64,000 nt of DNA from an uncultured virus (IMG/VR IMGVR_UViG_3300042887_002641) (Duplodnaviria; Heunggongvirae; Uroviricota; Caudoviricetes): positions 1-64,000 of IMG/VR virus record IMGVR_UViG_3300042887_002641. One strand, given 5' to 3'. A program made the translations under genes and the position numbers. The notes under the pieces are model-generated. The model ran no database searches and was not told the origin of the DNA. It was given only the letters and a program-made list of their open reading frames with translations. Position 1 is the stretch's first letter. Each line of letters opens with the position of its first letter. This document shows positions 1-64,000 of the stretch, piece after piece.

Positions 1-522
1 GGGCCTAAAAGCTCTGCTCAGACCCCTTCGAAACCCTCTGAAAGACGCAAAGGATCTGCGAAAAATCCTGCCGGTAGCGCAGGTACAAAAAGCGACAAAG
101 CAATACAGTTTTCTGCTAAAGTAGTAGAAGCTCTAAAAGCTAAAGTCAAAGAACACAACAGCAAATATTCTAAAAAAGTTTCTCTTTCTCAATTAAAGAA
201 AGTATACCGCAGAGGCGCAGGTGCTTTTAGTTCAAGCCATAGACCCGGAAAGACCAGAGGGCAATGGGCAATGGCCCGTGTAAATACGTTTTTAAGAATG
301 ATGGCTGGCAAACCAGTTAAAGATTCTTATCGCAAAGCTGATAGCGATGTAGCTAGAGCTTCAGAGATTGATATCTCTGATTCTTGGGAGCCAAATGATG
401 ATGACTTTTCTCAAGCAGATACTGATATTCAAGACTATAATCTTGATTATGATTTTGAAGATGAGAATGATTTATACTTAGATACAGAGCAAGAAAAAGC
501 AAACTGGTTAGAATATATTTAA
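1..522 (+). CDS. 5'-truncated phage head-cluster protein, basic N-part and acidic tail (DUF5824-like motif)
   Basis: Frame 1 is open from base 1 (GPKSSAQTPS...LKKVYRRGAGAFSSSHRPGKTRGQWAMARVNTFL), so the ORF track start at 271 is internal. The VYRRG..HRPG..QWAMARVN motif resembles a family I recall from large phages and giant viruses. Confidence 0.7.
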   Translation, partial: GPKSSAQTPSKPSERRKGSAKNPAGSAGTKSDKAIQFSAKVVEALKAKVKEHNSKYSKKVSLSQLKKVYRRGAGAFSSSHRPGKTRGQWAMARVNTFLRMMAGKPVKDSYRKADSDVARASEIDISDSWEPNDDDFSQADTDIQDYNLDYDFEDENDLYLDTEQEKANWLEYI

Positions 523-523
523 T

Positions 524-1531
524 ATGAAAAACAAAGAACTAGAAATAGATATCTCCTCTAAGATTATCGCCGCAGATAAAGAGAAGAAGACTCTCAATAA
601 ACCTTTTAGAACTCCTAAAGGGCCAAAAAAGTTCTCTGTTTATGTAAAGAACGACAAAGGTAATATCGTTAAAGTTAATTTCGGTGATCCAAACATGGAA
701 ATTAAAAGAGACGATCCCGCAAGAAGAAAGAGCTTTAGAGCTAGACACGGTTGCGATAAAAATCCCGGCCCTAAATGGAAAGCAAAATATTGGTCATGCA
801 GACAATGGAGAAGCTCCGCTCCAGTCGAAGGTTCAGTTGCTATGGAGTCAGAGGCTAATAAAGGCTTGTGGTACAATATCCAAAAGAAGAAACAACGTCT
901 TGGTAAAAATTATAAACCAGCAAAGCCGGGGGATAAAGACTATCCAGATAAAGAGGCTCTCAAAAAGGCTCAAGCAGAAGAAGTAGATTGGGATGGCATT
1001 ACATTTTTAGAAGAAGAACAGATTTTGGCTCTTTATCCTGAGTTAGCTCAGATTGTAGCTGAACCTGATGAAGAAATGGAAGAGATGGATGAAGAAGGAG
1101 AAATGGAAGAGTATAAAAATGAGTATTTAGAAATGTCTTTGGGTTCAATTGCTTCGATTAAGACTCATGCCGAAAATATTCTTAACGCCATTAATGATGA
1201 GAAAATTAAAGAAAACTTAACAGAACCTTTTTTGCAAGCCAAAATTGCTATCACAGAAGATTACATGATAATGATACATAATTATGTAATGTTCGCTCAA
1301 GAGAGCGATGCTTCTTATCCTATGGGACCAATGTTTATGGTTGGAAATATGGTTAAGAACGTAAACAAAGACTGTGATCATTATGGAAGCGAAGGAGTTA
1401 TAAAAGAAATTAAAGATTTACCCAATCGCATGGGTAAAGTGATTTCTTATGAAGTTACAAATGAAGGTCCAACATACAAAAAGGGAGATCTTCTTACTAA
1501 AACGCAAGACCAGTTAGTTCAAATAGGTTAA
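524..1531 (+). CDS. Modular basic/acidic head-cluster protein, possibly an internal virion protein
   Basis: Basic module KPFRTPKGPKKFSVYVKN...FGDPNM...RRKSFRARHGC...YWSCRQW and second basic module GLWYNIQKKK...PGDKDYP, then an acidic stretch and an SH3-like C-terminus. It lies upstream of the protease and capsid genes. Confidence 0.6.
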   Translation: MKNKELEIDISSKIIAADKEKKTLNKPFRTPKGPKKFSVYVKNDKGNIVKVNFGDPNMEIKRDDPARRKSFRARHGCDKNPGPKWKAKYWSCRQWRSSAPVEGSVAMESEANKGLWYNIQKKKQRLGKNYKPAKPGDKDYPDKEALKKAQAEEVDWDGITFLEEEQILALYPELAQIVAEPDEEMEEMDEEGEMEEYKNEYLEMSLGSIASIKTHAENILNAINDEKIKENLTEPFLQAKIAITEDYMIMIHNYVMFAQESDASYPMGPMFMVGNMVKNVNKDCDHYGSEGVIKEIKDLPNRMGKVISYEVTNEGPTYKKGDLLTKTQDQLVQIG

Positions 1532-1534
1532 AGA

Positions 1535-1546
1535 GTGTATAAATAC
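1535..1546 (+). promoter_or_regulatory. Putative late promoter (GTGTATAAATAC)
   Basis: Matches the RTGTAWWWAT motif found in most intergenic gaps. Starts 20 nt before ATG 1555 and contains TATAAATA. Confidence 0.55.
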
Positions 1547-1554
1547 TAAAGGAT

Positions 1555-1920
1555 ATGAATATACTGTCTGCAATGTTGGAGTTTCAAAATCAAGTCAAAA
1601 TTTTCCATTGGCAAACTTATGGTTATTCAGAGCATCAGAGTTTTGGAGAATTATATGATAGCCTTTCTGGACATATTGATGAATTTGTTGAAATTTTCAT
1701 GGGTAAATATGGGCGCATCATTGCAAAAGATTCATTTGTGCTAACTCTTCAAAATTACAAATCCGTTAGCCCATTGGAGGCAATGAATAATTTTATTTCT
1801 TTCCTTAACTCTGATCTACCTTCTCAGCTAGACCCTGCTAAGGATACTGATCTTCTAAATATCAGAGATGAAATTTTAGGAAGCGTTAATAAAACTAAAT
1901 ATTTACTAACTTTAAAATGA
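1555..1920 (+). CDS. Ferritin/Dps-like four-helix-bundle protein (DUF5856-like)
   Basis: FHWQT..SEH..F.ELY...IDEFVE matches the Dps-type HW...H...D...E metal-ligand pattern. 121 aa, predominantly helical composition. Confidence 0.7.
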   Translation: MNILSAMLEFQNQVKIFHWQTYGYSEHQSFGELYDSLSGHIDEFVEIFMGKYGRIIAKDSFVLTLQNYKSVSPLEAMNNFISFLNSDLPSQLDPAKDTDLLNIRDEILGSVNKTKYLLTLK

Positions 1921-2213
1921 AAGAATTTATAAGAAACGGAGTTCCTTCAGTATCAATCAGTACTGTTAATTTTACAACTACCGGCGTTGTAATCCAGCCG
2001 CCAACTGTTGGTAGAATTTATATTACTGATGTTATTGCTACTAATTCTGCTATAACTTTAACTAATGCTTCTTCTGTTACTTCTGGAAATGTTTTAGCTT
2101 ATGTAGCTCAAGGTAATTGTAATTTTTCTGTACCTGTTAGAGTTCCTGATCTTTCAGGAGTAGCAATTTCTACAGCTAGTGCAATCGGCAGTATTAATTA
2201 TTTTCTAGAATAA
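1917..2213 (+). CDS. Small beta-rich hypothetical protein, probably virion-associated
   Basis: ATGA overlap with the upstream gene, T/V/S-rich, within the head operon. Confidence 0.55.
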   Translation: MKEFIRNGVPSVSISTVNFTTTGVVIQPPTVGRIYITDVIATNSAITLTNASSVTSGNVLAYVAQGNCNFSVPVRVPDLSGVAISTASAIGSINYFLE

Positions 2214-2215
2214 AT

Positions 2216-3685
2216 ATGAATTTTGATTTTTCAACAACGTTTAGTTCCTCAATAAGACCTTTAGTATCTGAGGAAAAAGATAAATATCTATCATTAGCCA
2301 GTCTAGTTGACGTAGGAAATTTCATTCCTGAAGTCAATGCTGATTCTAATATGGATCTTTTGCCTATTGCATTTAATGCTTGTGTTGTAAATCGTGTTAA
2401 TAAAAATGGAGATGTAATTGATTCTTCTATTGCCGCTGAAGTATACAAAAATTTTATAAATAAACCAATTAACATTGAACATAATCGCTCAAATGTAGTT
2501 GGTGTTATTTTATCAGCAGGATTTTCTGAGTTTGGAACGGATTTGCCTCTTACAGAAGAGCAAGTAAAAGATAAAAAAGAGCCATACAACATTACTCTTG
2601 GCGGCGTTGTTTGGAAAATCGTAAATAAAGATCTAGCAAATGTAATAGAAGAGTCAAATGATCCTACTTCCAATAACTACATGAAAGTTAGTGCCTCTTG
2701 GGAGCTAGGATTTAATGATTTTGAGATAGCTGTTTTAGAAGGCGGCGAGAAAAATATAGAGAACGCTTCCATCATTTCTGACAAAGAAGAGATTGAAAAA
2801 ATTAAAGGTAAATTAACCGGATATGGCGGCAGCGGAAGAATAAGCGAAAATCAATCTGTTTACCGTAAAATTAAAGGAAGAGTGCTTCCTTTAGGAGTTG
2901 GCTTAACTGCGAATCCCGCCGCTGATGTCGCCGGTGTTAGTATTAAAAAACTAGAATCAGAAGAAATGATACAGCAAAAAGCAGAAGAAATTTCACAAAC
3001 CCTAGAATCTAATGTAATTATCGAAAGAAAGAATATGAAAATATCTGAAGTATCGCAAATTACTGATGAGTTGCTTAAAGAAGCAACCGCTTCTTCCATC
3101 AGAGATTTCATTGGAGAGCAACTCAAAGAAGCCTCTGAGAAATTTGCTGCTGAGAAGAAAGCAAAAGAAGACGCAATCAAGAATGCTGAAGAGAAGTACG
3201 CTAGTCTCTCTACTGATTCTGAAAACCTAAAGAAAGAACTTGAGACCCTCAAGCAATCTTTAGAAACCCTACAACAAGAAAAAGCTTCTAAGGAGAAGCA
3301 AGAACTATTCTCTTCCAGAATGGCTGGACTTGATGAAGAGTTTGATCTTGATTCAGAAGATAGGGAAGTAATTGCTAACGATATCAGAGATTTAGACGAT
3401 GATTCTTTCGCCGCCTACAAAAAGAAAATGGGCGTTCTAATGAAGGAGAAGAACAAAGCTTATAAAGCCTCTAAGATGCCAAAAGAAGAGAAAAAAGAGA
3501 CAATGGCTACAGAGGACAAGCAATCTGTTGCTTCTACCGAAAATGCTACTGTCGTTGATGACGCTATTAGCAACGGAACTCAGCAAACTGACAAGATTAC
3601 TGCTGGCGTTGTTGCTCCATCAAAGACAATTAAGCAAAAATATCAATCAGCTTTTAATGACGAAGGCTTCGTTATTACAAAATAA
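2216..3685 (+). CDS. Prohead maturation protease fused to a coiled-coil scaffold
   Basis: N-half has NKNGD...F..KPINIEH...VG and SASWELGF, typical of HK97/assemblin-fold head proteases. C-half is an E/K-rich coiled coil. It lies directly upstream of the decoration and capsid genes. Confidence 0.75.
   Translation: MNFDFSTTFSSSIRPLVSEEKDKYLSLASLVDVGNFIPEVNADSNMDLLPIAFNACVVNRVNKNGDVIDSSIAAEVYKNFINKPINIEHNRSNVVGVILSAGFSEFGTDLPLTEEQVKDKKEPYNITLGGVVWKIVNKDLANVIEESNDPTSNNYMKVSASWELGFNDFEIAVLEGGEKNIENASIISDKEEIEKIKGKLTGYGGSGRISENQSVYRKIKGRVLPLGVGLTANPAADVAGVSIKKLESEEMIQQKAEEISQTLESNVIIERKNMKISEVSQITDELLKEATASSIRDFIGEQLKEASEKFAAEKKAKEDAIKNAEEKYASLSTDSENLKKELETLKQSLETLQQEKASKEKQELFSSRMAGLDEEFDLDSEDREVIANDIRDLDDDSFAAYKKKMGVLMKEKNKAYKASKMPKEEKKETMATEDKQSVASTENATVVDDAISNGTQQTDKITAGVVAPSKTIKQKYQSAFNDEGFVITK
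3035..3685 (+). CDS. Probable nested in-frame scaffold protein (internal start M274)
   Basis: In-frame AATATG at the start of the coiled-coil half, preceded at 3012 by ATGTAATTATC, a copy of the promoter motif. Confidence 0.5.
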   Translation: MKISEVSQITDELLKEATASSIRDFIGEQLKEASEKFAAEKKAKEDAIKNAEEKYASLSTDSENLKKELETLKQSLETLQQEKASKEKQELFSSRMAGLDEEFDLDSEDREVIANDIRDLDDDSFAAYKKKMGVLMKEKNKAYKASKMPKEEKKETMATEDKQSVASTENATVVDDAISNGTQQTDKITAGVVAPSKTIKQKYQSAFNDEGFVITK

Positions 3686-3716
3686 ACAAACAATAAATAT
3701 ATAATAGGAAAACACT

Positions 3717-4286
3717 ATGCCATATTCATCTACTAAAAGATTAATTAAACCATTTCGTGGTTATGGTGAGCATGAAGTTATCAACATGTTCGCTTTTGAT
3801 CTCGAAACTGTAAACAAAGGAACTTTCGTTAAAGTCCTTGGCTCAGGTTGGAGAAACACTGACGACGCTCTAAACATTCTATCAAATGGTGCTGTAGGAG
3901 CTTCTTACAGCAACGTCGTTTCTGATCGTTATTCCACCACTGCTCGCGTTACTACTGCTGGCACTGGAGACTTGGGCAAGGTTATCGGAATCCTTCTCAA
4001 TGACGTTCGTGAAACAGACGAAAACGGCGAGAAACTTATCTATAACCCTCGCAAAGCTGCTGAGTTGAGCGCAGTTGTCTCTGGACAAACTGTTCCCGTT
4101 CTCAAGCGCGGCATCATCTTGGCTTATGCAACTGGAGCTACCGCTGGTAACTCTGCTTTCATCAATGCTAATGGTGAATTGGAAACCAATGCTGTCATTT
4201 ATGGTGGTAGCGGTGGTGCTAAGGTTGGAACTTATTTAGGTTCTGCTGATACTGATGGCTATGCCTTATTGAACCTCGACCTATAA
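3717..4286 (+). CDS. Capsid decoration/stabilising protein (putative)
   Basis: 189-aa G/A-rich beta protein between scaffold and capsid genes, the usual position of head decoration genes. Confidence 0.6.
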   Translation: MPYSSTKRLIKPFRGYGEHEVINMFAFDLETVNKGTFVKVLGSGWRNTDDALNILSNGAVGASYSNVVSDRYSTTARVTTAGTGDLGKVIGILLNDVRETDENGEKLIYNPRKAAELSAVVSGQTVPVLKRGIILAYATGATAGNSAFINANGELETNAVIYGGSGGAKVGTYLGSADTDGYALLNLDL

Positions 4287-4323
4287 TAACCAACAAGAAC
4301 AACTAACTAATTAACTAAATAAT

Positions 4324-5481
4324 ATGAGACTTAAATTAAAAAATACGCCAGAACAAGTAGAGCTAATCAAAAAGGTTGGTTCTCGCAATGTCGTTGAGTC
4401 CGCTGAAGCTATGGAGGCTTTGGCCGCTTTCGTTGGACCAGTTATCCAAAAGGTACTCGCTCAAGCTGGTACTGCCGGTATGATCTATAGAGATATGGAG
4501 TTTAATGAGGACGATAGTCCTTCTTATCCTCTTGATCTCTATTACAATGAGGCTGCTGGTCTAGTTTCCGTCTGGGCACAAAATGTTGCTGGTGGTCTAC
4601 CCTCCAACTACATGGATCAACCAGTTCAAGAGTTGAAGATTGCTACTTACCGTCTTGACTCTGCCGTTTCCTTCAACAAGAAGTATGCTCGCAAAGCTCG
4701 TCTTGACGTAGTTAGCGGAGCTTTGGATCGCATGGCTCAAGAGGTTCTTGTTAAGCAAGAGCGCAATGCTTGGGCTGTTATTCTTAAGGCTCTAGCCAAC
4801 GCCTCCACCAAGGATGGACGTTCAGTTGCTTTCGGAACTTCTGGAGCTTTGAAGCACATTCTCTCTCCTTCTCAAACTTTCTCTGGAGCTACATTTAATC
4901 TTCAAATGTTAAATGAATTGATCCTCCGCACCAAGAGAATTAATGTTTCTTTTGCTGGTGGTACTCCTTCTGATAATTCTGCTCGCGGCTTGACTGATCT
5001 TTTCGTCAGTCCTGAAGCTAAAGCTAAGATTCGTCAGTTCTCATTCAATCCTCTCTTTGGAACCAGTTCTACTACTCAAACTCAATTGTCTGAGGATGTT
5101 CGCACTGAGATCTTCAGAGGCGGTGGTATGGAAAGCCTCTTTGGCATCAATATCATTGAGTTGCTTGAGTTGGGTGCAAGCCAAAAGTATAACGTTCTTC
5201 TCAGTAACTTTACTGGTGCTAACACTTATCCTGATATTAACGGAAATACCGCTGCTGCTTTTGCCAGCACAGAGGAAATTGCTATCGGACTTGATCTAAG
5301 CCGCGATGCTTTCATTCGCCCAGTTGCTACAAACGCTGAGAGCGGTGGACAACTCACTGTTCTCCCTGATGATCAATTCATCACCCGCGCCGAGAAGACT
5401 GGATTCTACGGATTCCTAGAGGAAGGCCGTATCTGTATCGACGCTCGCGCTGTCGTCGGTATGAGATTCGATGACGTATAA
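4324..5481 (+). CDS. Major capsid protein (HK97 fold expected)
   Basis: 385 aa, follows protease-scaffold and decoration genes, uses codons typical of high expression (CGT/CGC, TTC, AAC), and is followed by a strong terminator. Confidence 0.8.
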   Translation: MRLKLKNTPEQVELIKKVGSRNVVESAEAMEALAAFVGPVIQKVLAQAGTAGMIYRDMEFNEDDSPSYPLDLYYNEAAGLVSVWAQNVAGGLPSNYMDQPVQELKIATYRLDSAVSFNKKYARKARLDVVSGALDRMAQEVLVKQERNAWAVILKALANASTKDGRSVAFGTSGALKHILSPSQTFSGATFNLQMLNELILRTKRINVSFAGGTPSDNSARGLTDLFVSPEAKAKIRQFSFNPLFGTSSTTQTQLSEDVRTEIFRGGGMESLFGINIIELLELGASQKYNVLLSNFTGANTYPDINGNTAAAFASTEEIAIGLDLSRDAFIRPVATNAESGGQLTVLPDDQFITRAEKTGFYGFLEEGRICIDARAVVGMRFDDV

Positions 5482-5498
5482 AATCTAAGTTAGGTTTT

Positions 5499-5530
5499 AA
5501 CCCCGGAGGCAACCCCTCCGGGGTTTTTTA
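5499..5530 (+). terminator. Intrinsic terminator after the capsid gene
   Basis: CCCCGGAGG-caacc-CCTCCGGGG perfect 9-bp stem followed by a T tract. Confidence 0.9.
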
Positions 5531-5565
5531 TTTTACATTTTTAACTATATGTATTAATATAAGGT

Positions 5566-5922
5566 ATGGCTAAAAAGAAGAAGCAAAAGATTGACGACTT
5601 GAGTCAAACTCACGCCAAGATCGAAGAAAAAGAGTATCAAACTCTTGACCAAATTCTTGGTGATTCTGGTGCTGATAAATATGGTACTTTTAGTGAAGAT
5701 GAGTATTGGAGTCAGCTAAATGCAATGACTAAAAGCGACCTTCAAAATCATGCTCTTAAGATGAATCTTATTCCTGTTGACAATATGAAGATGCTAAGAG
5801 AGCGATTGTTGAACGAGTTTCGCAGATACAATAATTCTTATTTGAGAGTATCCAGCACCAAGAAAGTTTTAGATACTAGTGTTTCTGATACTGTAAAGAA
5901 AATTTTAGCCGAAGGAAGATAA
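5566..5922 (+). CDS. Hypothetical protein with a small helical Rho-N/HeH-like motif
   Basis: LNAMTKSDLQNHALKMNL...LRERLL pattern. AAGGT precedes the ATG, and ATGTATTAATAT lies at 5549. Confidence 0.55.
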   Translation: MAKKKKQKIDDLSQTHAKIEEKEYQTLDQILGDSGADKYGTFSEDEYWSQLNAMTKSDLQNHALKMNLIPVDNMKMLRERLLNEFRRYNNSYLRVSSTKKVLDTSVSDTVKKILAEGR

Positions 5923-5931
5923 TACAAATAT

Positions 5932-6156
5932 ATGGAACAGACTAATCAACAGCAACCACAGCAACCTCCATCCGTAAGAGATCTGCCAGATCCTACGCCA
6001 CAAATTGCCCTAAATACTTTTGTGGGCTTGGGTCGTCAAAGCAGATTGAGCTATGATGAGCATGTATACCTTGACAAGTGTACTGCTGCTCTTCAAGCCG
6101 CAATTGGCAACGCAAAGGGACCAGAAATTCCTCCGTTCCCAAAGATGCAGGTCTAA
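5932..6156 (+). CDS. Small hypothetical protein
   Basis: 74-aa ORF tightly packed behind the previous gene and followed by a terminator. Confidence 0.55.
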   Translation: MEQTNQQQPQQPPSVRDLPDPTPQIALNTFVGLGRQSRLSYDEHVYLDKCTAALQAAIGNAKGPEIPPFPKMQV

Positions 6157-6182
6157 ATATTAGATCAAAATATTAGAAACGC

Positions 6183-6223
6183 AATCTTTAGCTCTCGATT
6201 TTTAGGGGGCTAAAGATTTTTTT
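6183..6223 (+). terminator. Intrinsic terminator
   Basis: AATCTTTAGCTCTC / GGGGGCTAAAGATT 14-bp stem with 2 G-U pairs, then a T tract. Confidence 0.8.
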
Positions 6224-6235
6224 GTGTAAATAATA
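6224..6235 (+). promoter_or_regulatory. Putative late promoter (GTGTAAATAATA)
   Basis: Immediately after the terminator, 32 nt before the fibre ATG. Confidence 0.6.
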
Positions 6236-6255
6236 ATAAGGTATAAGGTTTTAAA

Positions 6256-9200
6256 ATGGCGCAATTTGCTATAGATGAATTATTCACTACGGGCGTTCAG
6301 ATATCTGGTTTTATATTTGATCGTTCTTACAGTTTAGGAATTGCCGGTCAAGTCCTAACAGCTACGTCATCTGGAGTGATGTGGCAAGCAGATTCAAGTA
6401 ATACTGATCTTGCAGCTTTGAGTGGACAAATTGCTGCTACTGGAACCTTATTAAATAATAGGATAAATTCTCTTAGCGGTTACTCTGATGCGACCTTCGC
6501 GACGATAACGAACCTAGCTGCCACAGGTTCGACTCTTAACGCTAGGATTAATTCTCTAAGTGGTTATGCAGGTAGCACTTTCTTATCTGGTCAAGGAGTG
6601 GCTAATTGGACCGCTCGCTGGAACGGGACTAAAGAATTAATTACAGGTAGTATTTATGATTTAGGAACTGGAGTTGGAATAGGTACGACAAGTCCTTCTG
6701 CCAAACTAGAAGTTTTTAGCGGAAATGCTATTATTAGAAATGATAATCCCGGTGGCGTAGCTTCTTTATACATAAGAAATTGGGCAACAAATCCGGCCAC
6801 CCAATTAGTTTTTGGTAATTCAACTAGTGACGATTCAAGTACTACATTAGGTTTAAATGCTAATGTTTTTTCTATTACAAATTATGGTGATCCGGGAAGT
6901 TATATTAAATTTGGAACTCGTAATGCATCAACGGCTGAGATTAGAGTAACAATTGATCCAAGTGGAAGAGTTGGGATAGGTACAGAAATTCCATCTACAT
7001 TGTTATCAATTGGCGGTGCGGGTTCTACTACTGCTTTAAGTGGTATAACTTTTGGCGCAGATAGTCAAGCTAATTTATATAGAATATCTTCCTCAAGGAT
7101 TAAAACAGATGGTAATTTTACTATTGATGGTCAAGGAGGAGGAGCTTCTTCTTTAGTATTAAATAGAATTTCTGATTCTTATGAGAATGGAATGGCATTT
7201 ACTACAGCAGGTTCTGTCGATTGGTATTACTATGTAGACAATGCAAACACCAATTTACAGATACAAAGAGGTGGAGAAATTGACACTGCTCCAAGAGTTC
7301 GTTTTGATGGAGCTAATAGTAATATTTTATTTAATTTAGGAGGAGGAAATGTTGGCATAGGAACCGATACTCCAGCAGGAAGATTACATGTATCTGGAGC
7401 AGATGGTAATGTTCTTTTTTTAAAGCAAGGAGTTACTGGTTCTCAGGGGGGTATTTATTTTGAAAATGCAGATGGTTTTGCCACTTCTTCTGCTAGACTT
7501 TACTTCATAAGTGGTGATTCAGTTTTATTTACAAGAGGTCCAAGTAATTTGGCTTGGAGTGTGTCTCAAAATGCAAATGTTGGAATTGGAGTAAGTAATC
7601 CTTCTGAAAAATTAACAATCACTGGTGCCGTTAAGATTTTAACAAGAGATGGAGCTAATTTTAAAGTTGGTGATGGGTCAAATAATAATACATTTTTAGA
7701 AATTGACTATCCTGACATTTCTAGTGCTAATGCTTATTTTAGATTATTTAGAAATACAAATACAAACGGTGGGAAGTATTTTCAAATATTTAAAGGAGAT
7801 GGCACTGCTGGATCTCAAACTCTTTTAAATGCCAATGGAGATTCCCATATTAATGCAGTTGCAGGAAACCTTGGAATAGGAACAGATAATCCAATTTATA
7901 AGTTAGATGTAATTGGTACAGTAAGAGCAAGTGGAGAGTTAATTACTGAAGGAAATAATGCAAGAATTTCTTTATTTAGAACTAATGGAATAAATTATTT
8001 TGATTGGGCAACTGGTCAAAGTTTATATTTTAGCACCGAAAATACTGTTGGGGGAGGGGGAAGAAATACTCTAATGAGTATAACTTCTAATGGCAATGTC
8101 GGTATTTCAACAACAAGTCCTACTTATAGCTTGCAAATTGGACAAAATGCTTCTGGCAATAACATAGACTATTCTTTGGGTATTTTAAGACATGGTACAT
8201 TAACTTATCCCGGCACTTGGACTTCAACTCCAGCATTTAAAATTATTGATCTTGCGGACGGAGGACCATCTAGCGTTGATATTTACGGAATAATGAATCT
8301 TGAATTACCAAGATTCCAAGCATCAGATACAAATGCCGAAAAAGCTTCTCTTTTTCTTATTTCTTTTGATACTGCAATGGGACCACTAAGAATAGATGGT
8401 AAAGGAAATCAATGGATTGGATATGATAGAGTAACTACAGGAATAAATAATTCATCTTTTTCTTCTTTAATTTATGGAGGATTAGCAGTTGGAGATACTT
8501 ATCAGACTACTACTTTATCAAACGGACAAGCTATATTTCAAGGTAATGTAGGTATAGGTATTACTAATCCTAATGTAAGATTGGTAGTAGCTAACACAGG
8601 TGCAGCGACAAGTACTTCTACAGTTAGAATAATTGGAAGTACGGGAAATGGTGCTGGTCCACAAATTGAATTTTTCAAAGGTACAAATCAAAGATTTAGT
8701 ATAGGTGCATCTTCTGCAATTACCGGAGGCTTTTCTGAGGATCTACTTTTAGCGACACTTAATCCAAGTTCAATAATTTTAGCTGCTGGAGTTAGCGGAT
8801 TAGCAATTTTTAAACCTGATGGTAAAGTTGGAATTGGAACTATAAATCCACAAACACTTCTTTCTCTTGGTGGACTTGGATCAACTTCAGCAGCGAGCGG
8901 TATCACTTTTGGAGGAGATGCTCAAGCAAATTTATATAGATCTGCTGAAGATACAATTAAAACAGATGGCTCTTTAGAAGTCACTACTAATTTAAATATT
9001 GGAGCAGATCTTTATGTAGCTGATGAATTAGGAGTTGGCGTACCAATTGCTAATAAGAGAGTTAATTATGGCGCACAAATTGCTACTGCTAATGCCTCTA
9101 TTCAATTAGTTCTAGGAAGAACGGCTAGTGCTACTGGCCAAGGAGCAATTGGAGCAGATGCGAATAATACTTTTGCTGTATGGAATGTAAGCGGCGGACT

Positions 9201-12200
9201 TTCCAAGCAAATGGTGGTTTCTCAGCAAGGAAATGTTGGCATAGCAACAGATAATCCAGTTGCTAAACTTCATATTTCTGATCCAAGTAATAATGAACCT
9301 TGGATGTTGTTGGACATAAATGATACTTACTTTAAAAGAATAGTCTTTTCAGAGGAAAGAGCCGCTTATGGAAATACTGGTTATGGAGGTTATATTGGTT
9401 ATGATGCTGATGCAAACACGGTATCTCTTGGAACATATCATGCTAGTGGGCATTATCGATCTTTAAATATTAAAAGAGAAGATGGTAACATTGGTATAGG
9501 CACAACAAATCCAGTATCTAAATTAAATATATTTTCTGAGACTGGAACTTCTCAAATTTTTAATCAACTTCAATTAACTAATTTAGGTACACTTAACCCC
9601 GGCAATATAGTAGGCATAGGTTTTGCTGCTGGCGAATCGACTCAGTATGGAGTAAAAGGCTCTATTGGTTTTGAAAGAACAGATAATTACGGAAGAGGAT
9701 CTTTAATATTTTATACAAATAATACTGCCGGTACTGAATCAGTTTCTACAAGTAACGAAAGACTTCGTATTGCAGCAAATGGAAATGTAGGAATAAATAC
9801 TGTATCTCCTAATTCTACTTTAAGAATACATGGAAGTTTTTCTCAAAGAGCAAATGGAGGAGTATTTCAAGAATATAAAAATGTTACTACTTTTAATTTA
9901 GATAATTATGGTGTTGGCGGTTATGTAATTCAAACTCCTTTTAAATTAGGTGTTAATTATGAAATGTCAATTGTCCATGTAAAAGGATATAACTATGGAA
10001 ATTCTTCACTTTACGATTTTAAAGTTATTTTTTATGATTACGGTCCTAGCCATGCGCCCATCAATTATTCTTTAATTGATTTAGGAAATGATGGTTCGCC
10101 AAAATACCTTGCTAAAGATGCCAACAATAATTTAGCTATTTGTTTTGGAAATAGTGGAGATTCTAGTTATTTTAATAGATTTACTGTAGACTGCATTACA
10201 ACGAGAAATGGTTCTAGCGATTATTCTCAAGGTTGGTCAGCGTATCAAACTACTGGTTTAAATTATGGATTTGCTAGTACTGGAGTTTATCAATTAAATT
10301 CTCCAATAAATTTTAGAACTAGTAATTATGTAGGCATAGGTACAACAAATCCTCAATATAAATTAGATGTAAAAGGAGACGTATTTGTTCAAGGGAATTT
10401 AAGAGGAGATGATGGAGCTAGAGGTTATCTATTAGGTAAAGACACTTTAATAGGAGGAAGGTCTTATTTAGTATTAGATCCAGATAGTACTGATGGTGTT
10501 GGTGCTGGCAGTGATTATCTATATATAGCTCAAGAAAATACAACTGGAGTAATTAGTAATTCTGCAAATGGAGCAATTGTTTTTAGAGGCGGTTCAGAAA
10601 GAGTTCGTATAGACACTTCTAATGGTAATGTAGGTATTGGCACATTTAATCCGGGCTACTTATTAGATCTATATAAAGTTCCTGCTACTTCAGGCACTTT
10701 GCAGCCAATGCTAACGCTTAATTCTGATTATGCTAGTGCTACTACTACTAATTTTGGATCATCTATTGTATTTAAAGGAAGAACTGCTGGAAATGAACTT
10801 CAAGAAAATGCTCAAATAGCAGCTTACAATGAAAATGCAAATGATAATGGTTACGCTTTAGGATTTTATACTCGTCCTTCTGTTGCTGGTGGATTGCAGC
10901 AAAGATTAACTATTTTAAGAGGCGGAAATGTTGGTGTAGGTACAACAAATCCTCAGACCAAGCTAGATGTTCGTGGAACTCTTTCTGTATATCAATCAGC
11001 CGATAGTGATTACATTTATTTTGATCATGCGGGAGTTAATACTTGGCGCACAAGAGTAACAACAGATAATACAAGTACTTATGTTATCGGAAATGATGCT
11101 CCCGGAGTACCTCTTGCAAATAAAATATTAAATATAACTAATGCTGGCAAAGTTGGAATAGGTATAGTTAGTCCCGCAACATTACTTGGTATTGGAGGAG
11201 CAGGTTCTACAACCGCAGCAAGCGGATTAACTTTTGGAAATGATGCTCAAGCTAACCTATATCGTGTAGCAGAAGACACAATTAAAACAGATGGATCTCT
11301 TACAGTTGCTGGCTTAATTTATAACGGAAATAATGCTTATTATTCTTCTGTCGCTAAATCAACTACTGCAAATTGGGGTCAATATACGGTATTATTAGGA
11401 AATAATAGTTACTCTAATCAGCTTATACAAGTTACTGTTGATGGTGGTAATGTATCTTGGAATGGTATTTTTGTTGCTAATGCTTCTAATTCTTACCGTC
11501 CAACTGACATGTGGGGCAATGTTAAGTTATTAGAATGCTCTACTTATAACTGTAATACTGATGATGTTATATTAAATGTAATGTCTAACACTGCTCCAAA
11601 TGGTTATGGATCAGTAGCTTTAGTATTAAAAACTAATGGATTAGTAAATGGTAGTTATGGCACTGGATACGCTAATGTAATTACGGTAACGTCAACTGGC
11701 CCAACACCAAATTCTTTTGTATTATCTTCAAGTTCATGGACTTCGCCTTATACTTATGTCACTTCTACTTCTGAAAATACAAAACAAATATATACTACTG
11801 AATCAGGAAGAGTAGGAATAGGAACATTTGCTCCTGCTTATAAATTAGATATAACTGGTCCAGCTACAGCAAATGGATCTACTCTTAGATTAAATGATGC
11901 CGCTTCATTATCAGATTCAAAACATCTTTTATTAACTAGGCTTACAGCTACTGGATGGATTGGTGTCGCTGGTTCTCAAACAAATGACCCATTATGTATT
12001 TCAAGAAGTAATGGTTATGATTTAATAGTTGATTCAAATGGTAAAATTGGCGCAGGAATATCTGCAAATCTTTCAGGAAATGTTCATATTAAAAATGCTA
12101 GTGCAGGAGATCAAACTCTTTTAGTTTTAGAACACTCTGCTGGTTATGGCACAAATACAGAGAACAGAATTGATTTCTATGATGATGAAGCTCATAAAAT

Positions 12201-15200
12201 TGCAGCAAGAATAGCCCAATATTATTCAGCCGTAGCAGGTAACAGATGGGGATTAAAATTTTATACCAATTCTAGTGCTGCAATTAACTCTACTCCTGCT
12301 TTAACTTTGATGGGCAACAATAATGTTGGAGTTGGAACTACGAATCCAAATTATCAACTTACTGTAATTGGCGCAAATCAAGCAACCGCAAATGTAACTG
12401 ATGCAGGTAACAAAGGCGGCTCAATATTAGTAGCAAGTTCTTTAAATAACTCAAATCAAGGTGGTTCAGTATTGTTTGCAAATGTAAATGATGCTGGAAC
12501 ATATACTCCTCAGTGGGCAATTAAATCTTTGTTCTTGAATGGAAATGGATATGGATTAGGCGATTTAGCTTTTTCATCTAGAAGAGCTACTGGAGATACT
12601 AGTTTAACGGAGTCAGTTAGATTCACTTATGATGGAAAAGTTGGAATAGGAACAGCAAGTCCCGGTGCTAAATTAGATGTAAATGGAGATGTATATATTT
12701 CGCCTAATACTGCTGGCAAAAATACATTTATACTTTCAACCAATGCTTCTAATGATGCTCGTTTGTTAATGAGAAGTGATACTACTACCAAAGTAGATAT
12801 TCAAGCAAATGGCACATCTTATTTTAATGGTGGTAATGTAGGTATAGGAACTGCTTCTCCAACTACTCTCTTGTCGGTTGGTGGTGCCGGTTCTACAGGA
12901 CCAGCAAGTGGTATAACTTTTGGCGGAGATGCGCAAGCTAATCTTTATCGTTCGGCAGAAGATACTATTAGAACAGATGGTGCATTTATAGCAGGTGGCT
13001 ATATTAGAGCTTTAAGCTACGTTCAACTTTTAACTAATTTATATCCTGATTCTTATACAGATAATTTAAATCTTAATATAGGAAATCTTTCAGCAACTAA
13101 TTGGGAAACTGCAATTAAGATCAAACCCGGATCTTATGTAGGCATAGGCACTACTCAGCCAAGTGGCAAGCTTCATATCGTTTCTTCTATTGCTAATGAA
13201 ACTGTCCTAAGAGTAGATGGAACGAATGGAACTTTATTATCCGTTGTTGATGATTTAAGTGATTCGCTTTTCTCTGTTAATAATGGAGCAGGTCTTCCTG
13301 TGTTGGAAGTTTTTGCTGATGACCGTATTGTAGCTGGACAGTACAATAGCGGCGACTTTGTTTTAGTTAATAATAAAATAGGAATTGGCACGACCAATCC
13401 AGCTAATAAACTCTCTGTAATTGGCGCGGCAAGCATAGGTAGTAACTCTTTCAATGTCGCCGCTCCTGCAAATGGCTTAACTGTTGAAGGCAAAGTCGGA
13501 ATTGGTACAAGTTCCGTAGATTCATGGGCGCAATTAAAAGTTATTGGTACAACTGCTTTAGGTGGAATTACTTATGTTACTGATAAAATTCAAGCATTAA
13601 CTGCTTTCCCCGGTTCTGCTACTTCATTGTTATTAAATCCTGATGGTGGCAATGTAGGAATAAATACAACAAGCCCAGCGCAAAGATTGCACGTTCGTGG
13701 CGAGCAAGTTTATTTATATAATGATTTAAATACTAGTAATACATTCTTCTACGCAAGAAATTCTGGCGCGGGTAATGCTGGAATCAAAATGAAGAATATA
13801 GATGGCGAATGGACCATCATAGCAAATGATCGTTTACGTTTTATTGATGATGATGCGGGGGTTGAGAGATTAAGTATTTTAAGCAATGGTAATGTAGGTG
13901 TAGGTTTAACTATTCCTCAAAAACCTCTTGATGCTATTTCTTCAAGTAATGATTTCGTAACTGTTGGAGCAACGTCATTAGGCGTTGGAAATTGGTGCGG
14001 TATACATTTTGGATATAGAGAAGACAATAACTTATATAGAAAATCTGCCATTGTTTTTGAAAGAACAGATTTAACTTCAAGCAACGCTCAAGGCAAAGTT
14101 CACATTTTAAATGGACCTCAAGCTGGTTCTAGCAATGCTACTTTATCAGATGCAAAGATAACAATAAATGAAGCAGGTAAAGTTGGCATAGGCACAACAG
14201 AGCCATTAAATAAATTATCAGTAATAGCTTCTAATGGTACAGCTTATTATAACAGAACTGATCCAGTAGCTACATTCCAAGGGGCTTCTCCTTCTACGAT
14301 TTTAGTATCAGTAGATGGCAATGTTGATGGTTACTATGCTGAATTAAAATTAGGCAACGCTCAATCAACATATTATCCATATTCAGCTTATGTAAGAGGT
14401 ATACAAGGTGCTGGAATAGACTATTATAGACTTGAATTTGGTACATCAGCAGGATCTGCTGCTAATACCAGAATGACAATTGCGAATAACGGAAACGTTG
14501 GAATAGGATTAACAAACACACAACATAAACTACAAATTTCAGGCGGCTCTGTTGCTTTCACTAGCAGTACTGGTCTAGCTGTTGAAATGCTTGGAATTAC
14601 TTCTTTAAATGTCGCTTATGTTGGTCCTTATGCGACAACTACAGATGGAAATGCTCCATCATTAGTTTTATTTAATCATGGAGCTTCCGTACAGCAAACT
14701 TATTTCTATTCTAGCGGCAGAATAGCGATGGTTCTTAACAAAGAAGGTCGTTTAAATATAGCAGGAAATGCTGGAAATACTCCGCCAGCTTTATTAAATA
14801 TAGGTCCAACTTCCTCTGTGACCGCTGTAAGTGGAATGAGTTTTGGTAATGATGCTGAAGCTAATTTTTACAGATCCGCAGAAGACACAATTAAATCAGA
14901 TGGAAATTTAATAGTAGTAGGAAACGTTACTGCCGCAAATCTAGTATCTGGTAATGGTACTTTAAATTATATTACGAAATGGAATGGCACTAAATCAGTA
15001 ACAAATAGCCAAATCTTTGATGATGGTACTTATGTAGGTATAAATACAGTAAGTAATACTACTTATAGGCTTCAAGTTAATGGTAGTTTTGCGGCTACGA
15101 CAAAGAGTTTCGATATAACTCACCCAACAATTTCTGGCAAGAGATTGGCGCATGCCTCTTTAGAAGGCCCAGAAAACGGCGTCTATTTCAGAGGCCAAAA

Positions 15201-15450
15201 TAATAATAGCGAAATAAACCTACCTCATTATTGGTCAGGTTTAGTTCATGATGATTCAATAACCGTTGATTTAACATCAATAGGCAAACGCAAAGATGGT
15301 AAAATAAGAAACTATAGTGTAGATCAAATAGGCCACAACAAAGTGTACATTTATACAGATAGTGATGATAATATATATAATTATTACTATACAATTTTTG
15401 CAGAGCGTAAGGATGTTTCTAAACTTGTAACTGAAAGGTATACGGAATAA
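6256..15450 (+). CDS. Giant tail/head fibre protein 1 with GxVGIGT repeats and a C-terminal chaperone-like domain
   Basis: 3064 aa with dozens of GNVGIGTxxP knuckle repeats and a short N-terminal coiled coil. The C-terminal TKSFDITHPT..KRL.HASLEGPENGVYFRG domain is characteristic of long phage fibres. Confidence 0.8.
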   Translation: MAQFAIDELFTTGVQISGFIFDRSYSLGIAGQVLTATSSGVMWQADSSNTDLAALSGQIAATGTLLNNRINSLSGYSDATFATITNLAATGSTLNARINSLSGYAGSTFLSGQGVANWTARWNGTKELITGSIYDLGTGVGIGTTSPSAKLEVFSGNAIIRNDNPGGVASLYIRNWATNPATQLVFGNSTSDDSSTTLGLNANVFSITNYGDPGSYIKFGTRNASTAEIRVTIDPSGRVGIGTEIPSTLLSIGGAGSTTALSGITFGADSQANLYRISSSRIKTDGNFTIDGQGGGASSLVLNRISDSYENGMAFTTAGSVDWYYYVDNANTNLQIQRGGEIDTAPRVRFDGANSNILFNLGGGNVGIGTDTPAGRLHVSGADGNVLFLKQGVTGSQGGIYFENADGFATSSARLYFISGDSVLFTRGPSNLAWSVSQNANVGIGVSNPSEKLTITGAVKILTRDGANFKVGDGSNNNTFLEIDYPDISSANAYFRLFRNTNTNGGKYFQIFKGDGTAGSQTLLNANGDSHINAVAGNLGIGTDNPIYKLDVIGTVRASGELITEGNNARISLFRTNGINYFDWATGQSLYFSTENTVGGGGRNTLMSITSNGNVGISTTSPTYSLQIGQNASGNNIDYSLGILRHGTLTYPGTWTSTPAFKIIDLADGGPSSVDIYGIMNLELPRFQASDTNAEKASLFLISFDTAMGPLRIDGKGNQWIGYDRVTTGINNSSFSSLIYGGLAVGDTYQTTTLSNGQAIFQGNVGIGITNPNVRLVVANTGAATSTSTVRIIGSTGNGAGPQIEFFKGTNQRFSIGASSAITGGFSEDLLLATLNPSSIILAAGVSGLAIFKPDGKVGIGTINPQTLLSLGGLGSTSAASGITFGGDAQANLYRSAEDTIKTDGSLEVTTNLNIGADLYVADELGVGVPIANKRVNYGAQIATANASIQLVLGRTASATGQGAIGADANNTFAVWNVSGGLSKQMVVSQQGNVGIATDNPVAKLHISDPSNNEPWMLLDINDTYFKRIVFSEERAAYGNTGYGGYIGYDADANTVSLGTYHASGHYRSLNIKREDGNIGIGTTNPVSKLNIFSETGTSQIFNQLQLTNLGTLNPGNIVGIGFAAGESTQYGVKGSIGFERTDNYGRGSLIFYTNNTAGTESVSTSNERLRIAANGNVGINTVSPNSTLRIHGSFSQRANGGVFQEYKNVTTFNLDNYGVGGYVIQTPFKLGVNYEMSIVHVKGYNYGNSSLYDFKVIFYDYGPSHAPINYSLIDLGNDGSPKYLAKDANNNLAICFGNSGDSSYFNRFTVDCITTRNGSSDYSQGWSAYQTTGLNYGFASTGVYQLNSPINFRTSNYVGIGTTNPQYKLDVKGDVFVQGNLRGDDGARGYLLGKDTLIGGRSYLVLDPDSTDGVGAGSDYLYIAQENTTGVISNSANGAIVFRGGSERVRIDTSNGNVGIGTFNPGYLLDLYKVPATSGTLQPMLTLNSDYASATTTNFGSSIVFKGRTAGNELQENAQIAAYNENANDNGYALGFYTRPSVAGGLQQRLTILRGGNVGVGTTNPQTKLDVRGTLSVYQSADSDYIYFDHAGVNTWRTRVTTDNTSTYVIGNDAPGVPLANKILNITNAGKVGIGIVSPATLLGIGGAGSTTAASGLTFGNDAQANLYRVAEDTIKTDGSLTVAGLIYNGNNAYYSSVAKSTTANWGQYTVLLGNNSYSNQLIQVTVDGGNVSWNGIFVANASNSYRPTDMWGNVKLLECSTYNCNTDDVILNVMSNTAPNGYGSVALVLKTNGLVNGSYGTGYANVITVTSTGPTPNSFVLSSSSWTSPYTYVTSTSENTKQIYTTESGRVGIGTFAPAYKLDITGPATANGSTLRLNDAASLSDSKHLLLTRLTATGWIGVAGSQTNDPLCISRSNGYDLIVDSNGKIGAGISANLSGNVHIKNASAGDQTLLVLEHSAGYGTNTENRIDFYDDEAHKIAARIAQYYSAVAGNRWGLKFYTNSSAAINSTPALTLMGNNNVGVGTTNPNYQLTVIGANQATANVTDAGNKGGSILVASSLNNSNQGGSVLFANVNDAGTYTPQWAIKSLFLNGNGYGLGDLAFSSRRATGDTSLTESVRFTYDGKVGIGTASPGAKLDVNGDVYISPNTAGKNTFILSTNASNDARLLMRSDTTTKVDIQANGTSYFNGGNVGIGTASPTTLLSVGGAGSTGPASGITFGGDAQANLYRSAEDTIRTDGAFIAGGYIRALSYVQLLTNLYPDSYTDNLNLNIGNLSATNWETAIKIKPGSYVGIGTTQPSGKLHIVSSIANETVLRVDGTNGTLLSVVDDLSDSLFSVNNGAGLPVLEVFADDRIVAGQYNSGDFVLVNNKIGIGTTNPANKLSVIGAASIGSNSFNVAAPANGLTVEGKVGIGTSSVDSWAQLKVIGTTALGGITYVTDKIQALTAFPGSATSLLLNPDGGNVGINTTSPAQRLHVRGEQVYLYNDLNTSNTFFYARNSGAGNAGIKMKNIDGEWTIIANDRLRFIDDDAGVERLSILSNGNVGVGLTIPQKPLDAISSSNDFVTVGATSLGVGNWCGIHFGYREDNNLYRKSAIVFERTDLTSSNAQGKVHILNGPQAGSSNATLSDAKITINEAGKVGIGTTEPLNKLSVIASNGTAYYNRTDPVATFQGASPSTILVSVDGNVDGYYAELKLGNAQSTYYPYSAYVRGIQGAGIDYYRLEFGTSAGSAANTRMTIANNGNVGIGLTNTQHKLQISGGSVAFTSSTGLAVEMLGITSLNVAYVGPYATTTDGNAPSLVLFNHGASVQQTYFYSSGRIAMVLNKEGRLNIAGNAGNTPPALLNIGPTSSVTAVSGMSFGNDAEANFYRSAEDTIKSDGNLIVVGNVTAANLVSGNGTLNYITKWNGTKSVTNSQIFDDGTYVGINTVSNTTYRLQVNGSFAATTKSFDITHPTISGKRLAHASLEGPENGVYFRGQNNNSEINLPHYWSGLVHDDSITVDLTSIGKRKDGKIRNYSVDQIGHNKVYIYTDSDDNIYNYYYTIFAERKDVSKLVTERYTE
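12841..13509 (+). repeat. 669-bp cassette duplicated at 18857-19525
   Basis: Collinear, ungapped, highly similar protein block (GIGTASPTTLLSVGG...APANGL.VEG.VGIGT) in both fibre genes. Confidence 0.9.
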
Positions 15451-15454
15451 AAAT

Positions 15455-18400
15455 ATGGGCGATATCGTAATTACACCAGCATCTAATGATGTAAATTCAA
15501 CAGCAGGGACGCTGACAGTCAGGACATCTGACTCGCAGCCTATTTCAATAAAAACTAATGATGTAAATAGACTTTATGTGACTTCTGCTGGAAACGTTGG
15601 AATAAATACAACCGCTCCCGCAGAAAAACTACAAGTATCTGGAAATGTTGTTGTAGGGCATGATGTTTACAATAGCTCATATGGTCAATACTTAAGATTT
15701 CCATTTGCTGGATTCAATTTGACAACGGGTGCTTTAAAAGCTTATTTGCAATTTGATTCTGTTGAGGATTACTCTGTTAATCTTGGCGATGCTTGGAAAT
15801 GGAAATTGGGAACAGTTGCAAGGGCTGGAAATGGTGGAAATTACAATTCACAATTTGAAATACTTAGAAGTACTAGAGCTGGAGTTACAGACAATACTGA
15901 TTTTGCTATAAGTAGAGATGGATGCGTTGGAATTGGAACGGTATTGCCTTCTGGAGGTTTGCATATTAATAATGCTCAGGGAGCTTTTTCTGAAGTAGTA
16001 AGACTTCAAAGAAATGGTGGAGTTTTTTATTCTGTTGGTCTTGATACTAACTTTTTAAATATTGCTTATAATGGAAATACAAATGGAAGTAATATTTTCG
16101 TTCTTAGAAATAATGGTTTTTTAGGTTTAGGAAATCTACAAACTGCTCTTTTTAATTTAGACATTGCTTCTACTCAAGGGCAGGGTATTCAATTAAGATA
16201 TGATACTACTACTGGTTATCGCGCTCAAATTACTCCTTATTGGAATAGTAATACAGACACAAGAATAGACTTTGCTATTAATAGATCAGCTAATCTAGTA
16301 GCTGATGTAATAATGTCGGTTGGTTATGCTAGTAATGTTGGCGTTGGCACGACAAGACCTGTACAAAAACTTCAAATTGAAGGTACAGTTGGAAATCCTG
16401 CTTCTATTGCCACAACTCAAAGTGGAATTTTCAGAATAAGCAATACTACAGACAATGCTGTCCTAGATTTTGGCATAAGGGCTGGCGGAAATGGTGCTTG
16501 GATTCAATCCACGGACGAAACAGATTTAAGTGCAAACTATCCATTGTTATTAAATCCAAATGGTGCAAATGTTGGTATTGGAACTACTATTGTCACAGGA
16601 AGATTAAATGTTACTAGAAATTCAAACACTTCTCAGCCTATTGGCTATTTTTCTGAATTATTCACAAATCCAGCGGCTACAAATATAATTTTATTAGAAA
16701 GAGGTAATAACGTATCCGCAGCAAATCAATTAAGTTCAAACGCCGGTTTAAGAATTAGAGATCACTCATCAAATTATTCTTTATCTGTAGAAGATCATCT
16801 TAGTAATTTAAATTTTGCAATAAGCGGATCAAGAGTTTTAATCGGCACAAGAACTACAAGTTCTCTTTTAAATATTGGCGGAGTAGGTTCAACAGCCCCA
16901 GCAAGCGGTATAACACTTGGAGGAGATGCTGTCGCTAATCTATACAGAAGCACGGCTTCTCAAATAAAAACAGATTCTCAATTAGTCGCTGCTGGCGGAT
17001 TTTATTCTACTAGCACTAGCAACTTCATGGAGAGTCTTTCTATAGGCACTTCAATAAATATAGAAGGTGGTCCAAACGAAGGTCTATTTTTAGGAGATAC
17101 AAGCAGATGGTACATTGGTACAACAGATAAGACTTATACTGTTAATGCGGATGGTGATTTGCATTTTAGAGATAGTACTAATTCTATAACTAGAATGATA
17201 ATTCAATATGCTAATGGTCACGTTGGCATAGGCTCAACAGATCCTGCTTATAGATTGGATGTTTATGATACTAACAAAAACATTGGAAGATTTTACAATA
17301 ATCAAACTTCTCTTGAATTCTTTTTAGGAAGTACTAATAATACATTATATACTGATCTCTTCTTAGTAACAAGCAACGGTAACGCTCAAATTTTTAAAAA
17401 TAGAAGCAATGCGGGTTGGGGAGGAGTTGACTCTCTTAACATTTATACAACTATTGGACCTATAGCATTTCATCCGTCAGGCGTACAAAATGCATTATAT
17501 TTAAATGAAATTGGTAATGTTGGTATAAATGTAGCAAATCCACCTAATAAATTGGTTTTATATGATAACAAAAATACTAGCACTTGGAATAGTAATTCTG
17601 CCGGTAATATTTCAAATATACAAGTAGTAAATTATCAAACTGGATTAAATATACCTGCGGTAATTGAATTAGTTCAAAATGATCATTCTTCTGTAAGGTT
17701 GGCTGGTTATAAGGTTGATGCAACAAGTTATTGGTTAAGTAATTTTGGCATTTCTGTCAGAAAAGCTGACACTAATATGCATCAAGTTTTTACGGCTCAA
17801 TATGATGGGAATATTGGTATAGGTACAACAAGTCCTACTCAAAAATTAGACATAGTAGGCAGTTACGGAACTCCTGATGACAATGCGGGTATGCTAAAAA
17901 TTAGAGGCCCCGGTGTAGGTCCTACTCAACTCAATTTCGGTATTAGCGCAGATGGAGGATATGGATGGATTCAAGCAACAGATATTGCTGTTGACAATGA
18001 TAGGAATATAATTTTAGCACCACTTGGAGGCAATGTTGGTATAGGCACAACAAGTCCTAGCACGTTGTTAAATGTACATGGTGCCAATCCATTTGTTAGA
18101 ATTAATAATACAAGTGCGGATGATCATGGAATTAAAATAAGTTACAATAATTCTGAAACACACGGATTAAATTTAATTTATAATGCAAACAGTGCTATCT
18201 CTTCTATAGATAATACCTATCCAGTAAGTGCTGCACAAGTTTACGGAGACATACGATTTAGACAAAATGTAGCAGGGACGATGACTACTCGTATGACCAT
18301 CAAAGGAGATGGTGGTAATGTTGGTATTGGGACAACTTCTCCATTAGCTCCATTACATGTTGGTCTTGGAGGGGATTGGCCTTCAAGCACTGGGACAAGT

Positions 18401-21400
18401 GCAATGGTTTTTATTAAGCAAAAATCATCAAATGTAGGTTTAGTAATCCAAGAGCCGGGAAATGCTAGTTTTGATAGAGCTTTACATCTTTATACAAATG
18501 CTTCATTAGCTACAATTGATGCTACTTATAGAGATACTGGACCTTATCCTGATATAGCTTTTGTGACTAGCGGAACGGAAAGAGTAAGAATCAATTCTGC
18601 TGGTAATGTATTAATTAGGACTACGACATCAACTACTAACGGTGGTCTTTTGCAAATTGGTCAAGTACCAAATACTACAGCATCTAGTATAGGTTTTAAT
18701 AATGACGATAATGCGGTAATAAGTGCAAAATATAATTTAGTGTTTCAAATTGATAACACCAATTCTGTTGCTAGTAGATCATATGAGTGGAACAAAGGTG
18801 GAAAAGGTTATGGTGACGGTACTAATTTGATGACACTAAATGCGGCAGGTAAACTTGGAATAGGAACGGCTTCTCCAACTACTCTCTTGTCAGTTGGTGG
18901 TGCGGGTTCTACAACAGCAGCAAGTGGCATAACATTTGGTGCAGATGCTCAAGCTAATCTTTATCGTGGCGCGGAAGATACTCTTAGAACAGATGGAGCA
19001 TTAATTGCAGGGGGATATCTAAGGGCTTTAAGTTATGTTCAACTTGTAACTGATTTATATCCGGGTTCTTATACAGATAATTTAAATCTTAACATAGGGA
19101 ATACCGCAGGAAATGCTTGGGAAACCGCAATCAAGATCAAACCCGGATCTTATGTTGGAATTGGAACGACAAATCCAACAGGTAAACTTCATGTCGTTTC
19201 TTCTGTCGCTGGCGAAACAGTTTTTAGAACAGACGGTACAAACGGAACCCTATTCTCAGTCGTTGATGACCTCAGTGATTCGTTAATGTCAGTAAACAAT
19301 TCCGCAGGTCTTCCAGTCCTAGAAGTCTTTGCTGATGATAGGGTTGTCGCTGGGCAATATGGAAGTGGAGACTTCGTTTTAATTAATAATAAAATTGGTG
19401 TTGGTACGAGTAACCCAGCAAATAAATTATCAGTAATTGGAGCCGCGAGCATTGGCTCAAATAGCTACAATGTATCTGCTCCAGCGAATGGATTAATTGT
19501 TGAAGGTAGTGTCGGTATAGGTACTACAAGTCCTAGTAGTAAACTTCATGTATATGATAATGGTGGTTCATTTATAACAGATTTAGACGCCACATATCAT
19601 ATGGGTATATTGAATGAATACGTTTCAACATATGTATCTAGAACTAAATTTGGCAGATGGAATAGTACTTCAAATTTAGAACTATATTATGATATTGCTG
19701 GTACTGAAGAAGCAAGAATTACAAGAAATTTCGCCGCTGCTGTTTTAAAATTTAATAGAGGCGTTAATACCGACATGATAATTGATGGTAATGGTAATGT
19801 TGGTATTGGAACAACAAATCCCTCACAAAAATTAGATGTTCGTGGAAATATAAAGTTAGGCGCAGACGGTGCAGGTAACTATATTTATTATGTAAAAGAT
19901 ACAGAAGGAACGATAATTAACACTTCAAGATCAGATGTAAGTCAGCAAGGTTTACTTAGATCAGATGGTTGGGGTAATTTTACAGTAGATAAAAGTATTG
20001 GTGTTGGATATAGTTTAGGAAGCTCGTTTGCTTCTTCTACTATTGGAAATGGTAATTTATATGTTGCTAATACTATAGGAATAAATACAACAAATCCAGC
20101 CGAAAAACTAGACGTTAGAGGTGGAATCCTAAGAACGAATAGTAGAATTAGTAATTCTGAAGGTTATCCGCTTGGCCACTATTCTCCCGGAGAAACGGTA
20201 TTTGAAATAGACCCCACATGGAGCCAAGCTGAACTTCAAAAATATTTTAATAGTAGTAGTGTCACTTGGGTAGCAGTAGCTGATGCTCCCGGGGGTTATT
20301 GTATTTATATTGATGGATCAGCTAATGTTGGTGGATTTGCTGATTCTGGCTTCCCTTATATTCCAGTAGACACTAGTGATATTTTCTACATGGAATGTTG
20401 GATTCAAAATGTAGGAACAAATCAAGGTCACTACATGGGAAGCCAAGATTTCGATCACAATTTTAGTAGTTTAGGAGGCAATCCCGGTTCTTATGGTTAT
20501 TGGGTAATGAGTAATTATAGTCCCGGTACTAGTTGGACTAAAGTAAGTGGTTATATTACTGGATTTGGAAGCTCAGTTGGTCAATTTGTATCTGGTACAA
20601 AATATTGGACTCCTCAAGCTTTATTCAATTATACAGCAGGAACTGGAACAAGAGCCTGTCGTATTTCTGGATGGAAAATTATAAAAGTTTATCACCCCGG
20701 CAATAGAACCTTTACAGGAAGTATAAGCGCAGGTACAAGTATTAGTGCTGGTACTAATCTTACTGTTGGTGCTGATCTTTATGTTGCTGATGAGTTAGGT
20801 GTTGGAGTTGCTATTGCTAATAAGAGAGTAAACTATGGAGCGCAAATAAACGCAGCAAGTGCTTCTATTCAATTAGTTCTAGGAAGAACGGCTAGTGCTA
20901 CTGGCCAAGGAGGAATTGGTGCAGATGAAAATTCTACATTTGCGGTTTGGAATGTAAGCGGAGGGGTCAATAGACAATTTGCCATTTCTCAAAGAGGTAA
21001 TTTAGGTTTAGCTACTTCAACTGCTGCTCCTAGTTCCAGATTAACAATTGGTACAGATTTTGCAGGAGCTTCTGGTATTTCTATTGACACAAATGGCACT
21101 TCTAATTCAGCAATTGTTGTTAGAAAAAATTCTAGTATGGCGGCTTATGGAATCCTTCCTTGGGATTCTGAAGTTTATTTAAGCGCAGGAATATATTATA
21201 GAGAAGGAACTTGGACTCATCATAATGCTAATAGTAATAATCAGTTATTTGTAATGTCTCCGGGTGGAGGAACTAAATGGTACGCTTCAAATGACGGTGC
21301 AGGTTCTTGGAATGTTGCAAGTGCTGTTACTCTATGGGATGACTCTGTTCATTGGAAATCTTCAATTAGATCTACAAGGGCAATAGACTGCTATATAAGT

Positions 21401-22174
21401 GGAGCAAGTCTCGCTGTTGGAACAGATAGCGCGACATCTAGATTAACTGTTCTCGCAGCCGCTCTTACTACAACTTCAAAAAATACATATGCAGCCGCAA
21501 TTGGAAATAGTAATAATACTGATTTAACTTTGGGCGCAGATGGTTCTTATGCCTATATTCAAAGCTGGGGTTCCAAGCCTTTATATGTAAATAATCAAGG
21601 AAATGCTATTCTATTTGGAGATAATGTAGGAATTGGCACTTTAAGTCCAAGCGGAAGACTTCATGTTGGTACGCCTTCTTATTCTAGTTCAAACAGGCCA
21701 TTTATTGTAAATAATGGCGTTCAATCTGTAAATGCTAGACTTTATGATACAGCAGTTATACAACAAGATGACGTAACTACTTTAAGATTAGTAGAAAGAA
21801 ATTCAGCAGTAGCGAATCAAATACTTTCTTTTGCTATTGGCGATGGTGTTGCAAGAATAGCTTGTACCGCTCAACCAATGCAGTTTTATGTTAATGGCGG
21901 AGACGGTATTGGAGATTATGGATACTTAGGCTTAAATGGTACAAAAGCTATTGAAATTAGCACATCTGCAAACGTTGGAATTGGCAACGTAACTCCAAAT
22001 GCCGCAAGATTACATATTAAAGGCGATAGCTTTAACCCTGTTTTAAGAGTGGAAACTGCATTATTAGCAGGAGCAGCAGGAGGAACGGCTGGCAAAACAT
22101 TTGTTGGTTGGTTGCCAATTCAAACTGGCGCACTTAGTCCCGGAGACACAGTTTACATCCCATTATATAAATAA
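15455..22174 (+). CDS. Giant fibre protein 2 with GxVGIGT repeats
   Basis: 2239 aa with the same repeat architecture, shared cassettes with fibre 1, and an aromatic-rich lectin-like insert near nt 20160-20700. Confidence 0.8.
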   Translation: MGDIVITPASNDVNSTAGTLTVRTSDSQPISIKTNDVNRLYVTSAGNVGINTTAPAEKLQVSGNVVVGHDVYNSSYGQYLRFPFAGFNLTTGALKAYLQFDSVEDYSVNLGDAWKWKLGTVARAGNGGNYNSQFEILRSTRAGVTDNTDFAISRDGCVGIGTVLPSGGLHINNAQGAFSEVVRLQRNGGVFYSVGLDTNFLNIAYNGNTNGSNIFVLRNNGFLGLGNLQTALFNLDIASTQGQGIQLRYDTTTGYRAQITPYWNSNTDTRIDFAINRSANLVADVIMSVGYASNVGVGTTRPVQKLQIEGTVGNPASIATTQSGIFRISNTTDNAVLDFGIRAGGNGAWIQSTDETDLSANYPLLLNPNGANVGIGTTIVTGRLNVTRNSNTSQPIGYFSELFTNPAATNIILLERGNNVSAANQLSSNAGLRIRDHSSNYSLSVEDHLSNLNFAISGSRVLIGTRTTSSLLNIGGVGSTAPASGITLGGDAVANLYRSTASQIKTDSQLVAAGGFYSTSTSNFMESLSIGTSINIEGGPNEGLFLGDTSRWYIGTTDKTYTVNADGDLHFRDSTNSITRMIIQYANGHVGIGSTDPAYRLDVYDTNKNIGRFYNNQTSLEFFLGSTNNTLYTDLFLVTSNGNAQIFKNRSNAGWGGVDSLNIYTTIGPIAFHPSGVQNALYLNEIGNVGINVANPPNKLVLYDNKNTSTWNSNSAGNISNIQVVNYQTGLNIPAVIELVQNDHSSVRLAGYKVDATSYWLSNFGISVRKADTNMHQVFTAQYDGNIGIGTTSPTQKLDIVGSYGTPDDNAGMLKIRGPGVGPTQLNFGISADGGYGWIQATDIAVDNDRNIILAPLGGNVGIGTTSPSTLLNVHGANPFVRINNTSADDHGIKISYNNSETHGLNLIYNANSAISSIDNTYPVSAAQVYGDIRFRQNVAGTMTTRMTIKGDGGNVGIGTTSPLAPLHVGLGGDWPSSTGTSAMVFIKQKSSNVGLVIQEPGNASFDRALHLYTNASLATIDATYRDTGPYPDIAFVTSGTERVRINSAGNVLIRTTTSTTNGGLLQIGQVPNTTASSIGFNNDDNAVISAKYNLVFQIDNTNSVASRSYEWNKGGKGYGDGTNLMTLNAAGKLGIGTASPTTLLSVGGAGSTTAASGITFGADAQANLYRGAEDTLRTDGALIAGGYLRALSYVQLVTDLYPGSYTDNLNLNIGNTAGNAWETAIKIKPGSYVGIGTTNPTGKLHVVSSVAGETVFRTDGTNGTLFSVVDDLSDSLMSVNNSAGLPVLEVFADDRVVAGQYGSGDFVLINNKIGVGTSNPANKLSVIGAASIGSNSYNVSAPANGLIVEGSVGIGTTSPSSKLHVYDNGGSFITDLDATYHMGILNEYVSTYVSRTKFGRWNSTSNLELYYDIAGTEEARITRNFAAAVLKFNRGVNTDMIIDGNGNVGIGTTNPSQKLDVRGNIKLGADGAGNYIYYVKDTEGTIINTSRSDVSQQGLLRSDGWGNFTVDKSIGVGYSLGSSFASSTIGNGNLYVANTIGINTTNPAEKLDVRGGILRTNSRISNSEGYPLGHYSPGETVFEIDPTWSQAELQKYFNSSSVTWVAVADAPGGYCIYIDGSANVGGFADSGFPYIPVDTSDIFYMECWIQNVGTNQGHYMGSQDFDHNFSSLGGNPGSYGYWVMSNYSPGTSWTKVSGYITGFGSSVGQFVSGTKYWTPQALFNYTAGTGTRACRISGWKIIKVYHPGNRTFTGSISAGTSISAGTNLTVGADLYVADELGVGVAIANKRVNYGAQINAASASIQLVLGRTASATGQGGIGADENSTFAVWNVSGGVNRQFAISQRGNLGLATSTAAPSSRLTIGTDFAGASGISIDTNGTSNSAIVVRKNSSMAAYGILPWDSEVYLSAGIYYREGTWTHHNANSNNQLFVMSPGGGTKWYASNDGAGSWNVASAVTLWDDSVHWKSSIRSTRAIDCYISGASLAVGTDSATSRLTVLAAALTTTSKNTYAAAIGNSNNTDLTLGADGSYAYIQSWGSKPLYVNNQGNAILFGDNVGIGTLSPSGRLHVGTPSYSSSNRPFIVNNGVQSVNARLYDTAVIQQDDVTTLRLVERNSAVANQILSFAIGDGVARIACTAQPMQFYVNGGDGIGDYGYLGLNGTKAIEISTSANVGIGNVTPNAARLHIKGDSFNPVLRVETALLAGAAGGTAGKTFVGWLPIQTGALSPGDTVYIPLYK
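18857..19525 (+). repeat. Second copy of the 669-bp fibre cassette
   Basis: Same length and reading as 12841-13509. Confidence 0.9.
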
Positions 22175-22180
22175 AATTCT

Positions 22181-22456
22181 ATGGAAAATATCGAATATAA
22201 AATATACAAATATGAGTTATGCCCAAGTGAATCTCCAAATTCTACTATTGTAGGATTTTTAATCACGGACACTAATTCTAGCAAATATACAAATATTGAA
22301 CATACTTTGCCATTCTCTGAGACCAATAATTTAACTGAAGAAGAGATCTGCCAAATGGCATTTAATAAATTAAAACCACAAATTGATGCGATTATTACAA
22401 GATTCCAAACTGCAAATAATCCAGTAATAGGAAAAGTCTTTTTGCCTTCTTCTTAA
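22181..22456 (+). CDS. Small protein, possible fibre-associated chaperone or adaptor
   Basis: 91 aa directly after fibre 2. Confidence 0.5.
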   Translation: MENIEYKIYKYELCPSESPNSTIVGFLITDTNSSKYTNIEHTLPFSETNNLTEEEICQMAFNKLKPQIDAIITRFQTANNPVIGKVFLPSS

Positions 22457-22467
22457 TATAATAAAAT

Positions 22468-24570
22468 ATGAGCGTCAAGCAGGGAAACATAGGAATAGTT
22501 AAAGATAATTTGCTGTTTTATTACAACAGTAAAGTTATTCAAGGCTTTAGGGGAGAAGCTACTTCTAATTTAGCTAATGCTATTTCTATTGGCGCACAAG
22601 GAGGAAGTTTAACTGTAGCTACCTCATATCCATCTTTTTCAGAAGACTTAAGTGATGGTAATTTTTTCAAAAATGTACCTAGCGGAGGCGTTTTATATCA
22701 TCAAGTTACTAATCCTGCTTTTTCTAATAATACTATTTTATACAACAACAATGGAGGGTTAACTTCTGGCTCTCTTATTCCTATATCTGGTCCTTATCTT
22801 GTTTTTTCATTTTATGCTTATTTAACTCAAGTTTATAATGGATACAATGGAGGTCTTGCAGGATATATAAATACTTATATTGCAAGTTCTGTAACTGGAT
22901 TTGTTAGTTCTTTTTATGGATCTTATGGATGGTATTTTTATGTAAATGGTGTGCTTGATCAAAACTGGTCATACAATACAGCATATTTAAATAAATGGGT
23001 TAGAGTAGTTGCTGTCGTGAATAATGGGGCACTTGATTCTACTGTAAAGTATTTTTCTAATTGGTATATTTACAATGACAGATTAACTAGTGGAGCAATG
23101 TATATTGCAAAATTTCAAGTTGAACAAAAAGCTTACGTCACTCCAGCGGTTAAATATGATTACTTGACAAACTTAAGCAATAGAGGAGAAACGACTACAA
23201 ATCTAATATCAAATCCTGATTTTACTTCAACCACAGGTTGGAATAATAATGGAAATATAACAACTACTATTGAGACAATCAATTCAAAAACTTATATAAA
23301 AGTAGTTTCTAACCAAGGCAGTAGTACTCCGGGTATTCTTTCTGATTCTATAAGCGTAACTGCTGGCTCTATTTATACTCTTAGTGCATTTGGTTATAGA
23401 TCTGGTTCAGCAGAAGCTTATTTATATGTTTACAATGTAAGCAGTGGAACAGATATCTTATGGACTGGGGCACCTTTTGGAACTACAGATGGTTGGGTGG
23501 TCAGTAAATTTAAAATACCGGCAGGGTGTTCAACTATTAAAGTAGGAGTGTTATGGAGCGTTCCTTCTATTGGAGATATTTTCTATGTAGAAAAAATACA
23601 ATTAGAACAAAAAGAATATCAAACCGCATTTGTTAATGGTTCTCGCACAGCAAATACTATTACTGGCGGCGGCGGGTTAATAGATTTAAGTGGAAATAGA
23701 TTTAATGCTAGTCTTGATAATAGTGTTTTTGATACTAATGGGATTTATTATAATGGAATTGGCACTTATGTTGATACAGGATTTGATATCACAAATCTTG
23801 ACCCATCTCAAGCATTTACAATAGAAGCTATTGTAAATTTTGATGCTCCAAGAGTTTATTCGCCTACATCTTTTACAATATCAAGCGTTAATACTACCAC
23901 AAATTATATAACAACAAGTGTTACCCATAATTTAGTAGCAGGAGATAGAATTGGCTTTTCAGTTTCAGGAGGTTCGTTGCCAAGTCCACTTCAAGATTCA
24001 AGTACAGTAGTTCCATACTATATAATTAATCCTACGTCTAATACTTTTCAAGTATCAACTAGTTCTGGTGGCTCTGCCGTTGATTTAACAACAACTGGAT
24101 CAGGAACAATTAGTGCTTCAATTCCATATAGAAATGGAGTATTATTTGGTAGAGCAGGATATGGTGGTATTTGTATTTATTATAATATTAGTCCCGCTGG
24201 AGTTATTACTGTATTTGGATACGTTAGAACAACTGTTGGTGGATATCAGAATACACCCGTTCCAACAATATCATCTGGCGTAAATTACTTAATAACTGTA
24301 GTCAATAATCCAGTAAACAATAGTTTTACTATTTATTTAAATGGCGTTTCTCAAGGTCAATATTCTGCTGCTACTGGAAGTACTTACGCTAATGGAATAA
24401 CTGGAAATTTTTATATTGGATTGGGAGGTCAAGCGGATGGTGGAGGAACATTAGCTTATCCTCCATTTAAAGGTTATTGCAATATGCAAAGCATTTACAG
24501 AAAAGCATTTTCAGAAAAAGAAATTTATCAAAATTATATAGCTCACAAGAAAACACATAATTTACCATAA
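22468..24570 (+). CDS. LamG/concanavalin-like virion protein with a carbohydrate-binding-type insert
   Basis: IVKDNLLFYY start, GGGGLIDLSGN, TIYLNG and a C-terminal IY.KAFS..EIYQNY. NLISNPDF...GW is a CBM-like segment. Confidence 0.7.
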   Translation: MSVKQGNIGIVKDNLLFYYNSKVIQGFRGEATSNLANAISIGAQGGSLTVATSYPSFSEDLSDGNFFKNVPSGGVLYHQVTNPAFSNNTILYNNNGGLTSGSLIPISGPYLVFSFYAYLTQVYNGYNGGLAGYINTYIASSVTGFVSSFYGSYGWYFYVNGVLDQNWSYNTAYLNKWVRVVAVVNNGALDSTVKYFSNWYIYNDRLTSGAMYIAKFQVEQKAYVTPAVKYDYLTNLSNRGETTTNLISNPDFTSTTGWNNNGNITTTIETINSKTYIKVVSNQGSSTPGILSDSISVTAGSIYTLSAFGYRSGSAEAYLYVYNVSSGTDILWTGAPFGTTDGWVVSKFKIPAGCSTIKVGVLWSVPSIGDIFYVEKIQLEQKEYQTAFVNGSRTANTITGGGGLIDLSGNRFNASLDNSVFDTNGIYYNGIGTYVDTGFDITNLDPSQAFTIEAIVNFDAPRVYSPTSFTISSVNTTTNYITTSVTHNLVAGDRIGFSVSGGSLPSPLQDSSTVVPYYIINPTSNTFQVSTSSGGSAVDLTTTGSGTISASIPYRNGVLFGRAGYGGICIYYNISPAGVITVFGYVRTTVGGYQNTPVPTISSGVNYLITVVNNPVNNSFTIYLNGVSQGQYSAATGSTYANGITGNFYIGLGGQADGGGTLAYPPFKGYCNMQSIYRKAFSEKEIYQNYIAHKKTHNLP

Positions 24571-24571
24571 T

Positions 24572-26779
24572 ATGAGTACAGTTAATAAAGGTTTACAAAT
24601 ATCAAGAACAGGATTAAGCTTATATTATAATGTAAATGATCCAAAAAGTTTTCGTGGACCAGATAGTGCAAATTTAGCTAATGGAGTTTATTTAGGTTTT
24701 TCAGGAGACCGTTGGTTAAAAGTTACTAGTTATCCAAGAGCAGGAAGATTGCCATTTAAATTAGAAAGTGATGTTTATAAACTCGTAAGTGGAAATAATT
24801 ATTGGGGCAATGCAAGTGATTTTAGCGTTGCTTATGGCAAAACTTATATAGTAAGCTTTTGGTATTATCAAACGGCTCCAAATATCGTTACTCTTTCGTC
24901 AAGTAGATTTTTTGGAACTCCAAGAGGAGGATCTGGAATATATAATAATGTTTCTACTGAAATGTATAGTACTTTTGATCTTACTATAGTGGGAAAATGG
25001 ACTTTTGGTTATTCTATTATTTGTACAAATGTTCCAGTTGATAGTTATTCATATTTCAGAGGAACTTATACTTTGCCTTCTTATAATGATGATAATCCAG
25101 CCGGGGATGTTTATATTGCTAATTTTAAATTTGAAGAAGCTGATTTTCCAACAGCTTTTAATACTACTGCAAGAACAAATTCTTTAGCTGGCGGTGGAGG
25201 TTTAGTCGATTTAAGTGGAAATAATAAAAGCATAGATTTAACATCTATGTTGTTTGATGATGAGGGTCCATTATTTGATGGAATTAATAGCTATACAATG
25301 AGTATCAGTTCTGCACAAAACTCATCAGGAGCTATTATTGATAATAGATATGATTTTAGTTTACAATTTTGGTTAAGACCAAATTCTAGTAATTTTCCTC
25401 TAAATGCATGCGGAGATAAAAGAATTACTATTTTCGAATTGCCGGGAACTGGCCTTCCGGGTGCTTATTATTTAGGATTGTTTGCATACTTAACTAGTGC
25501 ATCTGCTAACTCTAGTACAACTAGTTTAATAGCTCAAATAAGATCAGCAGCAGATAATACTCATACCTCTTCAGATACAGGAACATCAACAAGCACAACA
25601 ATCAATAGAAATGAATGGACTCACATTGTAATAACTTATACTGGTTTTGTAATAAGAATTTATAAAAATGGTGTTCTGGATTCTACATCTTCTGCCTTAA
25701 CTAATAATTCATATTTTTGGGATGGTGCTATAAACATGGGTTATATTGCAAATAACTGTGGACCCTCTTTATTGCATGGAAAAATACAAGAAGTAAAAGT
25801 CTATAAAAAAGCATTAAATGCTTCTGAAGTTTATAACGATTATTTAGTAAGCAAAAACATATATATCCTAAAAGCTTCTCGCTATTCAAATTATGGATCT
25901 TCTCTGACGAATCCCGCTTATTCTGCATTAGATATTACTAGAAAACGCGGAGATGTCGCAAGTGGCTTGTATTATATAATTACTTCAAATGGTGTAAAAC
26001 AAGTATATTGTGACATGACTACAAGAGATGAATATGGGCAAACTGGTTGGATGCTTGTAGGAAGTTGGGATACTGATTATCAATGGAGTTTAAAAGCAAA
26101 TAGTTCCGATTCAGTTTTTGGAACTACTGCAATGAATTGTGTTTCTTCTAATTTTGGTAATATGAAAATTAACCATTTTAGAATTTTAGCTTCTGCTGCT
26201 GCTACTACGGTAACAAGCAGCGCAAGTGCAGATTGGTATTATCAATGGAATACAAAAGTAAGATGGAAAGAAGTTTGGGCACCAGATGCTAGTAGAACTC
26301 AATACTATAGTAGTTATGGAAACAATGTATCACTACCAAGAGGATCTTTAAAAGCTTTTGATTTAAGTTATAATTTAAAATTCTCTGTAAAAAATAGTTT
26401 TCATAAATATAACGGATTAAGTGATTATGGTTTTACTCCTACAGCAGACGTTTCAAATACAGGAATTACAAATGCCCCAGTGGTTGGCTTATGCAGATTT
26501 CATGAAGCTTTATTGTATGCTGGTAGACCATTCGGAGCATTTAATTTAACTAGAACTGGCGATTTTGAAGCAGGTACAGGTGCTGATGCTGATGGTACTC
26601 TTGCTATTGGAATATCAACAACAAGTGATAACTATACTGGTCAAGATCGTGATGTAAATGTCGCTGCCAAAGTAGGATATGATGATAATATAGTTTGGTC
26701 AGCTTATACTACTTCGGTAACATCTGCTGTAACTACAGCAAATAATATTAGTACAAAACTATGGTGGTGGATTAAATAA
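24572..26779 (+). CDS. LamG-domain protein with a C-terminal fibrinogen-like domain
   Basis: GGGGLVDLSGN and WTHIVITY...IYKNG...VKVYKKALNASEV (LamG), then SGLYYI...VYCDMTT...GWMLV (fibrinogen C-domain start motif). Confidence 0.72.
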   Translation: MSTVNKGLQISRTGLSLYYNVNDPKSFRGPDSANLANGVYLGFSGDRWLKVTSYPRAGRLPFKLESDVYKLVSGNNYWGNASDFSVAYGKTYIVSFWYYQTAPNIVTLSSSRFFGTPRGGSGIYNNVSTEMYSTFDLTIVGKWTFGYSIICTNVPVDSYSYFRGTYTLPSYNDDNPAGDVYIANFKFEEADFPTAFNTTARTNSLAGGGGLVDLSGNNKSIDLTSMLFDDEGPLFDGINSYTMSISSAQNSSGAIIDNRYDFSLQFWLRPNSSNFPLNACGDKRITIFELPGTGLPGAYYLGLFAYLTSASANSSTTSLIAQIRSAADNTHTSSDTGTSTSTTINRNEWTHIVITYTGFVIRIYKNGVLDSTSSALTNNSYFWDGAINMGYIANNCGPSLLHGKIQEVKVYKKALNASEVYNDYLVSKNIYILKASRYSNYGSSLTNPAYSALDITRKRGDVASGLYYIITSNGVKQVYCDMTTRDEYGQTGWMLVGSWDTDYQWSLKANSSDSVFGTTAMNCVSSNFGNMKINHFRILASAAATTVTSSASADWYYQWNTKVRWKEVWAPDASRTQYYSSYGNNVSLPRGSLKAFDLSYNLKFSVKNSFHKYNGLSDYGFTPTADVSNTGITNAPVVGLCRFHEALLYAGRPFGAFNLTRTGDFEAGTGADADGTLAIGISTTSDNYTGQDRDVNVAAKVGYDDNIVWSAYTTSVTSAVTTANNISTKLWWWIK

Positions 26780-26780
26780 T

Positions 26781-28835
26781 ATGTCATTAACATACTCTCC
26801 AAAAATTATATTAGATGGTCTAGTTTTATGCTTAGACCCATCACAAAATAAATCATATCCAAGCGCAAATTTATCAGTAAAAGATGGTTTGATTTTGTGG
26901 TTAGATTCATCTGACGATAGTTCTTTTAGCTATAGTTCAGGAACTTTAGTAAGTCAATGGCGTGATAAAAGTGGATTAAATAATCATGCAAATCAATCCA
27001 CCGCTGCCAATCAACCAACTAGAAATTCTAGTACAAATTCTAGAAAAACAGTAACTTTTGATGGAACAAATGATTCTTTAAGTACTTCTAATTCATTAGA
27101 TTTAAGTGTTACTCATACAATATTCGCTATAGCTAGTCAAACAACAGGCACCGAGGATGCTGGATTAGTTTCTATAAATAATTCATTAAATAATGGACTT
27201 ACTTTACATAATGGAAGTACTTATTATGCATATTATGGTGATGGTGGTAAATATGCGACTAGTTCAATTACTACATCTACGACTTATATTTTTACAAAAG
27301 TTTTTAAAGGCACTTCTAGCACTACAAGGCAAGTATATTTAAATGGAACTTCTGCAACAACAACAGGTGTCATTGCAAATTCTGATGCTTCAGGTGTAAT
27401 TAGATTAGGTCAACAATCAACTTATTTAAATGGAAAGATTGCTGAAGTAATTATTTTTAATAGAGAATTAACAGCTACAGAATTAAAACAAGTCCACACA
27501 TATCTTGGACAAAAATGGGGTATATCTAATACTGATAGAAGTATAGTTGATTTAGCGGGAAATGATGACAATGGATTATTTGGCAATGGAACTGTGGCAA
27601 ATATGCCGCTTTATGATTATTATAACAAAGGAACTTTGAAATTTGATGGTTCCAATGATTATGTGAGTGTAGGAGCTAACGCAATTCTTCGGGGTAATAG
27701 TATAAGTTTAGGAGTTTTTTTTAAGACTATAAATAATGGACAATCGGTTCAATTTATAGCCGGATATGGAGATACTGGTGTACAGGGTTATTGGTTAGGA
27801 GTAGTTGGCGGACCTATACGATTTTTTGTAGGTAATGGATCAACATCTCTTCAGTTAAATTCAGGCATATCTCCTAATAATGACCAAATTTACTATGTAG
27901 TTGGCACATACGATGGAACAAATCAACGAATTTATGTTGATGGCGTATTAATGGCATCTTCGACTTCTGTCAATGGAAGTCTGAGTTATACTGGAATGAC
28001 TGATGGATTTTTGATTGGACAAGTCCAAGGATTTACTGGCGGTAGATACTTAACTGGAAACATATATGCTATGCAAGTATATAATAAAGCATTAAGTGCC
28101 GCAGAAGTATTACAAAATTATGAAGCTCAAAAGTCAAAATTTGCAAATACAATTGTACAAAATGGTCTTGTATTAAATCTTGATGCTGGCAATCCATATA
28201 GTTATGCTGGAGCAGGTACAACATGGTATGATGTTAGCGGAAATGCAATAAATGCATCTGCAAGTGGAACATCTTCTTATATTAATTTATACGGTGGTTT
28301 ATTAAGTTTTCCTAATAATAATAGTTATTATAATACTTCAACAGTTTCTGCGTTGAATTTAGGATCAGCTTCATTTAGCATGGAGTGTTGGGTTTATTTA
28401 GATGCGGCAACTGCATCAGATAATACTTATAGAGGAATAATAAGCTTAGGCACAAATTCAAGTAACTTTGTATATATTGCAAAATGGAGATCTGGTTTAT
28501 ATACAGGATTATATGTTCAGTATAAAGCAGGTGGATCAACTATTACAGGTGTTTATCAAGCTAATGAATACAATCCAGTTTCAAAATGGACTCATGTTAT
28601 AGCAACAAAATCTGGTAGTTCTTTAACTCTTTATGTGAATGGTTCTATCGTATATACAATAAATGATTTAAATACAACCTTTACTGGAAATAGCTCTGTT
28701 TATGTCGCGCAAGCGCATAGTGACGTTGCTTCTTTATATGGTTATGTTGGAGAGGCAAGAGTTTATAATATTTCTTTATCTGCTGCTCAGGTCTTGCAAA
28801 ATTACAATGCTACAAAAGGAAGATTTGGATTATAA
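26781..28835 (+). CDS. Triple LamG/concanavalin-like domain virion protein
   Basis: Repeated DGLVLCLD / DGLILWLD / NGLVLNLDA starts, and YN.ALSAA.VLQNY.A.K..F ends. Confidence 0.78.
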   Translation: MSLTYSPKIILDGLVLCLDPSQNKSYPSANLSVKDGLILWLDSSDDSSFSYSSGTLVSQWRDKSGLNNHANQSTAANQPTRNSSTNSRKTVTFDGTNDSLSTSNSLDLSVTHTIFAIASQTTGTEDAGLVSINNSLNNGLTLHNGSTYYAYYGDGGKYATSSITTSTTYIFTKVFKGTSSTTRQVYLNGTSATTTGVIANSDASGVIRLGQQSTYLNGKIAEVIIFNRELTATELKQVHTYLGQKWGISNTDRSIVDLAGNDDNGLFGNGTVANMPLYDYYNKGTLKFDGSNDYVSVGANAILRGNSISLGVFFKTINNGQSVQFIAGYGDTGVQGYWLGVVGGPIRFFVGNGSTSLQLNSGISPNNDQIYYVVGTYDGTNQRIYVDGVLMASSTSVNGSLSYTGMTDGFLIGQVQGFTGGRYLTGNIYAMQVYNKALSAAEVLQNYEAQKSKFANTIVQNGLVLNLDAGNPYSYAGAGTTWYDVSGNAINASASGTSSYINLYGGLLSFPNNNSYYNTSTVSALNLGSASFSMECWVYLDAATASDNTYRGIISLGTNSSNFVYIAKWRSGLYTGLYVQYKAGGSTITGVYQANEYNPVSKWTHVIATKSGSSLTLYVNGSIVYTINDLNTTFTGNSSVYVAQAHSDVASLYGYVGEARVYNISLSAAQVLQNYNATKGRFGL

Positions 28836-28882
28836 AGTGTAAAAAATATTAGAATAACTTAATTTTAGATTAAAATAAGAAA

Positions 28883-29710
28883 ATGAATACAATATTTATC
28901 CCCGTTTACCCAAAACCATCTGGCGCAAATGTGACGCAACTTTGCGTTGATTTTAACGCATTTGACCCTCATGATGGAATTAGATTTTCAGTCGTAATGA
29001 AAAATCCTGAAGGATTAGTTTTAGATAAAACTTTTACTAATCTTGCGGGAGATGACTGGCAAGATTGGCCCCCTGAGCAAACAGCCGCAGCAGATTATAA
29101 TTATGTAAAAAATGTAGTATTACAAAACTTAGGATATACTGAAGCAGTCGCTCCATACTTTACTACTCAGCCTGAAAATTTAAAAGTTCTTAGTGGTTCT
29201 CCCGCTGTATTTACTGTAGTAGCTTCTGGAGATGCTCCTATTTCTTATCAATGGTATAAGAATCAAGAACTTATTTCAGGAGCAAATTTAGAAGTTCTTA
29301 CTATAAATTCAGTCTCCGAAACTAATATAGGAACCTATTATGTAAAAGCTCAAAACCCTGTAGGAAGTACAAATAGTAATTTAGCTTCATTGAATACTTT
29401 TGTAGCTCCATTTATCTTATCGAATCCAAGTGACTTATCTATGCCTTCTGGAGCAAACGCATATTTCTCTGCTGTATTTGATGGAGATCAACCAATTACT
29501 ATTGAGTGGTTTAAAGACGATCAATCTATTCCAGATTCTAATTCCTCTCAGTATGTCATAAGTGGAGTCACACAAGATAATGTAGGATTCTATAAAGCAA
29601 AAGCTACTAATATAGCTGGATCAATAGAAACATCTGAAGCAAGTCTCTCTATTATTGAACCAACTCCTCCAACTCCTCCTGAGCCAGTTCCAACGGGAAT
29701 TATGCCTTAA
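28883..29710 (+). CDS. Protein with two Ig-like (I-set) domains
   Basis: P.FTTQP...FTVVASG..P.SYQWYKN...GTYYVKAQN.VG, repeated as WFKD...GFYKAKATNIAG, with a Pro-rich tail. Confidence 0.8.
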   Translation: MNTIFIPVYPKPSGANVTQLCVDFNAFDPHDGIRFSVVMKNPEGLVLDKTFTNLAGDDWQDWPPEQTAAADYNYVKNVVLQNLGYTEAVAPYFTTQPENLKVLSGSPAVFTVVASGDAPISYQWYKNQELISGANLEVLTINSVSETNIGTYYVKAQNPVGSTNSNLASLNTFVAPFILSNPSDLSMPSGANAYFSAVFDGDQPITIEWFKDDQSIPDSNSSQYVISGVTQDNVGFYKAKATNIAGSIETSEASLSIIEPTPPTPPEPVPTGIMP

Positions 29711-29730
29711 TTTTTAAAATATCTCTTCTC

Positions 29731-29753
29731 AAGCCCCGAAAGGGGCTTTTTTT
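29731..29753 (+). terminator. Intrinsic terminator
   Basis: AAGCCCC-GAAA-GGGGCTT followed by a T tract. Confidence 0.9.
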
Positions 29754-29761
29754 GTGTAATA

Positions 29762-30142
29762 ATGTGTATGAATTTAACAGGTACACAAGGAAACTCTTTT
29801 TATAAGAGACTTGTTGCCCGTGACTCTGATGGAGTTGTCATAAACTTATCAGGCTTCACGGCTTCTGGCTATGTAAGAGCAAGTTATGGGGCAGGATATA
29901 CAAACGACAATGTGTATGTACCAAGCTCTGGTATTTTATTAGACTTAAATCCAAAAATCATATCAGGAGCCGCAGGAGAAAGTTTTGTCAGCGGATATAT
30001 CGATATCAGCATAGGTAGAACAGGAATGGCGGCTTTACCATCTAGTTACTTATTATACGATGTTCAAGTTTTCTCGGGAGAAAATTATGCTCGTACTGTT
30101 GAAGGTGGCTATTTTGTAATTAATCCAGAAATAACATACTAA
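29762..30142 (+). CDS. BppU-N-like beta-sandwich adaptor protein (true start probably 29768)
   Basis: QGNSF...INLSGFTASGYVR...YDVQV...R.VEGYFVINPEIT pattern. The first ATG overlaps the promoter motif at 29754. Confidence 0.6.
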   Translation: MCMNLTGTQGNSFYKRLVARDSDGVVINLSGFTASGYVRASYGAGYTNDNVYVPSSGILLDLNPKIISGAAGESFVSGYIDISIGRTGMAALPSSYLLYDVQVFSGENYARTVEGGYFVINPEITY

Positions 30143-30143
30143 T

Positions 30144-30638
30144 ATGAAAATCGTAGACATGGCTCAAGAACTCTATTTCGAATTAGGTCAACCAAGTGAT
30201 CTATCAGTACCAGCTATTAGTTATTGGCTTAGGAGCAATATAGGTATTCTTAATAATAAACTGAACAAAGACATTATTATAGACGACGCTTCTTTGGAGC
30301 TTGTGCCCAATTTGGGAGAAACAGAAAAGTCTATTTATAAAAAGATCTATGAATGTTATTTTTACGATCTAAAAGTCAAGCAAACTTTAAATGCAATAAA
30401 TGGAGATAGCTTGTTGGAAGTTACAGATGGCGGTGGAACTGTTCGCAGAATCAACCGAAACGAAACCAGTAAAATATACTTAGAAGCAAAGAAAAATTCA
30501 CTTAATGAATTAACTGCGATGGTTAATGATTACAATATTAACGACGTTGGTCCTCTACAAGTTGCTGGCGACGATACTGTAGCTGGTTCTTATATTACTG
30601 ATAAGTATTATTCAATCAGACCATTTAATAGAGTTTAA
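30144..30638 (+). CDS. Putative head-tail adaptor
   Basis: Helical 164-aa protein, first of four genes preceding the tail tube. Called from position. Confidence 0.5.
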   Translation: MKIVDMAQELYFELGQPSDLSVPAISYWLRSNIGILNNKLNKDIIIDDASLELVPNLGETEKSIYKKIYECYFYDLKVKQTLNAINGDSLLEVTDGGGTVRRINRNETSKIYLEAKKNSLNELTAMVNDYNINDVGPLQVAGDDTVAGSYITDKYYSIRPFNRV

Positions 30639-30640
30639 TT

Positions 30641-31081
30641 ATGGCATCTTTAATAACAGACGCACAAAGACTTAGTTTTGGATCAAGTTATAATGATCTT
30701 TTTGATACATTATCTAGGGATATTGTCGTCTACAAAGAGCCTATTAAAAATATAACTTCTGTTAACGAAACTCCAGTATTTGGTTATCCAACAGATCAAC
30801 TGCCTGATAGCGTAACTTATACGCCAGTCTCTGGTGTTTATAAAGCTAGAATATTTTATGGTAGTCCAGATGAAGACATTGTGTCTTTAAATTCTGAGAT
30901 TAAAAATCCTAATACTACTGCAAGAATAAGAGTCCGCTTAGAAGCCAAAGATTACATTGAAAATGGTAAAACAGAAAGAATAACTTTCGACAATAAATCT
31001 TGGAATGTGCAATATGGTTTTGTAGTTAAAAGATATATTGATGAACCTTATTACGAGTACATGATGAAGGAAATAATGTAA
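30641..31081 (+). CDS. Putative head closure (stopper) protein
   Basis: Beta-rich 146 aa, second gene of the neck block. Confidence 0.5.
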   Translation: MASLITDAQRLSFGSSYNDLFDTLSRDIVVYKEPIKNITSVNETPVFGYPTDQLPDSVTYTPVSGVYKARIFYGSPDEDIVSLNSEIKNPNTTARIRVRLEAKDYIENGKTERITFDNKSWNVQYGFVVKRYIDEPYYEYMMKEIM

Positions 31082-31695
31082 TGGCTACAATAAATAAGAC
31101 AATTTTAAATAGAGAAGTCAAAAAACTTCTTTTCAGTAAAGACATTCAGAATTTAGCCTACCAAAGAGCCGAAAAAGAATTTCAAAGACTTAAAAATCAA
31201 ACAATAAAAGAATTTGATCAGCACCCAGTTACTGTCGAATTAGAAATGGGAGCCGAAGGAAAAAACATCTCAAAAACTTTACCCGGAACAAAACCTGACT
31301 CTAATTTATTTTCATTTATTGGATTTGATCAAGACTCTCAGCCTACGCAGCAGGTAAGGCAAGCTTTAGAAGAAGAAATTCTACTAAATAGAACTCCAAA
31401 AACAAGAACTACAGAAACAGGTGTTCAATTCGAATTCCCTGTTTCAGTTCCTACATTAAAGTCAATAGAACAAAAAACTCCATTACCTTGGGAAGCTGGA
31501 AGAAGCTGGGTTAGAGGAATTGAAAGAGGCATTTCTGGATTGGGATATTACTTGTCTGGAAAATTTAAATCTCCTGAGCCTAGCCGATCTGGCGGCGGTA
31601 TTCAGGCAGATGACAAAGTTAGATCAGGCTCTTTTTCTACTGTGAAATACTTGAGTACAATACTAAAAAATCTAAAGGATAAACTCAAACAATGA
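31081..31695 (+). CDS. Putative neck/tail completion protein
   Basis: Basic 204 aa, third gene of the neck block, translationally coupled on both sides. Confidence 0.45.
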   Translation: MATINKTILNREVKKLLFSKDIQNLAYQRAEKEFQRLKNQTIKEFDQHPVTVELEMGAEGKNISKTLPGTKPDSNLFSFIGFDQDSQPTQQVRQALEEEILLNRTPKTRTTETGVQFEFPVSVPTLKSIEQKTPLPWEAGRSWVRGIERGISGLGYYLSGKFKSPEPSRSGGGIQADDKVRSGSFSTVKYLSTILKNLKDKLKQ

Positions 31696-32540
31696 AACCG
31701 CAATTTGACAATCAAATATCTTCATCGTTTTTAATGTGGTTTGATCACACTCTGCTATCCAAGGGTGAGGCTTACTATAACGTAAATACTACATTTCCTG
31801 CTAATTCTTCTTATGTGAATGGTTTTTATGCTTATAATGGTCCTTATAAAGGATTAGTATATGACTCTTCAATTGCTGGAGCAACAGTAATGACGGGAGT
31901 TAGCATAAATGGCGCAAATTACAATTTAGGTCAAAGCCCTCTAAGTGGTATAAACTATTCAGAAGGTCAGATTTATTTAAGTTCTGGATCTCTTAATGTT
32001 TCTGGAACTTATTCGGTTAAAGAGTTTAACGTGTTGATGACATCTCAACCAGAAGAAGTGTTATTATTTGAAACTCAATACGTTAGAAGAAATAAAACCC
32101 CTGCTGGGTCTTTAAAGGATTCTTTAAAAGAAAATGCGATAACTTACCCTGTAATTTTCATCAAAAATAATGGAAGCACAAATGATCCTTGGGCTTTCGG
32201 CGGAACAGACGAAACGAGAGTAGACTTTAGGGCCATTGTTATTGTTGATTCACAATATACATTAGATGCAGTTTGTTCATTATTTAGAGATAGAAATTAC
32301 GACAACGTTCCTCTAATTGATCCAACATACAATCCATTTAATGTTTTAGGCAGCTTTAAGAGCGGGGTAGTTTTTAATTATAATAACATTACAAGCGGCA
32401 AAGACTACTGCATGATAGATAGAGTTTCCGTCTCAAAGGTCGCAGGTGTAAGAGATAGAGAGAACAATATTAATCCCGGTTCTTATTATGGACTAATTGA
32501 TTTCGAGTTAGTTAAATTTAGAGAGCCAAGACAAACATAA
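31692..32540 (+). CDS. Putative tail terminator protein
   Basis: YPVIFI...GG.DE motif, immediately upstream of the tube genes. Confidence 0.5.
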   Translation: MKPQFDNQISSSFLMWFDHTLLSKGEAYYNVNTTFPANSSYVNGFYAYNGPYKGLVYDSSIAGATVMTGVSINGANYNLGQSPLSGINYSEGQIYLSSGSLNVSGTYSVKEFNVLMTSQPEEVLLFETQYVRRNKTPAGSLKDSLKENAITYPVIFIKNNGSTNDPWAFGGTDETRVDFRAIVIVDSQYTLDAVCSLFRDRNYDNVPLIDPTYNPFNVLGSFKSGVVFNYNNITSGKDYCMIDRVSVSKVAGVRDRENNINPGSYYGLIDFELVKFREPRQT

Positions 32541-32544
32541 AAAT

Positions 32545-34206
32545 ATGCCAAGAAATAGAGTAATTTACCAAAATGAAGCATTATACGTTGGCCCTTCGCC
32601 AGCCATATCTGGTCACTATAAGTTTGTTACAGGAAGCAATGTAAATGTTCCTACTCAAAAATTAAATCAATTAGATCCTCTTGCTACAAGAACTTTAGCC
32701 TCTGGAGCAGGAACCACCACGGCTAGTCTTGCTACTATGCAAGCAGGTTTGCTTCCAAATTTAGCTAATTTAGATCGTATACAAAGTATTAATTACAACT
32801 TTAATATTACGAGAAGAGATGTAAATCAATTTGGAAATTTAGCCGCAATAGACAAAATCATTATAGAGCAACCAGTAATAAATATTGATTTTAATTACTA
32901 TCAAAACGGTCTTAAGAATGAAGAAGAATTAGGTTTCACTACGACTTCTTTGAAGAGAAGTGCTGCTGTAAATTTAACAATTACTGCTTCTGGGCAATCT
33001 GAATTTGGAATTACTGCGGCTTCTATTGCTGATGGCGGTCAAGGTTATTTAAATTCATTTACTTTAACATTGCCACAAGCCGGTGGAAATATGCCTCCTG
33101 TACTTTCTTTTGGCGTGGCTACTGGAGGATTATATGCGGGTCAAGCAACAGGAGTCTCAATAACTGATAAAGGATCAGGAGTTATTTATATAAATAATTC
33201 TCAAATCGCAACCACAGTTTCTATTGTTAATATTCCAGTTAATGTCGGGATTGGCGGTACGAGCAATCAATCAACTTTTTCTCCAACTTTAGCAAATAAC
33301 TATCCAGAAGGTACTTCTAGTATTGTAGATATAACCTGTTTAAGCGGAATACTTACAAAAGCAAGTGACGAAAAAAATTTGTTTGTAAGAACTGTGCCTC
33401 AAGGAAATGACGTAAGTGTTGCGACAACCGGCACACTGGATCAAGCCATTATCGCTTTTGGAAATACTGTTATTACAAATTACGCTATTAATGCAGCAGT
33501 AGGAGACATCCCAAATGTGGCAATTAGTAATGAAGCTAGAAATTTTTCTATAGTTACTGGAGACAACGATTTTAAATCTAGTTCTGCTGGTAGACGTTAT
33601 CCATTGCCTTCAATAGACGAAGAAGGAACAAGAGTAAATGGGACATATTCTCTTCCAGATTTTAACAGCAGATCAGACCTATCACAAAATATATCTGCAT
33701 TTAGACCCGGAGGCATCATCCTTGATTTAACTCCATTTTATGCTTCTGGAGGATTAGGAATTGATACAAGGTCTTCTTCTTTAAACGCTCAAAGTTTCAG
33801 TTTATCAATGGCTTTATCTAGAGAATCTTTAAGTAAACTTGGAAATACTTTTAATTTCGCAAAAGAAATTACTTTTCCAGTTAGCTACTCTTTCTCTGTC
33901 AATGTTTTGGTATCAGAACTAGCAACTGGTAATTTAGTTGATGTAGTTTCTAGTAAAGATATTAAATTCAATACTTCAGTCTCTTTTATTAAACCCGGAA
34001 CTGAAGTTTCAAGTTATGGTAAGATAACTGGTGTAAGATATTTAATTAAATCAGCGCAGTTAGAATCTTTAGACTTTAGTTCCTCAATTGGAGCTAACAA
34101 AACAGCTACTTTAACCTTTGGAGGTCAAATGAGTTCTCCTCAAGATTCCACTAAAGGTGTATTTATGCAGGGAGATTATTGGATGCAAAGACAAGAAATC
34201 ATATAA
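32545..34206 (+). CDS. Tail tube protein paralogue 1 (minor, with an inserted domain)
   Basis: Collinear with 34267-35454 (MPRNRVIYQ.EAL, RRDVNQFG.LAAID.II.EQP, DFSSSIGANK), plus about 110 extra aa in the middle. Confidence 0.7.
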   Translation: MPRNRVIYQNEALYVGPSPAISGHYKFVTGSNVNVPTQKLNQLDPLATRTLASGAGTTTASLATMQAGLLPNLANLDRIQSINYNFNITRRDVNQFGNLAAIDKIIIEQPVINIDFNYYQNGLKNEEELGFTTTSLKRSAAVNLTITASGQSEFGITAASIADGGQGYLNSFTLTLPQAGGNMPPVLSFGVATGGLYAGQATGVSITDKGSGVIYINNSQIATTVSIVNIPVNVGIGGTSNQSTFSPTLANNYPEGTSSIVDITCLSGILTKASDEKNLFVRTVPQGNDVSVATTGTLDQAIIAFGNTVITNYAINAAVGDIPNVAISNEARNFSIVTGDNDFKSSSAGRRYPLPSIDEEGTRVNGTYSLPDFNSRSDLSQNISAFRPGGIILDLTPFYASGGLGIDTRSSSLNAQSFSLSMALSRESLSKLGNTFNFAKEITFPVSYSFSVNVLVSELATGNLVDVVSSKDIKFNTSVSFIKPGTEVSSYGKITGVRYLIKSAQLESLDFSSSIGANKTATLTFGGQMSSPQDSTKGVFMQGDYWMQRQEII

Positions 34207-34266
34207 TAATTTCTCAAAACAGAATAAAAAATGTAATAATAAAAAGAAATTTAAAGGATTAAAAAT

Positions 34267-35454
34267 ATGCCAAGAAATCGTGTAATTTACCAATCAGAAG
34301 CACTATTCAACACAAAAGACATTGTTGACGTAGCGGCTTCTGCACCACCACAAACTGGAAATTTATATATTAACCAGTTTTCTCGCGTCCAATCTTGTAA
34401 TTATAATTTCAATATTGCAAGAAGAGACGTTAACCAATTCGGCGATCTAGCTGCTATTGATCGTATTATTCTAGAGCAACCCACCGTAGGAGTTGATTTC
34501 ACTTATTTGCTAACAGACATGGGCAACGAAAAGAACCTTGGATTTTCAGTAATTAGCAATGGAATTACTACTATTTCTGATATCACTAGCGCAAATGCTA
34601 CTCAATCTTGCTTATCTGGAATTCTAACCAGCGGATTCATTAATACTAAAAATTATTTCATCAGAACAGTTTCTGAAGGTAATGATGCTTCTTCTTTTGC
34701 TAATGATACTGTTGCTAACCAAACAATAGGAAGCACAATTGGATTAGGAAACGGTTTCTTAACTAATTACTCTATTAACGCTGCTGTAGGAGACTTCCCA
34801 ACCACTTCTGTCAGCTTGGAGTGCTTAAACATGAATTTCAGCAATGGAAATTCAGGTGCTGCTCCCGGTGTTACTCCTGCTGGAGCTATTGCTGGAGGTG
34901 CGTTTATTCTACCTCAAGCTACAGGCAATCCTAATGGTGAAAACGCTTTGGGAAAGATTTCTGCTCTTAGACATGGAGATATATCATTCTCTTTATCAAA
35001 GACTCAGGGTCAATCTTATGGCGGTACTGATTTAACTACTTCTGCCGCTATTCAAAACTTCTCAATCTCAATGGGTCTAAATAGAACTCCATTGCAAAAG
35101 ATCGGAAGCAGATATGCTTATTCAAGAGAAATTGATTTCCCAGTTACTGTAACTCTTTCTGTTACAGCTTTGGTACAAGATCTTACTACTGGTAACTTGG
35201 TCGATCTAGTAAATGTAGATGGTCTCTATGACGCAGTTATCAAACTCGCTGCTCCTGCTGTTGCTAACAGTGATTTGAATCCTGATGAAGGCGTTGGATA
35301 TGTACTCAAGAGACTTAACTTGGATTCACAAGACTTCTCTTCTTCAATCGGAGCCAATAAACAGGTCACGCTAAACTTCTCTACTCAAGTTGGCTCTCCT
35401 CAACAAAATGACAGAGGATTGTTCATGCTTGAGACATTGCCTCTCGACGCATAA
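34267..35454 (+). CDS. Major tail tube protein (paralogue 2)
   Basis: S/T/G/N-rich beta protein upstream of the chaperones and TMP, with its own promoter motif (34231), AAAGGA RBS and terminator. Confidence 0.72.
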   Translation: MPRNRVIYQSEALFNTKDIVDVAASAPPQTGNLYINQFSRVQSCNYNFNIARRDVNQFGDLAAIDRIILEQPTVGVDFTYLLTDMGNEKNLGFSVISNGITTISDITSANATQSCLSGILTSGFINTKNYFIRTVSEGNDASSFANDTVANQTIGSTIGLGNGFLTNYSINAAVGDFPTTSVSLECLNMNFSNGNSGAAPGVTPAGAIAGGAFILPQATGNPNGENALGKISALRHGDISFSLSKTQGQSYGGTDLTTSAAIQNFSISMGLNRTPLQKIGSRYAYSREIDFPVTVTLSVTALVQDLTTGNLVDLVNVDGLYDAVIKLAAPAVANSDLNPDEGVGYVLKRLNLDSQDFSSSIGANKQVTLNFSTQVGSPQQNDRGLFMLETLPLDA

Positions 35455-35471
35455 GCTAAAATATTAACTTC

Positions 35472-35502
35472 AAAGCCCCAGCCTAAAAACTGGGGCTTTT
35501 TT
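35472..35502 (+). terminator. Intrinsic terminator after the tube gene
   Basis: AAAGCCCCAG / CTGGGGCTTT stem followed by a T tract. Confidence 0.9.
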
Positions 35503-35550
35503 GTTTTTATGCGTGTAAAGATTATTAGGTAAAGGTATTTCAAAGGTATT

Positions 35551-35769
35551 ATGGCTATGGATATAAAAATGAAAGAGTTTATTCTCTTTCAAAATCGGCG
35601 TAAAGTTATTAATCTATATAAAAACTTTTTAATCTTACTTGAAGATTTAAAAGAAGATGGTTATAATATCTCTGAAGATAAGTATCAAAGGCTAAGAAAA
35701 AAAGTTCTTGATTCTGGCAATGATACTATCAGACAGTTCGAAGAAGAACTAAATAATATAGATTTATAA
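35551..35769 (+). CDS. Small helical hypothetical protein
   Basis: 72 aa, AAAGGT RBS, TAATG coupling to the next gene. Confidence 0.6.
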   Translation: MAMDIKMKEFILFQNRRKVINLYKNFLILLEDLKEDGYNISEDKYQRLRKKVLDSGNDTIRQFEEELNNIDL

Positions 35770-36509
35770 TGAAAACGATATACGAATTTGCAATAAATAA
35801 AGAAGGCGTTGTAAAAGAGACAGAAGAGTCTGTAAACGAGGCTGGTCAAAAAGTCACGATTACCAAAGATGTAACTACTCAGATTCCTCATAACTATTTT
35901 ATCAAAAAGCCTACTAGAGCTTTGTTTGACGAAGCTGAATTGTTTTATGGCGTTAAGCTTTCTGAAGGAGTAAAAGCTGGTCTTCTTACTCGTACTCTAC
36001 TAAATAAGAGATATGTTGATGATGGTGGAATTTTAGCAGATAGAACTAAAAACGCAGAAGCAGATGCTTATAAGGATTTGTATGATGCTCAAAACGAGTT
36101 GCAAAGACTTCTTGCTTTAGAAGAGAAAGATCGACCAGATTATTTTACAGCTAAAAAAGAAGAGCTAGAAACCAAGATTACTGTAATTAAAAACTCTCTA
36201 ACAGAACTAGAGGTACAAAAAGAGTCGTTGTTTGACAATACCGCAGAAACAAGGGCGCGTAATAAAGTAATTACTTGGTGGATATTATTTTTGTCATACT
36301 ATGAGAAAAACGGGGAGAAACAACCATTCTTTGGTGAAGGAGATTATGAAGCCCGAATGAACAGGTATGACGAAATCTTTGAATCAGAAGATCCTCATCT
36401 AGTAAAAGTAGCTAACGCTTTCATTTACTTTATTAGTTTCTGGTACGTCGGTAGAGCAAATTCGAAGGAGGACTTCGATGTGCTAAAGTTAGAACAAAAA
36501 ATCTTTTAA
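35769..36509 (+). CDS. Putative tail assembly chaperone (G position)
   Basis: Acidic, coiled-coil-containing protein between tube and TMP. Confidence 0.55.
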   Translation: MKTIYEFAINKEGVVKETEESVNEAGQKVTITKDVTTQIPHNYFIKKPTRALFDEAELFYGVKLSEGVKAGLLTRTLLNKRYVDDGGILADRTKNAEADAYKDLYDAQNELQRLLALEEKDRPDYFTAKKEELETKITVIKNSLTELEVQKESLFDNTAETRARNKVITWWILFLSYYEKNGEKQPFFGEGDYEARMNRYDEIFESEDPHLVKVANAFIYFISFWYVGRANSKEDFDVLKLEQKIF

Positions 36510-36530
36510 TTTCTTGCGTTAATTAATCCT

Positions 36531-36556
36531 AGCCCCTGCGAGAGCGGGGGCTTTTT
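36531..36556 (+). terminator. Intrinsic terminator or attenuator between the two chaperone-position genes
   Basis: AGCCCCTGC-GAGA-GCGGGGGCT with a short T tract, 5 nt before ATG 36562. Confidence 0.75.
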
Positions 36557-36561
36557 AGTAT

Positions 36562-37578
36562 ATGGATCTAGAAGCTTTTAATAAAAATCTAAAATCTCTT
36601 TATTGGGATATAGTAACTGGGTCTTCTTCATTTAAATTAAATGGTAAGACTTACTATGTTAAGCATATGTCTCCAAAAGACGCAGGAACAATTGAAGTTC
36701 AAGAAAATTACTATTATAACAAAGCTAAATCCCAAGGTATTCCAACAAACGAAGAAAAGATAAAAGAGCTAATTAAAGAAAATATATACAACGAAAAAGA
36801 CGATAAAAAGATAGAAAATAATAGACTTACTCTTGCGAATTTAATGAAAACTCGCCGCAAATTATACTTAACTAGAGACTTGGAGAATATTGATAGGCAG
36901 ATGAAAGAGATAACTGAAGAAACTAATCGGTTACAGCAAAAGAAAGACGATCTCCTAGAAAACACTTGCGAGACTTATTCGGGCAAAAGAATGAATGAGT
37001 TTTATATTTATTATTCTGTATACGTTGATGAAAAATGCGAAAAACAGGCTTTTACATTAGAAGAATTTGAAGATATAGATCAAGTTGAATTATTTAATTT
37101 AGTTGGTGCATATTCTAAATGCGCCCAAAAGTTCAATAACCATAATATAAAAAGAATAGGAGTTAGCGGATTTTTCCTTAATTATTTTTACTTAGCAGAG
37201 GATAATCCCTTCTTTTTCTTTGGTAAGCCAGTTACTCATTTGACATTCTATCAGGTTGAATTGTTTGGATACGCTAGATACTTCAAAGACTTGATGAGCA
37301 AGTCTAGCGTCAAGCATCCTGATGAATATAATGATGATGTAGATAAGATTATTGATTGGTATGAGTCTAGCAGTAATCTTGAAAAATTACATGAAGATAA
37401 GAACGCTGCTTCAGGTAAAGAAACAGCGGTTCAGGCAGTTTCTGTCATGGGAGCTACCAAGGAAGACCTAAAGAAATTAAAGCAAGACAATACTGGAGCC
37501 ATCTCTCTAGATGAAGCCGCAAAGAAAAAAGGCGGCTCATTAAGTTTTGAAGATTTAATCAAATTACACGGCGTTTAA
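36562..37578 (+). CDS. Putative tail assembly chaperone (T position, pre-TMP protein)
   Basis: Charged helical 338 aa directly upstream of the TMP. Confidence 0.5.
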   Translation: MDLEAFNKNLKSLYWDIVTGSSSFKLNGKTYYVKHMSPKDAGTIEVQENYYYNKAKSQGIPTNEEKIKELIKENIYNEKDDKKIENNRLTLANLMKTRRKLYLTRDLENIDRQMKEITEETNRLQQKKDDLLENTCETYSGKRMNEFYIYYSVYVDEKCEKQAFTLEEFEDIDQVELFNLVGAYSKCAQKFNNHNIKRIGVSGFFLNYFYLAEDNPFFFFGKPVTHLTFYQVELFGYARYFKDLMSKSSVKHPDEYNDDVDKIIDWYESSSNLEKLHEDKNAASGKETAVQAVSVMGATKEDLKKLKQDNTGAISLDEAAKKKGGSLSFEDLIKLHGV

Positions 37579-37606
37579 GTGTAATTATTCTTAGGTTTAA
37601 GGATAT

Positions 37607-40600
37607 ATGGCTACATCAGCAGGAAATATTCCCATTTCAGCGACATTTGCTGCCGCGCAACTTGAAAAAGATGTGTTGTCGGCGTTGAACCGTATCCAGA
37701 GCAAGAGTAATCTTTCTCTAAATACAAGAAATTTTTCTCAACCACTGGGTAAAATTACTGGTTTAGCTAATGAATTCCAAAAGTCTTTGGAAGCTTCAAA
37801 TGCCCGTGTAGTCGCATTCGGAGCTTCTGCTGGTCTTATTTTTGCAGTTCAAAAGTCATTTTCCTCTTTAGTAAATACTACTATCGAAGTAGAAAAGTCT
37901 CTTACTGATATCAATGTAGTATTAAATACATCTTCTAAGGGTATCAAGCAATTTGGAGATCAGTTATTTAGTGTAGCAAAAAATACTGGATCGGCTTTTA
38001 AAGATGTAGCCAGTGCTGCAACAGAATTTTCAAGACAAGGTTTGGGATTAGAAGAGACATTAAAGAGAACAAGAGATGCTCTTATCTTAACTCGTCTTTC
38101 TGGTCTTGATGTCGTTTCTAGTACTGAGGCTCTTACTGCTGCTGTAAACTCATTTACAAAAGAAGCTCTCACTACAACTGATGTAGTAAATAAGTTAGCC
38201 GCCGTTGACGCTAAATTCGCAGTTAGTTCTAGAGACTTGTCCGAAGCTATTCAGCGTGTAGGTTCTTCAGCCAGCGAAGCTGGAGTTAGTTTTGATGAAT
38301 TGTTAGGTATTGTTACTTCTGTTCAGCAAACAACTGCCCGTGGTGGTGCTGTAATCGGTAACGCTTTAAAGACTATTTTTACAAGAATAGAAAGACCTCA
38401 AGTTATCAGTGATTTGAAAGACTTTGGTATTGCTGTTACTGATATTTCAGGAAATGCTTTGCCAACGATTAAAGTTATTGAAAACTTGGCTCAGTCATTT
38501 CAAAATTTAAATCCTGTTATTAAATCTCAAGTTGCTGAACTTGTTGGTGGTGTTTATCAAATTAACATTTTAAAAGCGGCATTAGCAGACGTATCAAAAC
38601 AAAATTCTGCATTCGCAGAAGCTACAAGAACTTCCTCTAAGGCAGCAGACGAAGCTATCTTAAAGAATAAAGCATTAAACGAAAGTCTTTCTGCTTTGCT
38701 TAATGAAACAACTATTAATTTTACAAAATTTGCTACCTCAATTGGAGAAGCAAGCGTTGGACCCGGAATTAGAAAAGTTTTGGGCTATATTAATTCAAGC
38801 TTAGAGTCTTACAATGAAAAAGACGCAGAGGGAGTTGGCGAAAAAATTGCGACTGGTGTATTAAGTGGTGTTACTAATTTTATAACTGGTCCCGGTTTAG
38901 GTATTGGAGCGTTTGCAATTGGAAAACTATTAGCTAACTTTACTAAATTCGCTGGAGATGCAACTAAAAATCTTTTGGGACTTAATACTCTTGGAAGACA
39001 ACAAGCTGTTTTACAATCAGAAATTGGTAAAATTCTTTCTGATAATCCCGATCTAATTAAAGACATTATTTCTGGATCTAGAACTCGCTTGCAAGTAGAG
39101 CAGCAAATAAAACAAACTCTTATAGAACAAGCTGCTTTAGCAGAACAGATTAAAAATTCTTCTATTGATATAGGCGGTAGATTTTTAGCTTCAGGCTTAA
39201 GAGTTTCTGAAAAGAATACTATTGTTGGAAGAAGAAGCGCAGAAGGGTATATTCCAGCTAAACAGCAAGCCGCAGAGATGGTTGGAGCTATGCAAGGTGG
39301 TTATACTCCCGGTAGAGTAGTTGCTGCTCCAAAGTCAATTGGCGGAATAATGAATACTGCCGAAACAGTTAAATATATTCCCGGTTTCGCTCAACCTTAT
39401 ATTCTTCCTCCTCAAGGATCTCGCGCAGCAACTCAATTAGCTTCAAAATCCATGGCTAAAAATGGAATTAATCCTTACATGGCTAAAGGATTCATTCCTA
39501 ATTTTGCTCCAAAACCTTTAACCAATCCTTCTTATGGAGATAATGATTGGTGGCTTGGGTCTGGTCTATCTGCTCCCGTTTCTCTTTCTCAAATTACAAC
39601 TGGAACATCGGCAGCTTGGAGTCAAGATAAAGGTTTTTATAAAACTGATGGTTCTGCTTTTACTGCAAATGATTTAAATACATTTGTGAGAAGAGGGGCT
39701 ACTTATGGAGACATTAGAAAGTATGTTCCAGATAGTCTTTTAAAAGATGATCCAAGATGGAAATCTGGAGCTATATCAGATTTAAACGCTATTAGACGCG
39801 ACTTTGCACCCGGAAAGAAAATAGCAGGTCAAGAAAATATCAAAGAAGGAATTAAGCAAGTTTATGATCCTTATGTTCCTCCTGCTTCAATGCTTGTATT
39901 TGATTTAGATGCAAAAAATAAGGAACTATTTGCAGATGAAAAGACCGAAGAAATATTAACTAAGAGAAAAGAAGACGGAAGAGCTTTTAAGATTAAATCT
40001 TATGCTTTAAATTCGTCTTCTCAAAACGAAGAAAAAACTAATCTAATTACACAAACAGCAGATTTCTCTCGCAGAACAACAAAACAAATTGCTAATTATA
40101 TTAGACCCGGAGAATATTCGGATGCTTCTGTTGATGAATTTTTTAATAAGGCAGGTAAAAATTATTCTGTTCTTGCTGGTACTATTTTTGAAGCTTCTAC
40201 TAATTTAGCCGCTAATTACACAAGAGATCAATCTGGTGGTGGTGTTGGAGATTTTGACGTAATTGGGGGAAATATTGGAAATGTAAGACAGTTTTTCCCC
40301 GGATTTGGAGATCAATATGGAGATTATAAATTAAGAAATAATGATGATGCTGTAAGATCGTTTATTGGTAAAGTTAAGAAGAAATTCGGCCTACAAATGG
40401 CAGAGCATTTTAAGGCTCAAGAAAAAAAGGTAAGTCAACTTAGTACTGGATTTTCAAAAGGTTTTATACCAAATTTTGCTCAAAAAGACTTTCAAACAGT
40501 AAATACTGCTAGATTAATGGGAATTAATTTAGCACAAATGGATATTAATCCCGAAACAGTATTTAGAGAGTCTTTGCAAAACGCTGTCGCTCACGGTCAA

Positions 40601-43600
40601 TCAGGACAAGAAAAGGGAGTTTTCATTGGAGTAAGCGGATATGGAAAGCCAAATGAGTTTGCAATTAGTGATGTTGGCACTGGAATGTCTCCAGAAGATG
40701 TATTCACTAAATTTTTACCATATGCTCAAACAGGAAATGAAGGAGGTAATAAAGGATTATCTGGATTTGGAATGGGAAAAGCTTCTATTTTCATGGGTTC
40801 CAAGAAGTTCCTTCTTGATACTATAAAAGAAATAAATGGTAGAAAGATAAGAACAATTGTTTCTGGAACCCCAGAAGGATGGAATAATTTCATACAAAAG
40901 GGCAAAATAAGTTTAGATGAAACTCTTTTTAATCAACCAAGAGGTGATTTAAATTTTGATGGGTTAAAAATGTTTTGGAGAGAAGTCAATCCAGAAAAAA
41001 AGAATACTCCAATAATGGGAACCACTTTCGCTGCTTCTCCTTCTAAAGAGGGTTATATATCTTATGGAAGTTATTTAGAGAATAGAGCAGGAAAAGTAGC
41101 AGAACTTCCATTTAAATTTACTACTGCTTCTTCTGGTTTATTGAGGCAAACAATTAATACTAGAAATGAAGATCCTAGCTATAGAAAATATTATTTTTCT
41201 AAATTTGATCCTAGTAAATCTTCAGTACAAAGAACTTTAACGGCAGAAGGTGGAGAAGTAGATATATTGTTTGATCCTCAAGGAGATCCTCAAAAAACTT
41301 ATGGATACGCTCAGATTCCCATGCTGTCAGAGGGAATGAAGTATGCTAACTATAAAGTAGAAGGAGTAGACTATATTCCTAAAAGTTTAATGTTTAATGT
41401 TAGGAGTAATGTTGGTGCAGGTGATCCAAATTATCCTTGGAATACTGACAGAACTGAGTTAAGAGGGCCATTAGGCAAAATGGCAAAATCTGCCGTACAG
41501 GATTTAGCTGCACAATTAAAACGCGCTCAAGAAGATAGCGTTAGGAATGTCCCTTCTTATCAAATGGGTTCTGATCTTGAGCTTCTTGATGTTTCTTCTT
41601 CTTTGCCTAAAGGAACAATGGAGAGTATTGCTGGAAATCCTAAATTCCAAAATTTTGGTGCTGCTTTAAAAAGCGTTTTTGAACAAACAATTGGACAGGC
41701 TTCTGAGATTTTTGATCCAAGAATGGCTAATGCTTCATTTAGAGGTTTAGCTGTTGGAGCTAATTGGATGGGTTTAAATACTGCTTCATCAAAAGAAGTA
41801 GGTACGAAATCTATAGTTGAACCATTTGCTCATGTAGAGACAGTTATAGATAGAATTAGAAAGATTTCTCAAGAAAAAGCTAAACAAGGAAAGAAAATAA
41901 AATCAGTTGGTAAATTTAGAGACATCTATTCTAGAGAAATATTAGATACTGTTTTTCATGAAGCCGCTCACCAAGTTAATAGAACAGAAGGAGAAGCTCA
42001 TGCTAAATCAATGGCAAGCGTTTGGGCAGCTAACGCAGAGCAAGTGGGTTCTTATTTAAAAGAAATTCAAGGTTCTCTGACTCCCGAGTTGATGAACTTC
42101 ATCATTTCTACTTATAAGCAAAACAAATCTATTATTGATGAGGGCAAAGCTTCAAAGTTTAGAGATTTCGTATCTAATTATTCATCGGGTCATATTCCTA
42201 ACTTTGCTAGAATGCAATTAGGAAAACCCGGATTTTTTGGAACATTTTCTGCATTAAGAGGAAATCTAGGAGTAAAACAATTCCCAGATAACGAATCATC
42301 TACAAAATCTAATGTAGCAAATGAATACTTAGCTTCACAAGAACTTGGCCAGATGATTGATGCAGAACAATTAAACCCAATTTTTGAAACTCCTAAGATT
42401 TACGGAGCATTGTCAAAAGCTATACAAAAGAGTGCTATTTATAAAGAGATTTTTTCTGGAAAAACAGCACAAGAAATTTCTGAAAATTTAGACGAATATA
42501 CTGGAGAAAGAAGAGGATTTGTCCAACTCGCAGAAATCATAGCCGACAGAGCTACTTCTCAAATTAATGCAGGAGGTAGAATGGAGGCAGTTGATTTAAC
42601 TCAAAACCTTGGCAATATGATGTATAATCAAGTAGCTGAAGGTATCTTGTCGAAGATTTCTAGAAGAAATTATGAGAAATTACTAAAGTCTATTGAATCA
42701 AAAGACAACAAAGATGCAGAAGCTCAAATTGACAGAATTTTAAGCTCTATTTTTACTAAAGGTGGTAAAGTTAGTATAGTTGATACAGGAATGTTTAATC
42801 TAGGAAGCGGCCTAGCTTCTAAGAGAAAATCTTCTTTAGGTAGTCTCGGATACGAAGATGATTTTAGATTTGCTTCAGGTTATATTCCTAATTTTAATCC
42901 AGTTATGGAGGCAATGAATAGAGAGATGTCTGCTGGATATTCTGCTTCTCAGGTTAGATTAGGTAGAAGCGATAAATTAAAGACTAGCTTCAATCCAATG
43001 GGATTGGGTGTTTATAATTCTACAGAAGGATCTCTTAATAATGGAATTGGCTTGGCAGAGAAAGCTGGAATAGACCCTAAGACAAAAGGAATGTCTGCAA
43101 GAGGACATATTCCTAATTTTGCTGAGTTTGGGGGCGCAGATGCTTTTATATTAATTGCTGCTTTTGGAACTCTTAGTACTGCTTTAAAAGAAGTTGCAGG
43201 AAGCCTTAGAACTTTAAAAGGTAGTTCTGATACTTTAATTAAATCAAATGCTTCTGCTGCCGCTTCTTATTCTCAACAGATAGGACAAATACCAAAAGAC
43301 TTCAAAAAGAGTCAAAAAGCAATATCCGATGAGATTGAAAGAACATTTACAAATGTAAATAAAACGACTTTAAAGCTTCAAGGCACTGCTACTGGTCCTT
43401 TAGTAGGGAAAACAACTAGAGATCAATTTGGTATTGTTACAAGCTCTCCTGTTGCTGCGTCTCCAGAACAAGTAGCTAGATTAGAAGAGTTAAGAAAACA
43501 ACAATCTGAACTAAGAAAAAAAGCAAGAGAAGAATTATCTGCTGCTAGAGAAGGACGAAGACAAGCGCAAGAAAATATAAGACAGGCTCAAGCTCCTGTA

Positions 43601-46600
43601 TTTTCAAGAGCAAGTTTTGCGTCTGGAGGGCAAGCAGATAGATACGTTAGAGGGCTTGGCACTCAAATTGGTTTAATTGGTAGTGTAGCTTCAAATATTG
43701 GTGGACAATTCATATCTCCAGAAAATAAAACAGGAAGAGCCGCAGCTTCTGGCTTAGGAGACATAGCTTCTTTTGCTGGCTTAGGGGCACAGTTTGGCCC
43801 TTACGGAGCAATAGCAGGAGTAATTTTAGGAGCTGGATCTGCTCTTATTAAATTAAAAGATGCCAAAGCTGAAGAGGCTATTGATAAAATTAATAAATCT
43901 TTGGGAGAGACAAAAGAAAGATCTGCTGAGTTTTCTGGTGCCGCTCAAAATTACTCTACTTCTTTAGAAGGTTTACAAAACGCTTTAAATGATCCTAAGA
44001 CAAAGCCTGAAGCACTATTAAAGTTTCAAAATAATTTAACAGAAGCTTTAAATAGTATTCCTGAACAGTTCAGAAGTAAAGTGTTAGCCGCAGGGACGGA
44101 GATAAGTAAGGTTACTGAAGCTATTGGTGAAGTAAATAAAGAAATGGCCAATACGCAAAAGAATTTAGAGCGACAATTAGCTATCACGCAATTTATTGAA
44201 AAGCAATCTTCTTTTTTGGGTAGAAGTAGTTTAAAGCCAAAAGATCAAGAAGTGTTTAATAGATTATTCACCTCTTCTATTAGATCAGAAGATATAACTA
44301 AAAAATTTACTGGAGAAAATGCCGCAGCAGACTTTTCTAAATTTATTGATTCTTTAAAATCTCAAGCAATTATTTATAGTCAAGAGACTATTGGGCCTTA
44401 TGGTTCCCGCATAGGCGCACAACCAATGGTTAATAAAGAGAGCGTAGAAAATATAAAAGCTCAGTTAAAACAGAATACAGTTATTCCTGAAGAAATAATT
44501 GATCAGCTTGACAAAGCTTTTGCTGAATTTGATACTGTAGCATTAAGTTCTTTATTCGACTCGCTCAAAAAAGCAGGAATAGACGTTTTTGATTTCGCCA
44601 AAAGATCGAAAAACCTTGGAGAAATTTTAGCAGAAAACACTAAGAGACTTAAAGAAAATGAAGAAGTTCTTAAATCTTTAAATTCTCAATACAATAGCAT
44701 CAATCTTCAAATCTCTAATCAAATTGATATAGAAAAAAATCGCGCTCAAACTATTAGAGAGATAAATAAAATTCAAGCAGAAGGCGCGGTTTCAATCCAA
44801 AGAGCTAGAGTTAAAGGTCTTTTAGAATCAGCTACTCCATTTATTAGCGAGTCTTCAAAATCGGACATCCAAAATCAATTAGATCTAAATGAGATAACTT
44901 CTAGACAAAATTCTAAAATTCAAGAGGCTTCTAATAAACTTTTAGATTCTTTCTCAAATACGATAATTAAAAAATCAGAAGAAGCTAGATCAAAAGTTAT
45001 TCCTGCTATTGAGGGTGCCAAGTCTGAAAATGCTATTCAACAAGAAAGAGCCGTCTTCCAAAATCAAATTCAGAAATTAACTCCTTTAATTGCTGAATCA
45101 TTAAAACAAATAAATTCTGGTGGTAATATAGGAGATATACAAACAAATTTAATAAATAACATAAGAGGATTTTCTCAATTCAAGCCAGAAGAAAGAGATG
45201 TTCTTGTGCAAACTCTTGAAGTATCTTTTGGAGAGTTTCAAAATACTCTCGCCGAAATAAAAGCTCAAGGCGATATAGATATTCAAATTCAAGAAGCCCA
45301 AAGAGAATATCAAAAACAGTCTTTGGAGCTAAATCAAAGACTTTCTTTTGCTGGTGGCGCACAAGCTTTGAGTTCCACTGGTAAAGCGGGGGTTTCTGAA
45401 CTTTTTGATAATATTTCTGAATTAGTTTCAGAATTTAGACAAACTAACGTTGCTGGAAATGCTGCTCAAAGGGGATCTAGTGCTTTTAAATTGCTTGATG
45501 TATTAACTAATCAATTACAATTAAATAGAAGCATTGGTCAACCAAGCGGATTCATTGGACCCAGTGCCAGTGGAAGTGCTTTTAATAATCAAGTGTCTTC
45601 TGATTTAAATCCTTTGGTAGGAACAGCTATTGCTGGCAGAGTGCAGCAAATAAGAGAAAGCGTAGATTTAGCTCGCAGAGTTACTGAAATTCAAATGGGT
45701 AAACCAACAGCCGGTACTGCTTTAGGAACGGCTTTTGACCAAGCAAAAGAAGGCGCAGTTAAAACTGCTTTAGATCAAATTACTTCTCAGTTTAAGTTAG
45801 AGAATATGGGGAACTATCTTGACGTATTACAACAAGAAGCTAGATTCTTAAATGACCTAACACAAGATCAAAATTCTATTTTAGAAAAAACATTGCCAAC
45901 TACTATAAATGAGAACTTTAATAGAGTTATAACAGAACAAGTAGGCAGCAAATTAGATAGCTTAACTACTTCATTACAGGGAGTTATTAACAAATTAGGA
46001 GTTGCTACAAAAAGAAACGCTCTTGAATCCGAAATGTTTAATAAGCTTCCTGCTGACGTATCTCCAGCAGATAGACAAGCAATATTGAATAGAATAGCTG
46101 CGTCACAAAATTTAAGAGATACAGAAGGGTCCATATCTATGCAGACTAACAACGCCGAAGCAGGAATAAGACTAGCAAGAGAAAAAGAGATTAAAAAATT
46201 ACAAGATTATTTTAAGAGTTTTGATTTAGTAACAGTAACCGGAGCAGAAGGAGCTTTTACAGAAGCTTATAAAAATTTAATTGGAGATCCATCTAAAGTT
46301 TCAAGAGATGATTATGGGAATATTACTGGAGGTGTTAGCTATGGAAAAGGCTATTACGGGACTGGTACTTCTAGAGAAACTATAAATAATGCAGTTGTGT
46401 TGCAGGAAGATCTAGGCTCTTCCTATGAAGATCAATTAAGAAATCAAAAAAGATTAGAGCAATTAATCGCTTCACGCGAAAAATCAATTGGTCGTCCAGA
46501 GATTAACCTCTCAGGAACCTATAAAGGATTAACTCAAGATATAAATAGAGATTTTAAAGTCTCTATGGCAGAGGAGACTGTAAAGTCTATTAAATCTGCA

Positions 46601-48478
46601 CAAGAAGAGTTAAGAAGATTAGACTCGGCTTCTCCTTTAATGTCAGTAGGCAATAAATCAACTGCGCCTTCTTTACAAGATATCATTGATAAATATGGTT
46701 TAGCAGATCAAGGCGGTGCTAAAAGAAATTTACCAACTCAATTAGCTCAAGGAAGAGCAAATCTAGATAGTATCAATAATTTGCTTTTGGCTAGATTAGA
46801 AAATGATAAACAGCTTGTCGATCTTAACGAAAAAGTAAATAACCTTTTAAAAGAAGACCTAAATGATACAAAGAAAAGAGAAGACCTAATTAAACTTCAG
46901 ACTGAGCTAAGAAAGAAAACTTTAGAGCAAGAAGGTAAGGTCGCAGAAGAGTTGTATAATTTATATTACAAAGGTTCGTTTGGAGAAACTTTCTTTAAGG
47001 ATGAAAGAGCGGCTTTTGCTAATGCTAGAATTGAAAATGAAGCTCGTCAAGGAAGAGTAGCTATTGGAGCTATAACAGAAAAAAATACTACTTACAATAG
47101 AGCCGATTTTGCTAGAGATACTGGTCAATTGATCGACACTTTCCAAACTGATTTCAAATCAGGTATTGCTAGTGCATTTGGTGAAGCTATCAAAGGAACT
47201 AAAACTCTTAAGGATGCATTTAGAGATATGTTCCAAGGCATCTTAAATAGAATGCTTGATAAGTCTTTAGAGATGGGAGTTGATGCTTTATTTGCTTTTG
47301 GTAAAGCTGCAACTGGCAGAAAAGATGGTGGATTAATCAGAGGTTATAATTCTGGAGGTATGGTTGTTGGTGGCTCTGGAATGAAAGATGATGTACCCGC
47401 TATGATGAGTGGCGGCGAATACGTTATCAAGAAGTCTTCTGTTAAAAAATACGGTTCTGATTATTTAAGAGCCTTGAATGGCGGACTTGTTCCCAAATAT
47501 GCAGTAGGTGGGTTCTCAATGGGTCCATTACAAAATGAGTTCTTATATGATAATCCTGATCGTCCAACTTCTGGGGAGTTTGCTGTTGATTCTAGACTAT
47601 CAGCCGCAGCTTTAACTGACGAGAATAATCCTCAAAATAGATTAAGACAAGATCGCTATGAAAAACTTGATCAATACTTGCAAGACAGATCGCAGTATGA
47701 GAAAGACAAACAGCAAGCTATTAAAAATTACAAAAATCAAGTAAATAGCACTTTCTATTCAGGTTTAACTGCTGCTGCTGTTCAATTAGGTGCTGCTGGT
47801 CTTACGGTTGGAGCAGCTAATATGAGAACTAATGCAGCAACATCTGCTGCAAGAGGTCTAGAACCCGGAGGCAACTTAACTCAAGCTCAATTAAACGCTC
47901 AATATGCAAGAAATCTTAGGTCAAATGGCGGCTATATAGCTAGATTTGCTGGCGGTGGATCAACAGGTAAAGATAATATTCCTGCCTTGTTAATGGGCGG
48001 CGAATATGTCATGAACAAGAAAGCTGTAGATATGTACGGCAGAGACTTCATGAATCAATTGAATACTGGTACATTGCCTAAGTATGCCAGCGGAGGAATG
48101 GTTGGTACAAGTTATACAGCAGGTCAAAATACTCCTGAATCTAGCGTGACCGAACTAGTCGCTGCTCTTAATACATTGAATGAAAACCTTTCCAAGGGCA
48201 ATGACATCACCCAAGCTGAGTCAGGTAAAATTTCTGCTGCTGGAGCAAATCAAGAATCTGGAATGTCTGTAGTTAATAACATTTCAATTAATGTTGCTCA
48301 AAGCGGCGAAGTCACTTCTGAAGCTAATGCTACCACTCAAAATGGTGGCTCCAATACTAATAAAGATCAGAACAATATTCAAAACAATGCTAAACTCGCT
48401 GAACTACTCAGAAGCAAAGTCGTTGAAGTATTGGTCGAGCAGAAGAGACCCGGAGGATTACTTTACGCCAGCAGATAA
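37607..48478 (+). CDS. Tape measure protein with embedded enzyme-like modules
   Basis: N-terminal TP901-type TMP domain (LTDINVV...TEFSRQG...SFDELLG...TARGGAVIGNALKTIFTRI), long A/E/K/Q helical regions and hydrophobic segments. C-terminal lambda-H-like DxVPAMxxGGEYV modules. The central region has nuclease, GHKL, HExxH and kinase motifs. Confidence 0.9.
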   Translation: MATSAGNIPISATFAAAQLEKDVLSALNRIQSKSNLSLNTRNFSQPLGKITGLANEFQKSLEASNARVVAFGASAGLIFAVQKSFSSLVNTTIEVEKSLTDINVVLNTSSKGIKQFGDQLFSVAKNTGSAFKDVASAATEFSRQGLGLEETLKRTRDALILTRLSGLDVVSSTEALTAAVNSFTKEALTTTDVVNKLAAVDAKFAVSSRDLSEAIQRVGSSASEAGVSFDELLGIVTSVQQTTARGGAVIGNALKTIFTRIERPQVISDLKDFGIAVTDISGNALPTIKVIENLAQSFQNLNPVIKSQVAELVGGVYQINILKAALADVSKQNSAFAEATRTSSKAADEAILKNKALNESLSALLNETTINFTKFATSIGEASVGPGIRKVLGYINSSLESYNEKDAEGVGEKIATGVLSGVTNFITGPGLGIGAFAIGKLLANFTKFAGDATKNLLGLNTLGRQQAVLQSEIGKILSDNPDLIKDIISGSRTRLQVEQQIKQTLIEQAALAEQIKNSSIDIGGRFLASGLRVSEKNTIVGRRSAEGYIPAKQQAAEMVGAMQGGYTPGRVVAAPKSIGGIMNTAETVKYIPGFAQPYILPPQGSRAATQLASKSMAKNGINPYMAKGFIPNFAPKPLTNPSYGDNDWWLGSGLSAPVSLSQITTGTSAAWSQDKGFYKTDGSAFTANDLNTFVRRGATYGDIRKYVPDSLLKDDPRWKSGAISDLNAIRRDFAPGKKIAGQENIKEGIKQVYDPYVPPASMLVFDLDAKNKELFADEKTEEILTKRKEDGRAFKIKSYALNSSSQNEEKTNLITQTADFSRRTTKQIANYIRPGEYSDASVDEFFNKAGKNYSVLAGTIFEASTNLAANYTRDQSGGGVGDFDVIGGNIGNVRQFFPGFGDQYGDYKLRNNDDAVRSFIGKVKKKFGLQMAEHFKAQEKKVSQLSTGFSKGFIPNFAQKDFQTVNTARLMGINLAQMDINPETVFRESLQNAVAHGQSGQEKGVFIGVSGYGKPNEFAISDVGTGMSPEDVFTKFLPYAQTGNEGGNKGLSGFGMGKASIFMGSKKFLLDTIKEINGRKIRTIVSGTPEGWNNFIQKGKISLDETLFNQPRGDLNFDGLKMFWREVNPEKKNTPIMGTTFAASPSKEGYISYGSYLENRAGKVAELPFKFTTASSGLLRQTINTRNEDPSYRKYYFSKFDPSKSSVQRTLTAEGGEVDILFDPQGDPQKTYGYAQIPMLSEGMKYANYKVEGVDYIPKSLMFNVRSNVGAGDPNYPWNTDRTELRGPLGKMAKSAVQDLAAQLKRAQEDSVRNVPSYQMGSDLELLDVSSSLPKGTMESIAGNPKFQNFGAALKSVFEQTIGQASEIFDPRMANASFRGLAVGANWMGLNTASSKEVGTKSIVEPFAHVETVIDRIRKISQEKAKQGKKIKSVGKFRDIYSREILDTVFHEAAHQVNRTEGEAHAKSMASVWAANAEQVGSYLKEIQGSLTPELMNFIISTYKQNKSIIDEGKASKFRDFVSNYSSGHIPNFARMQLGKPGFFGTFSALRGNLGVKQFPDNESSTKSNVANEYLASQELGQMIDAEQLNPIFETPKIYGALSKAIQKSAIYKEIFSGKTAQEISENLDEYTGERRGFVQLAEIIADRATSQINAGGRMEAVDLTQNLGNMMYNQVAEGILSKISRRNYEKLLKSIESKDNKDAEAQIDRILSSIFTKGGKVSIVDTGMFNLGSGLASKRKSSLGSLGYEDDFRFASGYIPNFNPVMEAMNREMSAGYSASQVRLGRSDKLKTSFNPMGLGVYNSTEGSLNNGIGLAEKAGIDPKTKGMSARGHIPNFAEFGGADAFILIAAFGTLSTALKEVAGSLRTLKGSSDTLIKSNASAAASYSQQIGQIPKDFKKSQKAISDEIERTFTNVNKTTLKLQGTATGPLVGKTTRDQFGIVTSSPVAASPEQVARLEELRKQQSELRKKAREELSAAREGRRQAQENIRQAQAPVFSRASFASGGQADRYVRGLGTQIGLIGSVASNIGGQFISPENKTGRAAASGLGDIASFAGLGAQFGPYGAIAGVILGAGSALIKLKDAKAEEAIDKINKSLGETKERSAEFSGAAQNYSTSLEGLQNALNDPKTKPEALLKFQNNLTEALNSIPEQFRSKVLAAGTEISKVTEAIGEVNKEMANTQKNLERQLAITQFIEKQSSFLGRSSLKPKDQEVFNRLFTSSIRSEDITKKFTGENAAADFSKFIDSLKSQAIIYSQETIGPYGSRIGAQPMVNKESVENIKAQLKQNTVIPEEIIDQLDKAFAEFDTVALSSLFDSLKKAGIDVFDFAKRSKNLGEILAENTKRLKENEEVLKSLNSQYNSINLQISNQIDIEKNRAQTIREINKIQAEGAVSIQRARVKGLLESATPFISESSKSDIQNQLDLNEITSRQNSKIQEASNKLLDSFSNTIIKKSEEARSKVIPAIEGAKSENAIQQERAVFQNQIQKLTPLIAESLKQINSGGNIGDIQTNLINNIRGFSQFKPEERDVLVQTLEVSFGEFQNTLAEIKAQGDIDIQIQEAQREYQKQSLELNQRLSFAGGAQALSSTGKAGVSELFDNISELVSEFRQTNVAGNAAQRGSSAFKLLDVLTNQLQLNRSIGQPSGFIGPSASGSAFNNQVSSDLNPLVGTAIAGRVQQIRESVDLARRVTEIQMGKPTAGTALGTAFDQAKEGAVKTALDQITSQFKLENMGNYLDVLQQEARFLNDLTQDQNSILEKTLPTTINENFNRVITEQVGSKLDSLTTSLQGVINKLGVATKRNALESEMFNKLPADVSPADRQAILNRIAASQNLRDTEGSISMQTNNAEAGIRLAREKEIKKLQDYFKSFDLVTVTGAEGAFTEAYKNLIGDPSKVSRDDYGNITGGVSYGKGYYGTGTSRETINNAVVLQEDLGSSYEDQLRNQKRLEQLIASREKSIGRPEINLSGTYKGLTQDINRDFKVSMAEETVKSIKSAQEELRRLDSASPLMSVGNKSTAPSLQDIIDKYGLADQGGAKRNLPTQLAQGRANLDSINNLLLARLENDKQLVDLNEKVNNLLKEDLNDTKKREDLIKLQTELRKKTLEQEGKVAEELYNLYYKGSFGETFFKDERAAFANARIENEARQGRVAIGAITEKNTTYNRADFARDTGQLIDTFQTDFKSGIASAFGEAIKGTKTLKDAFRDMFQGILNRMLDKSLEMGVDALFAFGKAATGRKDGGLIRGYNSGGMVVGGSGMKDDVPAMMSGGEYVIKKSSVKKYGSDYLRALNGGLVPKYAVGGFSMGPLQNEFLYDNPDRPTSGEFAVDSRLSAAALTDENNPQNRLRQDRYEKLDQYLQDRSQYEKDKQQAIKNYKNQVNSTFYSGLTAAAVQLGAAGLTVGAANMRTNAATSAARGLEPGGNLTQAQLNAQYARNLRSNGGYIARFAGGGSTGKDNIPALLMGGEYVMNKKAVDMYGRDFMNQLNTGTLPKYASGGMVGTSYTAGQNTPESSVTELVAALNTLNENLSKGNDITQAESGKISAAGANQESGMSVVNNISINVAQSGEVTSEANATTQNGGSNTNKDQNNIQNNAKLAELLRSKVVEVLVEQKRPGGLLYASR

Positions 48479-49285
48479 TTCTTTAATCTTAGAATCTATA
48501 GTTAGTATAGCCTGATTATAGATTTGCTCTATATTGTTGTCTTTGGCTAATGGTAGATTAAGAAAAGGAGTCTTGTCTACCTTTACAATGAAGGCTTGAT
48601 TCAGGTATTCCTTGCCCGTAGCCTTATTTAATGTAATGCGGTATCGTTTTATATAGACTTCTCCTGTAAGGAAGTCGTCTTTAATCTTTTCATTTAACAT
48701 TACAAGAGTAGAAGCGTTTTCTCGCTTTACGTCCAATACAGAAAAAAACTTAAGAGCCTTCTTGTTGTCTTTACCCAAAATCAAGCTTACTTTTGCGCCT
48801 TTACCAGATCCGCCTTCTAATTCTGCTTCAGTAAAATTTTGAGTAAATTTTCCATTGTTAATTAAATGGAGTTCAGTAATACCGCCATCACTATTGACAG
48901 CTTTAATTTGAAGGACAGCTTTTTGGTTTTTATCTATGGACGATTCAAAGTAAGAATTTTTACCAATAGTTACATATTCATTTACTTTGTATCCAGATCC
49001 AGATTCAGTAATGTCATTAATTAATGCAGCATAGTAAAGAGCAAAATAGCAATCAATAGTGTCTCCATCTAAGATTAAATCTTTAATTGTGCCGCTAAAT
49101 TTAATTAATAAACTTGATTCTACAGTAAAAGGCTTGCTGTAGTTAATGACGGCAGTTCGCACAACAGAGAACTTCTCTGGGTTGCCAATAATTTCTATTT
49201 CTTTACTGGGTTCTATTGTAGACCAGTTTGCTAGGTTGTTAGAATATATGTATTCGTCGCCAAAAGAAAATAATACATCCGTCAT
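48458..49285 (-). CDS. Hypothetical tail-associated protein
   Basis: ESGSGY...NNG...GGSGKGA Gly-rich structural repeats. Last gene of the tail-tip operon, with a 3' overlap with the TMP. Confidence 0.55.
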   Translation of the reverse strand: MTDVLFSFGDEYIYSNNLANWSTIEPSKEIEIIGNPEKFSVVRTAVINYSKPFTVESSLLIKFSGTIKDLILDGDTIDCYFALYYAALINDITESGSGYKVNEYVTIGKNSYFESSIDKNQKAVLQIKAVNSDGGITELHLINNGKFTQNFTEAELEGGSGKGAKVSLILGKDNKKALKFFSVLDVKRENASTLVMLNEKIKDDFLTGEVYIKRYRITLNKATGKEYLNQAFIVKVDKTPFLNLPLAKDNNIEQIYNQAILTIDSKIKELSAGVK

Positions 49286-49288
49286 ATG

Positions 49289-49987
49289 TTACATTATATT
49301 GCCAATCACTGCTTTTACAATAGGATGTTTTGCGCTTTCTGATTCATATCCACTTATTTTAATCTCTGGATCTGAAATATAACCACAACCTAATTTCTCC
49401 ATTGTTAAAGAAAGTAGCTCTCCTTTTGAGCCTCTAACAGCATGAGCAGAAGCGGTTAAGCCGTAGTTGTATTCGGTTTCTTCAGGAGGAGAGATGGTGA
49501 CGCAAGGAACAGGTTCTGAGCATCCATATCCGGGGTCAATAATTTGTATATCAACAATATTATGAAAGGCGTTAAACTTGTTTATCTTTTCGCAATCATG
49601 AATGTGTTGCATTTCAGTTCTACAAGAGAGTTCTCTTAGAAACTTTTTGTTATTTTTAATGACTTCTGTTTGTTTATTGTTGGGAGTCTCTAGAGAGATA
49701 ATGAAGTCAATATCAAGCTTCTGCAATAAAGTGTTTCTTTTTGCAGTCATTTCTTTAACTTTTTTATCAATGAGATTTTCTTTTTTCCATATAGAGTTTC
49801 CATCAGGAAGAAATTTTCTATGTTCTAATATGCTTTGGTCAATGTGTTTTTCTAAAGGTACAATGTAGTCTACAACTTCATACTCTATTCCTACAAGCTT
49901 TAGGCGATCTAAATTTTCCATCAAGTCGAGAGAAGATTGGAGGTATTTGTGACTGCCATTTATAAAATATACGATGTAGTGTTTCAT
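49289..49987 (-). CDS. Tail-fibre-assembly-chaperone-like protein with DPGYG-type repeats
   Basis: KRNTLLQKLD...KKFLREL resembles fibre chaperone helices. IIDPGYG and LGCGY..DP.I repeats follow. Confidence 0.45.
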   Translation of the reverse strand: MKHYIVYFINGSHKYLQSSLDLMENLDRLKLVGIEYEVVDYIVPLEKHIDQSILEHRKFLPDGNSIWKKENLIDKKVKEMTAKRNTLLQKLDIDFIISLETPNNKQTEVIKNNKKFLRELSCRTEMQHIHDCEKINKFNAFHNIVDIQIIDPGYGCSEPVPCVTISPPEETEYNYGLTASAHAVRGSKGELLSLTMEKLGCGYISDPEIKISGYESESAKHPIVKAVIGNIM

Positions 49988-49988
49988 T

Positions 49989-52900
49989 TTAGTAAGTTAT
50001 TACTACTGATAGTTCTAGTGCTTGGATATGGAAATTATATAATGGAAATGATCTATTGTTAGATCTTGCGGACAAATGTGCAAAAGCTAAGTTTTTAGCA
50101 CTCTTGAATTTCCAGAAAGTTGGATTAGTTATTGATGCATCAGCAGAATAAGAAGAAGCGTTGGCGTAATAATTTGCATAAGGAACATTTTTTAATGTAA
50201 CCTTAATTATGTTATCGTCTCCCGGTATTATTTGGGTTTTATCTACTTCACTAGCTACAAAATCTTCTCCAATAAAGCAATATACCTTTATAGCTTTTGT
50301 TTTGTTGACGCTTCCAATTGTAAAGAAAATAGACAAAGATTCATTTTCTAATACTGGAACTCCAGCATAGAAAGAAGAATTTGCTATACCAAAATTAAAC
50401 GAATTAGCTGTTTGCTGATTTATAGTATAAACAGTGAAATTGTTTGGTTCTGCATTTATCAACATTTGAACATTTTTAGTATTGACTCCAAGTTCAGAAA
50501 AGTTGTTTTCAGGAGTAACGTTTATAGCATTGAAAGATGAATTGAGCAATCCATCATTTAATAAACTATTAAAATTGCTTTTTGCATTTTCTTCAGTGTT
50601 TGAATTTGAGGCGTTTATAGGAATTAAATAAGTATTTGTATAATCAGGAATTAAACTCTTTATATTTCCAGTAAACGTGCTATTAGTTAATCTTGTTATA
50701 GAGATGTCGAAAAACTCTTCGTTTCCTTCGCCAAAAGAGCTATTTGTTATTTTAGCTTTAGACTTAAAAGCATTAGCTGTTTCTGATTCTACTGCTCTTA
50801 AAGAAACAGTATTTGCGTCAGGAACTAAAGCTCTTGTAAAAATTTTATTGCCATTTAAAACATAAGCTCTCTTGCCAGTGGGTATTTTCGGTGATAATGA
50901 TGCATTTGGTATATTATCTCTATTTTGTAAAGAGAGTTTGTAATAAGCCATAGTGCCGTCTGGATCTGAAGATAATACTCTATCATCTTTAGCTCCTGCT
51001 GCTAGGTTTGCGTTTGTAGTAGGCTTATAAATTACGCTCTTTCTAGAAATTGCATAAGCTGGTGAAGGGAGCGTATTTACGCTAGTATCAAATATATTTT
51101 CAGTTAGTACAGTTTTATTAATTGTAAAATGGAGATATCTAGTATCAGCATCTTTTAATACAGACTCTAGAGAGAAAGATAATGGAGTAGATGATTCTTG
51201 TTTTATAACAATTGGGTCACTAATTTGAGGGTAAATTTTACCTATGTTATTATCTTTATCAATGAAAGAAGAATAATAGTCTAAGATATTTCTTGCTGTT
51301 GCTGCATTTGAGTTAAACTGCCAAGCGAACATGAATGAATCTACAGCTATCAAATAAGCATTATATTGAGTAGAATCAAATCCCTTACCGTTGTCATCGC
51401 TTAAGTCATTGAAATTAAATATAGATTGGTTATTTGATATTGTTATAAAGTGAGAGTCAATGATTTCTTTTCCAGTATTATCGTTAACAGACAATGGGCT
51501 TCCATCAGGATTGTGATTTATTGAATTTTTTCCAAATTCAAATATATTTTCACTAGGCATTAGTAATAGATAAAAAGCGTTAATAAAAGAACTCGCTGTA
51601 TCTTGCTGAATAGTAAATTTTAATCTATTTGATCCTTGGCTTGTAACAATAGAGTAGGTCGCTCTTGTGTCTTTTAAAATTGCATTTAAAGATTTTTTTA
51701 AATCAGCATCTTGATTGTCGTAAGTTACTAGTAAAAATCCATCTACATTCTTAAAATCATTAGAAGTAGATTTCATTCCAACATCTGTAAATGTCATTTT
51801 ATCAATTGCCAAAGAGAAGTTCCTATACTTAGCAAAAACATTTGAAGTTTTGTAGTTGTATATATTGTCACTAGTTTGATCTTCATCAAACGTTAAATAG
51901 TCTTCCCAGTTTGAAACATTAAGGTACTTGTTGTAAACAGTGCCGAAAGCGTCTTTTGTGTCTACTTTCTCTGGTATTATTGCTATTCTATAAGGGTAAT
52001 CAAGATTGTTGAATTTATTTGGATTCTTTATGAATTGCAAGGGGATGTTGAACGATAAAGACTCTGGAGGTTTAACAGATTGAATTTGAGAAGGTGCTGT
52101 TGACTGAAAGTATTGTGCTTTCGTTAAATCAATTGGAGAGGTAAAAGCATAAACTTTATTATTCAAAGTGATAGATGAACTTGTATTTACATCGTCATAA
52201 GTAATCGCAACAACTGGAGAGACAAATAATTCATTTGAGTTTTGAGAATTTGAAGCTTCAACATAAGTTAATGGAGAGCTATTATTAATATTTGCTCCAT
52301 AAATTCTTATAGAACCTTTGATGTTGCTCTTGTCTAGAACAGTGTTTACATAAGATTCATAAATATCGATTGGAACAAATTTAAAATCACTAGAGCTATT
52401 TGGGTTAAAGTCTGATCCATAAAAGGCTTTGTTAAATATCTTGAAGCCTATCGTAGTGTCTTTTATAGAAGAGTCATAAAAGATTTCAATCAATACTTTG
52501 CTTTGATCTATTACTCCATTAGCCTCTGCAACGCCAAGAGTAAATAATGCTCTTGAAGGCGCAGAAGCTTCTGGTGCTGGTGGTTTTGCTGGTGTGATAT
52601 TTAATCCAGATTCTATTTGAGCATACTTTAAGTGATACATCTGCGAGCCAATTACTGTATAATTACTTCCCTCTGTAGACTCTTGTATTCTAAATACTCT
52701 ATAAAAATCATAATCGCTATCAGTAGATCCATTAAGGTTTCCAGAGTTTTCTAAAGCCCAAGTTATTGATTTAGGAGACATTCCAGACGCTCCAGTAAAA
52801 TAAGATAGTCCAGTTACGTTTAATCCAGAAGCCATTACTGGTGCTAGACCCGTAATTCTAATTGAATCATAATATTGACCAGTAATTAAGTTGCCGCTTC

Positions 52901-55900
52901 CTACTATGAATGAATTAGTAAGAGGCTTTCTATAATCATTATAATCAAGGTTACTAGTAACGATACTGTCTCCTGCTGCGTCTTTAAAGCTAGGATCTAG
53001 ATTATACTTGGGAGAAAGTATGGTTAGCTTATAATTTTGATTTCCAGAAAAGTTAAAATCAAGTTTTCTATCTAGAGTTAGTATTCCAGTAGTTACATTT
53101 GTGTCTCCAGAAATGTTAATATTATTTAATCTTCCGCCTACTGTTTTATATTTTCTATTGTAATCGTAAACTTTAATTACGTCTCCGGGTTTTAAGTATA
53201 CGCACTCTGGACCAGCTTCAAAAGAAACTGTTTCTGTTTCATTGTATTCTGAAGCTAATAACCACCTGCCAAGTCTTTGAGCTTGACCTCTGCTTGTGCA
53301 TCCAAAGGCGGTTAATTCAGTTTCTTTAAAACCAAATTTCCTGACAGCCTCAATATTTTCTACATATTCTACTGCTGGTTTATAAAAATTATTCTTATCA
53401 ATATATCTAATATAGACTACAGAATTTCTATCTTTTAATGATGTAGATTCGTAAGTAAAATTACCATCAGATACATTTGAATTAGTGAAAGAATAAATAG
53501 GGGTATCTTCTGGCATATCATTTATGGCGTAAATGAATCCATTTGAATAATAGAACATTCCCCTAAATACAGAAGCCATATCAGACAACACTTTAAGAGC
53601 ATCGTCTTGTGTTTGTAAATAAACATTACATGTAAATCTTGGTTCTACTCCTCCAAATCCATCTGAAACAAGTTCATCGCAATATTTAGCTATTTGATAA
53701 AGAGACCATTTGTCTACGTCATTTTCTGTGACATAGTTACCTACTCCATATCTTTTGTTTGTTAAAAGATCGTAGAAGCACCAAGCTGGATTGTCCGTCC
53801 ATTCTTTTTCAGTTTTAAATTCTCCATCCCAATAATCATTTGATGTAGAATAAGGTAAAACTCCTGCTGCATCATAAACAGTGGTTTTTCTAGAAAGACC
53901 TTCTGAGAAAAGATTTCTTGCAAATGCTTTAGACAAAGAAAGTCTATCAAAATCAATTTGATTTACTCTAATAGAATCAGCATAGCCTTCTATTTTGCCG
54001 CCGAAACCAGCGGGTGATGTAAAGATTTCTATTTGATTATTATTAGTTATGAAATAAGAAGGAATAAAAGGTCCAGTTTTTGTATTTACTGCGTCGTAAA
54101 TTTGTCCAGCAGCAAGAGGAATAAGTACTTTAATTTCACTCTGAGAAGAGCTTAAACTTACTGAAGTAGAAGAACCGTCAAATGTTTTATGGTATTCCTG
54201 TTTATTGTAGGTATTTAAGGCTTCTTGAGCAAGTGGAGCTATCTGTGCCCTTTGATTTATTTCATTTTGCCAAACAGGATCTGTAGCGGGTCTATATAAA
54301 GCTCCAACACAAAGAGTTTGATAAGCAGCGTAATTTGAAATATTTATATTGCATTGAATCTGCTTTTCTAGGTTAACTAGAACGTCTATTTCTGCATTCA
54401 ATATGTCTGGGAAGTATTCTTTAGTAAGTCTTCTTTCAATAACAGGAACAAAAGTTGAAGACCTTCCTCCTGTCTGTTGTGAGGCTGCATTAAAATTGCA
54501 GTATATATATTTATAACAAGTTTCTGGTAAGTTATTAATATTGCTACTGTACGAAGTATCTTCTTTAAAGCTTACTGCTTTTACTAAATAAAAATCTTTT
54601 AGTTCTTGCGCTAATGCTCTTTCGTTTCCGTCAGCCGTTGCTCTTCTGACTGTTATATAGTCATTAGTCCAAGTCCTATCTGATATATTTATGTTATTTA
54701 CTTTGCTTGCGTTTGTGGTGTACGATATGCTTGGTTTTACTACTTTTGGAAGTATATAAAAACTAATTCTTGTGAAATTTTCTTTAAGTTTGGTTGTCGA
54801 ATATTTCGCTGGATCTAGGGCTTTTGTTATGGTGTAATTTTTGCTTTCATTTGGAGAAATAACTGTAAGTATTAGACTTACGTTTTCTCCAGATATAGTC
54901 ATAGAAAGATTAAACTGATTACTTCTATGAATTAGAGTATAATTTCCGTCTCCAATGCTTCCTAGTTTAATAAAGAAATCGCAATAAAAACTGCAAAATC
55001 CTTGATCTTTTAAAGAAAAGTTTTGTGGGGTTTTCCAATTTTTCCAATATCTCTGAGGTATTAAATCAAATTCATAATAATCCGAAGTAGCCAAACTGCC
55101 TCCAGCATAACTATAAGCCTTTGTTCTTTGTCCATTGGCGCATAGAGTTTTAAGAGGCATCTTCAAATAAGTGTTTGATGCTACATTAAGAACGTTTGTA
55201 TTATATGATCCAGCTACAGATGTAGAGTAAGATAGATTGCTAGAAATTAGATTCCATTTTTTATTTAACCAATTTCTTATCTTGATTCCATCTGATTTTG
55301 ATAAAGCTTTATTGTAAACCAATATTTCAAAAACAGTGCATCTACTTGTACTCGCTGAAGAATTAATAGCTAAACCTTTTGGAGCAGCTACTGCATTTAT
55401 AGGTCTTACAAAGTAGTTAGTATTTTGCCAGAAAATATTTACATCTTTTAAATTGCTTACGCTTGTTCCTACGATATAGGTATTTGTATCATTGGCATCA
55501 TTCCAATAATTAGAACGGTTGAATTGATAAAAATTAACAGGCATTACTCCATAGATTTGACTACCTACTGTAAAAGCATTATTAAATTTACCATCAAACC
55601 CCAAAACAAAAGTATTTTCCAAACTATAAGAAGAAATTATCCTATTCCTTTCTGTGTTGGTTGCGCTGTCGTGCCATTTACAGACAGCAAATACAGTATA
55701 GTTATTACTAGCGTCAGCTAATGGACTTGTTTCGGTTTGGTAAACGAATCTTGCTTTCTGAGTGGTCGTAAATGAAACACCATAAGTTCCATTCGGGCTT
55801 TGCTCTGAATATGTTGATCCGTATGTTGGCTTGTTAGCACTTCCATTTGGAGATGCGTAAGTTCCATTTCCTAAAACGCATTTTATAGTTGATCCAGCTA

Positions 55901-57359
55901 CAGTATTGGGCCAATTAGTTACTGATCCTGTTGAAGTGGTTAAAGAAGCATTACTTGCGTCAAACTGAGCAATTAGTCCATCTGTAATTGGAGGGTTAAC
56001 ATTGTCTGAATTTGTATATACGTTATTTTCTCCAACAAAGAAATCTGTTGTAATTACTTTATCAGTCTTAGCGAATGAATTAGTGGCTGTAATTGAAAGC
56101 GGAGTCGTATTTCCATAGGTTTTTGTTATTGGATCATAATTAGCAGGAACCTTAACCTTTAATAGTTTAACATCATAAGATCTTTCTGGAATCTTTGAGA
56201 AATAGGCAGCATTAAACTTAGAAGTTACAATAGCAGAATTCGTATATCTAAACGAAGAAGAATATATTTCAGTAATGCTTTCTAGATTTATAAAAGAAGC
56301 TCTTGAAGAATAAGTGTCTTCTGGAGTAATCTTTAATACTGATATATCCCAACCTAACCAATTTTCATTTTCGTTCAATGATAGAAACTTGGAAGAGGTG
56401 TCAAAAATAATTTGTTTAGAATATCCTTGAGTAATTTTTCCTTTCGACTCTAGTTCGAATATTTGAGGGAAAGTGTCCACTGTGACAGCTAAGTCTTTAG
56501 AATCATCAATTACTTTGGCTTTGTCTGAAATTAGATCAAGTACTGCGGAGTTGCTATTATAGCCTTCTTTGTAAATTGGCGAAATTCTAATTCTTATTTT
56601 AAAGTTATGACGGATTACAGAACCCACCCCAGCATCTAATGTTTGTCCATTAGTTAATTCAACATCTCTACTTGCTGGATCTAATGTAAATGTGCTGCTG
56701 CTTTGATTGGCACTTGTTACTCCTTCTATTTTTAAAGTGCCTTCTGATATTGGTTTTAAATCCTGATATTTTAAACTGACATAAAGAGAAGAAATTCTAA
56801 AATTAAGAGAAATCTTTTTGCATTCCCTGTTTAAAATGCGATAAGTTCTTTGATAATCAAGAGTTTCATCTTCAGTTGAAGCTAGTAGATTTGGACCTCT
56901 AAGTCTCTCTCCTATTGAGCGGATATAAGAAACATTGTCAAACTCTCCTCCAGATGAAGTCCCTTCTGGGGTTCCATTAGTTGCTTGAATGTTTATTTGC
57001 TGGAAGTTGTATTTATCTTGGCTGTCTAAAAGAGGGGTTTGATTCCATTGAACTGATCTTAAATATTTTGATTCTCCATCGCTACCCACAACTGATGGGT
57101 ATTCATTATAAGTAACTTTTTTAAATCCTAGGTCTCCAACTTGACCTGAAAAGCTATATTGTCCCTCAAGAAGACCTTCAATTGGTCCCTCTGACAAAAG
57201 ATCTTTTACTTTAGCAAATTGGTATACGTTATAAGTAAGTCCATCATATACAAATCCTTCAGCATCTTCATATGCAGCAGTTGGCGTTGGGGCTGCACTT
57301 GCTCCACCTCCACCTCCACCAAAACCTTTTATGTATTTAAAATCTTCAAGATTGTTCAT
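49989..57359 (-). CDS. Tail tip / host specificity protein, lambda gpJ-like
   Basis: DLLSEGPIEGL, VKVPANYDP, WDGEFK...WTDNPAWCFYDLLTNKRYG, YCDELVSDGFGGVEPRFTCN and FGCTSRGQAQRLGRW are gpJ hallmarks. Confidence 0.92.
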   Translation of the reverse strand: MNNLEDFKYIKGFGGGGGGASAAPTPTAAYEDAEGFVYDGLTYNVYQFAKVKDLLSEGPIEGLLEGQYSFSGQVGDLGFKKVTYNEYPSVVGSDGESKYLRSVQWNQTPLLDSQDKYNFQQINIQATNGTPEGTSSGGEFDNVSYIRSIGERLRGPNLLASTEDETLDYQRTYRILNRECKKISLNFRISSLYVSLKYQDLKPISEGTLKIEGVTSANQSSSTFTLDPASRDVELTNGQTLDAGVGSVIRHNFKIRIRISPIYKEGYNSNSAVLDLISDKAKVIDDSKDLAVTVDTFPQIFELESKGKITQGYSKQIIFDTSSKFLSLNENENWLGWDISVLKITPEDTYSSRASFINLESITEIYSSSFRYTNSAIVTSKFNAAYFSKIPERSYDVKLLKVKVPANYDPITKTYGNTTPLSITATNSFAKTDKVITTDFFVGENNVYTNSDNVNPPITDGLIAQFDASNASLTTSTGSVTNWPNTVAGSTIKCVLGNGTYASPNGSANKPTYGSTYSEQSPNGTYGVSFTTTQKARFVYQTETSPLADASNNYTVFAVCKWHDSATNTERNRIISSYSLENTFVLGFDGKFNNAFTVGSQIYGVMPVNFYQFNRSNYWNDANDTNTYIVGTSVSNLKDVNIFWQNTNYFVRPINAVAAPKGLAINSSASTSRCTVFEILVYNKALSKSDGIKIRNWLNKKWNLISSNLSYSTSVAGSYNTNVLNVASNTYLKMPLKTLCANGQRTKAYSYAGGSLATSDYYEFDLIPQRYWKNWKTPQNFSLKDQGFCSFYCDFFIKLGSIGDGNYTLIHRSNQFNLSMTISGENVSLILTVISPNESKNYTITKALDPAKYSTTKLKENFTRISFYILPKVVKPSISYTTNASKVNNINISDRTWTNDYITVRRATADGNERALAQELKDFYLVKAVSFKEDTSYSSNINNLPETCYKYIYCNFNAASQQTGGRSSTFVPVIERRLTKEYFPDILNAEIDVLVNLEKQIQCNINISNYAAYQTLCVGALYRPATDPVWQNEINQRAQIAPLAQEALNTYNKQEYHKTFDGSSTSVSLSSSQSEIKVLIPLAAGQIYDAVNTKTGPFIPSYFITNNNQIEIFTSPAGFGGKIEGYADSIRVNQIDFDRLSLSKAFARNLFSEGLSRKTTVYDAAGVLPYSTSNDYWDGEFKTEKEWTDNPAWCFYDLLTNKRYGVGNYVTENDVDKWSLYQIAKYCDELVSDGFGGVEPRFTCNVYLQTQDDALKVLSDMASVFRGMFYYSNGFIYAINDMPEDTPIYSFTNSNVSDGNFTYESTSLKDRNSVVYIRYIDKNNFYKPAVEYVENIEAVRKFGFKETELTAFGCTSRGQAQRLGRWLLASEYNETETVSFEAGPECVYLKPGDVIKVYDYNRKYKTVGGRLNNINISGDTNVTTGILTLDRKLDFNFSGNQNYKLTILSPKYNLDPSFKDAAGDSIVTSNLDYNDYRKPLTNSFIVGSGNLITGQYYDSIRITGLAPVMASGLNVTGLSYFTGASGMSPKSITWALENSGNLNGSTDSDYDFYRVFRIQESTEGSNYTVIGSQMYHLKYAQIESGLNITPAKPPAPEASAPSRALFTLGVAEANGVIDQSKVLIEIFYDSSIKDTTIGFKIFNKAFYGSDFNPNSSSDFKFVPIDIYESYVNTVLDKSNIKGSIRIYGANINNSSPLTYVEASNSQNSNELFVSPVVAITYDDVNTSSSITLNNKVYAFTSPIDLTKAQYFQSTAPSQIQSVKPPESLSFNIPLQFIKNPNKFNNLDYPYRIAIIPEKVDTKDAFGTVYNKYLNVSNWEDYLTFDEDQTSDNIYNYKTSNVFAKYRNFSLAIDKMTFTDVGMKSTSNDFKNVDGFLLVTYDNQDADLKKSLNAILKDTRATYSIVTSQGSNRLKFTIQQDTASSFINAFYLLLMPSENIFEFGKNSINHNPDGSPLSVNDNTGKEIIDSHFITISNNQSIFNFNDLSDDNGKGFDSTQYNAYLIAVDSFMFAWQFNSNAATARNILDYYSSFIDKDNNIGKIYPQISDPIVIKQESSTPLSFSLESVLKDADTRYLHFTINKTVLTENIFDTSVNTLPSPAYAISRKSVIYKPTTNANLAAGAKDDRVLSSDPDGTMAYYKLSLQNRDNIPNASLSPKIPTGKRAYVLNGNKIFTRALVPDANTVSLRAVESETANAFKSKAKITNSSFGEGNEEFFDISITRLTNSTFTGNIKSLIPDYTNTYLIPINASNSNTEENAKSNFNSLLNDGLLNSSFNAINVTPENNFSELGVNTKNVQMLINAEPNNFTVYTINQQTANSFNFGIANSSFYAGVPVLENESLSIFFTIGSVNKTKAIKVYCFIGEDFVASEVDKTQIIPGDDNIIKVTLKNVPYANYYANASSYSADASITNPTFWKFKSAKNLAFAHLSARSNNRSFPLYNFHIQALELSVVITY

Positions 57360-57360
57360 T

Positions 57361-58086
57361 TTATATATTATTTATTTGAGCTTTTACGTCTGCTGCCGTT
57401 GATTTATTATCTAACTCAATGTTATTGACAGATACTTCAACTGTCTGAGATCCTATTTTCATTCTACCGTAACCAATTGGAACTGGACCGCCTTCTCCAA
57501 GAATGTTAGAAGGTCCATCAAATAAGTAGTTTGGCTTGCTGCCGTCTTCTTGTATTTTTCTAAAATCATCAAATTTTGGAGGCGACATCATTAATAATGT
57601 AATACCTGTTACAGCTAATCCTATACCTGCTCCAATCATCGCTCCTGCAATCGTTGCGCTTGTTGTAGAACCAGCAACAAAGCCTAATGCAGCAGGTGCA
57701 AAAACGCCTGTAGCTATTAACAAAACGCCAAGAACTAAAGCTAAGACTCCTTTGGTTGTATTGTTTCCGCCTCCCCCACCAGCACCCCTAATAATTGGAA
57801 CGATATCTAAGGTTTCTAGCTTTTCATTAATCATTACTAATTCAGAATTGAGAATAGAGTCTGGTTTTTCTAGAGAAATATTTTCTGGATTCATTATTTC
57901 TCTCTTATTAACAAGCACTTTGTACTCTACGCTTTTTTCTGCTGCTCCTATTAGATATTTTAAGAGCTTGCCTTTAGACAAGACCTGAATAGCTCGCAAT
58001 GCTTCCTTTATGGAATTTACTTTTAAATTCCAACTTTCTCTTCCTACTTGTTCTGCTATTTCTCCGTGTAAGGTAATACTAGTCAT
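57361..58086 (-). CDS. Tail assembly protein, lambda gpI-like (ubiquitin-like N-domain)
   Basis: I.LHGE...IVPIIRGAGG, a hydrophobic G/A segment, and YLFDG..N...EGGPVPIGYGRMKIGS. Confidence 0.88.
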   Translation of the reverse strand: MTSITLHGEIAEQVGRESWNLKVNSIKEALRAIQVLSKGKLLKYLIGAAEKSVEYKVLVNKREIMNPENISLEKPDSILNSELVMINEKLETLDIVPIIRGAGGGGGNNTTKGVLALVLGVLLIATGVFAPAALGFVAGSTTSATIAGAMIGAGIGLAVTGITLLMMSPPKFDDFRKIQEDGSKPNYLFDGPSNILGEGGPVPIGYGRMKIGSQTVEVSVNNIELDNKSTAADVKAQINNI

Positions 58087-58825
58087 AAAGGTGATGTCTC
58101 ATTATATAAATTACCCATTTTTTGTATTGGTTAGAAAGCTTTTCGGTAAGAGAACGCTTATTTCCGGGATGATGCAAAATAGTGTCTTCTCCAATATAAA
58201 CAGCGCAGTGTATTGGAAAATTATAAGCTTTTGTTCTCATTATTAGAACATCATTCTTTTTAAAATCAAAAACTTCTTTAAATCCGTTATATTCAAAATA
58301 CCTTTTTAAGTAATTATCTTTTTCTTTTAATGCTCCTTCTTCGTCTATAAATCTCTTGGTCGAGACCTCGTTATATTCTTCTTCAGATACAGATTCTTTT
58401 AGAACTTCTAATTCTGGGCATAGATGGATATTTAAATCGTGACAGAAATAATCTTTTACTAGCCAAAGGCAATCAGCAAATCCTAAAAGGAAAGGTCTTT
58501 TAGTGTATTGGATTTTGTATCCATTGGGATAATAGTTATGGAAAGTTCCGCTCTGTTTATTGTAAACTATACAAGGTAAACCTAGTCTTTCCGAAACAAT
58601 TATATCTGCATCAGAAATAGAATCAAAATTAATATGAGAATGATAATAAGCCGCAAAATTAGATTGGCTATAAATATCCATCGCAAATTCAGTAGCTGAA
58701 TTAATAAGGTTATCTTTCTTTTGTACCTCTAGTCCGTTATCTGTATGTACTAAAACGCCACATACTTCATTATTAGAAGTATTAGCGTGTTCTATGATTT
58801 TATTTTTAAGCTCTTCTGTTAGCAT
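58079..58825 (-). CDS. Tail assembly protein gpK-like, copy 2 (JAB + NlpC/P60)
   Basis: EVCG...YHSH...S.AD (JAB) and DCLWLV...HCAVY...ILHH (NlpC). Confidence 0.85.
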   Translation of the reverse strand: MLTEELKNKIIEHANTSNNEVCGVLVHTDNGLEVQKKDNLINSATEFAMDIYSQSNFAAYYHSHINFDSISDADIIVSERLGLPCIVYNKQSGTFHNYYPNGYKIQYTKRPFLLGFADCLWLVKDYFCHDLNIHLCPELEVLKESVSEEEYNEVSTKRFIDEEGALKEKDNYLKRYFEYNGFKEVFDFKKNDVLIMRTKAYNFPIHCAVYIGEDTILHHPGNKRSLTEKLSNQYKKWVIYIMRHHLYD

Positions 58826-59577
58826 AATTGTTTACTCCTTGCAAAACAATAGATTCTTCTCTTCTCTGCGTCTGTTAGTTTTTCTATTACTGACTTTTTA
58901 TTTCTTGGTTGATGTAGGATATAACCTTGTTCAAGGTAAATACCAAAATGAGAAGGATAGTTATCTAAATACTTGAACACAATAATATCATGTTTTTTAG
59001 CGTTTTCTATACCTTCTATTTTAATGAAGTTTTCTTTTTCAAAAAACTTATCAAAGTCCTCTGATTCACAAAACGCGATCAACTTGTTTTTAACAAATTC
59101 TGGATAGTTTTTGTCCCAATCTGCGCCTCTTTCGTAATGAAAAATTTTAACTCCAAATTCTTCGTTATAGTAATTTTCTACTATTGATAAACAGTCAGAT
59201 TGATTTATAACAAAGTTTTTATTTATGTATTTATTATAGTAGTTTTCTGGAGAATATTCTTCAAAAGAGTCTTTTTTTAGTATATATACTACATTCTTTA
59301 GATTAAGTTTATGGCTTATTTGTTTGTCTAGTTCTGAAAAAGAGTTATCTTGTATGCAGTGTGAATGATAAATTCCAGTAATTCTGCCATTCATCGTTGC
59401 TTTCAAGTAGTCCATTTGACATACAATGAATTCGTTTTCTTTATCTTGGGCAACATTCCTGCATGGAAATGCTTCTAGGATATTTTTTCTATTCAGCACT
59501 AAAAGACCGCAGCATTCTTCAGGATTTTCCTTTAGTGCGTGTTCTTTTATTTTTGCTTTTATTTCATCCGAAACCAT
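58819..59577 (-). CDS. Tail assembly protein gpK-like, copy 1 (JAB + NlpC/P60)
   Basis: PEECCG...YHSH...FSELD (JAB) and DCLSIV...HFGIY...ILHQ (NlpC). Confidence 0.87.
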   Translation of the reverse strand: MVSDEIKAKIKEHALKENPEECCGLLVLNRKNILEAFPCRNVAQDKENEFIVCQMDYLKATMNGRITGIYHSHCIQDNSFSELDKQISHKLNLKNVVYILKKDSFEEYSPENYYNKYINKNFVINQSDCLSIVENYYNEEFGVKIFHYERGADWDKNYPEFVKNKLIAFCESEDFDKFFEKENFIKIEGIENAKKHDIIVFKYLDNYPSHFGIYLEQGYILHQPRNKKSVIEKLTDAEKRRIYCFARSKQLC

Positions 59578-60698
59578 TACAATGCTCCTCTATTGTAATT
59601 AGATACTCCATAGAATCCGCCAAAAGGTAAAGCATTTTCTCCAAATCTAATCTTACATCCTTTTATACTCTTAGAGCATTGGTCAGCTATCCAGTATTGT
59701 CCATTTGGAGGTGGGATATTCATGGGAACGTTTGTCTTGGCAACAAAATAGAAATTAATATTTTTCTTATTAATAACTACTACGTCGCCTTTGTTATAAG
59801 TTGTTGAGAGTTTCCAAGATTCTATTTTATTAGTTCCTACTGTTGTGCCAGAAAAGATTGGCATCTTTGAGATTATTTGATCATCTTCAGTGGCGCAAAC
59901 AGGAGCTTTTTCTCCAGTAGAATCGCTTTTATTTGGTATTGGAGTTATAGTGCCATGAGTATCTTCAGTTAGTTTTTCTTTATATTCATAGAGACAGCCT
60001 TCTCCTCTATATTGCCAAGGACAAATATAACTTAATACTCTTCGTTTAGGGAGTTTAGCTCTGTCTAGATCTATAGCACTTGATAGTTCAAATTGAATAC
60101 TATTTTTGTTTTCAGAAGATTTTCTATCAAAATAATAAATATCCCTAGGAAACTCGCAATTAGGATCAGGATCAAATCCTTCTGGTATTATAAGTCTATC
60201 TGGCGACAGAGGAGAGGTTCCGTCGTTTTGATAGAAATTTGATCTGTCAAGAAATTTAGCAAATGTTCTAATTCTAGTAAACTTAGCTCCAATTAAATCT
60301 CCAAAATTAACAGTTCCTCTAAATAAGCTAAACACATCAAGCATATCATCAGAAAAACTGATCTGAACTTTAGGCTTAGGAAATACGCCTCTTGAAGCTA
60401 TTTCAAAACCCTCTGTAGAAAGCGGAGCAGGTAGATACGCATTTCCTTTCCAGTAAATGATGTTTCTTCCGAGCTTTAAATTATTATGAAGGCGAATTAC
60501 CCTATAATTAAAAACACCAGTTTCTGCTCCCGGCAATGATATTTGAAAATTCTTAATGTTAACTACAAACTGAGAAGCAGTATCAAATCCAATTTCAGTT
60601 AAGTCTACTTCAAATAAAGAAATTATCGAAGAAGGCTCAAGAGAAAAGAACTCTCTGTTTACTTTTAAAGATGAATCTTTGTCTTGTTGAGTAGCCAT
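59577..60698 (-). CDS. Minor tail protein, lambda gpL-like (Fe-S cysteines)
   Basis: GDLIGAKFTRIRTFAKFLD..NF, CPWQYRGEGC, DQCSKSIKGCKIRF and LPFGGF.G. Confidence 0.92.
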   Translation of the reverse strand: MATQQDKDSSLKVNREFFSLEPSSIISLFEVDLTEIGFDTASQFVVNIKNFQISLPGAETGVFNYRVIRLHNNLKLGRNIIYWKGNAYLPAPLSTEGFEIASRGVFPKPKVQISFSDDMLDVFSLFRGTVNFGDLIGAKFTRIRTFAKFLDRSNFYQNDGTSPLSPDRLIIPEGFDPDPNCEFPRDIYYFDRKSSENKNSIQFELSSAIDLDRAKLPKRRVLSYICPWQYRGEGCLYEYKEKLTEDTHGTITPIPNKSDSTGEKAPVCATEDDQIISKMPIFSGTTVGTNKIESWKLSTTYNKGDVVVINKKNINFYFVAKTNVPMNIPPPNGQYWIADQCSKSIKGCKIRFGENALPFGGFYGVSNYNRGAL

Positions 60699-60702
60699 AG
60701 GA

Positions 60703-61257
60703 TTATGCTGGTACTTCTTCGAACGTAGCCTTTATGGAAAAGTTATTAAAAAATGGATTAGATGAACTCCATCTTCTACAAACAAATAGCTTGGCATCAG
60801 TTGATGCAACTGAATAAGGCGCAGATGGGTAGTAAATGAAAGCTGTTTTCGCAGATCTAGCACTTAAAAAGTGCAGTATTGCAGTACATTCATCTAGAGT
60901 TAATCCATCAAAGTTTAATTCAAAATTAAGAAGATTAAAGTTTATTTGATCGCTAACTCTCTTTTCGTATCCATCTCCATATTTTATTACATTAACTTTG
61001 GGATCAAAATTTGCTTGAGTTTGATAAGAAGGCTTCCAAATAAACAAAGGGTAGTCTTTCTTGACGACTGGGTGTTGAAAATATCCTCCCCAGTAAGCAT
61101 CAGTATTAGAGATTACATTAGAATAGACTGGAGGATTATTTGTGGGTACGCCAGCTTTGGCATAATAGTATCGATTATCTGTATACACAATAATGTCATG
61201 CTTATTGTATGCGACAGAATTGCTCCATGAGCTAATATTAAAAATTGAACTAGACAT
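60703..61257 (-). CDS. Minor (distal) tail protein, lambda gpM-like
   Basis: F.WKPS...KYGDGYEKR...IN...F.L.F...I..FL...AF...ATFEEV. Confidence 0.85.
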   Translation of the reverse strand: MSSSIFNISSWSNSVAYNKHDIIVYTDNRYYYAKAGVPTNNPPVYSNVISNTDAYWGGYFQHPVVKKDYPLFIWKPSYQTQANFDPKVNVIKYGDGYEKRVSDQINFNLLNFELNFDGLTLDECTAILHFLSARSAKTAFIYYPSAPYSVASTDAKLFVCRRWSSSNPFFNNFSIKATFEEVPA

Positions 61258-61277
61258 ACCTTTTACCTTTTACCAAC

Positions 61278-61307
61278 TTATTATTACACTTTTTTGTGTA
61301 AATAATA
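61278..61307. promoter_or_regulatory. Back-to-back divergent putative promoters
   Basis: - strand GTGTAATAATAA (61289-61278) and + strand GTGTAAATAATA (61296-61307), separated by a T6 run. Confidence 0.65.
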
Positions 61308-61314
61308 AAATAAG

Positions 61315-62133
61315 ATGGCATTATCTCGACTAAATAAGCAGAACTTGGATTTTTACTTGAATCAAAGCCAAGTTCATGGCGTTCAGGAGATTCAGGCTTC
61401 CTATCAAATGCCAGTTCAACATACCAAATATCTTGGTATGAATAGCAGCTTTTACACTCCAGAAGGAGCAAAGGCTGCTAATTTGTCTGTGACTAGTTTA
61501 TTAACAACGTCCAATGATTTTCTTGGTTGCACAGGGGAAGCTGGAAATTATGGCTTCGTAACCAAGAAGGCTAATCCTAGTTCTAATATCCTATTTGGAT
61601 TTCAAAGTGGATATTTAACTTCTTATACTTGCGGTGCCCAAATCGGAGAAATTCCTACTGTTAGAGCAGATTTTCAAATTTTTAATGATGCTGGTTCAAT
61701 TTCTTCGGCGGGTTCTTTTAATCAAACTAGCTCAACAGCATTGGTAAACTCAAACACTATTGATATAGGAATAAATGATTTCACAACAAATAGAGTCAAT
61801 TCTTTCAATTTAAGCATAGCAGTTAATAGAAATCCCGCCTATTACTTAGGCTCTTCCACTCCTTTTTCTGTTAAAAGTATTTACCCTCTTGAAGTGAGTT
61901 GTGATTTTAATATAGCTCAAGACAACTATGTGCTTCAAAAGCTGTCTGATTTGTCTTATAACTTGAAGAATATAAGTAATTTTTATATTAACACTAAAGA
62001 TTTTAATGGTAATTCAGTAAACTTTAATTTTGGAAGTTCGTTATGTTATTTCATTGACGTTTCCGAAGACTTCTCTGCTAGTGTAAATTCTCCTGTAGGA
62101 ATAACGGTAAGGTACAGGGGCTATCTGAAATAA
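61315..62133 (+). CDS. Tail-tube-fold protein (tube initiator/baseplate-like)
   Basis: FQSGYLTSY.CGAQIGEIP, SFNLSIAVNRNPAYYLGS and YPLEVSCDF align by eye with the tube genes (GFLTNYSINAAVGDFP, NFSISMGLNRTPLQKIGS, FPVTVTLS). Confidence 0.6.
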   Translation: MALSRLNKQNLDFYLNQSQVHGVQEIQASYQMPVQHTKYLGMNSSFYTPEGAKAANLSVTSLLTTSNDFLGCTGEAGNYGFVTKKANPSSNILFGFQSGYLTSYTCGAQIGEIPTVRADFQIFNDAGSISSAGSFNQTSSTALVNSNTIDIGINDFTTNRVNSFNLSIAVNRNPAYYLGSSTPFSVKSIYPLEVSCDFNIAQDNYVLQKLSDLSYNLKNISNFYINTKDFNGNSVNFNFGSSLCYFIDVSEDFSASVNSPVGITVRYRGYLK

Positions 62134-62142
62134 GGCAAAAGG

Positions 62143-62946
62143 ATGAAATATTTTAATGAGTGTGAAGTAATATTTAATTCGCGTTTTGGGTCAGGACTAG
62201 TTCTGGCTCAGAATACTTCTATTGGAGTAAATAGAAACATAAATTCTACTTATGTAATCGGAAGACAAAACTCGTCTCAGATGTTTAAAACTAAAGCAGA
62301 TGAGACTAATATTGAGTTTACTTATTTTCCAAACATCTCTGATCCTATATATAAATGTTTCGATTACATAAAAACAGGAATTTTTACTGGTAGCTTTCCT
62401 GAAGCAGTTGTTCCTGTTCAGGTTGTTTTGGCAGGGGTAAGTGGGTCTTTTTATCCTTCTAGATATTCATTGACAGTAAATCCTAATTCAAAAGTACAAG
62501 CTTCTGTTTCTCTTTCTAGTTTTTCTAATCTTTCTGGAAGTATTAATGACAAAACTGCAATTAATAATTTAGCCAGCGGATCAGGCATAGCTCATTCGTG
62601 GAATGCTAAAGTCTCAGGAACAGCCGCTCTTTATAATGTTTTAGACTTCAACTACGGCATCTCTATCAACTGGAATCCAATTTATTCAGTCGGTCAACAA
62701 AGACCAAGACAAGTTGATTTGTCCGCTGGAGAAGAAACGTTTGATTTTACTGTAGAAAATTTTAATTCAAATTTCTCTAACGCAGACTTATCAACAGCAG
62801 AAAACGCCAAGATAAACATAACTACTTTTGGCGATCAATCAATAATGATTATCAACACTTCAGGAAGTAAGATTGACTCTTCCAATCTATCAATTAATAT
62901 TGACGATTTCGCTAAAAATAAAATATCATTAAAAAGGAGTTTCTAA
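62143..62946 (+). CDS. Tail-tube-fold protein
   Basis: Two loop motifs (NRNINSTYVIG and INWNPIYSVG) like those of the neighbouring tube-fold genes. Confidence 0.55.
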   Translation: MKYFNECEVIFNSRFGSGLVLAQNTSIGVNRNINSTYVIGRQNSSQMFKTKADETNIEFTYFPNISDPIYKCFDYIKTGIFTGSFPEAVVPVQVVLAGVSGSFYPSRYSLTVNPNSKVQASVSLSSFSNLSGSINDKTAINNLASGSGIAHSWNAKVSGTAALYNVLDFNYGISINWNPIYSVGQQRPRQVDLSAGEETFDFTVENFNSNFSNADLSTAENAKINITTFGDQSIMIINTSGSKIDSSNLSINIDDFAKNKISLKRSF

Positions 62947-64000
62947 ATGTTTTTCAACTATAAAAATTGCACATTTAAGCTAAGTGGCGTAGACATACTA
63001 GCCACTAATGTAAATATGTCTCTTGATTCAAGTAACACTCCTGTTTATAATGAAGAATTTAAAAAGAACTCTTATACATATTCTCCAGAAGATACAGTAG
63101 ATACAAGTTTTTCTATTTCTTATTACTTGACAGGAAAAGACTTTGTTAAGGAATATCTTTTAGGCGCAAATTCTGAGCAGGGTATTTCTGGAAATTTTTG
63201 TGGTCTATATTTCCAAAGTGGTTACGTTACAAGCTATTCTATAAAAGGGTCTCCAGATTCTTTAGCTAAAGTAGATCTTGAGCTTAAAGTTTTTGAAACA
63301 TTAAAAGGCTCTTTTTCTCCTACTGCCCCGGCCAATGTGCCAGAAATTACACCCTTAAATTTTTCAAATTTTTATCTGTCTGGAAATCTAGATGGTACTG
63401 CTTTTGATTCTAACGGTTATAATTTTACAAATTTTAGCTATCAATACCAAAGAGAGGTCCAGAAGTACAATAAAGAAGGAGCTTCTACTTTTGATCAAAG
63501 CGGTAGGGCTTATCTTGGAAAGAGGTCTCAATCGGTTTCTTTTGAGATAGATAACTTTAATGTTTCTCTCCCATATTCTGGAGTTCCTTGCGACTTTTAT
63601 ATTTCGCTTCAAACAGGGGCAGTTCCTCTTGATACATTGTCTTTTGCGGGAATAATTTCCTCTAAAAGATCTTCTGTCGAGTCTCAAGGATACATAAGAT
63701 CTGAGTTTTCTTTAAAACAAGACTTCTCGCATTTTAGACCAGCAATAACTGATTTCACTCCAAGAGTTATATTGCCCGGAGCCACCGTGACAATAAATGG
63801 AAGTAATTTTATAAACGTTAAAAGGATTCTTTTTGGAAACACAGAGGCAGCTTCTTTTACTCCGGTTTCTACTTCTTTGCTTACTGCGGTTGCTCCTACA
63901 AGTTTAAAAGGTGCTGCTGCTATTTTCATAGAGACAGAAGAGACGACTTCTTCTTCTATTTTTAACTTTAAAACAAGTGTATCTGTTAATGATATAAGAT
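62947..64000 (+). CDS. 3'-truncated tube-fold protein with an IPT/TIG domain (missing from the ORF track)
   Basis: ATG 62947 opens a frame running off the window: MFFNYKNCTF...FQSGYVTSYS..., then PAITDFTP...PGATVTINGSNF..V..I.FG...VSTSLLTAVAP (IPT/TIG). Confidence 0.75.
   Translation, partial: MFFNYKNCTFKLSGVDILATNVNMSLDSSNTPVYNEEFKKNSYTYSPEDTVDTSFSISYYLTGKDFVKEYLLGANSEQGISGNFCGLYFQSGYVTSYSIKGSPDSLAKVDLELKVFETLKGSFSPTAPANVPEITPLNFSNFYLSGNLDGTAFDSNGYNFTNFSYQYQREVQKYNKEGASTFDQSGRAYLGKRSQSVSFEIDNFNVSLPYSGVPCDFYISLQTGAVPLDTLSFAGIISSKRSSVESQGYIRSEFSLKQDFSHFRPAITDFTPRVILPGATVTINGSNFINVKRILFGNTEAASFTPVSTSLLTAVAPTSLKGAAAIFIETEETTSSSIFNFKTSVSVNDIR

Follow-up and report, generated by a model that had tools for sequence, protein, structure and literature searches.

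Whole modules are swapped at a conserved joint peptide in a family of phage tape measure proteins

We analyzed a window of 64,000 nucleotides from an uncultured virus, in which a single open reading frame (ORF) encodes a tape measure protein (TMP) divided into modules by copies of a short joint peptide. Comparison with related TMPs identifies this joint as a family-wide module boundary, and alignments of near-identical phages show that whole modules are swapped at it. Two optional modules occupy the slot of this TMP, one of which joins, by its structural model, a GHKL ATPase and transducer domain to an HExxH zincin of Wss1/SprT-like type. Our literature search found no published description of such a TMP. 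The features of the gene are as follows (positions in the window, strand, feature).

37607..48478, +, TMP gene, single ORF, 3,623 aa
37607..39244, +, constant N core, aa 1-546, with PHROG TMP matches down to 8e-52
39245..39262, +, joint 0, GYIPAK, aa 547-552, degenerate in this TMP
39263..39487, +, constant unit s0, aa 553-627, cluster M1 in 56 relatives
39488..39505, +, joint 1, GFIPNF, aa 628-633
39506..40459, +, first module s1, aa 634-951, conserved across the family (cluster M3, 29 proteins)
40178..40372, +, PD-(D/E)xK-like signature within s1, aa 858-922
40460..40477, +, joint 2, GFIPNF, aa 952-957, left boundary of the slot for optional modules
40478..42187, +, optional cassette s2, aa 958-1527 (AF2 pLDDT 78.6, pTM 0.65)
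40478..41539, +, predicted GHKL ATPase and transducer domain, aa 958-1311
41573..42061, +, predicted Wss1/SprT-like zincin, aa 1323-1485, HEAAH at nt 41957-41971
42188..42205, +, joint 3, GHIPNF, aa 1528-1533
42206..42877, +, optional cassette s3, aa 1534-1757, kinase-like motif pattern
42878..42895, +, joint 4, GYIPNF, aa 1758-1763, right boundary of the slot for optional modules
42896..43102, +, constant unit M0, aa 1764-1832, cluster M0 in 106/120 relatives
43103..43120, +, joint 5, GHIPNF, aa 1833-1838
43121..47278, +, long body, aa 1839-3224, with a hydrophobic stretch at its start
47279..47512, +, C-terminal unit 1, aa 3225-3302, terminating in GLVPKYAVGG
47861..48097, +, C-terminal unit 2, aa 3419-3497, terminating in GTLPKYASGG

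The ORF was assigned as a TP901-type TMP by its matches to PF10145 (aa 124-310, 98.9 bits, cut-off 33.2) and TIGR01760 (aa 80-399, 111.4 bits, cut-off 28.8). TMP PHROGs matched both its N and C ends, and the identity proposed in an earlier, sequence-only reading of this DNA is thereby borne out. The N core, which has many invariant columns across 23 diverse relatives, found its best match among isolated phages in the TMP of Bacillus phage Staley (28% identity). Hydrophobic windows of the long body were located at aa 1838-1865 (nt 43118-43201) and aa 2063-2083 (nt 43793-43855), and no domain was found at aa 1841-2700 in Pfam or PHROG searches. Convergent with the TMP gene is a lambda-type tail tip block at 49989..61257 (-), which consists of the following genes.

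49989-57359, -, J-like tail tip gene
57361-58086, -, I-like tail tip gene
58079-58825, -, K-like tail tip gene, first of two
58819-59577, -, K-like tail tip gene, second of two
59577-60698, -, L-like tail tip gene
60703-61257, -, M-like tail tip gene

These genes match PHROGs 31, 32, 30, 18 and 14 and the Pfam families Phage-tail_3, Prok-JAB + NlpC/P60, Phage_tail_L and Phage_min_tail, and we assign the source as a large, uncultured siphovirus whose tail tip is of the lambda type. An assembly chimera was ruled out, since 6 separate IMG/VR contigs carry the whole 1,294-aa module region at 99-100% identity, one of them beginning at query residue 20. The same region was found at 81-92% identity on 3 further IMG/VR contigs, and the 90% cluster of the TMP contains 19 member sequences from 7 contigs.

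A regular-expression scan of the translated ORF located G[FYH]IPNF at aa 628 (nt 39488), 952 (40460), 1528 (42188), 1758 (42878) and 1833 (43103), and GYIPAK at aa 547 (nt 39245), exactly where the sequence-only reading had placed the motif. The module intervals were approximately 318, 570, 224 and 69 aa, also in agreement with that reading. The expected number of G[FYH]IPNF copies by chance, given the TMP's own composition, was 0.00012, and no further copy was present in the six frames of the whole window. Looser copies occur in the C-terminal region (GLVPKY at aa 3293 and GTLPKY at aa 3488). At the position of joint 0, most relatives have GF[IV]PNF, and G547 and P550 are invariant in 23/23 relatives. 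The family consensus of the joint is [SA]-x-G-[FYLH]-[IV]-P-N-[FY]-A; among 228 distinct joint windows of 28 residues each, all selected for IPNF, 224 had G at -2 and 203 had [SA] at -4.

The family was sampled as 120 related TMPs chosen by likeness to aa 547-1840, so that the family counts given here describe this sample only. BLAST alignment ends in the module region lay 3 aa or less from a joint in 15,317 of 22,533 cases (68%), versus 1,017 (4.5%) for random positions, and 3,038 of the 5,295 unique ends were within 10 aa of a joint. In phages that are 91-97% identical at the DNA level, homology broke and restarted within a few codons of a joint. Specifically, it ended at nt 42205 and resumed at 42869 in L008 (91.5-96.7% DNA identity, with 91.5% before the gap), ended at 42207 and resumed at 42869 in L007, and ended at 40481 and resumed at 42878 in L009, and protein identity to P0003 stopped at the joint 2 motif. 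The stretch from s0 to M0 in the 106 proteins with M0 held 1 module in 60 proteins, 2 in 9, 3 in 10, 4 in 16, 5 in 6, 6 in 2, and 8, 9 and 16 in a single protein each; the modules fall into 75 clusters. The slots of other relatives contain SNase, CI-type HTH, PcfJ and DUF7178. The earlier proposal that the motif delimits modules thus held, with module identity and number varying between constant flanks. The ground plan common to the family consists of the N core, a joint, s0, a joint, the first module, a joint, and then a slot for 0 to approximately 15 optional modules, with the joint repeated after each of them, followed by M0, a joint, the hydrophobic stretch, the long body, and lambda gpH-type C-terminal units.

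The mid-region joints of four genomes kept G, [IV], P, N and F in 19/19 cases, while their codons differed (GGA/GGT/GGG, CCT/CCA/CCC, AAT/AAC and TTT/TTC). Because the codons vary synonymously while the residues are fixed, this comparison shows that the selection preserving the joint acts on the peptide rather than on its DNA sequence. It also bears on a reading in which the motif is a DNA microhomology that promotes in-frame recombination and has no role in the protein. Exchanges do occur at the motif with codon precision, and stretches such as ATT CCT AAT TTT are common to several copies of the motif in this gene. However, the exact DNA runs common to copies are short (~12-15 nt), synonymous sites are free in all of these joints, and the joint residues are also fixed across relatives of only 24-37% overall identity; we disfavor this explanation and regard it as very improbable.

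Not all modules between joints are optional. The two short modules that the sequence-only reading had counted as cargo are constant: s0 (aa 553-627) has columns invariant in 23/23 relatives (G565, Y566, N583, A585, E586, V588, K589, P592, G593, P601, P602 and others), and M0 (aa 1764-1832), present in 106/120, has E1773, G1777, L1791, N1796, P1797, G1799 and N1804 invariant in 23/23. Likewise, s1 is not optional cargo but part of the ground plan, its own or a profile-linked cluster taking the first position in 75 of the 106 M0-containing proteins (hhalign links: M3-M5 99%, M3-M8 90%, M8-M17 97% and M17-M25 97%). Since s0, M0 and s1 belong to the ground plan, only aa 958-1757 are optional in this TMP. 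The sequence-only reading had described s1 as nuclease-like. Among 71 non-redundant first modules, G858, F861, E862, K908 and K922 were 100% conserved, D906 was D in 93% and E in the rest, D884 was D or E in 94%, and D882 was D in 82%, so that a conserved E...D...(D/E)xK signature is present. The fold was not confirmed by the AF2 model, whose mean pLDDT was 49.7 and which was confident only at aa ~638-738 (nt 39518-39820); s1 may thus be called PD-(D/E)xK-like by conserved signature only.

Within the 120 family proteins, s2 was found in P0001 and P0002 only, and P0121 has a copy at 48% identity with joints on its flanks. Its GHKL and HExxH parts, as named in the sequence-only reading, are supported by the AF2 model, by structure matches and by motifs in 65 sequences. 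Using VIA, aa 958-1311 matched Topo II (4gfh_F; Z 13.2, rmsd 4.7, 257 aligned), ParE (Z 12.8), TRAP1 (12.6), MutL (11.9) and MORC2 (10.0), and Foldseek matched the GHKL part to TRAP1 (E 6.7e-10). This portion is therefore modeled with the fold of Topo II/GyrB/ParE, Hsp90, MutL and MORC, and its ATP-binding motifs are conserved, with E988, Q991, N992, D1022, G1026 and G1055 invariant in the 65 sequences and G1024 and K1058 kept in 98% and 97%. The zincin part, aa 1323-1485, matched Wss1 (5xbn_A; Z 7.6, rmsd 3.1, 111/128 aligned), 5ln5_A (Z 7.1), YbeY (6.9 and 6.5) and 6mdx_A ('protease dependent DPC repair', 5.8); it is modeled with the fold of Wss1/SPRTN-type zincins, and H1451, E1452 and H1455 of its HExxH are invariant in 65/65. 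The Pfam scores of the copy in this TMP were below the cut-offs (24.2 versus 25 and 23.8 versus 26.4). No GHKL-zincin fusion was found among the solved structures matched by Foldseek and VIA or in the Pfam results. At E <= 0.001, s2 had 199 relatives, nearly all within giant proteins. Of 21 relatives scanned with Pfam, 15 had HATPase families, one had LPD38 and one had ART-PolyVal. The s2 relatives lie in the 'polyvalent proteins' that phages and plasmids encode.

The s3 cluster, M9, comprises 11 proteins, in which its position differs. G1539, G1542, G1545, F1547, K1557, E1573, D1663, N1670, D1726 and G1728 were invariant in 4/4 diverse copies, and this pattern is what remains of the earlier kinase-like call, as there was no Pfam or PDB profile match and no support from structure search. 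We regard s3 as a small module that is kinase-like by motif pattern only.

Related phages plug different enzymes into the TMP slot, so the tail probably brings finished proteins into the host cell. We propose a cassette-carrying TMP, a scheme to which we give an even chance as a whole: the modules would be built into the tail as parts of the TMP and exit together with it during DNA ejection, so that the enzymes would reach the host just before the genome, and the joints would be cut sites dividing the chain into separate proteins. The joint-cutting protease would in general not be the built-in zincin, since this is absent from most relatives. A point against this scheme is that the folded 570-aa module, three abreast, would probably not fit inside the lumen of the tail tube.

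That the modules, though genuine, are not cytoplasmic effectors but function in tail assembly, in penetration of the envelope or at the periplasmic stage, like the cell-wall hydrolase motifs in other TMPs, seems improbable to us. Known TMP passengers are mostly muralytic (T5 pb2, PMC10038345; phages in PMC12617516), and the family-wide conservation of the first module suits a core mechanical or entry function. However, the s2 folds need ATP and act on nucleic acid-bound or cytoplasmic substrates, s2 relatives in polyvalent proteins stand next to ART and helicase domains, SNase and CI-type HTH occupy other slots, and Pfam searches of the TMP found no cell-wall hydrolase family.

A different outcome, possible though in our view doubtful, is that the joints stay uncut and the modules remain tethered to the TMP and act at the mouth of its channel, the joint being either a flexible hinge or a peptide on which an assembly factor such as the tail chaperone or tube docks, and letting the ruler pass a folded insert. 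Such an arrangement has been proposed for Thermus phage P23-45, in which gp96 is a TMP of 5,002 aa with a virion RNA polymerase as its N-terminal part; according to PMC10770324, the enzyme is active and found in virions, and the authors propose that it remains attached to the TMP pore, so that cutting is not required. The joints were modeled without structure (pLDDT 25-31 where the AF2 model of s1 begins and ends), and the joint also flanks s0, M0 and the C-terminal units, none of which is cargo, and therefore fits a general structural role. On the other hand, a plain hinge needs no nine nearly invariant residues, and T5 and lambda, both TMPs examined for it, undergo cutting (PMC10038345, PMC12617516).

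C-terminal unit 1 matched TMP gp16 of PDB 8zdo (E 1.2e-7), and an HMM of the C-terminal unit matched lambda gpH 732-782 with 16.8 bits, versus <=3.8 in 400 shuffles, identifying this segment, which lies between FATGG and YATGG, as homologous. Lambda gpH matures to gpH* and gpHC (Tsui and Hendrix 1983, cited in PMC12617516); it is cut in the Gly-rich C-terminal region, and the ~14 kDa removed maps close to the unit resembling ours (PMC12617516). However, gpH has one such unit, lacks cargo, has an exact cut site given as unknown in PMC12617516, and has [FY]AxGG as its joint, in which [IV]PN is missing. In T5, cleavage of pb2 after R1127 yields pb2* and pb2C; the cut comes between a hydrophobic stretch and an enzyme domain with a metallopeptidase motif (PMC10038345). 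Its site, FVPR/AEGG (slash, cut), resembles G-x-[IV]-P-[NK]-[FY]-A-x-G-G by eye only, the C-terminal unit HMM scored pb2 not above shuffled controls, and pb2 differs in having a single site at the C-terminal end.

P23-45 gp96 resembles this TMP in being a giant single chain with a cytoplasm-acting enzyme. It differs in that its enzyme is single, fixed and N-terminal, and no repeated joint peptide, array or module exchange is described in the part of PMC10770324 available; gp96 and the cargo of this TMP have no sequence relation. Polyvalent proteins, described from phages and conjugative elements (Iyer, Burroughs, Anand, de Souza, Aravind 2017, PMC5512222), are giant chains of unrelated enzyme domains, predicted to enter the recipient with DNA and often to be split by a built-in zincin protease. 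The main text of PMC5512222 does not contain 'tape', 'GHKL', 'Hsp90', 'SprT' or 'Wss1'. Whereas polyvalent proteins are head or conjugation proteins, the carrier in this phage is the tail ruler, and in its family one conserved joint fences the modules and most members are without a built-in protease.

The window looks like a single structural region of a phage genome. Its genes for the tape measure protein (TMP) and for the tail tip are arranged as follows.

37607-48478, plus strand: TMP gene, a single ORF of 3,623 aa
48458-49285, minus strand: first of two small unassigned ORFs that separate the TMP gene from the tail tip
49289-49987, minus strand: second small ORF in the same interval
49989-61257, minus strand: lambda M-, L-, K- (two copies), I- and J-like genes, converging on the TMP gene

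The product of ORF 37607-48478 matched PhageMin_Tail (PF10145) at aa 124-310 with 98.9 bits (cut-off 33.2) and the TIGR01760 model tape_meas_TP901 with 111.4 bits (cut-off 28.8), and tape-measure PHROGs covered its first 546 aa (E down to 8e-52) and its last 923 aa (2.6e-23). Judged by these matches together with the adjacent lambda-like tail tip genes, the product is the TMP of a siphovirus whose tail tip is of the lambda type. Note that the TMP gene is convergent with the tail tip genes, which are encoded on the other strand, unlike the usual collinear order of lambda. The N core of the TMP shared at most 28% identity with proteins of isolated phages, namely Bacillus phage TMPs. For the middle of the protein (aa 547-1840), tblastn against 50,697 phage records gave no match, and neither did a PDB sequence search at E ≤ 1. 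NCBIfam models applied to the TMP segments gave no match except the TMP model.

The sequence-only reading had described a peptide, G[FYH]IPNF, recurring in this middle region between enzyme-like modules. The motif was found at aa 628 (nt 39488), 952 (40460), 1528 (42188), 1758 (42878) and 1833 (43103), with a GYIPAK variant at aa 547 (39245), exactly as had been claimed. No further copy of G[FYH]IPNF was present in the six frames of the window. From the composition of the TMP, 0.00012 copies are expected by chance. The looser copies GLVPKY and GTLPKY were located close to the TMP C terminus. We refer to this peptide as the joint, and to the intervals that it delimits as follows.

aa 553-627: s0
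aa 634-951: s1, the first module
aa 958-1527: s2, with a GHKL ATPase and transducer part (aa 958-1311) and a zincin part (aa 1323-1485)
aa 1534-1757: s3
aa 1764-1832: M0

An assembly chimera, which the same reading had named as a way in which it could fail, was rejected, since the region was 99-100% identical on six IMG/VR contigs.

We then compared related TMPs. A search with aa 547-1840 returned 178 proteins, and the 120 matches listed were used for counts; all but one (P0014) of these carried the PF10145 annotation, and their lengths were 2.0-5.4 kaa. When the 120 proteins were split at G-x-[IVLM]-P-[NKRS]-[FY] to define modules, the pieces had discrete recurring lengths and fell into 110 clusters, whose order and number were variable. 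In pairs of close relatives, identity stopped or started at the joint motif. When all pairs were pooled, the module region contained 22,533 alignment ends, and 15,317 of these were located within 3 aa of a joint, versus 1,017 of 22,533 random positions, and 3,038 of 5,295 unique ends were located within 10 aa, although the ends are not independent because many of the proteins are related. The same was seen at the DNA level. Homology to the related phage L008 (91.5% before the gap and 96.7% after it) stopped at nt 42205, where joint 3 ends, and restarted at nt 42869, nine bases 5' of joint 4, with s3 replaced in between. In another phage, L009, homology stopped at 40481 and restarted at 42878, and one other module replaced both s2 and s3. 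In these sequence comparisons, the joint is the site where modules are exchanged. The comparison of homologous TMPs that the sequence-only reading had proposed thus turned out in its favor among the 120 matches listed: module identity and number vary, and breakpoints track the joint.

The joint consensus was [SA]-x-G-[FYLH]-I-P-N-F-A, with G in 224 of 228 distinct windows (selected for IPNF), and VPNF was nearly as frequent as IPNF among the related TMPs. In four genomes, G, [IV], P, N and F were fixed in all 19 mid-region joints while the codons differed, which shows that selection acts on the joint peptide and not on DNA.

Not all intervals proved exchangeable. M0 was recognized in 106 of the 120 matches listed, and an alignment of 23 diverse family members showed invariant columns in the N core, s0 (aa 547-633) and M0 (aa 1758-1838). 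The module clusters at the first position were linked by profile comparison, M3 (which holds s1 of the present TMP) to M5 at 99% and to M8 at 90%, M8 to M17 at 97%, and M17 to M25 at 97%. Among the matches listed, one of these five clusters supplied the first module for 75 of the 106 M0-bearing proteins, and a second related group (M6, M41 and M48) supplied it for 17. From s0 to M0, the 106 proteins contained one module in 60 cases, two in 9, three in 10, four in 16, five in 6 and six in 2, as well as 8, 9 and 16 in one each, drawn from 75 clusters among the matches listed. Note that the relatives were chosen by likeness to aa 547-1840, so that the module counts hold for that sample only. The protein with 16 modules from s0 to the last M0 (P0103; 5,354 aa) had two M0-like units. 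In P0023 and similar close relatives, s1 alone was present between s0 and M0. The earlier view of all intervals as cargo modules is therefore retained for s2 and s3, which are optional, but not for s0, s1 and M0, which are constant as judged by their invariant columns and first-position conservation. In relatives, the slot corresponding to s2 and s3 (aa 958-1757) held SNase, CI-type HTH, PcfJ and DUF7178 domains, and most cassettes had no Pfam match.

Next, we characterized the individual modules. The s2 cassette scored just below the Pfam cut-offs of two HATPase families, HATPase_c and HATPase_c_3 (scores of 24.2 versus 25 and of 23.8 versus 26.4), and relatives such as P0158 (57.7 bits) and P0125 (42.8 bits) exceeded the HATPase gathering score. 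A full HMMER search with s2 gave 199 relatives (E ≤ 0.001), including 40 with E ≤ 1e-10; nearly all were within proteins of 1.2-5.9 kaa that lacked both the joint and the N core of the TMP. HATPase families were detected (E ≤ 0.001) in 15 of 21 relatives scanned with Pfam, at least 10 of them above a cut-off; the 21 included one protein with LPD38 and Helicase_C_4, one with ART-PolyVal, and two TMPs. In an alignment of 65 sequences, E988, Q991, N992, D1022, G1026, G1055, Y1276, P1277, R1282, H1451, E1452 and H1455 were invariant, and G1024 (98%) and K1058 (97%) were nearly so; the N box (ExxxN), G1 box (DxGxG) and G2 box (GxxGxG-type) of GHKL ATPases were conserved. The AF2 model of s2, built from a 26-row alignment, had a pLDDT of 78.6 and a pTM of 0.65, and Foldseek placed Hsp90/TRAP1 at the top (E 6.7e-10). 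In VIA-align over 48,161 chains, model residues 1-354 (aa 958-1311) matched Topo II (4gfh_F) with Z 13.2 and an rmsd of 4.7 over 257 aligned residues, followed by ParE (12.8), TRAP1 (12.6), MutL (11.9) and MORC2 (10.0). In the model, this part is a Bergerat fold (GHKL ATPase) followed by a transducer domain.

Model residues 366-528 (aa 1323-1485) matched Wss1 (5xbn_A) with Z 7.6 and an rmsd of 3.1 over 111 of 128 residues, 5ln5_A with 7.1, and 6mdx_A ("protease dependent DPC repair") with 5.8. YbeY (6.9 and 6.5) and aminopeptidases (6.4) reached nearly equal values, and a VIA Z below 8 can reflect a common arrangement, and the Wss1-type match is one of middling strength. The HExxH motif (H1451, E1452 and H1455) was present in 65 of 65 sequences, and a candidate third ligand, E1463, was found downstream in 77% of them. 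One s2 relative had a WLM match below the Pfam cut-off (20 versus 26), and no match to Pfam MPTase (PF18818-type) was found in the TMP, though a zincin is present. Taken together, the conserved catalytic motifs, the AF2 model and the fold matches uphold the original call of a GHKL ATPase with an HExxH domain. The predicted ATPase and Wss1/SprT-like protease appear to form a conserved pair of enzymes, shared by 199 giant proteins, and such a fusion was not described in the solved structures, the Pfam results or the text of Iyer et al. 2017 that were searched. Among the 120 matches listed, only P0001 and P0002 carried the cassette; P0121, a relative from outside that set, carried it as well. In P0121 (4,397 aa), the copy was 48% identical and had joints on both sides within another module order. 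The built-in zincin was rejected as a general joint protease of the TMP family because only these three proteins carry it.

The s3 cassette was found in 11 proteins among the 120 matches listed, at varying positions. G1539, G1542, G1545, K1557, E1573, D1663, N1670, D1726 and G1728 were invariant in four of four diverse and nine of nine closer copies, and they follow a kinase-like motif order, that is, a Gly-rich loop, Lys, Glu, catalytic Asp with Asn, and DxG. On the other hand, apart from ABC1 (E 0.2, in one of four members), Pfam yielded no kinase family at E ≤ 10, and the s3 profile found no kinase in the PDB, where the best hits, designed TIM barrels (E 0.0012 over a 20-residue stretch), were taken as chance. 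The Atlas gave no match to s3, and a word-index search, which is of limited reach, found no free-standing relatives of 123-392 aa. The kinase-like call thus stands on the ordered conserved residues, whereas Pfam, the PDB profile and the Atlas gave it no kinase.

A similar picture was obtained for s1, which had been called nuclease-like. In 71 non-redundant first modules, G858, F861, E862, K908 and K922 were invariant, position 906 was D/E in 100%, position 884 was D/E in 94%, and D882 was D in 82%. We read the resulting E...D...(D/E)xK order as a PD-(D/E)xK nuclease signature, and to this extent the call is kept, but the fold, profile and Atlas searches were empty. The AF2 model had a mean pLDDT of 49.7, below 50 in the signature part and confident only at aa ~638-738. 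With this model, no VIA match among 48,161 chains reached Z 5 (best 4.7) and Foldseek gave a best E of 1.3, both off the signature part; a 10-sequence profile gave only chance matches in the PDB (E ≥ 0.13), and the Atlas gave no usable match. The N-terminal part at aa ~638-738 (39518-39820, plus strand; pLDDT 82-92) was unmatched in both fold searches of the whole s1 model.

To place the joint among known systems, we examined the C-terminal units of the TMP, each of which has a terminal [IVL]-P-K-Y-A-x-G-G. These units matched gp16, a TMP of solved structure (8zdo; E 1.2e-7), and an HMM of the unit scored 16.8 bits on lambda gpH 732-782, versus at most 3.8 in 400 shuffles; this gpH stretch has FATGG and YATGG on its two sides. 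Given these matches, the mid-region joint is, by sequence, a variant of a widespread TMP joint. In lambda, ~14 kDa is removed from the Gly-rich C-terminal region of gpH (PMC12617516), and for this unmapped cut the joint offers a concrete candidate. In T5, pb2 is cut after R1127, with a hydrophobic stretch on one side and an enzyme motif on the other (PMC10038345). The cut sequence FVPR|AEGG resembles the joint by eye, although the unit HMM on T5 was not above 400 shuffled controls; in the present TMP, a hydrophobic stretch (aa 1838-1865) directly follows the last joint. C-terminal joints have K or R where mid-region joints have N. Asn-driven self-cleavage at P-N-[FY] is disfavored by these residues and by the lack of Asn at the T5 site.

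Two further precedents concern enzymes built into larger proteins. P23-45 gp96 is a TMP that carries an active cytoplasmic enzyme in virions (PMC10770324), and in the concept of polyvalent proteins several enzymes would be delivered as one chain and separated afterwards (Iyer et al. 2017, PMC5512222). Like polyvalent proteins, the TMP combines several unrelated enzyme-like parts, here a GHKL ATPase, a zincin, a kinase-like and a PD-(D/E)xK-like one, and its domain pool overlaps theirs in the s2 relatives with LPD38 and Helicase_C_4 or with ART-PolyVal. The cassette TMP falls among known kinds, TMP-fused enzymes and polyvalent proteins, and links these so far separate ideas. The main text of PMC5512222 does not mention tape measures, GHKL, Hsp90, SprT or Wss1, and the literature searched, which was mostly outside subscription journals, yielded no account of TMP cassettes delimited by such a motif.

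How the cassettes are used may be read in several ways. The reading that we prefer, with chances about evenly balanced, would have the cassettes built into the tail within the TMP; they would enter the host together with this protein and probably be freed by cuts at the joints. The main rival, which we consider rather unlikely, is that the modules stay tethered and the joint serves as a hinge or docking peptide. In the AF2 model of s1, both flanking joints lacked secondary structure and had a pLDDT of ~25-31. A trimer prediction of the M0 unit with both joints reached a score of 0.00, where the mark is 0.42, and the fold of the partner was itself uncertain, so that this score speaks neither for nor against either reading. 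A bolder version of release, which we also doubt, takes the joint as a universal address at which a dedicated phage or host protease would cut every copy, making the tail a magazine that frees enzymes ahead of the DNA. Those freed here would be the GHKL ATPase-SprT-like protease fusion, a minimal kinase and the conserved nuclease-like module of the family. Any protein inserted between a pair of joints would then be loaded and set free, and this would amount to a plug-and-play delivery system in which the different cassettes number at least 75.

Should the modules be delivered, as in the preferred reading, the tail of a siphophage would contain more than a ruler and channel former, and a changeable, ready-made enzyme kit would meet the host before phage gene expression, when restriction and other defenses act. 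Many cassettes (75 clusters in the sample) are uncharacterized, and their selective value should be counter-defense or takeover. Because a short peptide marks the cassette borders, each can be cloned and tested singly.

In addition, several features were observed elsewhere in the window, which contains no tRNA genes. Two adjacent gpK-like genes (58079-58825 and 58819-59577, minus strand) encode Prok-JAB plus NlpC/P60 in one and NlpC/P60 only in the other, that is, predicted peptidase domains near a TMP that may be processed. Two giant ORFs at 6256-15450 and 15455-22174 (plus strand; 3,064 and 2,239 aa) had no Pfam family, and the tail-fiber PHROGs 9942 and 18345 matched both repeatedly (up to 8 stretches); they probably encode very long repetitive fibers. 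At 22468-28835 (plus strand), three proteins of ~700 aa in succession carry CBM_4_9 or Laminin_G_3 (ConA-like lectin) domains, with three copies in one, and these are likely receptor-binding or decoration proteins. Among the head genes, a small protein at 1555-1920 (plus strand) matched DUF5856 and PHROG 858 ("starvation-inducible transcriptional regulator", Dps-like).
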